64,000 nt of DNA, from contig JALAGF010004599.1 of NCBI GenBank assembly GCA_030167865.1, positions 62,001 through 126,000 on the forward strand. The letters run 5' to 3'. Origin of the DNA: Craspedostauros australis. Its lineage: Eukaryota. Each line of letters starts with the position of its first letter. Position 1 is the first letter of the stretch. The notes beneath the pieces are model-generated. The model was not told the origin of the DNA. It saw nothing but the letters and a program-made list of their open reading frames with translations, and did not search any database. This document shows, piece by piece, positions 1 to 64,000 of the stretch. A program made the translations under genes and the position numbers.

Positions 1-120
1 GATGATTCAGCCTTCGATCGCTGGGAGGCGAACTTCCATTCGGAGTCGCCGTCTACTGCCTCGCACTCAGGTTCTGCCATCACGGATGAAGCCTCATGTC
101 TCTCCACAACAACGACAGCA

Positions 121-1665
121 ATGCCAACATTGGCAACTTCAGCATCATCAACAGCAATAACATCAACAGCAACAACATCAACAACAACAGCATCGACAAC
201 AAGGACACCGACATCAGCCGAAGTTGGTGTGACCAAGCTGGTGGCCAACGCAGAGAGCACCGCAACCGCAGCGACCACGGGCGTCGCCAGGTACCATCCC
301 CACACCACCTCTATTGCCAGCAGCATCCCTAACCACAGCATATCCAACGACATGGCCAACGACATCGCCACGAAGGTCCGCGCCCCAAGCTTCACCAAAA
401 AGGTGCCAGCGACGAAACGAAGACGGAGGAGGAAATGGGACACTATGATCGTCCGCTTGGAGGAGTACCACGCCCACCACGGCCATTCCATGGTGCCGAA
501 GGAGGACGATCATGAACTCCACATGTGGCTTCAGACGATACGGAAGAACTACTCGCATCAGATCAGACACCCCGATCGCGTGCTGCCGAACCGACCGAGG
601 CTCGACTCCCACGACATGCGGAGGCTGGCCAAGGTGGACTTTTGCTGGAACGTCAAGGCCACCGTGTGGGACAGACGCTACGCCCAGCTCAAGGCCTTCC
701 GTGATCAGCACGGACACTGCCGCGTCACCATGTACGACGACGTGCAGCTCAGCGTCTTCGTGCAGAATCAGCGACAAGAGTTCCGAAAGCTGCAGCAGTT
801 CGGTCGGCAGTGCTACCAGACGACCTTGACAGCGGACAGGATCGAGAAGCTCAACCGGTTGGGTTTCCAGTGGTCGCGCGGACAGAAGGCCACGTGGGAG
901 CATCGTTACAAGGAGCTCCTTAACTTCAAGGATCGGTTTGGCCATGCGGACGTCCCGCAACGCTACGACGGCGATCCCAAGCTCGGCGTTTGGTGCATGA
1001 ATCAGCGCACCAAGTACAAGCTCCGCAAGAAGGGCAAGTCTGGTGGTTTGACGGATGAGCAGGTGCAGAAATTAGAGTCGATCGGCTTCTCGTGGAACAC
1101 GCGGGCGGCGAGATGGCAGAACATGCTGCGCAAGTTGCAGGCGTTCTACGAGGAGCACGGTCACACGGAGGTGCCCAAGCGCGATGTGAACAACGCCGAT
1201 CTGCGGCTATGGTTGATATGGCAACGCTTTCTGTACAATAGCTCGCAGCGCGATGAGCCCACCTTCTACGTGCTGCCGCAATCCCGCATCGATCAGCTCG
1301 AGGCCGCGATTCCGGACTTCAAGTGGAAGGTCCGGGATTCCAACGCCCCGTCCAAGGAGGATTGGTCCAAGCTACTCGTCGCCATCCAAGAGAAGGGCAT
1401 CAAGCCCGGCATGCGGGCCAAGCAGCATTGGTTCGAAGGCTTGCGGCCCAACCAGGTGGAAGTCAAGAGCGAGTACACCGACGAGGAGCTTGTGGATCTG
1501 TGGAACTCTGGCGATGACGACGAAGACGGCGATCCTGATGGTGGTGATGGCGATGATTTCAATGGTGACATGCATGGAGATGGAGATGGAGCCGCTATCG
1601 GGGTAGGCCATGAGGGCGTCGGCAGCCATCAGGTAGACTCAGAGCAACAGCTGTTCACGACATAG
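121..1665 (+). CDS. Helicase-associated (HA) domain repeat protein, no helicase core
   Basis: Single ORF of 514 aa. About four repeats of the HA pattern W...y..L..f...hGH..VP.....L..W...QR (WDTMIVRLEEYHAHHGHSMVP; WDRRYAQLKAFRDQHGHCRV; WEHRYKELLNFKDRFGHADVP; WQNMLRKLQAFYEEHGHTEVP). Thr-rich N-terminus, basic NLS-like KRRRRRK, acidic tail. The true start may be a downstream ATG. Confidence 0.85.
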   Translation: MPTLATSASSTAITSTATTSTTTASTTRTPTSAEVGVTKLVANAESTATAATTGVARYHPHTTSIASSIPNHSISNDMANDIATKVRAPSFTKKVPATKRRRRRKWDTMIVRLEEYHAHHGHSMVPKEDDHELHMWLQTIRKNYSHQIRHPDRVLPNRPRLDSHDMRRLAKVDFCWNVKATVWDRRYAQLKAFRDQHGHCRVTMYDDVQLSVFVQNQRQEFRKLQQFGRQCYQTTLTADRIEKLNRLGFQWSRGQKATWEHRYKELLNFKDRFGHADVPQRYDGDPKLGVWCMNQRTKYKLRKKGKSGGLTDEQVQKLESIGFSWNTRAARWQNMLRKLQAFYEEHGHTEVPKRDVNNADLRLWLIWQRFLYNSSQRDEPTFYVLPQSRIDQLEAAIPDFKWKVRDSNAPSKEDWSKLLVAIQEKGIKPGMRAKQHWFEGLRPNQVEVKSEYTDEELVDLWNSGDDDEDGDPDGGDGDDFNGDMHGDGDGAAIGVGHEGVGSHQVDSEQQLFTT

Positions 1666-2370
1666 ATTTGATTGATACCCTACTACCTATGCTGATACGA
1701 GCTTCCACCGACATCTCTCTGTCCGTGCCTGCATGTCCAAGTATCAACAAGTACTCTCTAGAGAGAACTACTCTCTCATGAGTATGTCACTGTCTCTCTC
1801 TCTGTCTGTCTGGAGAGAAGAAGGGCGGAGCGTGTGGAATCGGGAAAGAATGGTGCCTCACCATGGAGATGGACGAGCGGCCATCCACCTCGTGCTCATG
1901 TGAACCACGCACACTCGTGAATGGATGATGTCGATTCGAACTTTTTGTGACTCCCGAATTGTGACAATGATGTGCATGAACCGTTATCCACCGTTAAGAA
2001 ATTGCCGTTTTTGAAGCTGCAAAGCGCAACAGATTTGAAAAAGGACTTTAACGCTCTGTCCCCGCAACACACGCGGAACAGTCCTCGCACATCCGCAAAA
2101 CCGCAACGAAACACTTCAAACAGGACCGGACCACTGGCAGAAGCAACGCACCAAACACAAGAGAGAGAGAGAGAGAGAGAGAAGCACAACACGGACCACA
2201 ACCGCTCTCGCATTCACACTCACACTCTTGTGTGCGTGCTTGACTGCAGAGAGACGACCATCACTTGCAAAGTTGCACAATTGACAGGAAGCAGAAGAGA
2301 AGAGGAGGAGGCATAGCGTGGACAGGACACACAGCCAAAAAAGAGGAACGCAGATCTTGCCACCATCTCT

Positions 2371-2420
2371 GAGCAGCATTGATCAGCATTGATCAGCACT
2401 GATCAGCATTGATCAGCATT
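2371..2420. repeat. 10-bp tandem repeat (GATCAGCATT)x5 upstream of the kinesin gene
   Basis: gagcagcatt gatcagcatt gatcagcact gatcagcatt gatcagcatt, read directly from the sequence. Confidence 0.9.
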
Positions 2421-2529
2421 CACCAACGTTGACACAACAAGACAAGACAAGAAGAACCCCACAAGTTCCGAATTGCATCCACCAAGGCATCAAGTCATCA
2501 AGTCATCAATACAGAATAACGCAACGACC

Positions 2530-5500
2530 ATGAAGCTTGTTGCAACGTGGCTGAACGGCATCGGCCTGAGCGATGCAATTGGGACATTCGAAGCCGCTGG
2601 GATCGTATCGCCTTCCGCTTTGGCCGAGCTCGATGTCAACCATTTCGAGGCGCTTGGCGTTTCGGATCCCGACGACCGCAGAAAGCTCTTCTACCTCGTT
2701 CAGCGCATAAAGCTGGCGGTCGGTAAGAAGCCTACGGCACCGGAACAGCAGAGCATGGAGGAGCAGATGGATGCCATGATTGCGACCACGCTGGAAAATG
2801 GCAATGCTGCCAAACCAGCGGGATCCTTCGATAGCTCTGGCAGCAACCAGAACGTGGAGAATGAGGAGAATGGAGTGCACAAGCCACAGATACAAACGTC
2901 GGTCGCTGGACGCGCACTGAGTGGAGATGCTTCGAGCGCAACTGCCAATGCTAGTGCCAGTGGCGTTTCTGGAGTGCGTCGCAGCCGGAGGTTGGCTACG
3001 AAGAAGCAGACGCAGGCTGTGCCACCCCCACCGCCGCCGCCGCCGCCACCACCACCTTCGCGACCTGCACAAGTGGACGCAATGACAACAACGCAAACCA
3101 CGGCAACGACCATGACGATGACGGTGACGAAAGCCGTGGCCCCACGCAGCGTGTCGCTGACCAGACCCAAGGTTATGCCTTCCAAGGAAGTGCAACCCCC
3201 GTTTGCTGCATCTTCATCTTCGGCTGAAGGAGCGAGGCCGCTGGCGAGAAGATCCAGCAGACGTCTGCAGGAAAAGCAAAAACAGGAGGTTCCCGAGTCG
3301 AAATCAAAGCCGTCACCACCCCGATCTCGGTCGCTGTCCACGAACGGCCGCAGTCCCAAAAAAGCTACCAAGAACAACAGTCCTCGTCGCGCCATGAAAA
3401 AGACTGGCATGGTGTTGGGCGATGGACAGTCAGCCGATTCGAATCTTCCCCAGCTTGCGCAGAGGACGAAGATCCAGGCGCCCAGAGGACGTCGCACGGA
3501 GTCGCGCTTGCAGAATCCATCCAAGTCCATCAGGACAGGCAAACGCTTGTCGTCCATCCCATCGGAGGCCATGGCTCCGCAATCGCCACTCGTCAACCTC
3601 TCCGTCACCAAGATGGAACAGAACCTGACGCAGACCAACCAAGCCCTCAAGGCAGATCAAAACATCCACCGCGAGAAGCGCCGCTCGCGATCAAGATCCA
3701 GGGATTCGTTGGATTCGCTCCTGGCCTCGTCCTTCAGCGAGTCTGAGAACGGCTCTGAACCACAGAGTGACTCGGAACTCAGCGGTTCGGAAAGAAACAG
3801 ACCAGCGCCCACGACCAACCGGCGTCTCACATTTCCATCAGAAGTCTCCGCCGGCACCAGCTCAGTCTCAAGCGGAGATGATACCAAGAGCAGCAGCAGA
3901 CCGAGCTTGTCCAAGCGCAGAAGCCTCAGAGCACCATCTGCCAGCAGAGGAAGACGTCCCTCTCGTGCCTCCTCCGTCAGCTCCAACTCCGTCACCATCC
4001 AGGGTGGAACCATCGACGAATCCTTCAAGTCCAAAATCGAGCTCATGCGCGAGGACAACGCTGCCGAGTACGATCTGTTCGGCGCACAAGTTGACAAGCA
4101 GCAACAGTACGACATGCGCATCCGCGTGCTGGTGCGGAAGCGTCCCATCAACAAGAAGGAGATGGGCGTCACAGGTGGCATCGACATCATCCACCCGATG
4201 GATTACGGCGAGTACGGAAAGATCCTGCTCTACCAGCCCAAGACGAAGGTCGACCTGACGAAGCAGGTGGAGACGGCGCCCTTTGCCTTCGACAACGTCT
4301 TCGACGAATCGTCGACGAATGTTCAGATCTACGAACGTTCCATCCGTGGCTTGATCCCATCAGTCTTCGAAGGTCAGTTCAACTCTGTCTTTGCCTACGG
4401 ACAGACAGGTTCCGGCAAGACCTACACCATGATGGGATCCAACATCACGGGCGTCAACGCTGGCACCGCTGTTCAGGATTCGGCCAACCTCGGCCTCTAC
4501 TACCTCGCAGCCGTGGATATCTTCTCCCTCGCAGAACGCCCCGAGAACCAGCACTTCACGATCGCCGTGTCTCTCTTTGAGATCTACGGTGGCAAGCTCT
4601 ACGATCTGCTGGCAAGCCGAAAGCACGTGAAGTGCTTGGAAAACAGCAAGGGCAAGGTCTGCTTCCCCGGCCTGTCCGAGCACGCCGTGTCCTGTCCTGA
4701 CGAGCTTATGGAGCTATTCGAGCGTGGTGCCAAGAACCGTTCCACGGGCACCACATCCCGCAATGCCGACAGCAGTCGGTCCCATGCGGTCATCCAGCTG
4801 AGTCTCCGCAAGTCGCAGGGACGCAAGAAGAACGTCGAACATGGACGTCTAACATTCATCGACCTTGCCGGAAGCGAGCGTGGAGCTGACACTTCCAGCG
4901 CAAGTCGAGCCACGCGGCTAGAGGGTGCCGAGATCAACACGTCGTTGCTTGCCTTGAAGGAGGTCATCCGCGCGTTGGCAACCGGTGGTTCCATGACGCA
5001 CATTCCCTTCCGTGGCAGCAAGCTCACGCAGGTACTGAAGGATTCCTTCGTCGGCAAGAAGTCGCGTTGCTGCATGGTCGCCTGCATCTCTGCCGACATT
5101 GGCAGCTGCGAGCAGACTCTGAATACGCTACGGTACGCTGACCGAGTTAAGGAGCGCAATTCCGCGACAGGGGCGCTTGCTGCAGGATACGACATGCCCG
5201 TTCGCGTCCAGCTGGATGCCTTCAGCCCCATCAAGACGGCACCTGCGGAATCACCGGCTCGCATGACTGCCGATGATCAGATGTATGACGATTTGCGGGC
5301 CGAAGAGAATGCTCTGGCGCAGGTCATTAGCGCCGAAGAGGCGGATGACCACAGCCACACGTCTCACTCCGAGTGCAACTCCGACATGCTGAATGATCTG
5401 TTGAACAGCGATCATGGCGACATTACGGCTTCCAGCGTGGCAGCTGCTGAGGAGATGGCAACGCCAGAGAGGCCCATTGCCCCATCCCCCAGCACGAATG

Positions 5501-5853
5501 GAGGGATGACGCCAAAGCGCATCGCGTCCGAGACGTTGGTGTCGACCCACCGATCCGTGATGGCGTCCATGCTGACGATGGTCAAGCACGAAATGACGCT
5601 GGTCAACAAGGTGGATGCCGATCGGGACCGACTCGACGAGTACATCGGCGAGCTGGAGTCGCTCCAGACGACGCAGCTGTCCCTGATCACAAAACTGCAG
5701 GACACCCTCCACTCGTACGTGGCTCATGCGGAAGGAACCACCATGGTCCATGATGCCAGTGCCGTTCAGAAAGATGGACGTGGTTCACGCCGGCAGCAGT
5801 CGCGTGATGGAGGCGAGTCGGATAACGACAGCTTTGAGGATTTGAGAGATTGA
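2530..5853 (+). CDS. Kinesin-13 family motor with N-terminal SAM domain (KIF24/kinesin-13B-like)
   Basis: ATG at 2530 (MKLVATWLNGIGL...LEALGVSDPDDRRKL-type SAM domain). Long low-complexity linker. Central motor with the kinesin-13 KVD motif (KTKVDLTK), P-loop GQTGSGKT, switch I SSRSH, switch II DLAGSE and HIPFRGSKLT. C-terminal coiled coil. No intron required. Confidence 0.93.
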   Translation: MKLVATWLNGIGLSDAIGTFEAAGIVSPSALAELDVNHFEALGVSDPDDRRKLFYLVQRIKLAVGKKPTAPEQQSMEEQMDAMIATTLENGNAAKPAGSFDSSGSNQNVENEENGVHKPQIQTSVAGRALSGDASSATANASASGVSGVRRSRRLATKKQTQAVPPPPPPPPPPPPSRPAQVDAMTTTQTTATTMTMTVTKAVAPRSVSLTRPKVMPSKEVQPPFAASSSSAEGARPLARRSSRRLQEKQKQEVPESKSKPSPPRSRSLSTNGRSPKKATKNNSPRRAMKKTGMVLGDGQSADSNLPQLAQRTKIQAPRGRRTESRLQNPSKSIRTGKRLSSIPSEAMAPQSPLVNLSVTKMEQNLTQTNQALKADQNIHREKRRSRSRSRDSLDSLLASSFSESENGSEPQSDSELSGSERNRPAPTTNRRLTFPSEVSAGTSSVSSGDDTKSSSRPSLSKRRSLRAPSASRGRRPSRASSVSSNSVTIQGGTIDESFKSKIELMREDNAAEYDLFGAQVDKQQQYDMRIRVLVRKRPINKKEMGVTGGIDIIHPMDYGEYGKILLYQPKTKVDLTKQVETAPFAFDNVFDESSTNVQIYERSIRGLIPSVFEGQFNSVFAYGQTGSGKTYTMMGSNITGVNAGTAVQDSANLGLYYLAAVDIFSLAERPENQHFTIAVSLFEIYGGKLYDLLASRKHVKCLENSKGKVCFPGLSEHAVSCPDELMELFERGAKNRSTGTTSRNADSSRSHAVIQLSLRKSQGRKKNVEHGRLTFIDLAGSERGADTSSASRATRLEGAEINTSLLALKEVIRALATGGSMTHIPFRGSKLTQVLKDSFVGKKSRCCMVACISADIGSCEQTLNTLRYADRVKERNSATGALAAGYDMPVRVQLDAFSPIKTAPAESPARMTADDQMYDDLRAEENALAQVISAEEADDHSHTSHSECNSDMLNDLLNSDHGDITASSVAAAEEMATPERPIAPSPSTNGGMTPKRIASETLVSTHRSVMASMLTMVKHEMTLVNKVDADRDRLDEYIGELESLQTTQLSLITKLQDTLHSYVAHAEGTTMVHDASAVQKDGRGSRRQQSRDGGESDNDSFEDLRD

Positions 5854-6444
5854 TTTGGAATCATGAACACACAATAATATAATACAGCATGGTGCACAAT
5901 AGAATGCAGCACAAAGCAAATATAGCAGTCGTTGCAATCATCTACTCGTAGAGTGCATAAGTATGCAACCGCCAACGATGAGAGTGCATGGTACTCTTGC
6001 ATGATACCATGCTCGACAAACATTGGGACTGTTGCGGATGACGATGAGGTGAAGAATAAGACGAAGTAAGTATGCATGATGGAACCCTCTCTCGCTCTCT
6101 AGAGAGAAAGAGCACTATTTTGATGTAGACAGTTCGCGCCAAAATAGTACTGGATAAGTCTCATTTGGTCACAAGGCATCTTTCCCAAATTTTGGGTCCC
6201 AACGCAAGAGGATGACCACAACAACGATTGTGTTCGCTTTTGGTCTCTTTCTTCCTCGCATTCATCCCTTGTTGGTGGTGATGGGTTCTTGATGGCATCA
6301 ACTGCGCCAGTGGATGATTTTCGACAGACAGCGAGCTTCATTGTTCAATCGGATCACATCATCTGTAGCACAGCACAACGCAACTCAATCCACCAAGCAG
6401 CACAATACAGCAGTACAACAATACAACAGTAAAATAGCTGTACG

Positions 6445-7599
6445 ATGTCCACCAATGAGAGCCTCCGAAAACGCAAGCTGGTTCATGCGCTGCGACGGCC
6501 AAGATGCCTCTTGGTTCTGATCTTCATGCTGCTGCTGTGCAGCACGATGGCACTAATTTTCATCTTTTGGACCCCATCCGAGCTTCTGGGGGTCCTGTCG
6601 CGTGACAGCTCATCGTCGAGCGATGGGGAGACAGCAGACGCAGCCGAAGACAACAGCGACCTGATTCCGAAGGCACCAAACTGCACATCAACGACACGGT
6701 ACCAGCTGCAGTCGAGGTACTGTTCGTGGGATCGTTCTCTGGAGACATGCTACCGCATGTTCGTGCCCGTGCTGCAGGAGAAGCCATCATGGGTGTTTTT
6801 GGGTGGCTACGACATGTCGCAGGTCGTGCATTACATCTCCTTGCAATGGCCCCACGAATCTCTCAACATCAAGAGCAGACGGGATCCCTGCAAGAACATC
6901 GAGTACTACAAGATCCCGCGACGGGTACCTTGGACGGCACCGAATGCAACCTTGGGAGAGGGCCCCGTGGGATATGGGAAGGATCACCCGTACTGCACGG
7001 ATTCGCAACGAGTTTGGAACGTCCTGTTGGATGTGCCCACGCAGCAGGACAAGTATGTGGAGTATCTGGTGGTGGAATATGCGAGGGACGTTTCCATACC
7101 AAGTCACGTCACGAAGACGACGCAAGAAACGGCCGCACTATACCTGTCCAACAAGAGCCCGGAGGTTTGCGTGGCCAACACCGGTCTGCACGATGCTTCC
7201 ATAGTGGATCCCAAGACGGGCGAGCCGCTTCCAATCGATGTTTACATTCACAACGTCGATGCCTACATCACCCTGCTCGCAAGGACGTGCCGCCATGTTG
7301 TCTGGGTCGGCCTGTCCGCCATCATGGAGGATGATTCCAAGACGTTGGCTGGCACGGGTGGAAGCAGCATAATCCACGGCAACGCCACCAACGTGACGAA
7401 CTGCCAACTGCAGGAGTACAACAACGCCGTGTACGGCTTGGTGGAGCTGCGTGGACGAGACAACGTGTACATTGTGGATGTTTGGGACAAGAGTCTGACG
7501 ACTTCGCACGTGGACAAGTTCTACATGACACCAAAATACTACTCCACTCTGGCACGTCTCTTTGCCACCTTGATGGCCGGACCACGTGCTGCATCATAA
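6445..7599 (+). CDS. Type II membrane protein with SGNH/PC-esterase-like luminal domain (catalytic residues appear substituted)
   Basis: Basic N-terminus followed by a single TM (CLLVLIFMLLLCSTMALIFIFW), a stem, and a block III-like motif VCVANTGLHD. WVFLGGY stands where GDS is expected and DKFY where DxxH is expected. Confidence 0.65.
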   Translation: MSTNESLRKRKLVHALRRPRCLLVLIFMLLLCSTMALIFIFWTPSELLGVLSRDSSSSSDGETADAAEDNSDLIPKAPNCTSTTRYQLQSRYCSWDRSLETCYRMFVPVLQEKPSWVFLGGYDMSQVVHYISLQWPHESLNIKSRRDPCKNIEYYKIPRRVPWTAPNATLGEGPVGYGKDHPYCTDSQRVWNVLLDVPTQQDKYVEYLVVEYARDVSIPSHVTKTTQETAALYLSNKSPEVCVANTGLHDASIVDPKTGEPLPIDVYIHNVDAYITLLARTCRHVVWVGLSAIMEDDSKTLAGTGGSSIIHGNATNVTNCQLQEYNNAVYGLVELRGRDNVYIVDVWDKSLTTSHVDKFYMTPKYYSTLARLFATLMAGPRAAS

Positions 7600-7980
7600 A
7601 ACAGAGCCGGCAGTGTGGAGTACGTTTACGAGTACTCATCGATGGCAAGTAGGGGGATGGGGGACATTCTGTGAACATCGAAGCATGGAAATGAGTTGAG
7701 GGGGGTACAGTTGCATTTAGAGCAGAGTGCTGGTACAATGGGGTGATCTGTTCCAGGGAAAGACGGACACTGGAATGCACGGTATCGCATATCTGAATAC
7801 TCTACTGATAACATGAATATATGCACGAGTACTCGTATTGGTACATAAGTTCCACATGATTGTACGTGATCACACGTGCGGCATTGAGTTGTACTCTAGT
7901 ATGCATGTAGCACTAAATGTTACTCTGTACCCAAAGTATGATAAAGCACGAGTACGCTTTCTACCCGTCGGTACAAACGT

Positions 7981-9620
7981 TTAGACGTTGAAGCGGAAAA
8001 GAATGACATCGCCCTCCTGGACGATGTACTCCTTGCCTTCGCTTCTGAGAACCCCGGCTTCCTTGGCCGCCTTCTCGCTGCCCGTCTCGATCAGATCGTC
8101 GTAGGATATCGTCTCAGCGCGGATGAATCCACGCTCGAAGTCGTTGTGGATGACGCCGGCAGCTTTGGGAGCGGTCCATCCCTTTTTGATAGTCCAGGCA
8201 CGCGACTCGGTGGGGCCGCTGGTGTAGTAGGTCTGGAGCTGCAGCAGATCGTACGCTTCACGGATGAGCGCGCGCAATCCGCTGTCGTTGAGGCCAACAC
8301 CGAGCGACTCCAGGAACTCCAATCGGTCCTCAAGCTCGAGCTCGACCAGTTCGGCTTCGACGGCGGCCGAGACCAGGACGATCTTGGCGTTCTCTGTCTC
8401 CGCGATGCTCTTCAGCTTGTCCACCATCTCATTTCCGGTAGCAAGATCACCATCAGCAACGTTGGCAGCGTAGATCATGGGCTTGCGTGTCAGCAGACCG
8501 AGCGATTTGAGGGTCTGCTCCTCATCCTCATCCAGATCAACGTACCTGGCAGGCTTGCTCTCCTCCAGGGCCTCCAGCACCTTCTCCAGGGCGCGCTTCT
8601 CAATGGGATCGGCGTTCTGGCGTTCCTTCCGGACACGGTACAGGCGCTTCTCGACTTGGACAAGATCGGCCAGGGCGAGCTCCAGGTTGATCAGTTCGCT
8701 GTCGCGAACGGGATCGACGGTGCCATCAACGTGGATGACATCGTCGTCCTCAAAGCACCGCACGACGTGCACGATGCAATCGGCCTGGCGAATGGAATTC
8801 AGGAACTGATTTCCCAAGCCTTCTCCCTGTGAGGCACCCTTGATCAGACCGGCGACGTCGACAAATTCCAGGGTGGTTGGCACGGACTTCTCGGACTTGT
8901 TGAGTTCTGTGAGCTTGTCCAATCTTGGATCTGGGACCGTCACGATACCGACATTCGCTTCGATGGTGCAGAATGGCTGCAAGTTGTCCGGAATAACGTC
9001 GAAATTGGAAACAGCGGTTCCAGAAATATTCATGTAGTATTTGGTATCAAGGAAGGGAAGGGAAAGGGATTGTTGTCAGTGTGTGTTGAACGTATAACAG
9101 GCACAGAGCACAGTGGGTCGACTTGGCCAGCTACGTGGATAATGAAGATGCATTGAAATGCGCAAACTCAGCACGTGCACAATTCCATTCATTGATTGTT
9201 CTCGACGCACGCAAATGCTCCACTTTCATCGTGGATCATATCAAACGTGACAGGGCATGGAGTGCATGGCAGCGCGATAGCCCTCGAAGGCTAGTGCAGA
9301 GTATTCTGCTCTACTCTGTATGCTCACGTTGCACGTACGTAGTTTCCCATCTCCGCACTCTGGGTCTCCGTGAGAGCATTGAAGAGGGTGGACTTGCCGA
9401 CGTTTGGCAATCCAACAATGGCGGTCTGCAGCTTCATGGACATGGTGGAGGCAGAGTAGGAGCGTCCGAAGCTCGCTGTGGCTCCTCCCGTGAAGGAGGA
9501 ACGCGCCGAGAATGCGGCGCACCTGCGGGTTGTCACGGAGAGCATGCCGAGGATCAGCATGATGGCAGAACTTGTGGCGATGGGCGATGCTTGCTTGGAT
9601 GCGGCCTTGAAAGTCTTCAT
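7981..9620 (-). CDS. ychF: YchF/OLA1 Obg-family ATPase/GTPase, probably plastid-targeted
   Basis: Exons 9339-9620 and 7981-8976; intron 8977-9338 (gtacgt...ttgcag). The joined protein reads GLPNVGKSTLFNALT...GNY|PFCTIEANVG, DVAGLIKGASQGEGLGNQFL, AAGVIHNDFERGFIRAE and a TGS end EGKEYIVQEGDVILFRFNV. N-terminal signal-like stretch followed by CAA-F and a Ser/Thr/Arg-rich transit peptide. Confidence 0.95.
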
Positions 9621-10377
9621 GATGTTTCCCGGACGACGATTTTGCTTTTGCTGTTGCTGTTGCTTTTGCTGTTGCTGTTGCGAGAGTAGTGGTGTTGACT
9701 ACGATGCACAAGGGATGGAGGAAGAAGTGGAGTACTCGTACAAGTACGAAGACGGACAGAGTAACGTACTTTTGTGCAGTATCAAATCGATTCCTTGCAA
9801 TACCAATGTCAAAGGTGCTTGTCGGAAGGGAGATCTCCCTGTGCGTTGATGGGATCAAAGCACCAACCAACATGGGAAGAAAACGGCAGAAAGCCAACCC
9901 ATCAACACCAGAGAGGCAACACGAAGAAGACGAGCACAAACTCAGTTTCGTGGTTGGTTGTTGGTGGACTGACGATCGTCACCAACATGGTTGGAGTTGC
10001 GGCAAATCCATATTTTGTGGATAAATTCATTAGTCTACAGGTCAGTCTCTAGAGAGAGAGAGGCTATTTCTAATCACCATGCGACAACGGCAACAACAAC
10101 ATTCATTGCTCCATTCGTATGTGCGCGTGCGAGACGTCGATGAAATGGTATTGTGAGTTTAACATTTTACTCCTACATTTACATGTCCACGTGTGGTGTG
10201 GTGTTTCATTTTGCGTCCGATCGCACGAGTACGAGCATGGTCTGCAACCATTGTGCTTTCATCGTGATGGAATGTTTGTTGCTGTTGGTTGTTGATGTCG
10301 GACGTGCGTGCTGTTGTCAATAATTGTTCTCGTTGTGGAGACACTTCTTTACGTACCAAGTGTGTAGCCAGATTGCT

Positions 10378-12634
10378 CTAGATCAATGGTGTGTTGCCTG
10401 GGGCACTGCGGGATCGGGCAAGACCGATACCAGAGTTCTGTCGGCTGACGTTGATGAGGTCGTGTCCTATCTTCGGCCTCCATGGTGTGTCGAGGGCGTT
10501 GAGCTCGCGCTGGGTGAGGCAGAGAATGATGGAGAGGACGAGGACCAGCAGGATACTTCCGACCAAAGCCGCAAGCTCTACGAGCGGGATGCCGAACTTC
10601 TTGTACTCGTCGAGGTCGCGCCAGTTGGAGAGGTCGAAGCTTGGGCTGGAGATTGTGATGTCGCCACCTTCCTCGTACTTGCCGGAACGGATCTCTGCGA
10701 TGAAGTTGCACGAGTTCTCCTCCTGGGTGATCTGCGAGGACGTCTTGTACATGTTCTGCCACGCGTTGAGGTTGACGTTGCAGGTTCCGGCTTCCTCATA
10801 CAGTCTCTGGCACATCTCCACGGCGCCGTCTTCCTCGTCGGCCTGCTCCTCTTCGTCATTGTCCTCGTTGTAGTCCTGATTGTATCCCTCGAGCTTGTCC
10901 TGTGGATGTCAAGCGTGCCAAGGTGTCAGTGGAAAGATAACATACGGACAGACATGTTAGTGACGAAGTCGCATACAATGGGGGCGATTTTGACATGAGT
11001 ACACGTCCAATGGGAAGGCAACTACAATGAGTAACCTTCGAACAGGCGCCGCAAGCATGATATAAGGTACACACGCATGGCACACATGGATGCACGCATG
11101 CGTCGTTGCACAGTACCACTTCTCAACGCTTTGCGTTGATGCACTCGTTATCACGTACCTGTCCGTTGCAGTAGATGCATTCTTTGGGGAAGAGGAACAT
11201 GCTGTCGAAGTCATCGTCACGGCCGAGGATCTGTCCGATGGAGTACTCCTCGCCCATGTAGGTGCCGCAGTTCTCATCGGCAAAGACACCGAGAGTGATG
11301 GTGAAGTGATCCGATCCGCAGTGTGGAGCGAAGTAGAAGATGCGTCCGTACTGGTTCTCATACTTCATGCATTCGTCGTAGTTGATCTCGAAGTCGTTGC
11401 CGTTGTTGTTGTTGTTGGCGTCGTCGCCCTCGTCTTCTTCCTCGTAGTAGCAGTAGTTGCTGTACTCGTCGCAGATGGCGGCCTTGTCTTCGTCGCAGCC
11501 GTAGTCCTCAAAGTAGGCCTGGACGCACTCGTCGTCGGAGTCAGCGGGGTACCATTGGCCGTCGGCTCCGATAACACCTGGTCCCATGTAGGCGTACTCC
11601 TCCTGAAGTTCCTCGAAGGCATCCTGGTCTCCCTCGACCCATCCGCCATTCTCGTCGTAGTAACCGTACGCGGCCTGCGCCATCTGGATGGCATTCTGGT
11701 CGTAGTTGTTGTTGTAGCTGTTGTAGTTGTAATCGTTCCCGGCGGCGGCGTCATCGTTTCCGTTGTTGTTCTGGTCCAAGTGTCGGTTGCGTCGCACGCG
11801 GTTGCCGTTGTAGTTGCCGTTTCCGTTGTAATAGTTGTTGGCGGCCATGTTGCCTGCGTAGTTGTAGTAGTTGTAGTCGCCGTTCGCCTGCATGTCCTCG
11901 ATCTGCTGCTGGTACTTCTCCTCGAAGCACTCCTCGAGGGCGGCCAAGCCGTTGGCCTGGTTGCTCTCGGAGCACGTCTCGCAGTACTCGCAGTACTCAT
12001 TGTAGCGCTCCTCGTAGTACTCGCTGATGGCCTCGAGGTAGTCTCCCATCTGCACGAGGTACTGCCCGTAGTTCTGGCCGCAGCCGATGACCGTGTAGGA
12101 GCTGCAGCTGTCCACGGGGCAGAGGCTGAAGACGGCGTAGCTGTTGGTGACGATGGCACTGCCTCCGTTGTCGTTGCCTTCGCGTGCCGCCTCCTCATCG
12201 TACTCCTGGATGGAGGAGCAGCCGGTGTACTTGAATGCGTAGTTGGCCAGGTTGATGAGGCCATTCTCGTTGTCGTAGTACTCGTTGTACCAGTTTCCGT
12301 TGTTGTAGTCGTCATCCCCGCCGTTGACGTTGTCCGCGTTGTCGTAGTTGTACTGGCCGTACTCCTGGTAGTCCTCGCCGTTTCCCTGGTCCAAACGGCG
12401 GGCCTTGCTTAGGATGCGCTTGTTCAATCGCACCTGTCTGCTGCTGGCGCTCTTGCTTTTGCCGTTGCTCGCGGCCGCCTTCTTCGAGTCTGGGGCACCG
12501 CCGTTCATGGCTGCCATGAACTGCTGCTGGAGGCGACGCTGCTCGAACGCGCTGTGCACACCAGGACGTGTGCTGCTGGCCTCAGCCGCAAGGGCTCCGC
12601 CGAGCACGGCAAGCAAGCCAACCACGAACTTCAT
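10378..12634 (-). CDS. Silicanin-like type I membrane protein (paralog A), ~665 aa
   Basis: Exons 11159-12634 and 10378-10899; intron 10900-11158 (gtacgt...ccacag). Signal peptide MKFVVGLLAVLGGALA and RRL pro-sites. N/Y/D/Q-rich luminal region with Cys blocks (YAFKYTGC, FSLCPVDSC..GC..YGQYLV, YCEYCETC, APHC, FADENC, ECIYC, CQRLYEEAGTC, CNFI). Single C-terminal TM and short tail. Architecture matches diatom silicanins. Confidence 0.8.
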
Positions 12635-13707
12635 CTTCAGAGCAATGCAAGTCAAGTCAATTCAAGTCAAGTGAAGCAATGGGTGGTGTTTGTGTTGGTG
12701 GGTGTCGATGATTGGATTTCTGAATGCAATCTCCAACTTTCTCACAATGGAGTGAATTCGTTTGCAATTGTTGTTGTGATGGTACGGTTGGATGGTGCAG
12801 TTTGGTGGATGAGGGAGGAGACAGTCAGCTTGGTGCTCTGCCGCTACTCCACTGGTATCTGCCCGTATCTGCTCGACACAACTTCCAACAGGAGGAACAC
12901 CAACAACAAGTGATGACGAAAACGACGATGGCGGCGACGATTTACCACTCTCGCGGTGTCGCACATGTAATCACCCACAGTATCTTTTAGGTTCGGTTGA
13001 GCCATCAACGGTCAAAAATGTTTATTTTCATATTCATGTCCGAATGATAATATAAACTCTCCCAATAACGAATTACGGTTAAACTGGACGTTATTTCTCG
13101 CTCAATGGACGATGATGCTCTGGCATGGCATGTCTGGGAACTTCCATCCAAAATTGCGCCTGTTTCTTTGCCAACTGACAACACTGATGCCCTCGGCCAC
13201 GCAGGAACATTGAGTGTTCCACGAATCTCAATGACATCCCCGCTTCCGCACCCGGTTGGTACTGGTAAAAAACTGAGATTAACTGGCGAGCGCCCGTTAT
13301 ACTCGTGTTCTATTGAGACAGCAAGATGGATGGATGAGAGTCAGATGCGCAATGGTGTGCGACTCGACTTGGCAATCATACAGCTTCCTGCTACTTCATG
13401 TGATGGTCGTCCTATTTGTACTTTTACTTGGTTTGTCTCGCTCTCTAGTTTTACATGCTGATGATGTGGTGTCCAATGTGGAATGACAGATCCAATCTTC
13501 TTCGTGCTGTATGTAGCTCTGCTGTCGCTGTGCTGTTGCGCTGATGTGTCGTGTTGTGCATGATTTCATGATTGGGTGACAACCGAAGGTACATCCATCT
13601 TGCACAGTCGCGTCAATCATGAAAGCTGAGGAAGATGCTCTCGCTCCGTTGCGTCTGTCTTTCTCTGTACTCGTGGAGTGCCTGTGCCTCCGTGTCTCTC
13701 GCTCTCT

Positions 13708-15728
13708 CTAGGTCATCATTCCGCGAGATTCGGTGCTGAGGGAGCGGTTCTGCAGAATGCCTGATTGCATTCTTGACATGCGTGTGGAGGCCAGGTGGCC
13801 CATGCCCTTGCCTGCGTTGGAGGCACCGGCCATGCGAGGGTTCCAAATGATCTTGCGCTGTGATATTGAGCGGTGCAGGTAGCAGGAGTACAGGACAAGG
13901 AAGGCAACCAGGAGGATGGAGCCAGCCAGGGCCAACTTCTGGACTTGGGTCATTTCGGACACGGTGGATGGAGTTGGGAAGTAGGACAGCCAGCTCTCTG
14001 GATCGATCACGATCTCGCCCTTCTCGTTGTAGCTCTTCGTCATCAGACTTTCGATGAAGTCACAGATGGCATCTTCCTGATCCTCTTGCGCGTACGACTG
14101 TGCATGTCCCATGCCACACACACGCACACACACATCAAGCAAGCATTTTGGTACACAAGTGGAATGATGGCATTGCGACGCATTGTTGAAGGCGTACATA
14201 TATCGCGTCCACGGCACCGTAAGCACGCCACGTAGATCACAGAAAAGTGAGGGAAAGCAGAGGGAGGAGAGGAGCGGTCAGATTGGCATAGAGTACAGCA
14301 TCATGTTTTGAGAAAAGGGATGCATGCAGGAAAAAGGTGGAACGCAACGCGAAAGCTGCTGCAACCGTTTGCACTTACCTGGTAGGATCCTTCGGCTTCG
14401 TTGCCCATGTAACGGTTGCACTTGGCACTCTCGTCGTACAACTCTCCACAGATCCCAGAAATGACGCTGTCATCATCTTGCTGCTCCAGGCTGAACCCGT
14501 CCTCGGCCAGGCACGAGATGCAACTATCGGTGTAGTACGCCTTCATGTAGCCATCGTCCAGGTCCAATCCGGTGTACTGGCTGATGGTGTTGATGCTGTC
14601 CAGGTATTCGTCGCAATTCTCATCGCTGTAAATGGCAATACCGATGGTGTGGCCATCAGCACGGCAATGCGGGCCCATGTAACCGACCTGGTTGCCCATG
14701 TTGAATTCCGCGCACTGGAAGAAGTCGACGAAGTCCTGGGCATTAGGCGAGTAGTCCTTGCACGCTGTCTTCCACATGCTGCAGGCATCGCCGTAGTTGC
14801 AATCCTCGTCGTCCGCAACCTGATCCGCCTGGTCGTCTTGCTGTTGGTAGTACTCGTCGTAATTGTAGTTGACGGCATCGTCGCCGTTTGCGGCGTTGGC
14901 ATCGTCGTCATTGTTGGCATCGTCGTCATTGTTGTAGTATTGCAGGCGACGCAGGCGGTTGTTCCCATTGCCATTGGCATCGTCGTTGCCATTGCCGTCG
15001 TCGTTTTGGGCGTTGTCGTCTCCGTTGGCTGCGTTGGCTGCGTTGGCATCGTCGTTGTTGGCGTTGGCATCATCACCATTGCCGTCGTCAGTTTGGTAGT
15101 AATTCTGCTGCTTGCTGCAGTAGTAGCAAGTCTCGCAGTAGGTTGCGTATTCAGCGAAGTAGTACGTTGACATCGCCTCGAGATACTCTTCCATGGAGAT
15201 CATGTAGTCGCCGAATCCAGCATTGCATCCGTACTCGTAGTAACTTGAGCACGTTTCCCGTGGGCACAGACGGAACGTCACAAAACGGTCCATTCCCAGG
15301 ACCGTGTCCGTGTCACCATCCTGTGCCAAATCATCGCTGAAGGTGTGGATGTTCTGGCAACCAAGGTACTTCAAGGCGAAGTCGCTGATCTGGATGCCAT
15401 ACTGCTCCATCTGGTCATCGTCAGCAGCATAGTTGTTCCCGTTGTTGTTTGCTGCGTCATCGTTGTTGTTGTAGTTGTAGTACTGATCCAGCCTTCGCGT
15501 CCCCTCGATGGGCTTGGCGATGGAGAGGAGGCTGTCGAAGAACTTCTGCTTGCGCCTCGAAGCATCTGTGGCTTCCTCCATCTTGCGAATGAATTCATGC
15601 TTTGCGCTGCCTTTCGATCCTGACGAAAAGAATGTTGTCCGCCGCGAAGTTGGAGCTGCGTCGACCTTCTCTGCGGTCACGGAGACGGCCACAGCCAATA
15701 GACTTCCCAATGCCACTGACAACCTCAT
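13708..15728 (-). CDS. Silicanin-like type I membrane protein (paralog B), ~579 aa
   Basis: Exons 14379-15728 and 13708-14097; intron 14098-14378 (gtaagt...gcacag). Signal peptide MRLSVALGSLLAVAVSVTA, TRRLDQ, FALKYLGC, FRLCPRETC..GC..FGDYMI, YCETCYYC, GPHC, YSDENC, SCISC, CGELYDESAKC, CDFI, and TM LALAGSILLVAFLVLYSCYL. Collinear with paralog A. Confidence 0.82.
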
Positions 15729-16634
15729 CTTGGGATCCAATTCAATGTTCTTTTGTGTTTGGTGGGCAGTGCCGTTGTGATTGCGCAACTGATGCTGTCT
15801 TTGTCTTCCGTTCTCGATTTGATGAGCTCCTTTTGTTTCAAGCGTCCAGCCGTTCTGCCGTTTGTGAATGTGGATGCTTCTCCTTTTCCTTCGTTCGCAG
15901 ACCACAAGCCTTTCTTTTGAACACCTTGACTCTACTCCCATGCCCTCTGCCGTTCTTGATCGCTCACCTTCGCCCCGCAACCAACCAACAACTTGCGACA
16001 ACTTGTTCTCCTGTTTTGACTTTCCATCTGACGCCACGGTTCACAAAACAACGGATGCTTGGAAATGGTTCGTGGGAACCGCGTGTTGTGTGGTTGGTGT
16101 TGTTCTTTGCGGTTATGTGACGCTCAAGTGCATGGGCACGCGTTTAGTATAATTGTATTCATGCCTGAATATAATTTTAATACACTTTCAAATCTGACCA
16201 CCAATTCATCGCCAACTGCCATCTCAATACGATTCAATCGATCAAACCCAAACACCTTTTGCCCAATCGTGTCCATGAATCATCGAACCATCCGATCACA
16301 AGTCTGTCATGCACGTTTGGGGGTGGTACACAACCAACCAAAACAAGAAACGAACACGATCGAAAACGCTCCACAACAACACTGATGTTCGAAGAAGACA
16401 TCATCCTTGCCACATTCTGGTCCTGTTGCTCCTGTTCCTGAGGTGCCAAGGCAGAGAGTGTGAACTCACAGAAACGTATCGTATTCATAACAAAGTGCAG
16501 ACCTTCAGCTACACAGCTCGTACAATTGAACATTGCATCCACGGATATCATCCGAGGTCCCAAAACCACACAGATTCGAGTACAGCAGAGAGAAGGAGCA
16601 GCATTGACAGCACGGCTCGCAGCTCACAGACAGG

Positions 16635-17720
16635 ATGCCAAAGATCTTCCAACCCATCGGCCAGGTGCGGCTGACGAATGTCGCGGTGGTCCGCATGAAT
16701 GTGAAGGGCAAGAGGTTCGAGATTGCATGCTACCGCAACAAGGTGGTTGACTACCGTCAGGGTTTGGAGAAGGACCTGTCGGAGGTCCTCCAGACGGACC
16801 GCATCTTCGCCAACGTCAGCAAGGGGCAGTTCGCCAATGCGAAGGACCTGCAGAAGTGCTTCGGAACGAGGGACGAGATGGAGATCGCGAAGAACATCCT
16901 CGAGCAGGGCCAGTTTCAGGTCTCGGACCGCGAGCGCAGCCAGCAGCTGGAGAAGACGACGGCGCAGATCGCCGAGTGGGTCTCCAAGAACTGCGTGCAC
17001 CCAACCTCCGAACGACCCTACACCATCCCGCAGCTCAAGCACGCCATGCAGCAGGCCAACTTCTCTGTACACCCCACCAAACCCCTCAAACGCCAGTGCC
17101 TCGACAGTGTCAAGATTCTGCAGCGGGCCATCCCCATCCGACGCGCCAGGATGGAGCTGCAGCTCTTCGTGCCGTCCGATCAGAAGATGGCCCTGCAGAA
17201 GATCCTGGACGACACGGACACGACCGCCACGATCGAGGCCTCCGACGCGCAATCGCAGTGCAAGATCCTGGTCGATCCCAGCATGTACCGCACGATGAAT
17301 GAGAAGCTGCAACCGATCGGCGGAAGGATCGAGGTCTTGCAACAGGTGGTCACGAAGCAGGGCGACAATGATCTGGAGATGGAGTTGGAGGTCCGGGGTA
17401 CGGCACAAGGTGGTAACGCAGATGACTTGAAGGTGGCCGGGCTCTCCATCAGTTCAGATGATGCGCAGACGAATAAAAGCAAAAGCAAAAACAAAGGCAA
17501 GGCCAACAAGCAGCCAGCATCTTCGTCCGGTGGGACCAATGAAGGTCGCAAAAGCTGCAACACATGTGGTGGTTTCTTCGGTTCAGCGGCCCAGTACAGG
17601 TCGCACTTCAAAAGTGACTGGCACAAGTTCAATCAGAAGCTCAAAATGAAGAACTGTCCGACTGTCAGCGAGGAGGAATTCATGATCTGCGATTCCGATG
17701 CCTTGCTCGGTGGTCTGTGA
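16635..17720 (+). CDS. SBDS: Ribosome maturation protein SBDS/Sdo1 with C-terminal C2H2 zinc finger
   Basis: Hallmark FQP..QVRLTNVAVVRM...GKRFEIACYRNKV, EVLQTDRIFANVSKG and HPTSERPY motifs. C-terminal CNTC...YRSHFKSDWHKFNQKLK zinc finger. Confidence 0.96.
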   Translation: MPKIFQPIGQVRLTNVAVVRMNVKGKRFEIACYRNKVVDYRQGLEKDLSEVLQTDRIFANVSKGQFANAKDLQKCFGTRDEMEIAKNILEQGQFQVSDRERSQQLEKTTAQIAEWVSKNCVHPTSERPYTIPQLKHAMQQANFSVHPTKPLKRQCLDSVKILQRAIPIRRARMELQLFVPSDQKMALQKILDDTDTTATIEASDAQSQCKILVDPSMYRTMNEKLQPIGGRIEVLQQVVTKQGDNDLEMELEVRGTAQGGNADDLKVAGLSISSDDAQTNKSKSKNKGKANKQPASSSGGTNEGRKSCNTCGGFFGSAAQYRSHFKSDWHKFNQKLKMKNCPTVSEEEFMICDSDALLGGL

Positions 17721-18419
17721 AGAAGTACTGGTAGAGTAGACTACTTACTATGATATTATATACTCCTTGGTGGAGTATGGGCTATGGTTCGTGGAATCTA
17801 CCCTCCCTCTCTGTTCTACCACGCCTGCAAGTATAAGGACTATACGATGAGAGTACGCCTCATACCTACCTCTCCAGTCCAAACCCTGATGTAAATCGTC
17901 TCCGACTAAAGGCATTCATCAAAAGTATCGCAGTATCTGTGAAACCATGTCCACAAACTTCAAAGACTTGTGTGAGCCATCAACCCACACAACCTCCTCC
18001 GTCGTCGTTGTCATCATCGCACCATCGCCATCGTTCTCTTGATTGCGCCATGATTGGTGTAGTTGCGGCGCATCTGTTCTGTAAATATTTGCTTGCCAAA
18101 CTATTCTGTCTGTCCACCGTACGAGTACGTACACGATTGCACCACCCAACACTGCCTCCTTTGTTGAACCTCAGCCGATGACGATGGGAATTCGCCGCTG
18201 GTTCTCAAACCACAACCATCTCCCTCTTCCATTTCATTCCTGACAACGCCACAGGAACAGATCTGACACCACACTTGGACGAGCTGCTTGGACTCATAAT
18301 AGAATACTTGACAACTATTGAACGATTCTGGAACACGATTCTGCTTGTACCGCGCAATTATTCTACACAAGTACTCGACCATACCCCAACAGCAAGTCCA
18401 ATAGCTACCACCGGACAGC

Positions 18420-19349
18420 ATGACAGAAAGCAAGCAGACCTCGGGACACTCATTGTCCAACATGACGCGAGAGCACTCCGAGTTCTCCACCTTGCTGCCG
18501 CAGAACCTCGGACAGATCATCGACGGCTGGATTCATGATGACATGCCATCCTTCGATGTTGGCGGCATGGTGGTGGGAGACTCCCAGAAGCAGGCCAAGC
18601 TCCTCATGAAGTCCTCCGGTGTGCTGGCGGGAGTTCCCTTCGTGGACACCGTCTTCACGAGATTGGGTTGCAAGGTGGAATGGCAGGACGACGTCGCCAA
18701 GGAGGGCAAGGCGCAGCAGCTCGCGGAGGGTCAGAAGCTCCATCTGGCCACCGTCACGGGACCTGCCCACTTGATTCTGCGCGGAGAACGCACCGCGCTC
18801 AACACGCTGAGCCGCTGTTCGGGTGTGGCGACGCTGTCGCGCAAGGCGAAGTCCAAGGCAGACGAAGTGGAATGGAAGGGGTGGGTGGCCGGAACCCGCA
18901 AGACGACGCCGGGTTTCCGGGTTGTAGAGAAGTACGGTCTTCTGGTGGGCGGTGTGGCGACGCACAGGCTGGATCTGTCGCAGATGGTCATGCTCAAGGA
19001 CAACCACGTCTGGGCCTGCGGTTCCATCACCAAGGCGGTGCAGCTGGCCAGGAAGGCGTCGGGGTTCTCTCAGAAGATCGAGGTGGAATGCCAATCCCTG
19101 GAGGAAGCCTGCGAGGCCGCTGAGGCTGGTGCGGACATCGTCATGCTGGACAACTTTGAGCCCGAGAAGCTGAAGGCGGATGCTAAGGTCTTCAAGGAGC
19201 GCTTCCCTCACGTGCTTGTTGAGGCAAGCGGCGGGATTACCGTCGACACTATGGCAGGGTACCTCAGCGAGCATGTGGACGTCGTGTCGCAGGGCAGCCT
19301 GACACAGGGATATCCCGCATTGGATTTCAGTCTTAAAATAGTCCATTAG
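18420..19349 (+). CDS. QPRT: Quinolinate phosphoribosyltransferase (nicotinate-nucleotide pyrophosphorylase)
   Basis: GERTALNTL..SGVAT, GTRKTTPGFR..EKY, HRLDLS.MVMLKDNH, KIEVEC, DIVMLDNF and EASGGIT motifs. Confidence 0.97.
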   Translation: MTESKQTSGHSLSNMTREHSEFSTLLPQNLGQIIDGWIHDDMPSFDVGGMVVGDSQKQAKLLMKSSGVLAGVPFVDTVFTRLGCKVEWQDDVAKEGKAQQLAEGQKLHLATVTGPAHLILRGERTALNTLSRCSGVATLSRKAKSKADEVEWKGWVAGTRKTTPGFRVVEKYGLLVGGVATHRLDLSQMVMLKDNHVWACGSITKAVQLARKASGFSQKIEVECQSLEEACEAAEAGADIVMLDNFEPEKLKADAKVFKERFPHVLVEASGGITVDTMAGYLSEHVDVVSQGSLTQGYPALDFSLKIVH

Positions 19350-19494
19350 AGCATGATACGGCATGGCACAGACTACGGACGCGCATCACAAGCCACAGCA
19401 CCGCTACGGATACAATCCATACTCTGGAGGGTGCAATTATCGCAAATGTTGCAAATGTTGCAAATGTTCTACTCGGTGGTACTGGTACAACACG

Positions 19495-20786
19495 CTACAG
19501 TCTGAATGGATCCCACGGTCCTTTCACTGGTCTCTTGTAGCGCTGGAGCACAAACTTCCAAGCAGGGACAACGGCACAGATGGTCACCGTGATGGATAGA
19601 AATGCAACCGATTCCTTCCCTGACAGCAACGCGCATGTGGCGATGACGATTAGCAGAGTCACGATGGCCGGAGCTACGCACCAACATCGAAATGACATGT
19701 GCGGTGCGCACATAAATGCAAATGAGAGTGGAAATGAAAGGACAGCGGTGTTGCGGGGGCGGATGCATTTGTGCGGGTTGATGGTGAGTTGTAAAGGACA
19801 GGTGGACAGGTTGCTTACTTGTCTCTCTGAAAGAGGTGAGTGCATCGCAGCACGTCGCTCTCAAGCGGCTCACCTGCTCGTGTGAATCGTGGTATGCGCT
19901 TGGATGCATATCAATACGTACCGTAAGGCTGTGATTTGCTGGTCTGCTGCGCGAAATGGAACCGAGCCTCAGGGTAGTAAGCGAAGAGAATGATCGTGAG
20001 ATAAATGAAGGTGAACGCCGAGCTGGTGCGTTGCATCCGACTGGCCAACAGGGTCGACGAAAGGAAGACGGCATTCAATGAAAATGCCCTTGTTTCAAGA
20101 ATGGCGTTGCTGGAGTCCACCGACACCTCCTCAATCCGGTCGCGGCCAATGCCGAACGCGCGGTCGAAGGTCAGCATGTGCAGAACGAGGCTGGATATGG
20201 AGAGTGCCAGAACTGTGTCGGAGGAGTACGATGCCGTCAACGTCCTTAGCAGCGACGCGAATATTCTTAGCAACAATCCAACCAGAATGATATCTGATAG
20301 CCGCTGCTTGGCCTTGTTCCTCTTTGCCGAGATGGATTCTGTGGCTGCGATCGATGTGGCCACGTAAATGAATGCCAGCAGGAGGCTCGTGGTCGAAAGA
20401 AGCAGAGAGGTTGGCGATGTGGCACCTCCATGCCGCGTTTTCCCGGTGCTCTCGCCTTCGATCGAAACACGGTGCCATGCGAGCAGGTAGCACGTCAGGG
20501 AGAACTCCTGCCCGACCACCAGCGAGTCCTTGGCCAGAACAAGGAACGGACGGACCGCCACCCTTCCTGGCAGCGGTAGTTTAGATACCTTGTCGATGTG
20601 ACGTTGCCGAGCAGTCGATGCAGCTGCACGAGTGTTGGAAGCTCCACTTGTTTTTGCTGCTTCAGTTCCTACTGCTTTTTGTGTTGCTATTGTTGTTGTT
20701 GGTGGTGGTGGTGGTGGTGGTGGTGGTGGTGGTAATGATGATGTCATCGTGTTGAGAGCCTGAGCGCTGGTCACGGTCACGGTCAT
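19495..20786 (-). CDS. PIGC: GPI-GlcNAc transferase subunit C (PIG-C/GPI2)-like polytopic membrane protein
   Basis: Exons ~19922-20786 and 19495-19673; intron 19674-19921 (gtacgt...gcgtag). Motifs LRTLTASYSSDTVLAL, SLNAVFLSSTLLASRM and C-terminal LQRYKRPVKGPWD. Start codon uncertain. A (GGT)n tract near 20700-20733 encodes poly-Pro. Confidence 0.8.
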
Positions 20787-21427
20787 GGCATTTGAATTGA
20801 TGTCGATGCTGGTGTCGATGCTGGCGTTGACGATGGTGACAAGTGGTTTGGTGCCAAAGAAGCAACAGCACTGCTTTGTGGCATGAAAGCGAGAGATGGG
20901 TTTGTGTGTTGTCCAGGAGCTCCCAGCGTGCGTCGCAGAATGAAGTGTCAAAGATACCTCCCATCTCCAGCCAACAGGCAACAACGGACGAAATCGGCGA
21001 TGGTTGTAGCGTGCTCAAGGAGAGTAGAGGCCGAGATTTGAGAGCAACATTGTCTACAAGCTACAAACTACGAGTGGAGAGAGAGAGAGAGAGAGAGAGC
21101 AATGACACGGTATTGGCATGGCCGTGTTTTGTAATACAAATCCCAATACTATCATTTCGTGTACTTCATGTACCAATACGTATGTCCTGATGACTGCTTC
21201 ATGTTTGCTTTCTCCTTTCACTGTTCTTTCTTGTTTGCTCCTGCTACACCTGTTGCTTGTTGTTATCCTGGAAAACAGCCCAACGATGCATCGGGTGCAG
21301 GCTGTTACCATATCAATACAGTCCCCATCGCTTCCACCAGCCAGCGGCAGAAGTATGTCCTCCTGCCCACGCGCAAGCATAGTATTATCGTTTGCTGCGT
21401 CCGACAGTGTGGGCGTAGCTGACACCC

Positions 21428-23542
21428 TTACTCATCTGAATAGTCGTCGTCCGCGTACTCGTATTCATCGCCATCCAACATCTCGGCGACCGGATCGACG
21501 AGCGCCTTGCGGTCGCCTCGTCTTGGCAGACGCCGACGACGTCGCTGTATCCGCAGGGCGATCAAGAATCCCAGGCCGAAGACGCAGATGCACCCAACGC
21601 CGGCGCTGATACCGATGATGAATGCCGCCGCCTCCATGCCGGATCCGCCGCCCGAACCTTCGTAGATCTGGATCGTCTCAGACACCGAGGATTCGCCATT
21701 GTGCGAGCCGTTGGAGCTCTCCCTCTCTCCTCCATGCTCCTTCTTCTCGGGCGTCATCGTGGGTGGCTCCACTGGTGACGTCGATGGAGAGTGGGTTGGG
21801 CTCTTTGTCGTGGGGCGTGCCGTGGGAGATCCGGTTGGTGAACCTGTGGGAGACGCCGTGGGTGATGGGTCAATCGCGGCCATTGTGGGCGCCACAGTTG
21901 GGCCTGCGGTCGCAACCGTCGAGCCATTTCCAGAGTCATTCGTATCGACGACCTCCACTGGACTTGCTGTTGGCTCTGGTGTTGCCTCAACGGCAGTCAA
22001 GATGTCATCGTCGTAGTCCATACCGCTCGTGATGTCCGTGGGCTCATACTCCATGCACTCGTCGTCCTTGAGGATGCATGCGCGTCCTGCTGGGCAGGCA
22101 TTCTCGCACTGGTTCCACAGACCGCAAATTCCTGGCTGGTCAGCCTCTTCGAATGTGAGACAAATGGCGCCCAGGACGCTTCCGAAACTGAGCTCGCCAC
22201 GCAAATCTGCGCCGTTGACAAACAGGGTTGGCGGGAAGATGACCTTCTCCTCACTCGCCGAATTGAGCATTTTCTGCAACAGCAAATTTTCAACATCATC
22301 CTGGAACCCGCCGGTGCTGTCGATGCACGTGTCCACGAGGTTCTTGGCGATACTTGCGTCGGCATACAGAGATTCTGCGCAGGTTGTGCTGTATCGCGAT
22401 CCGCGGCACGTCGAGATCCATTGGCTGACATAATCCCACCAATTTGATCCGATTCCGTTGCTGTTGCCGTAGATCTGCCAGATACATGCTCTGCGCAGAC
22501 TCTCCAGCACCTTCTTTGTTCCGACGTTCTCTCCCTTGGGGTACTCTATATCATCGGAAGGCGCGCAGTATCTGCCTCCATTCGTGCACTTGCCTTCACA
22601 TGCCCCCTCTGCTCGGCATCCCATCGCGGTTCCGTCGAGGAGGAACATCTTGGGTGTGAAGTGAGCCTTCTGCTTGAGGTCGACGGCAGCCTCCTTGAAC
22701 GTCTCGAGAAAGGACTGGCTCAGATTATCATCCGGGGTGGTCCAGAACTTGTAGTGCGCCACGCCATCGAGCGACTTGGGAATTGGCCAGGACAGCTTGA
22801 GGTGCATCAGCGTGCCCTTCATCATCTCTTGCTCCAGCATGTCGGCATCCTGCTTCGCCAGCAGCATGGATGGCACGTTGATGTCGCCGCCGGTGTCGTC
22901 ATCGTCCATCACCGGCTCGTACTTCTCGCATGGCAGATCCGACTGGCAGGTTGGACCGGCATCGCAAAGGCACATGTTGTCCGCGATGATGACGGCCGTG
23001 GCATTGGCCAGCTGCGCGTTTCGCACTTTGGTGACAAAGGAGCAGCCTCCACGGTCGACCATCAGGATGTATCCCTCTTTCGCGATTTCTTCCGGTGTGC
23101 CAGGCGAAGGATCATCATCGCACAGCGATCGCGTGGTGTAGAAGAAGTCTTTCTCGACAGTCAACCCGAACGGGCTCTTTCCGAACAAAGCATCGCGATG
23201 GTCGAGGTCCATCTTCAGATGTTCTGGTGACTGTTGGGAGGAGACGAAGCATTCGCCAGAATAGGAAGAACGTGGTTGTTATGGGAGTATATATGTGGTG
23301 AGCTCAGAGCAAGGACGTGTACGATGTATCTCATCAAACGAGGTGGAAACGCAAACGTGTGGTCGTCAAAGCAATCCGCTCTGGCACAGAAGACACGCAC
23401 GAGGAACCACCGAAATCATGCTGTCACGTACCACGATCTGGAAACGGCTCGTGAATAGATCGTACTTCTCCATGGAGCTCGCCATGGCGGATCGGGCGAT
23501 CAAGCATGCGAGGCATGCGGCGAGACGACGGTGCATGGTCAT
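21428..23542 (-). CDS. Vacuolar sorting receptor (VSR/BP-80)-like type I membrane protein with PA domain and PT-rich stalk
   Basis: Exons 23432-23542 and 21428-23230; intron 23231-23431 (gtacgt...caacag). Signal peptide, DHRDALFG, PA domain ILMVDRGGCSFVTKVRNAQ..ATAVIIADN and PVMDDD, VSR core CTNGGRYCAP and ESLRRACIWQ...WWDYV, TxSP/TxxP repeats, one TM and an acidic tail. Confidence 0.85.
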
Positions 23543-24506
23543 GGTGCAAGGTCGCTTCAGGTCATTCAATATCAATAGATTACTATGGCGGGGTCAGGCG
23601 CGATCCTTGTGTTGCTGATGGTTGTCGATGGTTCCTGTTGCTTGTTTGTTGGATTGTGTTGTTGGAATGCGTCGTTCCATCAACTGTGGTGTGATCACAA
23701 AATTGGTTGTGACAGCGCCAACACAACCGTTGGGAGCAAATTTTGTGAGTAGTAGTACTTCTCACAGAAAAGTTGTGCTTGGCGTGCGCGGTGGAAAGGC
23801 GCACCTCGCGTGTCACAAGAGACATTCTCTGCGAGAAATCGGTTAATGCGCCTCTGCATCCAGGCGAAAGAAGACGTTGAAGACGTTACATTCATACATA
23901 CTCGCACGCAACAAAATGAACAAGTCTTGTGGATGATCAACCACACGACAGAGGTGTGTGAGGGAGCTTCACGCGATTCCGCAAATTACAAACTCAACCG
24001 CAGGTACTCTGCTCGTACGTATTGGTACATGTCTAGTCGTACGTATCATGAATATGTGTCCAAGATGTTCCTCCTCGTATGTACATCCTACTCGCAATGT
24101 GCCATGATCAGGACAGGGAAGACCTGTGTTCGTCAGCCTTGTGCCACTTCGTTTGATTGCATCTGCTCCTCCGAGAATACCACAGTGATTGAAAAGCTGG
24201 TTCCACCAGTATCATGATGATCTGGCTTTGAACTGACACTCTCCATGTTCTATCCAGCAGCCCTCGATTTGCTACGACTAAAGACCGTTTCGACTGGGCA
24301 AAAGATGATCTGAAACCACCTTGTTTCTCACTCTCTCTACAGATATGCGACACACTCCGTTTGGATAGAGTACTCTAAAAGGCTTGCTCTCTAGAGAGTT
24401 CTGCCTTTCATGTTTCGATGATCACGATGCGTTGATTTGCATGTGCGCTTACCCCGCTCACTCCTGTCGAGACCCGTATCAACGCCACGTAGCAGCAACA
24501 CATGCA

Positions 24507-26456
24507 TTACATGTGAACGTTCTTGAGCAACTCGATCCATTCGTCCATCTCATCGTCGTTGCTGGTGCGCAGACTCTGCTTCTTGGTGCGGTTGTTGACA
24601 CCGAACATCTTGGATGCGCTGTTGGCGACCATCGTCTCGGTCAGTTCCACGACGTTCCCGTTGCGTCGCACGGAGCAGTTTCCAAGAATGATGGAATCAA
24701 CCGGCACCAACGATTCGATCCAGCTCTTCTGCGTGTTGCTTGGTGCGGAGTTTGATTTCATTGCTTCGTTGGACTCGATAAGCGCATCCGCGGGCGACAG
24801 CGTTTGGAATACATCCACCGGCGAGGAATCCAGCTTGACGCCTTCGGCAGAGACGTCGAAGAGATGTAGATACGCGTCGGCCGTGATGACAGCCAAGCAG
24901 ATATCCCACACGTTGGTTGTGTCCTTCCGCAGATATTCCAGAATACTCACGCCCGACATCATCTCGCTGGTGAGTGGCGATTCGAGCAGAGGATTGATCT
25001 CATCATCAAATTCGATGTCGGGCTCCATGGGCTTGGACATCGCTCGAAGCTTCTCTGCTCTTTCCGTAATTGCGGACCGGACCGCCCCGTCTATCTCATC
25101 CGGATTAATCGACATTCCCGAAATCTCTTCGAGGATTGGATTCTGCACATTCGGCATGCTGAGGCAGACACGTTGCTGCCTCTGCACGAAGGCCACGAGG
25201 TACTCTCTGAGGTTGGTGCGCCTGCGGCATTCCTCCGATTTCATTCTGGAGAAGAGCCTGGACATCTCGGCATTCCCCTTCTCCCACACAGTGTTTTGAT
25301 ACGATGTTACGACTCGATATTGCATCTCCAACAGCCAGGTGTCCGACTTTTCCTGTGGCTTGGCAGGTGCGACACGATCTCGGCCTAGATTAGCACCAAA
25401 AGCAATTCCTTGTTCTCCAATTGTGTCGAGTGCATGCGTGTTGTACGTATCTGGCGTTGCGATTTGTGAATACGTAGAGAATATGACGCCCGTCATGGAA
25501 TGGAATGGAAGGGACGAGTGTGGCATGTTGCGAAAGTGGTGCCCGTATTGGTCGACAATGCGCAATGTGAATCAAGGATGTGAACATATAGATACGCACG
25601 TGTGAGGTTGCGCGAAAGAGTGCAGTGTATTGGCAAATGTAGGGTCATCGAATTTGAGCCCTCCCTGCCTTTTGGCTTCGCATTGTAGACCATCTTCCAA
25701 ATGATCTCATGGAGAGCAAGAGCAGCCCCAACAGCCGGTCGCAGATAACATCGACAGCAGTGATGATACGGATGCAGATGCAGTCCACAAGAGCATCTGC
25801 ACTGAGATCTGACGTATGTACTCCAGCTGAGAGTGGAGTATAGTAATGCAATGGCACGCACCCCATGACCTGACAACATCTTGCTCCGCCCGCTCCATCT
25901 CCGCAATGATCGCATTCCCCAGCTGCTCCATCTCGTCGAATTCTCCCGTGAGGCTCTGGAAGAGCTGGTCGATCTCGTTGGATATCTCCCCCTCAATGTT
26001 GTTGGCCGTTTCCGAAAGCTGCTCGGACATGATCTTTTGCGACTCGCGGACGCTGGTGAGCACGGAGGCCCTCGCAGCGAAGGCATCGTCGGCGTTGATG
26101 CGTTTCTGGTTGGGCGTCGAACGCGTGTGCGCCAACCGCTTGCGTTGCTTGGGCTTGAGCAGGGCGTTGCCCTTGTCATCCAAGAAGACGTCCTCGTACA
26201 TGGCCATCATGGCATCCGCCAGATTCTGCTGCGCGCGCGACATGCCCAGCACGAGGCGGTGCGCACGGGCCGTCTCCTGCAATCCTGCGGACCACAGGTC
26301 GCAGTACGACTTCCAGTACAGCATCGAGGTGTCCAGCTTGGAGGAGTACGCCAGCCGCCGCTGCGTCTCGTATCTCTTCAGCTTCTGGTGGCTCATCCGC
26401 AGGCTGGCGCCTGTCTGGCCTGGTTGGCCCTTTCCGTTCGATGCGAACGGTGCCAT
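24507..26456 (-). CDS. Helical coiled-coil (BAR-like) plus C-terminal PH-domain protein, ~512 aa
   Basis: Exons 25862-26456 and 24507-25450; intron 25451-25861 (gtgcgt...cgccag) joins DVVRSW-D-TYN in frame. The N-terminal two-thirds are helical. The C-terminus has a PH pattern (LEY....NVWDICLAVITADAYLHLFD...LRTSNDDEMDEWIELLK). Confidence 0.65.
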
Positions 26457-27019
26457 CCTTTGGTCTCCCGTCCTTCCTTCCTTCCTTCTCTCTCTCTCTC
26501 TGTCTGTCTCTCTGTCTTCTGCCTGCTTACTTTGATCTCCTGATTGTTGCCTCTTGCCGCCTTGTCACCTTCAGCGGCAGCGACTCACCAATCCTTGTGC
26601 AACCAAATCGAGCGTGGAATGGAATGTTGCTGTGTGTTGTGGTGTTGCGAGGATGGATTTTCGTGTGTGCACAAACGCAAAACAGACACGATCGCTGTCC
26701 CATCCTCATTCACTATCTCGCGGGATTAATGCCCCGAACAATGAACTGAATCGTGATTGGACGCAATTCAAAAAGCAACCGCTAACGGATTTCTTCATTG
26801 TGTTCGTCTTCATTTTTTACTGCTCTCTCTGTACGAGCACTCGCGCAGTGCTCGCGTTGTGCTTGGATGGCAACATCCTCTCCGTCAACTCCCTTCGCAC
26901 GCATTGCTCTCACAAATCAAAAACGCAACAAGGAAGACATAGAGCGACGGAGATAGAGAGAGAGGAGTACATTACGAGTACAAGTCACCCGACAAACACG
27001 ATCACACACCATAGACAGC

Positions 27020-27940
27020 ATGGAGGAATCGATGATTCGAGTGATCGCACCCGCGACGCTGCAGGAAGGATACGCATTCGATGTGCTGGTGGACGACGAA
27101 CCATTCACAGTCATCGTGCCGGCTGGCGGTGTCAATGAAGGCGAAGAATTCTTCGTGCCGTACGGATGCGATGAGCAGGGTGATCACGAGCATGGTCACG
27201 GTCGTCACCACGACGAGCCTTCGACCTTGGGTGAGGATCGTCATCATCAACATCATCAACATCATCAGCACGGCGGATCCAACAAAGCCCGCTGCAAGAT
27301 GTCCAGGGGTGACAAGTACGATCAAGATCGCGACGATGGCCATGGTCACGATCATGAAAACGACAGCGACAGTGCCGATGGCATGACAGCACCCCTCCCG
27401 TCTTCGTCTGAAGATACGGAAGATATGTTCGACGAACTCGGCGCGCCCCTACGTCGATGGAGAACCGCGCTGTGCTCCTGCTGCGATGTGTACACGCAGT
27501 CCACCTTCTGGATGGCACTGTGCTGCGCACCGGTACTCGTGGCGCAGCTGACGCATCGGTTGGGGTTGACCTGGAAGGGACTTGTGGGATCCAAGGAGGA
27601 AGCATCCCTCGCCTTCAACCGCCTTGTCATCGGCGAGATCATCACGCTGGCGCTCTCCAAGATCCCTGGCATCGGAATCCTCCTGCTCTTTGGTTACCAA
27701 GTCTTCGCAACGATCTGGGTGGGGGCGAACGTGAGACGCTTCGTGCGGCGGAAGTACAAGATTCCAGCCTCGCTGCCCAAGACGTGCGGCTGGGATCGCA
27801 TCGATGATTGCTGCTGCATGGTTTTCTGCGGCTGCTGTTCCACGATCCAGATCGCAAGGCACACCCATGACGATAAGGAGTTTCCCGGACATGGATGCAC
27901 GACATCGGGGCTGGGCATGGACGCTCCGTCCATAGTCTGA
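27020..27940 (+). CDS. PLAC8 (Cys-rich, PCR/FW2.2-like) membrane protein with N-terminal beta-domain and His-rich linker
   Basis: WRTALCSCCD, ALCCAPVLVAQL, RRFVRRKYKIP and DCCCMVFCGCCSTIQIARH motifs. N-terminal VIAPATLQEGYAFDV...VIVPAGGV module. Confidence 0.88.
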   Translation: MEESMIRVIAPATLQEGYAFDVLVDDEPFTVIVPAGGVNEGEEFFVPYGCDEQGDHEHGHGRHHDEPSTLGEDRHHQHHQHHQHGGSNKARCKMSRGDKYDQDRDDGHGHDHENDSDSADGMTAPLPSSSEDTEDMFDELGAPLRRWRTALCSCCDVYTQSTFWMALCCAPVLVAQLTHRLGLTWKGLVGSKEEASLAFNRLVIGEIITLALSKIPGIGILLLFGYQVFATIWVGANVRRFVRRKYKIPASLPKTCGWDRIDDCCCMVFCGCCSTIQIARHTHDDKEFPGHGCTTSGLGMDAPSIV

Positions 27941-28540
27941 ATGCTTCATGGTGACAACGCAGAGTGATGATGAGATGGCATGTGGCAATGATCACCAAGA
28001 CTGATTGCATGGATTTGAAGCCACCTGGGTATCTGCGGCGTGCTGTTACAAGTCGACATCAACGCGCAGCCCATTCATTTCCGCTTCATGTGCGAGCCAA
28101 TCCGATCGTCTTCCACAGGTCAATCAGCACACAGTTTTAGAGGGACGAGTTTTCCACCAACAATACGGACGAGTACAATGAACAGAGGTACCCTGCGAGT
28201 AGGTATTCTATTCAACTCAAAGAAGCGTCACTCCAATCGCACGAGCCACTCGTGCTAAACTTGTACGCACCGTAACGCATAATAGCTTAATAATTGCATG
28301 CTTTTCTTACTATTATAGCAGCTTGTTTAGAATAGAACACTTTTGGGAGTATGTCTACTTTACTGTCATGCATTGATACAAATGAACCATCCAAAAGAGT
28401 GTAGGAGTGTATGGCATGGTGTGGTGTGACACGGTGCGATGCAGACGCGCTTTGGCATTAGAGTATGACCAGGCAGGCACCCATATTTGTATTTGTATTT
28501 GTATTCGTCGAATCATGAGCAATCATCGCTGTATCAGCAA

Positions 28541-31500
28541 CTACACCCCCTTGGGGTTCATGGATTGCCTCGCACCGCCGTCGTTGCGATACGCCCCTGA
28601 GGCCCTTTGGCCCATGTCCGGCGAACTCGCGCCAGCGGCCTTGGCGATGCGGACCACGTCGACCGCGCTGGGCTCCAAGACGTGCTTGTAGATTTGAGAG
28701 CTCAGCTTCTCCCACCGTCCGAACCATTCGTACAGGACCTTGACGAGAGCCTTCCAGGCGCTGGGCACAATGCCGCTCTCCTCGGACAGATGCTTCTCCA
28801 TTCGCGAGTACACGATCCCGATCTTCTCCTTCATCACCTCGCGGTTGCATTCCTTCGTCAATATTCGAATGAAAGTGGCCTTCGGAACGTGGATGGAGAC
28901 GTCGCGATCTCCAACATCACGCCTGATCTTGGCGATGTTGGAGAACAGCCCGTGCGGGACCTTGAACTCGCGTCGGATCATCCAGCCCAAGTACGCGTCG
29001 GTGCTTGATTTGCAGATGCTGGAGGCCTTCGTGAGCTGCTTTTGAAACAGGTTGATCATCTCGGGACCCCTCTTCTTGATGCTCTGCTGGAAGTAGTACG
29101 TGTTCTCCATCTGCATCACGCTGGAGGCGTACTGCTGGTCGGTGGTTTCGCGTTCTGCGCAAATTCGCAGACTGTCGAGCAAGGCCGTTGCCATCTTCTG
29201 GAGGTAGTAGCTCACCACCTTGATGTTGGCAAGGTCTGGAGTAAAGTTCTCCGTCCGTCCTTCGCGGCAGCAAAGCAAGATGTGATCGAGGTAGCAAGGG
29301 AATCGAGAGAAACTCGCAAAGATGCCCGCCCTCTTGCCGCTCACAGGAACTCCAGGGTGACTCCGGATCCAATCGATCTGACGTTCCACCCAGGCAACCC
29401 ATTGCTTGTCCACCTTCTTTCTCAATTCGAGGATCGTAGCACGTGCGTACGCCAGTGAGAGGGAGCTTTCGCCGCCCTGCTTCTCGCGGTCGATGTAGCT
29501 CTCCATGGCCTCGTTGAGGTGGATGGAGGCGACGAGGGACAGCATGGGATCGCCGTAGTACTTGAACCCGCCGTTGGCGCCGTTGTCTCCATCCTCGGCG
29601 ACTCCGCATGTGCGTTGGATGTAATGTCGGAAGTACTGCGCGGAATGATCCACACTCTTCTTCGCGGCTTCGAAGTTGCGCTTCTTCTCGCGTCCGTCCT
29701 TCGCCTTGGAGCTGAGACCGAAGAGCGCAGCGACGAAGAATGACTCGCGGGCAATGATGGGCAACAGCTCGGAGAGTGTGTACTTGATATCCTCGGCGTT
29801 CACGGTCATTTCGTTCGAGTCTTCGAAGGGCATGTAATCCTTCAGGTCCTTCGATGCGTCGTTGAGGTAGGCCGTGTTCTTTCCAGGCAGTGCCTGGAAG
29901 TACCCCTTCATGCGCTTCTTCATGAGGATGCCTTCGGCGACCATCTCGGAATACGCATCCCGGATGGCTGGGAGGAGCTTTTGATTGAGCAGCGACAGCA
30001 CCTCGATGAGCTTGGTGTAGGTCAGCATGGAGCTTTGGAATTGCTTCTGCGTCTCTCGCACCTTCCTTGCGATCATGGTGTGCGTGTCTTGCTTTGAGAC
30101 CTTGCCGTCGTTGCTGTTGGCCAAAACCTCAGTCTTGAACTGTTCCATGATGGTGACGATGATCTGTGCAAGCGCGGTGCAAAAATAATCGGATGTCTGT
30201 GCCAAGGCTTCCACGCGTTCGCTGACTGCCCGCAGATGCAAACCTCCGGCCTTCTCAGCGTGCTCCGTGGCCTCCTGCAGGGCCTTGCCTGCATTGTGGA
30301 TGCGCTTGACACCGTCCTCACTCGCGTCGACGTCGATGCTTCCAGATTCGTTGTACACGAGGGCCGATGCTGGATTGCCAAGGACTTCCTCGAGCTCCTG
30401 GTCGATGACGAGGCCCTTCAGCAGACGGTTCATCTCTGCTCCCAGCATACCGTACGACTTCCACTGCTGCTCCAGCTGCCGGTTCTCCTCCTCGATATCA
30501 CGGCAGTCATCGGTGAGCGGCTTGATGGCGAGGACTCGTTCGTCGAGCCAGACTTCCATTTCATTCAGCTCCTTGTCCAGGGAGTCCAATGTATTGAACA
30601 GATGGGCCAAGGACAGCGCGTCCACCGTGTCTCGATGGGCGCTCTTGGAGAAGATTGACGATCTGCCAGTGACAGAGTAATGCTTCTCATCCTCCCACGC
30701 GATCAACCGTCGGCATGTCTCGGCCTCCAGATCTCTCATGCGACGTTGGAGCATGAGGGAGAGCCGTTCCGCCGCCGTGGCCGCGGCATTCTCCTCGTTG
30801 TTCAGCGATAAGGTCCATTCCGTGGAGTTGAGGATCTCCTCGGCCTCCGCCCGTTCGTCTGCGGAATGGAAGATCGCGACCCTCGTGGCGAAGTTGCCCA
30901 TCATGAGATCGTATGCCATTCCATCGAGGTCGTTCCCGGCCTTTTCCTCATCCTTGCCTTCGCCATCCTTCTGGGGCGCGTCGTCCTTTTCTCTGGCAAC
31001 TTCACGCTGCCGATCGAGCAAGGCGCAGAGAGTGGGCGAGTTCTTCAAAAATTGATTGACCGTGGCAACGTACTGGAGCTCTGCACGATCCAAATTTCGG
31101 ATGTTGAGCGGCGGGAGGAGCACCTTCTCCTTGCCAGCACCCGTGCCCAACGAACTGCGCTCAACCACCGAAACGCAAAGCATGGCATGCACCTGCAACA
31201 GTGACCAAATGAATCGCTCCTTTCGCATGCCAGCTTCGACGGCCTTCTCGTCATCGTCCTCGCTGAAATCGAAGCGCACGGTGTCACCATTCTGGAATGC
31301 AAGCTGCGTGGACGTCGCACTGAGATCCTGCACGGTGGTGAGCTGGTCCATCTCGATGAGCTTGCGGATGTCTGGATTGGAACCGTCGCTGTTCAACGTC
31401 ATGCAGATAAGGACCGGGAAGGAGGAGACCTCAGGTGCCTCCGGCTCTCCCTGCGCTCTATTCCCGATGACATCTCCGTCATTTTCGTCGTCCGAATCGT

Positions 31501-33223
31501 CCATCTCCTTCTCATCATCCAAATCGAAGTCGTCGTTGCCGGGTGCAAACATCTTGTCGTACCCGCCCTCGGCGACCTCCTGCTGCGACGCATCGAGTCT
31601 GGCCTGGCGCGCGCTGCTGGAGACCAAGGGGCGGTTGGTCGACCGCGCGACGATGGCGAAGTAGATCTTGTTCTTCCCCTTGCTTCCCTTGCCGAACAAC
31701 CCCAGGGAACGCTTGTGCTTTGCGTACGCCGCCGGGTTCTCGAGCGCCGATGCCGATATCGATTCGGTTCCCGTGAGTTCAAACGATTTGCACTTGAAGC
31801 ACAGCAAGGTTTCCTGCTGCATCATCGCGATGTTCTCCTCGGCGGTCGCGCCACCGATGGAACGCGGATCCACCTTGAGCGGAGGCAGCACCACCCTGGA
31901 GACGAATTTGGATACCTCCTGTGGATTCTTGGGATCGCTGAGCTTCTGAATTTTCTGCGTGGAGGTTCGTTCCTCCATCTCGACGTGGAAATGCTCGTCC
32001 TCTCCGTGCGTCTTTCGCAGGATTCTGTTCAAGCGGTGCGTACCGGCCGAGGTGAGGATGTGGTTGGCCTTCATTGCCGACTCGTCCATATCCTCCGCAA
32101 TCTGCTGGTCCATGTACACATCGTCGACATCATCGAAGACCTGCTTTCGGTGGTTGGCCTTGTACTTCTCCTTGAGGCCCTTGGTCTTCTTGATGACCTT
32201 GTTGAGGCCCGTGACCTTTCCGGTGAGCTTGGCCGTCGTCTTGGCAGCACCCAGACCGGCCGATCCCATGGTCCTTGCAGCGCCAAAACCGGAGGTTCCG
32301 ACCCTCGTGATTCCCTTGACACCAACCGTCGCTCCCTTTCCGGCCAGCTTGGCCGTGCTTGTCACACCTGGTACAACAGTGTGGGGTAGTGCAGGCATGT
32401 GCGTATGCGCATGCGTATGGAAGGGAGGTGAGTATCAGGCAGGATGGAGTATGTCGTACGCTTTTGCATCGCAGAGTGACAGGCACAGTGGGAAAGCCTG
32501 AGACATGACACATGCGACAAGGAAAGCCATGTTGTAGAACGCAATTCGCAACCATGAATGGTTGCGACAGTGATGTATCTCATGACAAGCAGAGAGAACA
32601 GATGGACTGCGACCATTACTCCACAGCCCACACTCCGCAATCTAACCCGACGGTGCGAGCATTGCAACTTACCCTTGGACGCCAAATGGGCCGTGGATGT
32701 GACTCCCTTCGATGCCACCTTGGTCACTTTGGTGACTCCCTTCGTGGCTCCGCTCACACCCTTGGAGACACCTTTCGTCGCCGTCTGTTGTTCCAGTCAT
32801 TTTTGTTTGCATTGGTGTTGTGTGTTGTGTGTTGTGTGGAGTATTGCGTATTGCGTAGTCCGAGTTTGCGCGTTGCACAAAACAGTGAAGCATGAACATG
32901 GCAATGTCAGGATGGAAGATCGGTTTATGAAGGCAAGGATCATGACGCAACATTGGTGAGTAATTCCATTTCAGAGCAGAGTGGAGTGCTCTACTACTAC
33001 ATGTAGAGAGTTGCCTGCTCTGCTTTGCTCTGCATGCATGACTGCATGGTATGGGAAGCACAAGGTACAGGGTAACAAAGAACACGACCAGGACAACACA
33101 ACGCCAATGGTATCGTGCGAATGCGCATCGATGACGATACGGAAGCCTGGCATTGAGCGCTCGGAATTGACACGGAAAACGGACCTTGACGACGCCTTTG
33201 CCGATTCCTCCAATCTTGTCCAT
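28541..33223 (-). CDS. SEC3: Exocyst complex component Sec3/EXOC1-like, ~1325 aa
   Basis: Exons 33185-33223, 32673-32784 and 28541-32367 (all GT-AG, frame preserved). Sec3 coiled coil ERLSLMLQRRMRDLEAE...LDKELNEMEVWL...IEEENRQLEQQ...LGAEMNRLL. C-terminal MENTYYF and YSRMEKHLSEES...W patterns. Confidence 0.8.
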
Positions 33224-34804
33224 GGTTGCGGTTGCTCTTGCTGTTGGTGATTCTGTTTCTTTTCCCTAATCACGTTCCCGTGTTTTTTCTTTTGCAGCAA
33301 GCTGATCCAGTGCACGCCGCCTTGATGATCCCGTCTCCAGGGATGCGTTGCACGTAGTTTGATACCTCTGCAACGTGCTTTGTCCCACTATCGTAGATCG
33401 TATCGACACTGGTAGAATAGAGAGTACTGTGCCTTATGTATGTACTGTATGTACAGGAATGCCGATGCTGATACTCGCAGAGTGGTTGGACGGAATGGAA
33501 ACGCAACAAGGATACGGGTGTGTGCCATGGGGTATGGTACGATCTATTATGTCATGCACGTCCACAATTCAGAACAGTGTGCCTCCAATGCTGGTGCTGT
33601 GGCACGGACAGGATGCGTTGTGAATGAATGGGATGTTCGATGTTGGTCCTCCTTCTCTCTTTGTGTCGATTCGCGACAGAGCTGCCATCGTTGACCAAGC
33701 CAGCCAACGGAGGGAGATGTTGCTTCTTTGACGGACAAGCAATCGATTGAGTCCAATGGTGACCCACCGACACACACGTATTATAACGTCTATTTACGGC
33801 ATATCATATGTTGAGAAAGAGCCGTTGGCATCGCGCGCCTCAAAATGCTACCAATGGACCTAGACACACCACGCGGGCGTATGAGAGACCAAACAATTGA
33901 TGAGGTGGGGTCGGCTCTTGTTGTAAATACTTCAAATAACGATTCAACCCATACCCCAACAAGGCCTGATTATGTTCCTGTTCTTCTCCTTTTTTCAATC
34001 TCGCAAACAGCTTCCTCACAAAACCAGAGCCCATTGATGGCGCCAACTGAGCCCAACGCAAGAGAAGAAACACACAGCAAAACGGCTTCAAGAAAAGCAT
34101 CCTGATCAGCGTAGGACTCGAGTGGACGCCACATCTACATACGAGCCAGACGATGCGGCTGCGCTTCGACGTCCACTTCGCCTCCATCATTTGTTGCTTG
34201 CATTTATGCGCGCATGTTCCGCGATGCTCAATCTCACACCGTCGAGGAGTTGCCGTCGATCGACCGATTGTGCCTGCTGCACACGCAAGATGTGGGATCT
34301 TTCGTCTACTATATTTATCAAGCAAAGATTCTGAATGCAGACGGTTGTGATCGCAACAAAGGGGATCTCACAACAGGGAAGCAATTCAAGGAGCATTTCA
34401 TCATTGTGATGATCTTTCCATTCCCCGTATTTGTATTCGCATTAGTACTGCGTACTCTCAGTCTGGAAGGATTGATGACGCCTTTTATCACCGATCATAG
34501 GAACGACGAACACTGCCTGCCTCAGGTCATCGTTGCTGCGTCGTCACCGCCATCGTCTCAGCCTTTGACACCAGCATCGCCGTTGCCGCTGTCGCAATCA
34601 CTTGCATCGTTACTGTCATCATATTGGTTTCTGCACGAGATTGTTACCGTTTTGGATGATTGTGTGGCTTTTCGGCTGGGTTGCAGAAACAGAAGCGAAT
34701 TCGTTCGGTGACGGTTTTCGGTTGTTGTTTGGACGCCACGACTCGCAGACACGAGTTGCGATTGCGTCTTTGAAGAAATCTTGTTGGCGTGGAAAGTGCA
34801 ACCT

Positions 34805-34850
34805 TGATGACGTCATCATTTCGTACTCGTATCGCGGATGGGCCAATCAG
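34805..34850. promoter_or_regulatory. Putative bZIP (TGACGTCA) palindrome plus CCAAT box in the divergent SEC3 / thylakoid-protein intergenic region
   Basis: 14-bp perfect palindrome TGATGACGTCATCA at 34805-34818 and GGCCAATCAG at 34841-34850. Function is inferred only. Confidence 0.35.
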
Positions 34851-35526
34851 AGCGACTGAAATCGGATGTCGTCAAACATGATTGGATCAAGCGTGAATTG
34901 GAACTGGCACTCGTGTTGGTTTCGGCCAAGAAGCCGAGCCATCACAACCACAAAATCAAACCAAAGGTGAGACATCTGCGAAAACGTGTTCTGAGACATG
35001 AAGCACGCGGCCAAAACGTGCACAACATCACGAAACATCGTGAAGTTGAAACGGCCAAGCGCCAGGAACAACACTCCGACAGGTCGCAGCGGACGAGAAT
35101 AAGTTTTGTATTTAACGAGTGGGTTCGGTTGCGACGCAGCTGTTGTCCAATTGTCTGTAAGATCGTCATTGGCGCACCCACGCGCACTCCGAAACACTCG
35201 ATTACTTTGGGCTTCATCGCGACGCAGATGCCAAAATGAGTGACGTTCGGACAAGGAAGCAGACTGACGGCTGCGAAGGGCTCCGCACGGTTGATTTGAT
35301 GGATTGGAAGACTTTCCTCGTACGACTTCTCAACGACCTGCTTTGTGTCTCACCGCTTGCTCCTCTCCCTCCTTCTCTCGCTTTCGTCTCTCTGTCATGG
35401 CGTTGGTTGCGAACCTGGCGATGTTGCTTCCATCCCCAGCCTCCTCGGCCACACCATTCGCAAACACAATCACAATTCACGCGTCAGCCAATCCACCAAA
35501 TACCCAACCAAACACCCTATCCCACC

Positions 35527-35844
35527 ATGAAGTCCTTCCAAGTCATCCTCCTCGCCGTCGTCGTTGCTTGCGCAACCGCCTTCGCCCCAACCCAGTCCCG
35601 ACCAGCCTTCACATCCCTGGCCGCCAGCAAGCTCCCAGAGCAGCCAGCTGCCGTCCCAGAGATGAAGGACAACAAGGCCGCCATGGCCGCCTTCGCCACC
35701 GCCATGGCCCCATTCGCTGCCCAGGCCGCTGAGGGTGCCGTCGACGAGGCCACCGTCATCGGATACGGAGCCGGACTTGTCGCATGCGTTGTCTCCCTCG
35801 CCGTTGGATTCTCCATCGGATACGGAACCCTCGTCAAGCCATAA
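35527..35844 (+). CDS. Small single-TM thylakoid membrane protein precursor (105 aa) of unknown identity
   Basis: Signal peptide ending ATA-FAP (diatom plastid motif), transit peptide, second hydrophobic thylakoid-transfer domain ending AQA, and a ~38-aa mature peptide with one TM. Strongly C-ending codon usage typical of highly expressed genes. Confidence 0.85.
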   Translation: MKSFQVILLAVVVACATAFAPTQSRPAFTSLAASKLPEQPAAVPEMKDNKAAMAAFATAMAPFAAQAAEGAVDEATVIGYGAGLVACVVSLAVGFSIGYGTLVKP

Positions 35845-37202
35845 ATTGGCCCTCGACAAGCAACATCCACGATGACCCAGCTACGACGAGTGTCACAAGC
35901 AGCGGTTGTGACTGCGCATACTGACACTTGCACAACACACACAGACAAACACAACACGGCACACAAACGACAGCAGCAGACTTCCCTACACAAGATGCCT
36001 GCTCGATCAATCACACCCGAGTGCAACCATCCGACTGTCGGGTTTGATCAACAGGGGAACATGGCACCATGCTCTCATTGCACTGGCCTCATGAGGATAG
36101 CGGTACACAGAAACAGACTACCACATACACTAGCAATAACATAGAGCATTCATGATCTGGCCACTCAACCCATCTTACCGCCCCAAACGTATTAGAGATA
36201 TAGTGCAGCTCTGTGACTGTCGTTGTTCAGGAGTCTAGCGGAGTGACAGGACACATCACACCACAAGGATGCTTCTCGACGAGCAGCTCCAGAATGCGAG
36301 CCGAACACATCAGAAATCAGAGATCGAATGGAGATTCATCTTGGATCGCATGTGCTGATACGGATGTGGATACGGATACAGATACGGATACGGCAGCGTA
36401 GTGGTACTCGTGCGACTTGGTGCCGCCGACTGCGCTCGAACTTTGCTTGTTGGTGGATGCATAGTATGGACAGTCAGAGTTCGAGTACCCGCACAAGTAC
36501 GTTTTCTTGTTGAAACGTCAACATCAACCACAAATGCGGACGTCACCAGATGGATTCTAAACGAAAAAACGAATCGTTTCTGGTAAGAGATCAGAAGATA
36601 GATAGAGAGAGAGTGTCATGTAATACGAGGAGGTATCATCGGTCTTGCACTGCCAAGGCAGAGCAGAGCGGAGTATCAGGTTACTCCACTCAAGGGGCTA
36701 CCGTGCTTCAGTATGCTCCCTCTAAAGAGTCGAGTTGATGCTACGGCATTGCCCTTCGATTGCTCGGAAGAACTGCGAGTAAATCCACGGCTCCTCGTCC
36801 AATCTTGCAGCCTCGGTCAGCTGTCTGATACACCCCTCTTCCAACACTGCAGTCTTTGCTGTCTCATCCTACGACCATGAGTATTACTATGCTATGCTAT
36901 GCTATGCGACTTGGTGGTACGAGTACTGATGTTTGGCACAACTGTACGCGTACCGCATCTAAGTTTATCCAAAACCCTCCTTTACGAGGCACAGTGATTG
37001 CCGCGTGAAGTGGTGGAGCAGGTGGTACCCCGTTCAGCACCGGAGGCAAAAGTCATTGCAGCTCGTGCTGATGCTGCAAAAGCGCTCAACAGCAATCACC
37101 AGGGCAGGCAGGCACGCATTCGTTACTTCATCCCTTCATCATCAATGAACGCAACAAACGTGATTGCCATGCCATGCCCTGCCATAATTGTAGCCAGCCA
37201 CT

Positions 37203-39380
37203 TCAGCCTCTCTCTTTGATGTCCCACACGATGGAATACCCGGCCTCGATGAGGCTGTTGCGGACCTTCTCGCGATGCTCGCTGCCTTGCAGTTCGACGA
37301 CGCACTTGACCTGCACCTGATCGACAGAAGTGTGCAACCAAGCACGTTCGTGATAGATATCCTTGATGCTGGCACCGTTCTTGCTGAGCAGGTCCGTGAG
37401 ACGAGAGATGCCGCCTGGTCTGTCGGAGACTGTGGCGTAGAAGTTGCACAGGCGGTTGTCGGCGGCCAAACCGCGGTCGATGACACGGCCCAGCACGGTG
37501 GTGTCGATGTTACCGCCGCACAAGGGAACCACGATGTTCTTTCCCTTCAGGTCCGGACGATCCAGTTTGGCACCTGGCAACAGGGCGGCGAGGCCTGATG
37601 CGCCGCCTCCTTCGACCACCATCTTCTCATTCTCGATCAACCGCAGCACTGCGAGGGAGATCTGCTTCTCAGTCACCAGCACGCATTCATCGACATAGTT
37701 CTTTGCGACTTCGAATGCGTGAGGTCCCACGACGGGGACGGCCAAGCCATCCGCCAACGTATTCTGCACTGGTGCTGGCACAGGCTCTCCGGCCTTCAGT
37801 GCTGCTGAGTAGGATGCACAGAATTCAGGCTCAACTCCAATGACCTGCCGTTGTCGTTGTTGTTGTCGTTATCGTCACAGTTTTCATTGAGTGATTGTAA
37901 GGAACCAGCGCAGTTCAATGAAGTGATGGACGAAGGAAAGAACGGAACAGAGCAGAGTTGATCGAATTGCAAGGTCAGCAAAAACGGATGAAGTAGAGTC
38001 AAGTATGGTGATGAAATGGTAACACATTGTTTGGCATCAACAACATCGTTCGTGCCATGCACAGCACAACACTTTCGTTGTCGTACCTTGGTGTCCTTCT
38101 TGAGAGTCTTAACCGCGCATGCCACACCGGCAATCAGCCCCGCACCGCCGACGGGCACGACGACTGCGTCGACTTCTGGAACATCCTCAATGATCTATTA
38201 TACGTGGAATGATTGACAGGCAGCATGAGAGAAGAAGTGTGATTGCGGTGTGAGTACGATTTGCGTGGTTGAATAAACGAGAGGCGCGAGAATGAGATCT
38301 TCATCTTCATCCCAAAAGTCATCTCCAAACACTATTAGGTTCTGTCGAACCAACCGACATTGCTGTACTCACCTCGCATCCGATTGTTCCAGCGCCTGCG
38401 ATGATCGGCGGATCATTGTACCCATTGATGTAAGTCAAATTTTCCTTCTCAACCAATGTCTCGGCGTACTCCTTGGCTTCCAGGATGTGTGCTCCCTCAA
38501 TAATGACCTTGGCTCCAAATCTCTATCGTTTTCGGATGACAGATGATGGTAAGGATGAAAACATAGTAATAAGAATAAGGTAAGAAACGTAACTTGATGG
38601 ACCACAGATGGCAAGCGAACAGCCGATAAAACAAACACCATTGCAGTGTTCAAATGCAATGTTCATATTGGAACACACTGACAATCACGACCTTCCTCGT
38701 CTCTTCCTGCGCATCCACACATTGATCTGATCTGATCTGATCACATCACACCTTCGACATACCCTGCATTTATCGACCTTGGCCAACGGCGCCACGACCG
38801 GCATGACGACCGTAACAGGCACGCCCAGCTCCTTGCCATGGTACGCCAGCGCCAGCGCGTGATTTCCCGCGGAGGCGGCGATGACGCCCGTCAGGCTGGA
38901 TCCCTTCTCGTTCATGAGCTGGATGATGGCATTGCGAGCGCCGCGTTCCTTGAAGGATCCCGTGAATTGGCGGAACTCTGGCTTGAGGTAGATGTTGGCG
39001 CCAATGAGCTCTGAAAGGAAGAACGACTTCCTGCACTCCGTCCGCACGATTCCATCGCGGATGGCGACCTTTGCTCGGGAGATGTCGCTGAAGTTGACCG
39101 GGAGCTCCTCCAGCGGTCGTTCAGTTCTGCCAACAATCGGTCGGCTCGATGGCGCGGCCGCAGTTGATTTGGATTTTGATGATGGCGATGATGCCTTTGA
39201 ATCCTTCGCACTGTCTTTGGCAACAACCACATCGTCCTTTGATGTGTCGGCGACGGCTGAAGCGTGTCTATGGGAGCCGTACACCGAATATCTCGGCGGA
39301 ATCCTCGACTTGGATGGCGCCAATCTCAGCGATCGCGAGGCGTTCAGAGTTGCATGCTTCAATCTTGCTCCCAACATCAT
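37203..39380 (-). CDS. ilvA: Threonine dehydratase (PLP-dependent, C-terminal ACT domain), probable mitochondrial presequence, ~505 aa
   Basis: Exons 38763-39380, 38373-38522, 38087-38194 and 37203-37844. PLP lysine motif EFRQFTGSFKERGA, AASAGNHA, IAGAGTIG, VPVGGAGLIAG, TLADGLAV, LCGGNID and ACT motif SDRPGG. Arg/Ser-rich N-terminus. Confidence 0.95.
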
Positions 39381-40186
39381 CGTGGATCTGATTGTGCAGC
39401 GTGTTTAATGTGATTGTTGTCGACCGATGTCTGTGTACCATTCAAGCGTGGTGCTCACGATTTTGGTTGTTGTTCTGGGTGTGCAGAAATTCCGTCAAGT
39501 ATTTGTGCTTGTGGCTACACCTCAACCTTCTGAGATCTTGTTGTCGTTGTTGTGGGCCTCGTTTCTGTGTTTGTGTTGATGTCATCCCAAGCACAGGATT
39601 CCGAAAAAAGGTTGAACAACAAAACTGAGTTGTCTCTTGTGCGTTGACAGGTGACGTCACTTTGAGGAAAACGATGTCGGAATCGTAGGAGTTGGTGTGA
39701 ATTATATATTATACTATAAATATGTGCACATCTCATGAAAAAGGCATAGTCAACACGTTCCATCGTATTCTCGCACCCACCCAGGAGTAAATTAGGGATA
39801 TTAAATACTATACCGTGTATGTTAAATCAGTCGTGACGTTGGGTGTTCGCATTCTCGACTTGACGTCACAGAACACAGAACTTCTCTTCTCGAGGTACCT
39901 ATCGATCGTGATACAGTAAGTGTAGTATCCTTGTTCCGAGTCTCCAGATTCAGTCCCGATTCACTTTCCTCATTCATTTGCTTCCATCATCTCCTTTCTT
40001 GCCATTTCGTGGATGGATGCGCTTCCTTCCCGGATCCTCGTACTGTACGTACAAATGTACCCACTCCATGGCGCTGTCTGTCTCTGTCTTTCTCTATTCA
40101 CTCCGCAGAGTATGATTGATGATCTATATTACGCTCTCGAGAATACTCTAGAGTGCTTACTTCGCTCAACTCTGCTCTGCTCAGCT

Positions 40187-42065
40187 CTACTCGTACTGGC
40201 CCATGGCGATGACGTCGTCGATCTTGAGGATCATCTTGACGACCTGCGCCGCGAGCTGGAGCTGCTGCTGCTTTCCAATGAGGGTCTCGAAGACACCCAC
40301 ATTTCTCATGTCCGTGGAATGGTACTTGCCGCCAGTGTTGCTCTCCATTTCCTTGGTATCGCCTGACGACATGAGCAATCCCAAGCCGATGTACGGGTTG
40401 TCCTCCTTCACCTGTTGCGACTTCATCGCGGCGACCTCCTCGATGGGTGACAGACCGGCATTCTCCGCGAGGGCCATCGGGATGTCCTCCAGCGCGTTGG
40501 CAAACGCCTTGATGGCGTACTGGTCGACGCCCGTGACAGAGTCAGCGTGCTTGCTGACGGCAAGGGAGCAGGAGACCTCGGCGGAGCCTCCACCGTACAC
40601 GACGCGGTTGTCCTTGATCAAGTTACGGACGACGCACATGGAGTCGTGCAGCGATCGCTTGGCCTCCTCGACGATCATCTGATTGCCTCCGCGGACCAAG
40701 ACCGTGACTGCGTTGGTGTTCTTGCAGTCCTCCAGCACGAGAATGCGATCCTGCCGTCTCGAGTTGTTGGTGCCCAGGGAGATCTGCTTCACCTTCCCTG
40801 CCGTGCCCAGCTTGTCCGCCGAAAGTTCCTCCACTCTGGCGACGATTCTGCCGCCAGTTGCGATGGCGACATGCTCGATCTCCACTCCGCCGACCCAACG
40901 CACGGCTGGCAGATTCTGCTGCAGCAGGAGGTAGTTGGCCTCGTCGTCGAATCCCCACTGGCAGATGACGAGGTTGGAGCCGCTGTCCTTGATCTTCTTG
41001 ATCATGTCGCGGAAGTAATCCTGCTCCTGCTTGTGCAACTTCTCGTACGCCTCGACAGATGAAATCTCCAGCTTGTGCTTGGTCTTTGGCTTCGGTGGTT
41101 CCAGCGGGCACGTGAGGATGCAGAGCTTGGCATCTTCCACGATTGCTGGCATCTGCGGATGCGAGAACTCCTTGTCCAGGACGATGCCGCTGACGAGCTG
41201 CGTGTCCTCGAGGGAGCCGCCGGTCTTGGATTCCAGACGGATCATATCGAAGTTGACATCATGGTGTTCCAGATCCGCCACCTTCATGACGGCGTCGACC
41301 GCGATCTTCCCCATGCGCTCCTTGTGCGGTTGCAGGATCTTGCTGTTCAAAGTCGTGCGCGCTGTCTTCAGTAGCGGCTCGAGGTTGTCCTTTGTGAACT
41401 CCACGCGATCCGCGATCTTGCCCAGATGGTCGATGGCAACCTGGGCGGCTGTCTCGAAACCGCGTGCGATGCGTACGGGGTGGATTCCCTTTTCGAGCAG
41501 AGACTCCGCCTGCTCGAGCAAGGCACCGGCCAGCACAACGACGCCGGTGGTTCCATCGCCGATCTCGTCATCCTGCGATGCACTGAGCTCCACCATGAGC
41601 TTGGCGACCTGGTGGTGGATCTCCATCTGCCCCATGATCGTCGCCCCGTCGTTGGTGATGGTGACATCGCCGTCTGGGCTGATCATGAGCTTGTCCATGC
41701 CCTTGGGACCCAGCGAAGTTCGCAGGATGTTGGAGATGGAACGCGCCGCCAGAATGTTCGATTTAGTGGCATCGATGCCCTTGATGCGGGCCTTGGCCTG
41801 CTGCTCCTTCAGGATGATGAAGGGCCGACCGTATTCATCTGCACGTCCAGCACAGCACAGCACGACACAACAAGGGTGATGGCGAAGGGAAAGGCGGTTG
41901 CGTGATATGATGTGATAGGTGAGAACTTCGAAGCATTGCAGGAAAAGGTGTGGACCACCGGTGACGGCAACTGCCATGCAGATGAGCACAAACCCAAGGC
42001 AAGCACAAACACACAATCCCGAAACTCGCAATGCATCGCTTGTTCTTACCGTATACCATGGACAT
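40187..42065 (-). CDS. CCT5: T-complex protein 1 subunit epsilon (CCT5), ~555 aa
   Basis: Exons 42050-42065 and 40187-41838 give [15 protein letters not shown]. Motifs [46 protein letters not shown] and MILKIDD. Confidence 0.97.
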
Positions 42066-42784
42066 GTTGGGATAGGTTTGGTGGATCTCTTCGCGATGTC
42101 ACTTTTGGTGCTGGTGCAGGTGGTCAGTCTCTGATCGTGCGATTGGCGACGTTCTGTCTTGGCTCTCCGTTTGGGTTCGAGAACTGCCAAAGATGTGTGG
42201 GTCGAGGGTTTGCAACATGCTCTCACTCGCTCACACACCACCACGCAGAGCATCGCATTGGGTCGTTGTCGTTGATCCGCAACTTTTCCAAACCGACTTG
42301 TCTTTCTTTTGGAAGCGCTGGGGCGTGTTGGTCCGTTCGTCTGTCCCTCCACGAACCCTCACGATTTCTCCTTGTTTCTACCCGCAGAAACGTAGAGCGG
42401 CATGAGTGTAGTCGCGGCAGTTCGACTCTGTTCTGCTCTACTCTACTCGTCTCCATTCTCTTCTTGTGAGGATACTCACAATCGAATATAATATTATAAT
42501 ATAACATAATATAATAGATGACTACTACTATGAAACACGTGATACCAGCTACTCTCTAGAGAGAATAGTTCGCCAGGGCATAGTGCCCTATCGCAGAGTA
42601 TTCCAAACGGCTCTCAGATACCTCACGGTGAGCGTTAACCAGCACGACCTAAGAGATCTATTGTTTGTACTCGTACATATTCGTATGTCTGGCTGTGAGC
42701 TGATCTTCGGTCGTCTACTCTGCCATCTAGTGCAACTTGAGTTCCTCTCAATCTCTCTCATTCACTCAGTCACTCACTCACTCT

Positions 42785-44674
42785 CTAGTCCTTGATCTTG
42801 CTCATCGCTCCTTCTACCTGACCGATCAGCTTGAGGACGGTGCGCTCGGCGTAGATCTCCGATCGGATGTTGCTCTTCAGCTTCGCGAATAGCTCGTCGA
42901 TCCTTTCTGATTGACCGCGGATGCTGCTGTAGATATTGAGAAGCTCATGGACGACGCCGATCAAGACGGGGGTGAATTCCGGCTTGTTGATGCATCGCGT
43001 GACGAAGGAAAGCAATGGCTCGAGGGATCCCTCGTCGCGGTTGGACAGTGCCTTCGTCAGACCCTGTCTCCGTCCGATCTCCTCCAGCACGCCGATCACC
43101 TCCCTGGTCTTGCGCGATGCGAGAACCCGGTCGAGCGCGACACCGTAGCGGAACTCCTTCATGGCCCTATCGTAGCCTTGCAGCTTCGGGCTTGCTTTCT
43201 TCTTGGCCACGATATAGTCGTCCTCGTTGGCCTCCGCGTTCATACCTCTCTGTAGGTACGAGTACGTGCCGGCCGTCGGTTCGCGGCGTCGTTTGCGTCG
43301 GGATTCGACGGGTCCGCGAACGTTCACGTGGACGGAACCGTCGGTTGTTCCAACGGCTATCCTGTCGCCACCTTCATCCATGGCGACTGCGGTGATCGCG
43401 CCTTGCATCTTAGTGGTGTACAGGTGCTCGATCTTCCCCGTCATGGCATCCCACGAGTGGAACTGCAGGGTGGCATCCAACGAGGAGCTCAAGATGCGCC
43501 ACGACGTGCTGGCCTCCATCGTGTCACCGTCATAGTCCTTCCTCAGCACCGATGAGAGCGTCGTGATGGTCTTTCTGTGCTGCGTGGCGATTGTCTGCAC
43601 GCACTTGGACGACACCGGGTTCCACACCTTGATGGTCGTTCCGCCAGCCGAGATGACCCAGAACGGAACACCTTCAGCCTCCGATTTCATCAGGATGACG
43701 GCTTCGACAGGCGAACCGTGATCGAAAACTGCGAGGCATCTGTCGGAAGATGCGCTGGATGGCCGCTGAGGAGCACTACCGCCGACGCTGCCACTGAGGG
43801 CGATGTTCCACATGCGGATGGTATGGTCGTAGCTGCCCGTGAAGGCCAGCTCCTTCCACCACGACGACGAAGGAGGAGACCCTGCTGCCACACCTGTTTT
43901 CTTCTTCTTCGTCGTCGTCGTCGCCAGCGGTTCCTGCCAAATGGCAGCACAGCGAATGGCATCGCCGTGCCCCACCAACGCCAACTGCGCCTTCGTCTTG
44001 ATGGTGCTTCCAGTGTTCCACAATCTGCCGATTCCATCATCACTGCCCGTGAACACATCCTGCCCGCTGCGAAGCCAGCACACGCAGCGTGTTGGCAATC
44101 GGCTGGTAGTGGCGAACGTGGTGAGCGTCGCTCTCATCGTGACGTCGCAGATCCTGAGCTCTCCATTGTCCGTGCCGACTGCCATCAACCGACCGTCGCT
44201 TCGAAAGGCACCGCACGTGGCCAGATTGCCTCCCACCTGCACCTGCCTCTCCGGGTTGACCGCTCGCAAGTCGGCCTTTGCCTTCACCGTCTTCATCGCC
44301 TGTCGCGACAGGGCGCGGGAGAACTCGGACTGGGGATTCGTTCCGTACAATCCCACGCGCGGACCGCTGAGGACGGCGAGCGTTGGCGACTTGGACAGGG
44401 CGGGTGGTCCGAAGATGACCTGCTGCACCAAGGTCGACCCCTTCGTCTTGAGCTGGACCTTCCTGGAGTGGGCGAACTTGGGCTTGGCGCTGCCGTACTT
44501 CTGAAAGTCTCCCAGGCCCAACTTCTGAGTCCAGTACCGCCCCTCGTTGATATTGGGCGTCCCATCGATGCTGCGGATGACGGAGCTGACGGTGTAACGT
44601 TTCGTCTGCAGCGCCTGGCTGGTCTTGAACGCCATGATGGTGCCATTGCCGCTGGTTTCCACTGACGCAGACAT
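42785..44674 (-). CDS. UTP15: U3 snoRNA-associated protein 15 (WD40 + UTP15 C-terminal domain)
   Basis: FRSDGRLMAVG, TGSYDHTIRMW, DHGSPVEAV, SAGGTTIKVW and HRKTITTL WD40 motifs. C-terminal GTYSYLQRG, FRYGVALD and ALSNRDEGSLEPLLSF. Confidence 0.92.
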   Translation of the reverse strand: MSASVETSGNGTIMAFKTSQALQTKRYTVSSVIRSIDGTPNINEGRYWTQKLGLGDFQKYGSAKPKFAHSRKVQLKTKGSTLVQQVIFGPPALSKSPTLAVLSGPRVGLYGTNPQSEFSRALSRQAMKTVKAKADLRAVNPERQVQVGGNLATCGAFRSDGRLMAVGTDNGELRICDVTMRATLTTFATTSRLPTRCVCWLRSGQDVFTGSDDGIGRLWNTGSTIKTKAQLALVGHGDAIRCAAIWQEPLATTTTKKKKTGVAAGSPPSSSWWKELAFTGSYDHTIRMWNIALSGSVGGSAPQRPSSASSDRCLAVFDHGSPVEAVILMKSEAEGVPFWVISAGGTTIKVWNPVSSKCVQTIATQHRKTITTLSSVLRKDYDGDTMEASTSWRILSSSLDATLQFHSWDAMTGKIEHLYTTKMQGAITAVAMDEGGDRIAVGTTDGSVHVNVRGPVESRRKRRREPTAGTYSYLQRGMNAEANEDDYIVAKKKASPKLQGYDRAMKEFRYGVALDRVLASRKTREVIGVLEEIGRRQGLTKALSNRDEGSLEPLLSFVTRCINKPEFTPVLIGVVHELLNIYSSIRGQSERIDELFAKLKSNIRSEIYAERTVLKLIGQVEGAMSKIKD

Positions 44675-45461
44675 GATGATTGGAGTATCCGTAGCTGTGC
44701 CTGTAGCTGTGCCTGTAGCTGTACCGGTAGAGTGCTGGTATTCCTTCGACTCTCTGGAGAGCAGGGTGGTCTGTTGGAGTACTGTGGGAGTGTCTACGGC
44801 GATGTTTCCGAAGATGATAGATTTGTCAATGCGATTTCTGGTCCTGATGTGGGCAGCTACCTCCTTGCTTCGTTGGAGTGTGGGTTGTTGTTGGTATCGT
44901 CATCTCCATCATCTCCATCTTCGTCATCGTCGTCATCTCAGTGTTCTTGTTGGTGTTGGCGTGAGTGTCGGCGTTGTTTTCTTGATGGCCTGGCTTGTTT
45001 GCCTCACGACTTTGCTTTTTGCGAGAAATCTGTTGGTCTGGAAAAGTCTAGGAAGCACACTGGCCTAATAATGATAAATATATGTCAGCAACAACTTTGA
45101 CTCGCACGACCAAAAGATCCAATCGAACATGAAAGACCATGGCAGAAAAAGCCAAACCAAATCCAAAACACACGACGACAACGATGGCGACAACACTGCC
45201 GAAAGAGACACGGACAGAACACACCCCAACGAGTTGCCACTTCCTTCTCTTCTCTGTCGTGTTGTGCTGTGCCGAAACAAACAACCAACCGAACAGACAA
45301 CACACTGTTGTTTCTCGGATCGACCACAACAAACGCAACGCTATTCCATTCTACTGCATCAGGAGCATCTCTCTGCGGGAAGACAAAGAGAGACAAAGAG
45401 AGAGAGAGTGTGTGTGTCACGAGCAACGCCAGAAGCAAGAGAAAGCACTATCACGATCGCG

Positions 45462-46880
45462 ATGTCCGTGGAAGTCGATGACGAAGAAACCCCCCTCCAG
45501 CCGATCACCAAGCTGGGTGATGTGGAGGATGTGACCATGCATCCCATGGTGCTGCTCAGTGCCGCGGATCACTATCACAGAGTTGCACGAGGAACCCGAA
45601 AACGTGTCGTCGGTGTGCTGCTGGGGAGCGTCGTCAAGGGAAGCGTCGATGTCACCAACTCCTTCGCGGTGCCCTTCGAGGAGGATTCCAGAAACCCCGT
45701 AAGTCATGTTCCTGTGCATCGTCCACTCCGCAGTACTTGTAGAGTATGCTGAGACTCTTTGATATCTGTTCATTCGTGATCGTTCGTTCGTGACCGTTCG
45801 TTTGTGGGTGTGCTGTGTGTCTGGTGGGCATGGTCACAACTGCTTTGATTGGCCTGTGCACAGCTTCTGCGCCTTGGTTCAGCGATGTCTACCACTGCGT
45901 TCTGACCTATGCGAACCAAGCCAAGGCCCCCACCAACCTCACAACGTGTCCCTTTCTCACGCCACTCCCAATCGTCCTATTGATTTGCGCACCGTCTCTA
46001 TTTCTGCAACATTGAAACGCGCGCACGTCCACGAACGCATTCACACACACACAAACGCACGCACGTGCACCAACCTCAGACCGTGTTCTACTTGGATCAC
46101 AACTATTTGGAGAACATGCTGCACATGTTCCGCAAGGTGAACTCGAAGGAGAGAGTGGTCGGATTCTACTCCACGGGCCCGCAAATAAGATCCAACGACC
46201 TGAGGATCCATGAGATCGTCCAGCGCTTCCTGCCAGCATCGTCGATCACACCCTCTGTTTTCTGCATCATCGATGTTCGGCCAGATCGCACCACCATGCC
46301 AACCACGGCCTACAAGGTCATCGAGGAAGTGTCGACGAAGGATGGGCAGCGACAGCTGAAGAAGACATTCGCGCACGTGCCATCGCAGATGGGTGCCATG
46401 GAGGCGGAGGAAGTTGGCGTGGAGCATCTGCTCCGCGACATCAACGACCCGACCATCAGCACTGTCGCATCGCTCATCAAGGGCAAGATGGCTGGCCTCA
46501 CCACTTTGACAGACAAACTCGTGGAGTGCAAAGACTATTTGGAGGATTGCCTCGCCGGCAAGCAAAAGACCAACCCGGACATTGTCGCGAACTTGCAGAA
46601 CATCGTCAACCTCCTTCCGAACTTGGACACGGAAGAGATGGTCCGCAGCATGTTGATAAAGACGAACGATATGCACATGGCCATCTACCTCAGCTCGCTG
46701 ATACGAACTGTGATCGCCTTGCACGATCTCATTAGCAACCGAATCCGATTCGGAGATCACGGGCTCGATGCTTTGGGCGAGGAGAAGAAGGATGCCGAAC
46801 CTGAAAAGGAGAAGGGCAAGGAGAGCGACAAGGATAAGGCCAAGGAGAAAGGTGCGAAGTCGGCGCCTGCAAAGAAGTAA
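45462..46880 (+). CDS. RPN8: 26S proteasome regulatory subunit Rpn8/PSMD7, ~345 aa
   Basis: Exons 45462-45698 and 46080-46880; intron gtaagt...cctcag. [44 protein letters not shown] and [14 protein letters not shown] motifs, plus a KEKE tail. Confidence 0.97.
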
Positions 46881-47459
46881 GGAGGAGGCACGAAGGTAAA
46901 GTAATATGATAGGTACACGAGAGACAGTAACGTGCCAGCTCAACAATCATCTTCATTGTCAGATATTCAGATACTGCACTTGATACAGCTCCCTGGCTGT
47001 GCCGAAGACTTGCACTTCGTGAGCGTCAAGCTTGGTTGTGACTGGGAGTGGCAAAGAAGACACTGTAATGATCTATGCGTCAGTCGCGGTGCTGCAATGT
47101 TGGAGAGCAGACTACCTTTCCACAGTACCATGCAAAGCACACCAAACTCCAATGGACCAAACACTTTCGAGGACGGTTGGGAGTGACATGAAAAAGGAAA
47201 GCAGCCTCCTCAACCATGGAATTAGAAGGAAGGAAGCACGTGACTTTGATTGTTACTTCTCCGGTGGTATCATCTGTTCACACTCTCATGGAGCAGTTGG
47301 AACTGGAATGCATGTAAGCATGTACTCCTGAACCGAGACGCCATCTGATTGATTCATTGAAAGATTGAACTGCTGCTGCATACTCGTACAGCAGTACGAA
47401 TATCCAAAACAAATGTCCCACCTAAATGAGTACTCTGCGCAGACATTCCAGCGGACGGT

Positions 47460-49332
47460 CTACAAGTAAGCAATCGCACCATTGAATCGAAAGTCAACGA
47501 TCTTCCAGTTCAGTTCGCCAAGTGCCTCATCGTACTCTCGCTGGAACGCGGCGACGTAGGAGTTGGCACGAATGTCATCTTCCGATCCCTCGACGACCGT
47601 GCCATCACTCTTCTTCTTCACGCAGTTAATCTGTTGGCACATGAAATGGAGCAGGATGATCGGCGAGCCTTTGTTCACAGTATCCATCTGTAATTGCCAA
47701 GTATCAAGTGTCAATTATCAGTGCCATGCGATATTGCATTCGCATAAGTGCAAGTAAACGTGGAAGTACAAGCACCATACGAGTGATGATGGTGAGTTAT
47801 GAATGGCGGATGAGTTGAGATCGTCACAATCGATTTGATGATGCACATGATAAGTCAGAATAGAACGGAATGCAGCATTCAACAACCAACACAAACACCC
47901 AAGCATGCATCTCAGTTGGCATTTTGGCCACTCACCTCGCAGGCCAGGATTTCAGAATTCATGATTCCGAGCACGTGTGTGTCGATTTGCACACCCTCCT
48001 GTTTGCGGGCCGTCATCTCAGCAGCAAGCCGTTTGAAGACCGACTCGCCCAACCACGGCTTGAGCTGGTTGATCTTGCCTTCCAGGAACCACCCCATGAT
48101 CCGTGGCAAGGTGTGCTCCACGACATCCTGCCTCCAGGCCTCCAGCGTGAAGTCGGGATCGAGTTTGCGCAGCTCGTTGACCGTCATCGCTTCCGGTGTT
48201 TCCGCAGTGAGGGTGTCGTACACGCTACTGATTCGGTACACCCATGGATTTTGACTCGTCTCCCATGCCTCTCTGGCATCCTCCGACAGATGGTCTATCT
48301 TCTGCTTGGCGTCCTTGGCACCCGATTTCTCCATGAACTCATCCGTTCTGTTGAGCATGTCTGCGTGCGTGAATGTTCGTGGTTTGACAACGAGTGGCCG
48401 ATTTTCATTTGATTTGCGCAAACGTAGCGCATGATGGAATGTTTTGTCAGTTGTTGTCACAGCAATTCACTTGCAACGATCTGAAAACAACAATACGAAT
48501 GCAGTTTTTGGAATGCAAATTCTTTGTTGATGACTCTGGGCTGGTGCATAGTTCTTCTCGTCGAGTTCGCCAAGACGTCGGGTATCAGAACGGTCTGGCA
48601 AGAACACTGCATTCAGCACTCTGTTCAGCGATCAACACCAATCAGCACCGTGACAAACGGCGAGCCCGTCGAGATGTACGCGCATCACGCGCCACACTGT
48701 TGGGCACGAAGAACGGCACGAAGAGAAGCAAAGCAAGCAAGAGAGCAGGGAATGGCTGACTCACCTTGGATGATGGGGGCTTCCGTCAAGCGTTTTTGCA
48801 TACGCTCCCACGCAGTAAGGTTCTCGCTCTCGTCGATGACCATGATCTCGACAGGGCCCGTGTACTCCTTGTCGCCCTCCGATGTGGCCACCGGATGGCG
48901 GATCTTCTTGTTGATGTCCTTCGGCTGACCAGATTTGAGCAGATCCTGCCAGGTACTGCCAATCTCTTGCTGGAACGAGGACCAGGAACCGGCGGCGGTG
49001 CGCAGGATGCCGTCAAAGCCAGAGCTGCTGGGCGAATCGTCTCCTGTCATACGGTGGACGGTGTCCTCCAGAGACTCCTTCTTGCTGTCCTTGTGGCCGT
49101 TCCCTGTCGTCGCCTCTGATGAAGCTTCCGACGATGACTCAGATGATGACGAAGGGGGTGGCGGCGAAGAACTGAACGCACGGCAGAAGCGGCCCCGGCT
49201 GTTGTCCATGCCATGACCAGCACGAGTATTCGCACCAGGATATTTCCTGAACAACGCCGATCGGCCATGCCTCATGAGCCTCTCATGTTGCAATCCTCTT
49301 CGGAGGATAAGGGTTCGTCCTGCGGAGATCAT
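47460..49332 (-). CDS. TIM44: Mitochondrial import inner membrane translocase subunit Tim44, ~406 aa
   Basis: Exons 48765-49332, 47936-48360 and 47460-47687. Arg-rich presequence, EAWETSQNPWV, LRKLDPDF, LKPWLGESVF, and F..QQINCV....G.VVEG..DDI...Y...WKIVDF Tim44 domain. Confidence 0.9.
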
Positions 49333-50649
49333 CTTGCCAATGTCCTTTGCTGATATTGGGAATGTTGTTAGTGTTGCTAATGACGATTCGAGGGCTGTCA
49401 CAAGGTGTTGTGTTGTGTGATGGTGAGTGGGATTGGGTTGGGTTGGGTTGGGTTGTGTTTGGGGATGGTGGTGGTGATGACGATGGTGGCGATCTTGCTT
49501 GCTCACTTCCTTTGTTGGTGTGGTCGTTCGTTCCGTCCCATGTTTGTTCCTTCTTCGTGAAGCATCGTGGTTGTTCCCGTTCGGTTTCGTGGTTCGGAAT
49601 GGGTCATCATAAGGACTAATTGTGTACCACTCACAACTACGAAATGAAGTTAGTTAAGCGAATAGAAAATCAGAGAACGAGAATCGGAACGCAAATTGCA
49701 GCTATGTACAAGCATGAAGATCACAAGGAGACCTGTTGCATAAAATAGCAGAGTAGAATGCAACACGAAGAAGTCTACGTTAGAACTTAAAGATAGGTTC
49801 CTGAGATGGATGACCAATGGTATTCGATGTTTGCATGGTGACGAAGAGGAGGAGGAGGAGGAAGAATAATATTCAAAGCAAGCAAATAGAGATGAAATTG
49901 CGTTTCTTGTCCGCGCACGTCCAATGTGAGCGCTGTTAGGATGGACTTACTCTCTTCAGAGAGAGTAGATTAGAGCAGAGTAGAGTATATCTTATTGATT
50001 GGTATCCCTATCTGTACAAGTCGAGAGGAAGTGGCAGGATCTTGTCTTTTGCTCTGCCAACTCTTGTCCTTTCGGTGGTTCTGCATCCGTTTTGGCAAAT
50101 GTTTTTCCAACTGTCTCATCTCGTTTCTTGTGTTGGTCGGTGGCCGATTTTTCGGTCACATGGCACGATTGACGCAAATGACCAACAGCGTGGGCGTGGA
50201 ACACCACTTTGGCGCCGCGAGCGTTCACACCGTCACATCGCATCACAACTCCCACGCTCACGCCCACGCCCACACATCCCAAGAGCAACGCCACCAAGGA
50301 GAGGGCAGTCGAAGATCTGTGCTTCTGGATGGCTGCTTTCGTCACAAAGCCTACCAACACCCGACACGGTATTTGTATAACTTGTGTTATATTATATAAT
50401 ACATAATAATAGCTGCAGACAAGGTGGACAAGTCACACACGGAAGCAAGATAGTTGAGGAGCTCATCAGAACATTGTCCAGGTATAATACCATACACATA
50501 TCCGTAGGAGTAGAGAACGCATCCATCCTCACACTGGATCACATAATCCTCGACTTACTCCACACCATACTGCCACGACGACGACGACGACGACGAGCAG
50601 TCCGAAGGCTCCACACGTACCACTCGTCCCTGGCCATACATCGCACAGC

Positions 50650-52155
50650 ATGAGACGGAAGCATCAGGAACGGCAGCCTGCCTACGAGTACCAAGGCATG
50701 GCGACACTGGACGATGCCGATGCAGCGGCTGGCAACGTGGTGCCCCAGGCCCCGCTCTCGAAGGGCTCCATGTCCGTCACATCCGTCTCTGATCTGGAGT
50801 TCTTCGAGGATCTCGTCTCCGAACCTGTGCTGGTGCTCGGAATGGACATTTCGCACATGCCGCCAAGGTCTCAGTTCTTCTTCTGCGCTTCGGGGGTCTT
50901 CTCATTCTCGCTGCTATACGGGTACCTTCAGGAACTCCTCTCGGTGCAGCTATGCGGCAGACAGCTCGGGCTCTTCTTGGCGACTGTGCAATTCACGGGA
51001 TACACAGTCCTAGCCTTTGTGCTCAGAACGTACGTTTACGAATCGCAGAAACGACGGAAGCAACACGCCAAGTACGCCAACTCCAAAGTCTCGAGCACCA
51101 TGAAGGCTGCCGTCGTTCCATTCACAATCTACCTCGGCCTCTCGCTCCTCAGAGCTGTCGATCTGGGCATGACCAACATGGCCATGCAGTACGTCAACTA
51201 CCCCGCCAAGACTCTCATGAAGTCATCCAGAGTCGTCTTCACCATGCTCTTCGGCGTCCTGCTGTCGAAGAAGGTGTACAAGCTGGTGGATTACCTCATC
51301 GTCCTTTGCATTGTCACCGGACTGGTGATCTTCATGCATGCCGATGCCAACTCATCGGCCGTCTTCTCAGCGACCGGTGTCATGATGCTCACCGTCAGTC
51401 TCATCTGCGACGGCGCCATCACAAACATGAGCGAGAACATCATGAACCGATTCGGCGTCGGTCAGGATGAATTCATCTTCCGCATGTACTCCATCGCGCT
51501 CGTGGCCATCGCCGCCGCGGCCGTCCTCAAGGGCGACATGCGTGATGGACTCGTCTGGATGCTGCAGGACGGAACCTACGCAGAGCAGCAAGCGCACGTG
51601 CCGATGGACAAGCGGACGTGGACCGTCTCTGGCAAGATCGGCGTCATGGTTCTCTTCTCGTCCATGGGATTCTTCGGCAGCTCCTGTTCTGCTGCCATCA
51701 CCAAAAACTTCGGAGCGCTGTCCATGTCGTTAACCTCCACGGCCAGAAAGGCCACCACCCTCTTCCTCTCATTCCTGCTCTTCAACAATGCCTGCACATT
51801 AGAGCACATTGTTGGCATTGCCATCTTCATGGGAGCCCTGACTGCAAAGTCTCTGCGGAGAGGCAGCAAACGCCAAAAAGCTGCAACGGCCAAGTCCAGA
51901 CGGCAGCGACGGTTGCGAACGAAGGATTCCGACCGGAGCGGAGGAGAGTTCTCCGACCAGCCACCCTGCAATTCGTTGGTGGATGGTGGTCCTTTCCACG
52001 GGGACGTTGAGAGCGGGGATCTGACACCCTCGGGGTCGTCATCATCGATGAGAAAAACCGTGTACCAGGGGACTGCGGACAACGCGAATGGATCTGCTCA
52101 CACTGCGAATGCCCGCTCCAGCAAATCCTCCAAAGTGCGATATCACGTGGTGTAA
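50650..52155 (+). CDS. UAA-family (SLC35B-like) PAPS / nucleotide-sugar transporter
   Basis: FSLLYGYLQEL, TNMAMQYVNYPAKTLMKSSRVVFTM, SLICDG and TSTARKATTLFLSFLLF motifs; about 8-10 TMs. Closest in pattern to SLC35B3/PAPST2. Confidence 0.88.
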   Translation: MRRKHQERQPAYEYQGMATLDDADAAAGNVVPQAPLSKGSMSVTSVSDLEFFEDLVSEPVLVLGMDISHMPPRSQFFFCASGVFSFSLLYGYLQELLSVQLCGRQLGLFLATVQFTGYTVLAFVLRTYVYESQKRRKQHAKYANSKVSSTMKAAVVPFTIYLGLSLLRAVDLGMTNMAMQYVNYPAKTLMKSSRVVFTMLFGVLLSKKVYKLVDYLIVLCIVTGLVIFMHADANSSAVFSATGVMMLTVSLICDGAITNMSENIMNRFGVGQDEFIFRMYSIALVAIAAAAVLKGDMRDGLVWMLQDGTYAEQQAHVPMDKRTWTVSGKIGVMVLFSSMGFFGSSCSAAITKNFGALSMSLTSTARKATTLFLSFLLFNNACTLEHIVGIAIFMGALTAKSLRRGSKRQKAATAKSRRQRRLRTKDSDRSGGEFSDQPPCNSLVDGGPFHGDVESGDLTPSGSSSSMRKTVYQGTADNANGSAHTANARSSKSSKVRYHVV

Positions 52156-52758
52156 ACGCACCGTTGGATTGGTGAGAGCTTCTTCTGGCGTTGTCTCAGC
52201 AGCGTCCGTATCATCATCACGCAGGTGTGATCATAGAGGACGACGTCAACGCTTCTCCGGATCTGTTCGTGCCAATCATAGAGAACTCACCAGGTTTCAC
52301 ATTTCCACCGCTGGACAATTTGCTGCATGTTGAAGGCTTCGTCTGTAATGTACTACTCGTAGCCGTACGTATGTGCATAGTTTGCATGGTCGACCAGAAT
52401 GCAAATGCTGCAGAGTATAACATGCGAGTACATCGGAAACGACACTCGAAAGTCCTATCATGCGAGCCATTCAAGGCAATGATGCGACAGTGCTTCAAAT
52501 AGTATCGGAACTGAGTGGAGTGTCTGTTTTGTAAGCAATGCGCATCTATCAAGAGTTAACTGGCTTTGGTTTTGCGTTGCTTTCTCGCTTCTGCAGGGGC
52601 CCCTATCCGTTGGCGCCGATGTGAAGATTGGCATTCTTTCAGACAAACATGGAAAAGCGACCGCACAAATTTATGAATCGTAGAGATGACGACGCCGATG
52701 GTGACGACGGCGATGGTGACGACGACGACGATGATGACAATGTCGATGTCAACAGAGA

Positions 52759-54458
52759 TTAACGCAGAGTCAGGAGAGCCTGGAGCTGGCTGTTTCCAGT
52801 TCCGCTGAGGGAGATGATGAAGAGGTCACCAGTTCGGACGTCGAGGGCGCCGCCAGATCCAGTCACAGGCAAGCTACCCTGGAAGGCTTCGTGGTTGATC
52901 AACCCCGATACCGACACTCGAGTGAAGAAACCGGAGTCGTTGTCATCCAGCTCGACGGAGAAAGTGCAGACCGACACAGGGTTCTCGTCGGCGGACGTGA
53001 CCGTCTCCTCTGTGTCGATGATGGTGCAGGCGCCGGTTATTCTCACAGACACTTCGGTGAGGTTGTCTGGCAGTTCCAATGGCAAAACGTCGAAGCCGGC
53101 GGTGTTCAGGAGCACACTTCCGCCCGGAACGTTGCCGGCTGGGAATCGGATTGCGGAGGCATCCTGTGGTGAGCGATGGAGGCATGTCGGTGGCACGTGG
53201 AAGCATCGTCGTGACGTTGTGTCGTTTTGCGTTGGTGGTGGTGAGCACAATCGTGAACAGAATAGCCAAAGCAAGAGTTGGCAGAATACGATGAGTGTGA
53301 GAGTGTCGCTTTGGATGGTTTGGATGCAAAAGATCAACCAGAGCGTTTTCGTACGAAGTAAGGATATGCATTCGAAGCATGAAGAGTCACAACTCCGCTA
53401 TGGAGGAATCTCGCCATCGACCACACGTGTTCGGCACTTACGAGATTGAACCGAATTCGAACGTTGAGTTCTTCTGCACCGTTGTCTGGGTCCGTAGTGT
53501 TGGTCGGCACGCACGGACATGTGCACTTGTCGCATGTTGGGTTATCGTCTTCGTCGCTGTCGGTATCTCCGTTGGTGTCGCTGCTCGTCGTGACAACATT
53601 GTCCTCATCGGCATCGGCATCGACATCGGCATTGCTATCGGCGTCAACATCAGTATCGGCATCGCTATCGCTGTCCGTGCTTCCGTCGTTGTCGTCGGCA
53701 GAGGATCGGGTGGTGTCTGGTATATTGTCCTCGTCAACATACGATCGAGTGGTGTCTGGAATATTCTCTTCGTCGAGGTTAACGTCATAGGTTGGGTCAC
53801 CCTTGCTTTCGTTGGCACCGGCATCCCTGGTTGTTGCAGTTGGCGTCGTTGTTGTTATTGGTTCCTGCACGAGCCTGTCTTCTTCCTTGACGGTATCTGC
53901 CTCGTCCTTGGACTTTTTGTCGGTCACGGGTCTGTTGCTGTCAGAGTCACCGCCGTTGTTGCCATCGTTAGTGGCACTCTTGTCATTGCCACCTTTGCTG
54001 GCACCCGCAGTGGCGCTTTTGCTGTCAGCATCGGCACTCTCGGTACTTGGAGGATGCACAACTGGCATTGATGAATGCGCCGACTTCTTGCCGACCTTGC
54101 CGCTGGATTTGTTCGTCTTGGATGCTGACGGCGAATCGCTGGACTTGTTGTGCTTTGGGGACTTGGTGCTCACTTGTTCGCTCGGGTTGTGGTGGGTGTT
54201 GCTTTCGCTCTTCTCGCTCTTCTTGTTTTTCTCGCTCTTGTCACTTTTGAGGCGTCGCTTCTGGTTGGTGGATGCCAGTTGTTCCTGTCTCCTCAGGTTG
54301 CTGGTGTAGCGAACTTGCGTGAAGTCCGATGCAGCAACAACCAACGATGGTGACGATGATGATGATGACGACGACGATGACAGCGGTCCATCAAGTGAAG
54401 GGCATGCGAGCGCAAGCGCTGCGAGCAGCAGCCCTTTCCTTGTCCTTCTCATGGCCAT
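52759..54458 (-). CDS. Secreted silaffin-like (RRL + KxxK) protein with acidic domain and dirigent/AOC-like C-terminal domain, ~473 aa
   Basis: Exons 53442-54458 and 52759-53163; intron 53164-53441 (gtaagt...ccacag). Signal-like LLLAALALAC, poly-Ser, NLR and KRRL sites, a Lys/Ser-rich KxxK block, a D/T-rich block, CDKCTCPC, then a beta-rich domain with GACT...CTF...SVSG...LPVTGSGG. Confidence 0.72.
53704..53774. repeat. 39-bp coding tandem duplication (DEENIPDTTRS / DEDNIPDTTRS)
   Basis: gatcgggtggtgtctggtatattgtcctcgtc at 53704 and gatcgagtggtgtctggaatattctcttcgtc at 53743. Confidence 0.85.
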
Positions 54459-56699
54459 CTTGACTTCTCTGTATAAAGACTGTGCGTGTTGTTATGCGAA
54501 GTGTTTGTGTTTTGCGTTGTGACTTGTTGTGTTGTGAGTTGCTGGCCGTTGTTGCTAGTGTTGTTATGGCTTGTGACTGTGGCTCTGGATGTGGACGTGA
54601 ACGTGGATGTCGAGTTGAGTTGAGTTGAGTTGGATGTGCAGAGTGGCAGCAGAGTAGCAGGAGAGCGGTTTGCGTTTGGTGATCGGTTCGGAAGTTGGTG
54701 CCAGGATCTGAGTGGTTGTGCGCTTGGCTTCCTCGTATGCTTGGGTTGTGAGTTATGTCAGTTGTTGGGGTGGTGATGCCATTGTGTACTCCATGAGTTT
54801 ACTGCTGAATGTGTTGTGACGTTGGGACTTGCGACCGCGATTGCGACTGCGACGATGACGGTGATGGCAATGGCGATCTCAACGAAGGTGATGGAACCAC
54901 CCGCGGCACCGCCGGCGGGAACTCAAAGGAGAAAGACTGCAACCACCTCCACCAATACTCTGCACCTGTAATTCAAGTTCCCACACAACGCAACGCAACG
55001 CAACACAACACAACACAACATGACACAGTGCAACTCAGGAGAGCACAGCTTGACAAAACAAACTTGTGCATATCTTGGGAAACGGGTGAGGCACAAGTCC
55101 GCGACAGTGGCGGGAATACGCTGAAAATGTGAGCGCTGTCGGCATGTCCGTTATGATTCACCATGTGTATCACTGTCACGCCACAATCCACCGTGCAGTT
55201 GCTGCACATACTGAGTCGAATGGGTCATGTTGAACGGAAACGCAAGGCGGTGAAATGACCCTCCATTTCGCCGCCACGCGACGACGATCCGTTTGCACGT
55301 TCGCCACTTGTTCCAAGACCACACAAGTTGCGATCCGTTACAGGGTACCATCCATTCTTTGCGACTTGGCGAGGAGTATAGTAGTAGTAGATTCTGGTAC
55401 CTTCGAAGCTTTGAACGATGGTGGCAAAATCTTCTCCAGGGACTCCTCTACTACCAGGAGGAATGCTTTCACAGGCTAGAGTATGGGACAATTGATTGCA
55501 ATTCCTCGTCTTGAGTATGTCAATTGTCTCTCATCGAGTACTCAACACTCCTATACTGGCACTCCGCCTGATGAAATTCAAAGGTTTGAATGTTGCCCTC
55601 TCTCTCTCTCTCTCTCTCTGAGGGGAATCTGTGCCATGACCTCTCCACAATTGCCTGGAGAGGGCTGTGGATCGGCATGGATGTCGTGGTGCAAAGGAAA
55701 GATCTGAGGCCGTTGTCCACACTCGGAACGTTCCTCGTTGTTTTTTCGCCTCACACGAATCTGAACTTGGCGCCCAGGAGGTACCATAGCACATACTATT
55801 ATGTGTGCAAATCTATCCCAGTTGGCACATCATCGTGCGAACTTTGGTTACATGCAGCTTCTTCGACATGGGATTGGACCTCACATGTGAAACCTGCCTC
55901 CGACTGCGAATTTTGGCGCTTCCAAGATGGGCCGAGCTGGCCGGTGTTGCATTCTGGAGGAGGGCTTCCATCCAAGACACCGTGTTGTTGTGCGCCTTTT
56001 TCGCTCACCCTGATCAGCCAGAAGATCCGCGAGAAGAGCATTCCCGCCACCTGCAGACACAACGGACAACTGTTAGGAAGACTCACCTCCAGCTTCCGCA
56101 TTGTTCGTGGCTGCTCGCATACAGCAGACGTCGCCGGCGTCGTGTCGTTCCCGCGTTTGGATCCAAGAGAGTAACGGATCGGCAGATGTCGCCGCCATCT
56201 TCATCATCAACGAACCAAGAAGCGACGACCTTAGAATCGTCACGCGATGGTGAATCGTGATTGCTGGGATGGAGATGCAACAAGGATGGGAGATCGCGAT
56301 TTCTATTGGAGGTATTGGCGTAGTCGTAGTAGGTACATGAAAGGGTATGGCGGGATGTGTGATCTCAACGTACTCCTCGGACCATGTGAATGCATACCGT
56401 GGTCTAGTACTATTACAGTGCCATCCTTCTGCTATACTATTCCACAGCACGATCTATTCATGCAATTACTCCCTGTGTATAGTAATCTCTGCTCCAGGTA
56501 ATCCCAGACGGCACCCGCCAGAGCGGAACGCAAGCATGCATGCTGCAATGGATGTCTGTGTAGTAGGTACGGATGCTCACCATGCCTACGGACGAGTATG
56601 ATGGGGCAAAGAAGAGTGTGGTACATACCAAACGTACTCGTGCAAATAGTCTCTCTCTCTAGATGGTATAATATAATGGATTGGAATGAAGGAAGTGAT

Positions 56700-59351
56700 T
56701 TAAACTTTCGGGAGGATGGTCGGGTTGACCTTGAGGAGGTGGTAGAGTAGACTCACAATCTTGGCCTCCTTCTTGCATCGCTTGATCTCCTCCTCGGCCT
56801 CAGCCGACACGCTCCTGCTGATTCGTCGATGTTGCTTCTTGAAAGCGGAGGGACGGTCCACTGGCATGCTGGACGATCTCACGATCGACGGGGACTTGAA
56901 CGCGACGATGTGGAAAGGGAGCATGTCGCACGTGTCTGGCGAAGTCAGGGCGCTTGGATTGGCATCGAAGATGGCGCTGACCCCATTCTCCCAGCTGATG
57001 ACGCCAGTTTGACACGCAATGTGGAGCGGAAACCTGCCATTCGCGTCGCTCACTGACGCATTGGCCGGGTGGAGCTTGACGAGGTTCACAAGGAGCGTTT
57101 CGTCCGAGTCTGAGCACGATGCCGCCATATGAAGCGCGGTCCAGCCCCTCCCATTCTCCTCTCTCCTTTGTATGGCACCCTGGAAGGCATTGTGTATGTG
57201 GACGACCGCATTGTCCCACGACATGCCCAGCTCGCACGATAGATGCAGTGGCAGCCTGCCATTCTTGTCCGCCTGCTGGGAACCTCGTGGGTGCTGCTCC
57301 AATATCTTGATGATGAATTGTTTCTTTGCGTTGCGGTTGGAAGCGACAAGGTGAAGTGGCAGTTGGTTGTCGAAATGGCCGCTCGTTCTGGATTGCGCTG
57401 CTCGGGGATTCGATTGGCAGAGCTGTTCAACGATCGGCGTCCAGCTCGTCCCATGCCCCGCCACGATGTGGAGCGGATACCTCCCGAAGCTATCGGCGTG
57501 CGACGGCCCACGCGGGTGCTCAACGAGGAGGTTGCCGACGATCGAATCCGCTTCGCCGTCCCTGGAATCCCCCTCCACCAATTCCGCATGGTGCGCGATC
57601 GAATAACATGCCCGGTGCAGCGGGAGCAGACCATTGCTATCGGGTGTTCGCGCTGCAGCTGGATTGGCCGCATAAATCTTGTCCGTCCCGTCCTGAATCC
57701 AGAATGCCCTGTTCCGGTTTTGGACCGCTCTGTGCAACGGGAGGCTGCCGTCGCTGGCGGTCGCTTGTGCGGCCTCCGGATTCAACTGGAGCAACTTGGT
57801 GATGACCAGGCGGCTTGATTCATCGACCGCCCTTGACGAGGCCGCTAGATGCAAGGCCGTCAGTTGCGCAGCCTCGTCGACGCCGGCCATTATGTGCTTC
57901 GGACATTGCAGGTCGTCGTCATCGATCTCCATCGCCTGCTCAGGATGAAGTGCGCAAGCCAGCAGAAACAGAGAAACATGACACCTGATGGCTGCTGTTG
58001 CATGCAGCATCCTCCATTTGCGATCCTTTCCATTTGCCTTGGCAATGGCAGTTCCATTCGTAGCTGCATCTTGGCACTCTCCCACGTTTGCATCCATGTG
58101 GACATCTTCGCACCCATTTCCATTTCCATTTTGATTTCCACTTCCACTTCCATTGGATTTACCATTGCGTTTACCATTGACCTTCTCGGTCGAACATCGG
58201 CTCTCGTGCTCTCCGTCTCCATATGCCCCTTCATTAACATTGAACCCAAACGCTGCCTTGAGGAAGAATTCCACACGATTCCACCGTTTGAAGACTTCGT
58301 CGTTGCTGCGCAATCGATCCCACACCTTCTGCGCCTGCTGTTGCTGTGACAGCGAGGCGACTTCTTCTTCGGATGGGAAGATCATTTGCAAGTTGCGAGT
58401 GCCATCGATCTTCTCAGCCCACGTGTCCCAAACAATCGCAAGGGCGGAGTCCGCGTTCTGGTCTTCTGCCAGGACAGCCGATGCATCAGCCTCGAGAAGG
58501 ATCTCCACCACTCCTGGCGGTGCGTCGTACCTCACAGCGTAGAACAACGGCGTGCGTCCTTGAAGGTCGCTCTTGGACACCGCCGCGTGACCCTTGTCGG
58601 GGAAGAGATGGACCAGCAACCGCACGACCTCCTTGCTGCATTTGAAGCGCGTCGCGTAGTGCAGCGGGGTCCATCCCTTGTTCTCCTCCTCCAGCAGAGC
58701 GCTCGGATAGGCTGAGATCAAGGCCTTGACAACGTCCGGCTGAGGACAACGGCGATTGCACGCGTGATGCAGCGCCGTCCAACCGTCCTGCCCTGCGTAC
58801 TCGGCGGCCTCCGGGTTGGTCTCGCAGAGCGATCGTACCGTGCCCCAGTCCGTGATGCGTGCTGCGTCATGAATGGCGGATGACTGGCTTGGAACGGCGG
58901 CGGTCGCCGTTGTCTTCGCTGCCTTTGTGGCGAACTGGTCTGTCGTGAGGGAGGATCGTTGGGCCATCGAGGATGATTGCTGTGCGCCTGCAAAGGCAGT
59001 CATGGACGCACCCAGCGCATCGCCTGCCCAGCTGTTGCTCCAGCTCTGATGGAAGTCGGTGAGGCTCATGTGGCCGCCACCGCCACCGCTGCCAGCAGCG
59101 TCAGTGGCTGCGGGAGCGGAAGTGGAAGCGCAGCCGGTTCCACCGGAAGGTGTCTTCGCATTCAGCCATGATTCAGCGGTGATGGAGATTCGTTCTTCGC
59201 CGTTCGCATCAGCAGAGGCTGTTGCCGTCGCCGATGCCGTTGCAACTTGATCGTTGCTTGCTCCGTTGGCCTTGCTGTGCTTGTTTTGAGGATCTGCGAT
59301 GGTGTGGTCCTTCCCATTTTCTGGGCTGTTGCCATTGCTCTTCGATGTCAT
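56700..59351 (-). CDS. Ankyrin-like repeat protein (883 aa)
   Basis: More than 10 repeats of G.(T/L)(P/A)LH.A (GWTALHHAC, GWTPLHYAT, GSLPLHRAV, GLLPLHRAC, GRYPLHIVA, GRLPLHLSC, GRFPLHIAC), each followed by L...hP.a helices. Confidence 0.9.
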   Translation of the reverse strand: MTSKSNGNSPENGKDHTIADPQNKHSKANGASNDQVATASATATASADANGEERISITAESWLNAKTPSGGTGCASTSAPAATDAAGSGGGGGHMSLTDFHQSWSNSWAGDALGASMTAFAGAQQSSSMAQRSSLTTDQFATKAAKTTATAAVPSQSSAIHDAARITDWGTVRSLCETNPEAAEYAGQDGWTALHHACNRRCPQPDVVKALISAYPSALLEEENKGWTPLHYATRFKCSKEVVRLLVHLFPDKGHAAVSKSDLQGRTPLFYAVRYDAPPGVVEILLEADASAVLAEDQNADSALAIVWDTWAEKIDGTRNLQMIFPSEEEVASLSQQQQAQKVWDRLRSNDEVFKRWNRVEFFLKAAFGFNVNEGAYGDGEHESRCSTEKVNGKRNGKSNGSGSGNQNGNGNGCEDVHMDANVGECQDAATNGTAIAKANGKDRKWRMLHATAAIRCHVSLFLLACALHPEQAMEIDDDDLQCPKHIMAGVDEAAQLTALHLAASSRAVDESSRLVITKLLQLNPEAAQATASDGSLPLHRAVQNRNRAFWIQDGTDKIYAANPAAARTPDSNGLLPLHRACYSIAHHAELVEGDSRDGEADSIVGNLLVEHPRGPSHADSFGRYPLHIVAGHGTSWTPIVEQLCQSNPRAAQSRTSGHFDNQLPLHLVASNRNAKKQFIIKILEQHPRGSQQADKNGRLPLHLSCELGMSWDNAVVHIHNAFQGAIQRREENGRGWTALHMAASCSDSDETLLVNLVKLHPANASVSDANGRFPLHIACQTGVISWENGVSAIFDANPSALTSPDTCDMLPFHIVAFKSPSIVRSSSMPVDRPSAFKKQHRRISRSVSAEAEEEIKRCKKEAKIVSLLYHLLKVNPTILPKV

Positions 59352-60512
59352 GATTTGTTATCTGTTATACTATACTATTATATATTTGAGTGCAATCTTT
59401 GCGCTTATACTCGTATGGCACTTTCGGTGCTCTATTGTTTTTCGATGTTTCGCAGTTCTTTGGGAACGAAATGCACAATCAACCTTCCAGAACAACGAAA
59501 GGAGGGGCCGACGTTGCAAGGGGCCAGCTTGATCAAGAGAAAGGGTGTTGCCCAACTACTCAACTACCCAGTTGCTCAGTTGCTCAGCAGGTGGGCTCGT
59601 GGGTCTGCGACTTGATGAAGGAAGTCCTTTGTGGAGTAGAGCGTGGCTCGAGCTACCCGAGCTAAACCAACCAGTCAAGCCCTCAAGCCGACAACTTGTC
59701 AACTGCTATTGCCACCGAATTGATCGATAGATCGATCGTGGTTTGACTTGCGGAGAGGATCCGTTTGATGTTGTCGGCTCTCCTTTGTTTGTAGTGTTGG
59801 TGCTCGAGCTTGTATTTGCATTAATGCTCTCTGTGATCTTCTGTGATGTCTTGCCGCGGACGATTTCTGTGACCTCCGAAACATTCCTCGTGCTCCTTCC
59901 ATGAACGCGTACGGGAACGGGCTACTGTGCTCTCTCTGCGATCTGTGCGAATGTTTGCGGTCATGGTCACCAACCCGCAACAACACGGACAAACTGCGAG
60001 CACCTTGGATGAATTATGGTACCATGAAATATGTACGCTAATAGAGAGATATCTCACAAGTACTACACGGTACTATGTAGTATAGTCATATCCATCTGCG
60101 AAAGAAACACGACTGTGGGCTCGTCGATTCCAAGAGGATGGAGTTGAACACAGACACGCCCACAAGAAGCTCACGCGAAATCTCCAAAACCACGAATGAC
60201 ACCAGAATCGTGTTGGCTGTTGTCTTCGTGGAGGCGACTTCTCTTTTTGGCTCAGCGGTGAAGATCGCAACACCCCACGATGTTCTTGGAGCGCATCCAA
60301 AAAGAGAAGGGAGTCATCCACGAAAGGAACCGACATCGACCCTCCGCTTTTGAGTTCGCATCTATTCTACTATCCTCTTTTCGAAAGGTTGTGTCCCACA
60401 TCGAATCGCGTTCCAAGTAGAGAGTGTCTGTGGAAGCCGGCATAGATCGTGCTCGTATCTTCACTTGTCGTGGCGCGGTTGGGTCGTTGCCGTCGCTTGG
60501 AGCAGAAGAACG

Positions 60513-60551
60513 TGCGGTGATCTTGCGGTGATCTTGCGGTGATCTTGCGGT
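60513..60551. repeat. 11-bp tandem repeat (TGCGGTGATCT)x3.5 upstream of VPS13
   Basis: tgcggtgatct tgcggtgatct tgcggtgatct tgcggt, read directly from the sequence. Confidence 0.9.
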
Positions 60552-60729
60552 TGGTGCTATCACTCCACGCAGAGCCGGTGAAGAGGCAAACGCAAACGCA
60601 AAGGCAAAGATCGATAGGTGGACAGAGTCTCACACATCCGAAATCTCCGTGCTCGTATTGCCTTACGCCTCAAGCACACAAAGAAACCAACAAACCAACA
60701 AGTAATTCGAATCGAAACACAGGACCACC

Positions 60730-63700
60730 ATGGCGAAGAAGGCATTGCTGGACGTGCTGGAGCAGACGATCGGCAAGTACGTCAAGAATCTTGATGCAGA
60801 ATCTCTCAACGTAGCCGTGTGGAGCGGCAGGATCGAGCTGAATTCCTTGCAGCTCGACATCGAAGCTGTCAACGGCGAGCTGGATCGTCAGGCGGCGGAG
60901 GCACCGAATCTGGCAGTACCCTTCAAGGTCGTGTCTGGCACCTTCCAGTCGTTCCAGGTCGACGTGCCATGGGCGCATCTCATGAGCCAATCCGTCATAC
61001 TACGGGCCAGGGGCCTCAACGTGACGGTGGCGCCGTTCGACAGGTCATCCAATTCGGATCTGCTCAAGGCCGCTGCCATCAGCGAGAGCGACCGGGCCAA
61101 CACAACGCGCAAGGCACGCCTGCAGATGATCAAATCATCAGACGAGTACAGACAGCGGACCAACGCGATGAAGAACATTGCCATGTCCGCGGTCGAGGTC
61201 GAACCAGCGAAGGGACAGAAGAAGGACTCATCCACCTTTGGCGCGCGTTTGGTGCGCAGGATCATCGAAAACATCCAAATCGAGGTTGACGATGTGCACG
61301 TCTCTCTCCAGGACGCCGATGGGTCAGCCGGCGTCATCCTCAAGTCGCTATCGCTGAACACGACTGACGTCCTGGGAAAGAAGAGCTTCGTTGACAGAAC
61401 AGGGGCAGAGAAGCTGGGGTCGTTGCAAAACAGCTTCCTCTACAAGCAGCTCAACATCGATGGCTTCAGCGTCTACCTCGACGATGCCAGCAAGACCAGC
61501 AACAAGTACATGCTCGCCATCCACGAAGACGACGCCAGCGGCGGCGGCGGCAAGGCAGGCGCACCCAGCTCGTCTTCCTCCCACACCACGCACAGGTATA
61601 TCTTGAAGCCTCTGTCGTTCCAATCCAAGCTGAGGCAGGCCGATGGCAACGTCTGCGTCGACTATCACAAGTACCTGCTCTCGAGCGAGCTGTCATCCAT
61701 CGTCGTCGATTTGGGGAGGGATCAGATGGATCTGGCCCGGATCATCCTGCAGAAGGTCCAATCGGGAGGTGGAGGACGAGGGCCGCTGTTCCCCGAATAC
61801 CGACCACTTTGCCGCGTCACGAAGGCCAACGCCAAGCAATGGTGGATGTACGCAGCACGATGCATCGGACGGCTGAGCGGGCGTCGTTTGTGGAAGGAGT
61901 TTCACGCCGCGTTCAAGTTGAGGAGACGGTACCTCCCCCTGTACAAACGGCAGCAGCACCACAAAGCTTGTCCGTGGCTCAAGGAGCTGACAAAAGACGA
62001 GGCTGACGAAGTCGCGGAGATTGAACTGACTCGGTCCATATCCATTGAAGGCATCATGAGCTGGAGGAACATCGCTGACGCGCAAATGGAAATGGAAAAG
62101 GCAAAGCACCAACTGAAGCAGCCAACCGAACAGAAGGGCTTGTTCTCCTCCCTCTTTGGCAGCAGCAAAGTGAACGCAACTTCGCAAGCGCAAGGTGCCG
62201 GCGAAGATCCACCAGTCACACTGAGTGCTGAGGAGATGAAGGAGCTGGAGATGATGAACCGTCAGCAGATGGCAGAAGCCGATCTCTCACAGGATTCCAA
62301 ACTCTGCGACCTCAAGCTCGTCCTGGATTCTCTCCAGGTCAACCTTTACGCGTACAACCTCAAGAACATAGCAGCGTTGAACCTGGGGAGCGTGTCCACA
62401 TCCTTCAGCGCCAACGTGGATGGCGCGTTCGCCTTCGACTTCAAAATCTCGGACCTTGGCATCAAGGACAACATCACGCCTCAGTCGTTGTTCCCATCCA
62501 TCCTGCGTCGCTCATCGTACAAAAGCGAAGTGTTAGGAAAGAATGACAAGGATGCATTCACCTTTTCCGCCGCCAAGGACCAGCATGGTGATCAGAAGCT
62601 CACGATGAAATTGGACGCCTTTGAGGCAACCGCGTCGCCGAAATTGACTCGCGAAATCCACGCGTTCTTCCTCGCGCCTCATCTCGCCCCAACTCGCAAC
62701 CAGACACTGCAAAATCCACTGCTGGCACAGTCGCTTTCTGGATCTGTCGATCTTTTCTACGATGCCGCCCCAGGCCCGAGTACTAGCATTGCAGAATTGC
62801 CAACTGCCGGCGATGGCAGGGCAGCCTTGCTCCCGGAAAGGCAGGTAGCCAAGACTAACGACGATTGGGCCAACAGCATCGTCGAGGCATGGCAGCAAAA
62901 AACCGAAAAGAAGAGCACGCTGGTGGTCGACATCGACATCATGGCGCCGATCCTCGTGGTGCCAGAATCGTGCACACATCCGAGTGGCAGCGTCCTAGTC
63001 TTCGACCTGGGACGATTGCGCTTGCAGTACGGCAAGATCGACCCTGCTCCAATGGTCAAGAGCTGGTGGGAGAAGAATCACATCGTGGCCAATGAAGATA
63101 CGATTCTAGACGGCGCGAGGCTGGAAATGTCCGACCTCAAGTTCTTCGTCTCGACCGTGCAGCATTGGCAGGATCAGTCAGCGACTGGCAATGCCGCCGG
63201 AGGTTCCCACGTGATCAACCCGATCACCCTGCGCCTTGACGCTGGAGTTGCAAGCCGTCTGGATCGAAGTGCCCCTCTGATTTGTGCTTTCGGCGTCGTC
63301 CCTTCCGTCAGCGTTGGGATTTCTCCCAAATCAGGCTCCCGTATCGTGACAGTCGTCGACAGCTGGAAATCGTTGCTCTCCGATGTCGCACTCGAAAGCG
63401 ATGATGACAACATCAGCAGCACTAATGGATTAGATACCTCGCCGCTCGCAGCAACACCCGCATTCCAACCAACCTCGCCTCACGAGAGCACCACTGGTAT
63501 TGCCGATCCTCGGCAGACTTCACCGTCAGCAAACAATGCCGCTGGAGCGAACATCGCAACGATCCATGTTGCATTGGATTTCGAGCAACTGGCAGCATCC
63601 ATCCTGGATGATAGCAACGTACCGCAGGTGCAGACCAAGCTGATCTCCGTGCGAACATCGTTCACCATCTTCTCGGAAGGCAACCAGGAAGGCCGATTAC

Positions 63701-64000
63701 AAATGGGATATTTCTGGGTTGTGGATCGCATGAAGTACAGCTTCGTGCGCAAACAAAGGCTCATAGCGCACTCAACGCTACCGGAGACTGATCTTTCCAA
63801 CAAAGACGACATCAGTTCATCGCTGGCACACTTGAAGGTGAAGGGTGGCAGGGGACAATCCACCGAGCTTGCAGATATCGTGTTCCGGATGAACTCGGCA
63901 GATGGTGGCGATGGCGGGCGTCGCATACACGAGAGCTCTTTGCACGCGAAGTTCACCAGCCTGTTCATCCACTGGAATCCAAGGGCCATGAAGCAGCTGG
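60730..64000 (+). CDS. VPS13: VPS13-family bridge-like lipid transfer protein (5' part; runs off the window end)
   Basis: Absent from the ORF track because there is no stop in the window. ATG at 60730 gives MAKKALLDVLEQTIGKYVKNLDAESLNVAVWSGRIELNSLQLD (chorein-N), then VDVPWAHL, RRIIENIQIEVDDVHVSL, NAKQWWMYA and DIDIMAPILVVP..LVFDLGRL. The frame was spot-checked as open to 64000. Confidence 0.93.
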   Translation, partial: MAKKALLDVLEQTIGKYVKNLDAESLNVAVWSGRIELNSLQLDIEAVNGELDRQAAEAPNLAVPFKVVSGTFQSFQVDVPWAHLMSQSVILRARGLNVTVAPFDRSSNSDLLKAAAISESDRANTTRKARLQMIKSSDEYRQRTNAMKNIAMSAVEVEPAKGQKKDSSTFGARLVRRIIENIQIEVDDVHVSLQDADGSAGVILKSLSLNTTDVLGKKSFVDRTGAEKLGSLQNSFLYKQLNIDGFSVYLDDASKTSNKYMLAIHEDDASGGGGKAGAPSSSSSHTTHRYILKPLSFQSKLRQADGNVCVDYHKYLLSSELSSIVVDLGRDQMDLARIILQKVQSGGGGRGPLFPEYRPLCRVTKANAKQWWMYAARCIGRLSGRRLWKEFHAAFKLRRRYLPLYKRQQHHKACPWLKELTKDEADEVAEIELTRSISIEGIMSWRNIADAQMEMEKAKHQLKQPTEQKGLFSSLFGSSKVNATSQAQGAGEDPPVTLSAEEMKELEMMNRQQMAEADLSQDSKLCDLKLVLDSLQVNLYAYNLKNIAALNLGSVSTSFSANVDGAFAFDFKISDLGIKDNITPQSLFPSILRRSSYKSEVLGKNDKDAFTFSAAKDQHGDQKLTMKLDAFEATASPKLTREIHAFFLAPHLAPTRNQTLQNPLLAQSLSGSVDLFYDAAPGPSTSIAELPTAGDGRAALLPERQVAKTNDDWANSIVEAWQQKTEKKSTLVVDIDIMAPILVVPESCTHPSGSVLVFDLGRLRLQYGKIDPAPMVKSWWEKNHIVANEDTILDGARLEMSDLKFFVSTVQHWQDQSATGNAAGGSHVINPITLRLDAGVASRLDRSAPLICAFGVVPSVSVGISPKSGSRIVTVVDSWKSLLSDVALESDDDNISSTNGLDTSPLAATPAFQPTSPHESTTGIADPRQTSPSANNAAGANIATIHVALDFEQLAASILDDSNVPQVQTKLISVRTSFTIFSEGNQEGRLQMGYFWVVDRMKYSFVRKQRLIAHSTLPETDLSNKDDISSSLAHLKVKGGRGQSTELADIVFRMNSADGGDGGRRIHESSLHAKFTSLFIHWNPRAMKQL

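Follow-up and report, generated by a model that had tools for sequence, protein, structure and literature searches.

A tandem of two adjacent genes, A encoding 665 aa and B 579 aa, lies on the minus strand of a contig of Craspedostauros australis (GenBank assembly GCA_030167865.1, contig JALAGF010004599.1); the window analysed comprises 64,000 nucleotides (positions 62,001 to 126,000 of the forward strand). A preliminary description of the window had noted that the predicted cytosolic tails of both proteins contain a W-x-P element, followed by a core with two RxxS sites, and had suggested a short linear motif which could connect the cytoskeleton or the sorting machinery with the membrane of the silica deposition vesicle (SDV). 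The question is whether this motif belongs to a protein family or is a coincidence between two sequences, and what might recognize it in the cytosol.

Gene structures and transcripts

All features given here are on the minus strand. Exon 1 of gene A (11159..12634) encodes a hydrophobic N-terminus, RxL sites and a Cys-containing luminal domain rich in N, D, E and Y; it is followed by a GT-AG intron of 259 nt (10900..11158) and by exon 2 (10378..10899), which contains the end of the luminal domain, a transmembrane (TM) helix, the cytosolic tail of 46 aa and the stop codon (10378-10380). The helix is predicted at 10519..10575 (19 aa, mean Kyte-Doolittle hydropathy 2.99). In tail A the sequence contains the basic W-x-P element WRPK (10471..10482), the core motif VSRQNSGIGLARSRSAP (10399..10449) with the candidate phosphorylation sites S648, S655 and S657, the second site being of the form RSxSxP, and a terminal PLI (10381..10389), a dileucine-like end which is typical of one branch of the relatives. 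Gene B is built in the same manner: exon 1 (14379..15728) with a hydrophobic N-terminus, RRL sites and an N/D-rich, Cys-containing luminal domain, a GT-AG intron of 281 nt (14098..14378), and exon 2 (13708..14097) with the end of the luminal domain, a predicted TM helix (13879..13935, 19 aa, mean hydropathy 2.2), a tail of 56 aa and the stop codon (13708-13710). Tail B contains WNPR (13834..13845) and the core MSRMQSGILQNRSLS (13735..13779), with candidate sites S562, S569 and S571. Both tails are therefore present in the sequence as originally quoted, each with a W-x-P element and a core.

According to the preliminary description, missing RNA support for the predicted last exons would refute the motif. 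The database proteins P0001 (UniRef; gene A) and P0003 (EukProt, from an MMETSP transcriptome; gene B) span the two splice junctions, are identical to the 3' parts of the first exons and agree letter by letter with both last exons. Exactly 259 and 281 nt, corresponding to the two introns, are missing from assembled contigs of run X1, the RNA type of which is a guess and which is possibly the same data set as that behind P0001 and P0003. Both last exons and splice junctions are thus supported by transcripts.

Family identity

By their sequences, A and B are type I membrane proteins of the SiMat7-like (silicanin) family, and probably, as members of this family, they are located in the SDV. Described at first as silicanin-like, they are relatives of SiMat7-like type and not orthologues of Sin1, whose type of tail is without the motif. 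Inspection by eye showed hydrophobic N-termini of about 15–19 residues; the RxL cleavage motif occurs as RRL at residues 33 and 79 in A and at residue 78 in B. The luminal domains contain a total of 20 (A) and 18 (B) Cys residues, where at least eight conserved positions are published for the family, and 14 Cys columns are common to A, B and the Sin1-like protein of the same genome. A single C-terminal TM helix with a cytosolic tail is predicted for both proteins, and AlphaFold2 modelled a confident helix at the TM position of relative P0050. The tail was modelled with a low confidence (pLDDT about 43–56), as expected of a linear motif, and is probably disordered. Exon 2 of gene A matches the GGQKFAL-bearing gene of the same genome (E 6.4e-10), and GGQKFAL-bearing proteins are among the matches of the profile search described below.

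With Pfam, no family was above the cut-off for the four exons of A and B, and two full-length relatives gave no match; the tail profile, run against PDB sequences, had 0 matches with E values of up to 10, and in the ESM Atlas only unnamed diatom clusters were matched. Sequences of T. pseudonana and P. tricornutum were absent from the three protein clusters looked up (30 proteins). In the own genome, weak matches L008/L017 and L009 were rejected as simple repeats, and matches at C249 and C5331 contained no family gene. A loose DNA pattern for the motif, which had one N too many in the spacer, yielded 1079 matches versus 1249 in the control and was discarded. At least 13 family-like genes were recognized in the genome, and among the 13 only A and B were found to carry the motif; since these two are adjacent, one deletion could remove it. 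In metagenome contig L072 a B-type gene is likewise followed by A-type genes.

Conservation of the tail motif

When tails A and B were compared with each other, a local score of 27 was obtained, which was reached in 2165 of 20000 shuffles and is not significant. The match of the two sequences by itself is thus no evidence, and the pairwise similarity was dropped as support. Judged from relatives rather than from the A-B pair, the motif is conserved beyond chance. R-x-x-S-G-[IV] was present in 121 of 149 TM-bearing relatives found by a profile search, a figure which is biased toward motif carriers, as this first profile covered the tail too. A tail-blind subset was formed by the 61 matches above the list cut-off on luminal and TM columns alone; the core was found in 45 of these and was absent from 16, and is therefore dispensable in some branches, as far as sequences tell. 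A conserved linear motif with tandem RxxS sites, as originally supposed, is borne out by these counts, and the concern that it might be missing from orthologues is answered by its retention in relatives.

A chance match, or a neutral remnant of a tandem duplication in the recent past, would agree with the non-significant pairwise score, the adjacent position of the genes and the bias of the first search. Yet A and B are only 36% identical and fall into separate branches of a quick, unrooted tree which was built without the tail and did not include a test for one clade; the motif is present in the tail-blind relatives and in distant diatoms, and the gene order of B-type followed by A-type recurs in L072. 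This explanation is already refuted by the family data and its probability is negligible.

The alignment of relatives allowed a refined consensus, [ILVM]-x-R-x-x-S-G-I-x-[M/hydrophobic]-x-R-S-x-S, C-terminal to a basic W-x-P element. Within the core, Ser, Gly, Ile and the Arg of the second site are near-invariant. A variable spacer of 2–5 residues between SGI and RS had been proposed; instead, it is fixed at three residues (109/111). When each position was counted among tails that keep the remaining anchors, position 0 was Ser in 109/109, +1 was Gly in 109/111 and +6 was Arg in 109/110. In 37 DNA copies the codons for Ser0 were TCN in 34 cases and AGY in three; serine is thus kept across both codon families. 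The regular expression of the preliminary description did not prove useful as a detector of the family, since it recovered only 26 of the 149 relatives. Carriers of the motif span centric, araphid and raphid diatoms. A search with the tail only gave 80 new matches, all of them SiMat7-like with the luminal domain of the family and none SAP-like, which supports the expectation that matches to the motif are single-pass proteins of SDV type. A literature search produced no description of the tail motif, in agreement with the earlier impression that it had not been described.

The region preceding the core is less constant. W.P was present in 104 of 149 relatives, at a distance from W to the core with a median of 22 (range 3–60), and the first 20 tail residues have a median net charge of +5 (n=101). 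A class II SH3 ligand was considered and rejected, with PW.P.R in only 38 of 150. A basic juxtamembrane stretch with Trp, in a tail of low model confidence and probable disorder, would be suitable for direct binding of lipids or of other tails, with membrane shaping or self-association and no protein partner; an invariant S-G-I at fixed spacing is not usually needed for lipid binding, however, and the distance from W to the core varies widely, so that this explanation appears very improbable.

The tail ends are, on the sequences compared, conserved and specific for branches. PLI terminates 23 of 129 anchored tails; of the ends in 121 carriers, 31 are of the form xL[ILV], 16 are YYMS-like, 39 are G-hydrophobic-A/T/S and 35 are different. 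Conservation branch by branch would be compatible with a tail that is mainly a trafficking signal, where the core and the PLI, YYMS or G-x-hydrophobic-A ends would direct transport to or from the SDV via AP-1, AP-2 or clathrin; the valve-SDV proteome lists AP-1 beta, an AP medium subunit, clathrin, Arf, Rab and a v-SNARE (PMC9894196). Against this, the core bears no likeness to the sorting signals YxxPhi and [DE]xxxL[LI], the PLI of A is without an acidic residue four places upstream, and similar ends occur in core-less members of the family, such that the ends by themselves may suffice for sorting. We consider a mainly trafficking role unlikely.

Candidate phosphorylation sites

RxxS is frequent in basic disordered tails, and its presence as such is not distinctive. 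Among 128 carriers, site 1 has a hydrophobic residue at -5 in 114 and R or K at -3 in 123, and the full arrangement hydrophobic-x-R-x-x-S-x-x-x-hydrophobic is present in 79. Tail A shows a full fit to this kinase consensus (V, R, L); tail B fits with M and R and has Q at +4. At site 2, S or T at +9 is present in 103 of 128, and Ser at +7 is better kept (113 of 128). The pattern resembles the consensus of CDPK and CaMK. Mode I ligands of 14-3-3 proteins have the consensus R-S-x-pS-x-P, and RSx[ST]xP or RSxSxP was present in A, absent from B, and present in only 15 of the 128 carriers. Of the initial suggestion of basophilic-kinase or 14-3-3-type sites, the first part is therefore supported by the tandem RxxS, while the second would be restricted to few tails. 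Bidentate 14-3-3 binding was rejected, as a distance of nine residues is probably too short. The arrangement of hydrophobic and basic residues around Ser also matches the SnRK1 consensus, as given in PMC5387080.

Candidate kinases are known from T. pseudonana. The valve-SDV proteome of this species consists of 39 proteins, including nine SiMat7-like proteins (PMC9894196), which may or may not bear the motif. The same proteome contains the calcium-dependent kinase Tp789 and the CaM-kinase-like Tp37592, both without a predicted signal peptide or TM segment (PMC9894196); the gene model of Tp37592 (26.5 kDa) is perhaps incomplete, and the preparation of SDVs was not pure. Luminal silaffins were proposed as kinase substrates by the authors of PMC9894196; on topological grounds, cytosolic tails would be better substrates for Tp789 and Tp37592. 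A 14-3-3 protein is contained in the wider list of 1,132 proteins (PMC9894196), and the genome studied here yielded one 14-3-3 locus. A literature search for phosphorylation of these tails found no report.

Possible function of the tail core

The shared core may be a phospho-regulated docking site for adaptors on long-tailed SiMat7-like proteins, a tentative reading to which we give somewhat less than an even chance. The basic juxtamembrane stretch with W-x-P would keep the first part of the tail attached to the membrane. The core could be regarded as a pair of overlapping basophilic sites at a distance of nine residues, in which one hydrophobic residue serves both as +4 of site 1 and as -5 of site 2. 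A cytosolic kinase of the CaMK/CDPK/SnRK group would phosphorylate the core during valve formation; a common adaptor, which reads the near-invariant S-G-I...R-S, would then bind or be released, and in the A-type branch a 14-3-3 protein would be a likely reader. Such a switch might set the time and place of clustering, retrieval or loss of the tail, and thereby where the acidic luminal domains act on silica.

Ser0 is never replaced by Thr, and a kinase site as such would not require G, I and the spacing to be so strict; on sequence grounds, this fits a phosphorylation-independent epitope equally well. The core could then be a docking site for a diatom-specific cytosolic adaptor, e.g., dAnk2 or dAnk3, and long-tailed SiMat7-like proteins would be receptors of dAnks. 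S-G-I and R are near-invariant at fixed spacing, as such docking would suggest. According to PMC9894196, SDV transmembrane receptors with cytosolic domains binding dAnks are postulated, and dAnk2 and dAnk3 are widespread in diatoms, as is the motif. The genome contains three dAnk-like ankyrin proteins, one of which (L101) is similar to dAnk3 when compared by eye with the printed sequence. A first DNA pattern for dAnks gave 0 matches in this genome; a looser one gave 106 matches versus 165 in the control, which is background, and ankyrin genes were present at 3 of 30 loci fetched. However, the binding is putative, the fit to two basophilic kinase sites would have to be a coincidence, and a genetic hint ties dAnk2 to Sin1 (PMC9894196), whose tail type is without the motif. 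A complex predicted between tail A and the ankyrin domain of the dAnk3-like protein scored 0.15 (mark 0.34) and counts neither for nor against. Altogether, docking of dAnks without phosphorylation appears rather unlikely. Tankyrase-type ankyrin motifs and the LC8 motif did not fit.

A mark for cleavage or degradation of the tail after silica deposition, i.e., a protease site or phospho-degron, would be another role for the core. Sin1 is processed although Sin1-type tails are without the motif, and no named degron or protease site was found to resemble the core; we regard this as very improbable.

The regulated docking site, if taken further, would be a pan-diatom, calcium-kinase-switched site on most long SiMat7-like proteins, serving as the cytosolic handle of the SDV membrane that has long been postulated, by which adaptors (dAnks, 14-3-3, a cytoskeletal linker) would position the luminal silica-shaping domains. 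Which paralogues answer would be tuned by the branch-specific ends and by recurrent loss of the core. This extended form is speculative and, as a whole, unlikely to be correct. If true, the tuning of paralogues through tail ends and core loss would help to set species-specific wall patterns. The motif bears on the patterning of silica by cytosolic factors on the other side of the SDV membrane; a near-invariant motif of 15 residues, confined to one branch of the main family of SDV membrane proteins, specifies individual residues for mutation and a bait peptide.

Comparison with known systems

The family of A and B is already known, and the functions discussed above are proposed ones for the tail motif. 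A hydrophobic N-terminus, RxL, a Cys-rich acidic luminal domain, one C-terminal TM segment and a cytosolic tail are the features of the SiMat7-like family of Brembu et al. 2017 (PMC5501833), which was divided into four subfamilies and was already proposed to mediate contact to the cytoskeleton via cytosolic adaptors. In the available texts of PMC5501833 and PMC9894196 the tail is termed merely "short" and a tail motif is not described, whereas a large share of the family was found here with a tail of 45–60 aa and a near-invariant core.

Sin1 (Kotzsch et al. 2017, PMC5525289) has the same topology and a homologous luminal domain, as judged by the 14 shared Cys columns, but its tail of 20 aa contains no known motif, and it carries the heptapeptide GGQKFAL ahead of the TM helix. 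This heptapeptide is absent from A and B, whose tails are long (46 and 56 aa). Of the 18 positionally conserved Cys residues of strict silicanins, the local Sin1-like protein has 15 in common with A and 14 with B. In this genome, the gene with GGQKFAL is on another contig and is without the core, and the motif is absent from Sin1-type short tails.

SAP1-3 (Tesson et al. 2017, PMC5647440) are similarly type I membrane proteins of the SDV with a conserved cytoplasmic segment which was proposed to bind cytoplasmic proteins. They are small proteins (17–40 kDa) rich in Ser, their sequences differ from that of Sin1, and their segment of 28 aa follows immediately after the TM helix (PMC5647440); A and B, in contrast, have 665 and 579 aa, luminal N/Q of 14–17%, D/E of 19% and no long Ser tract. 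A faint likeness of the SAP segment to the core may exist.

With basophilic kinase sites (SnRK1/AMPK, CDPK, CaMK) the core has in common a hydrophobic residue at -5, Arg at -3 and a hydrophobic residue at +4 around Ser; beyond the generic consensus there are two overlapping sites at a fixed distance of nine residues and an invariant G-I. The likeness to mode I 14-3-3 ligands is seen in the RSxSxP of the A-type branch, the Pro at +2 being rare overall.

Genes A and B

Two neighbouring two-exon genes, A downstream of B, lie on the minus strand of the window; after GT-AG splicing, the exons of A (12634-11159 and 10899-10378) and of B (15728-14379 and 14097-13708) yield proteins of 665 aa and 579 aa, respectively. 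The tails (cytosolic C-termini after the transmembrane (TM) helix) quoted in the preliminary description are exact in the window sequence. The last exons are supported, since they are fully matched by P0001 (for A; a UniRef protein labelled Craspedostauros australis) and P0003 (for B; a protein from an MMETSP transcriptome), both crossing the exon junctions, and since contigs of sequencing run X1, which we guess to be RNA and whose independence from P0001 and P0003 is uncertain, lack 259 nt and 281 nt exactly at the predicted intron places.

In both proteins the N-terminus is hydrophobic; RxL sites, a single TM helix, an acidic, N-rich luminal domain with 18–20 Cys, and a tail of 46 aa (A) or 56 aa (B) are also present. 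The last exon of A as query retrieved a silicanin-1 (Sin1)-like gene with GGQKFAL from the same genome (E 6.4e-10), and 14 Cys columns are common to A, B and this protein. Judged by topology, this match and the shared Cys columns, A and B are SiMat7-like proteins as defined in the available text of PMC5501833 and not Sin1 orthologues by the definition in that of PMC5525289. Pfam contained no family for A or B. The genome has at least 13 family-like genes; four of those found are weak matches, and in two the last exon is inferred. Among the genes found, only A and B carry the core, R-x-x-S-G-[IV]; queries from three further carrier branches again gave A and B as best matches. L042 (G000:C5797) and L049 (G000:C3307) encode type I membrane proteins that are likewise acidic and rich in Cys but more distantly related, with two of the genes in tandem; their tails have a KKxPL[IM]-like end and no core.

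Conservation and specificity of the tail motif

A profile from the two C-terminal exons was searched against 1.84 billion representatives, of which 242 matched with an E value no higher than 0.001. Hydropathy indicated a TM helix in 149 of the best 150; of these 149, 121 contain the core and 104 W-x-P; the regular expression proposed originally was too narrow, fitting only 26 of these 149. Because the tail formed part of this profile, relatives were rescored with luminal and TM columns only, excluding A, B and one TM-less fragment. Of the 61 proteins that passed the list cut-off, 45 had the core; among the other 16, three have Sin1-type short tails. A chance match of the tails of A and B, whose pairwise likeness was not significant (score reached by 2165 of 20000 shuffles), is hardly credible in view of these 45 tail-blind relatives.

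Residues were counted per position with the remaining anchors fixed, the Ser of S-G-I being position 0: Ser at 0 (109/109), Gly at +1 (109/111), Ile at +2 (106/109), Arg at +6 (109/110) and Arg at -3 (107/112). The spacer between SGI and RS was 3 in 109/111, and the distance from W to the core had a median of 22 (range 3 to 60). The refined consensus is [ILVM]-x-R-x-x-S-G-I-x-[M/hydrophobic]-x-R-S-x-S. Among the named carrier genera, with 90% cluster mates counted, are Coscinodiscus, Trieres, Attheya, Grammatophora, Nitzschia and Fistulifera. In the tail of P0103, a database relative, the unit SGI..MGR is present twice. AlphaFold2 (16-row alignment) gave a good model of the TM helix but a poor one of the tail.

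A tail-only profile from 23 tails, with 8000 candidates scored, retrieved 104 proteins (E value 10 or lower); all 80 new ones had the luminal domain of the SiMat7-like family and 79 a clear TM helix. In metagenome contigs, RQNSGIV[MLI]G was matched 43 times; 33 of these were confirmed relatives, 32 of them matched by the luminal profile. No core carrier outside the family was found in the tail-only search or among the confirmed metagenome loci, in searches which favour close word matches. Overall, the motif is real, old and specific to a known protein family.

History and gene clusters

A quick IQ-TREE tree of luminal and TM parts (144 columns, unrooted, many forks open) took in 102 of 132 rows, leaving out short fragments and one mis-called row. 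A falls within a 15-row branch (SH-aLRT 99) and B in another; their identity is 36%. The core is found in most branches of a group of 94 rows (support 93), to which eight short-tailed rows do not belong; this distribution suggests, as far as an unrooted tree allows, a single old origin of the core followed by several losses. Between close relatives the core is cleanly lost while W-x-P is retained and the terminal element often so; P0011 and P0016, P0062 and P0041, and likewise P0088, P0094 and P0150, provide natural comparisons with and without it.

Contig L072, from another diatom, carries a motif-bearing B-type gene and then two A-type genes in tandem (5839-13282) on one strand, the order found in the window; the remaining L072 genes have no match there. 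Other diatoms have a tandem pair of motif-bearing YYMS-type genes (L087:5776-9924) and a convergent motif-bearing pair (L079:239-3151). Further genes and frames of the window are, on the plus strand, a kinesin with N-terminal SAM domain (2413-5853; perhaps kinesin-13, given its KVD stretch) and a 388-aa frame whose N-terminus has a hydrophobic anchor (6433-7599; no Pfam match at E 0.01), and, on the minus strand, an intron-split YchF/OLA1 GTPase (7981-9620), whose N-terminal extension resembles a plastid-targeting presequence by eye. The plus-strand genes for the SBDS ribosome maturation factor (16608-17720) and quinolinate phosphoribosyltransferase (18405-19349) are ordinary neighbours without counterpart on L072.

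The extreme C-termini are conserved and branch-specific (PLI/PLL, YYMS or G-x-hydrophobic-A; tails of P0001-P0150 and loci L013, L014, L015, L040 and L043). Since G-x-hydrophobic-A is also common to short Sin1-type tails (..GLSNQGGALA, ..NLSESTGVAA), the family may possess a second, older terminal signal, which, if present, could be masked by C-terminal GFP tags.

Possible function

CDPK and CaMK preferences are close to the pattern of site 1. Hydrophobic -5, basic -3 and hydrophobic +4 residues, the SnRK1 rule in the available text of PMC5387080, are all present there in 79/128 carriers. The +4 residue of site 1 is the -5 residue of site 2, and this double use would explain the fixed spacing. 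The tandem RxxS sites, proposed earlier to be of basophilic-kinase or 14-3-3 type, fit the former in sequence; RSx[ST]xP occurs in only 15/128 carriers, and 14-3-3 binding is therefore plausible for the A type, not as a general property.

The valve-SDV (silica deposition vesicle) proteome, in the portions of PMC9894196 available, includes nine SiMat7-like proteins, three diatom ankyrin proteins (dAnks), AP and clathrin subunits, actin, and two kinases, neither with predicted signal peptide or TM, for which its authors suggested luminal silaffins as substrates. We infer that cytosolic tails are the better topological fit. A phospho-regulated docking site on the tails of A and B is our tentative preference, held at somewhat under even chances. 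Thr never replaces Ser at position 0, G-I hardly varies and Ser at +7 is more conserved than at +9; such features speak against a kinase site alone and point to a specific binding partner. They would also suit a phosphorylation-independent adaptor-docking site, e.g., for dAnk (the genome has three dAnk-like ankyrin genes: L101:781-3018 on G000:C738, resembling dAnk3 by eye, and L098 and L099 on G000:C485, side by side and divergent); we consider this rather unlikely. A sorting signal, for which the AP and clathrin subunits could speak, is rather doubtful; a cleavage site or degron is improbable, and lipid binding or self-binding by the tail about equally so. The role of phospho-regulated docking, as read from the tails, is directly testable.

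In agreement with the preliminary description, no account of the motif was found in the literature searched, most subscription papers, theses, figures and image-only alignments (SAP Figs 1, S3, S4; SiMat7-like tree) being outside its scope. This covered the available texts of PMC5501833, PMC5525289, PMC9894196, PMC5387080, PMC11151724, PMC9650480, PMC13652820 and PMC6599040, the available text of the silicalemma-associated protein (SAP) paper PMC5647440, and the available texts of bioRxiv 2020.11.23.393678, 2022.09.09.507052 and 2021.09.18.460806. That the SiMat7-like family links the SDV lumen with cytosolic adaptors is an idea already published (PMC5501833, available text); a motif able to form this link appears to be new to the literature.
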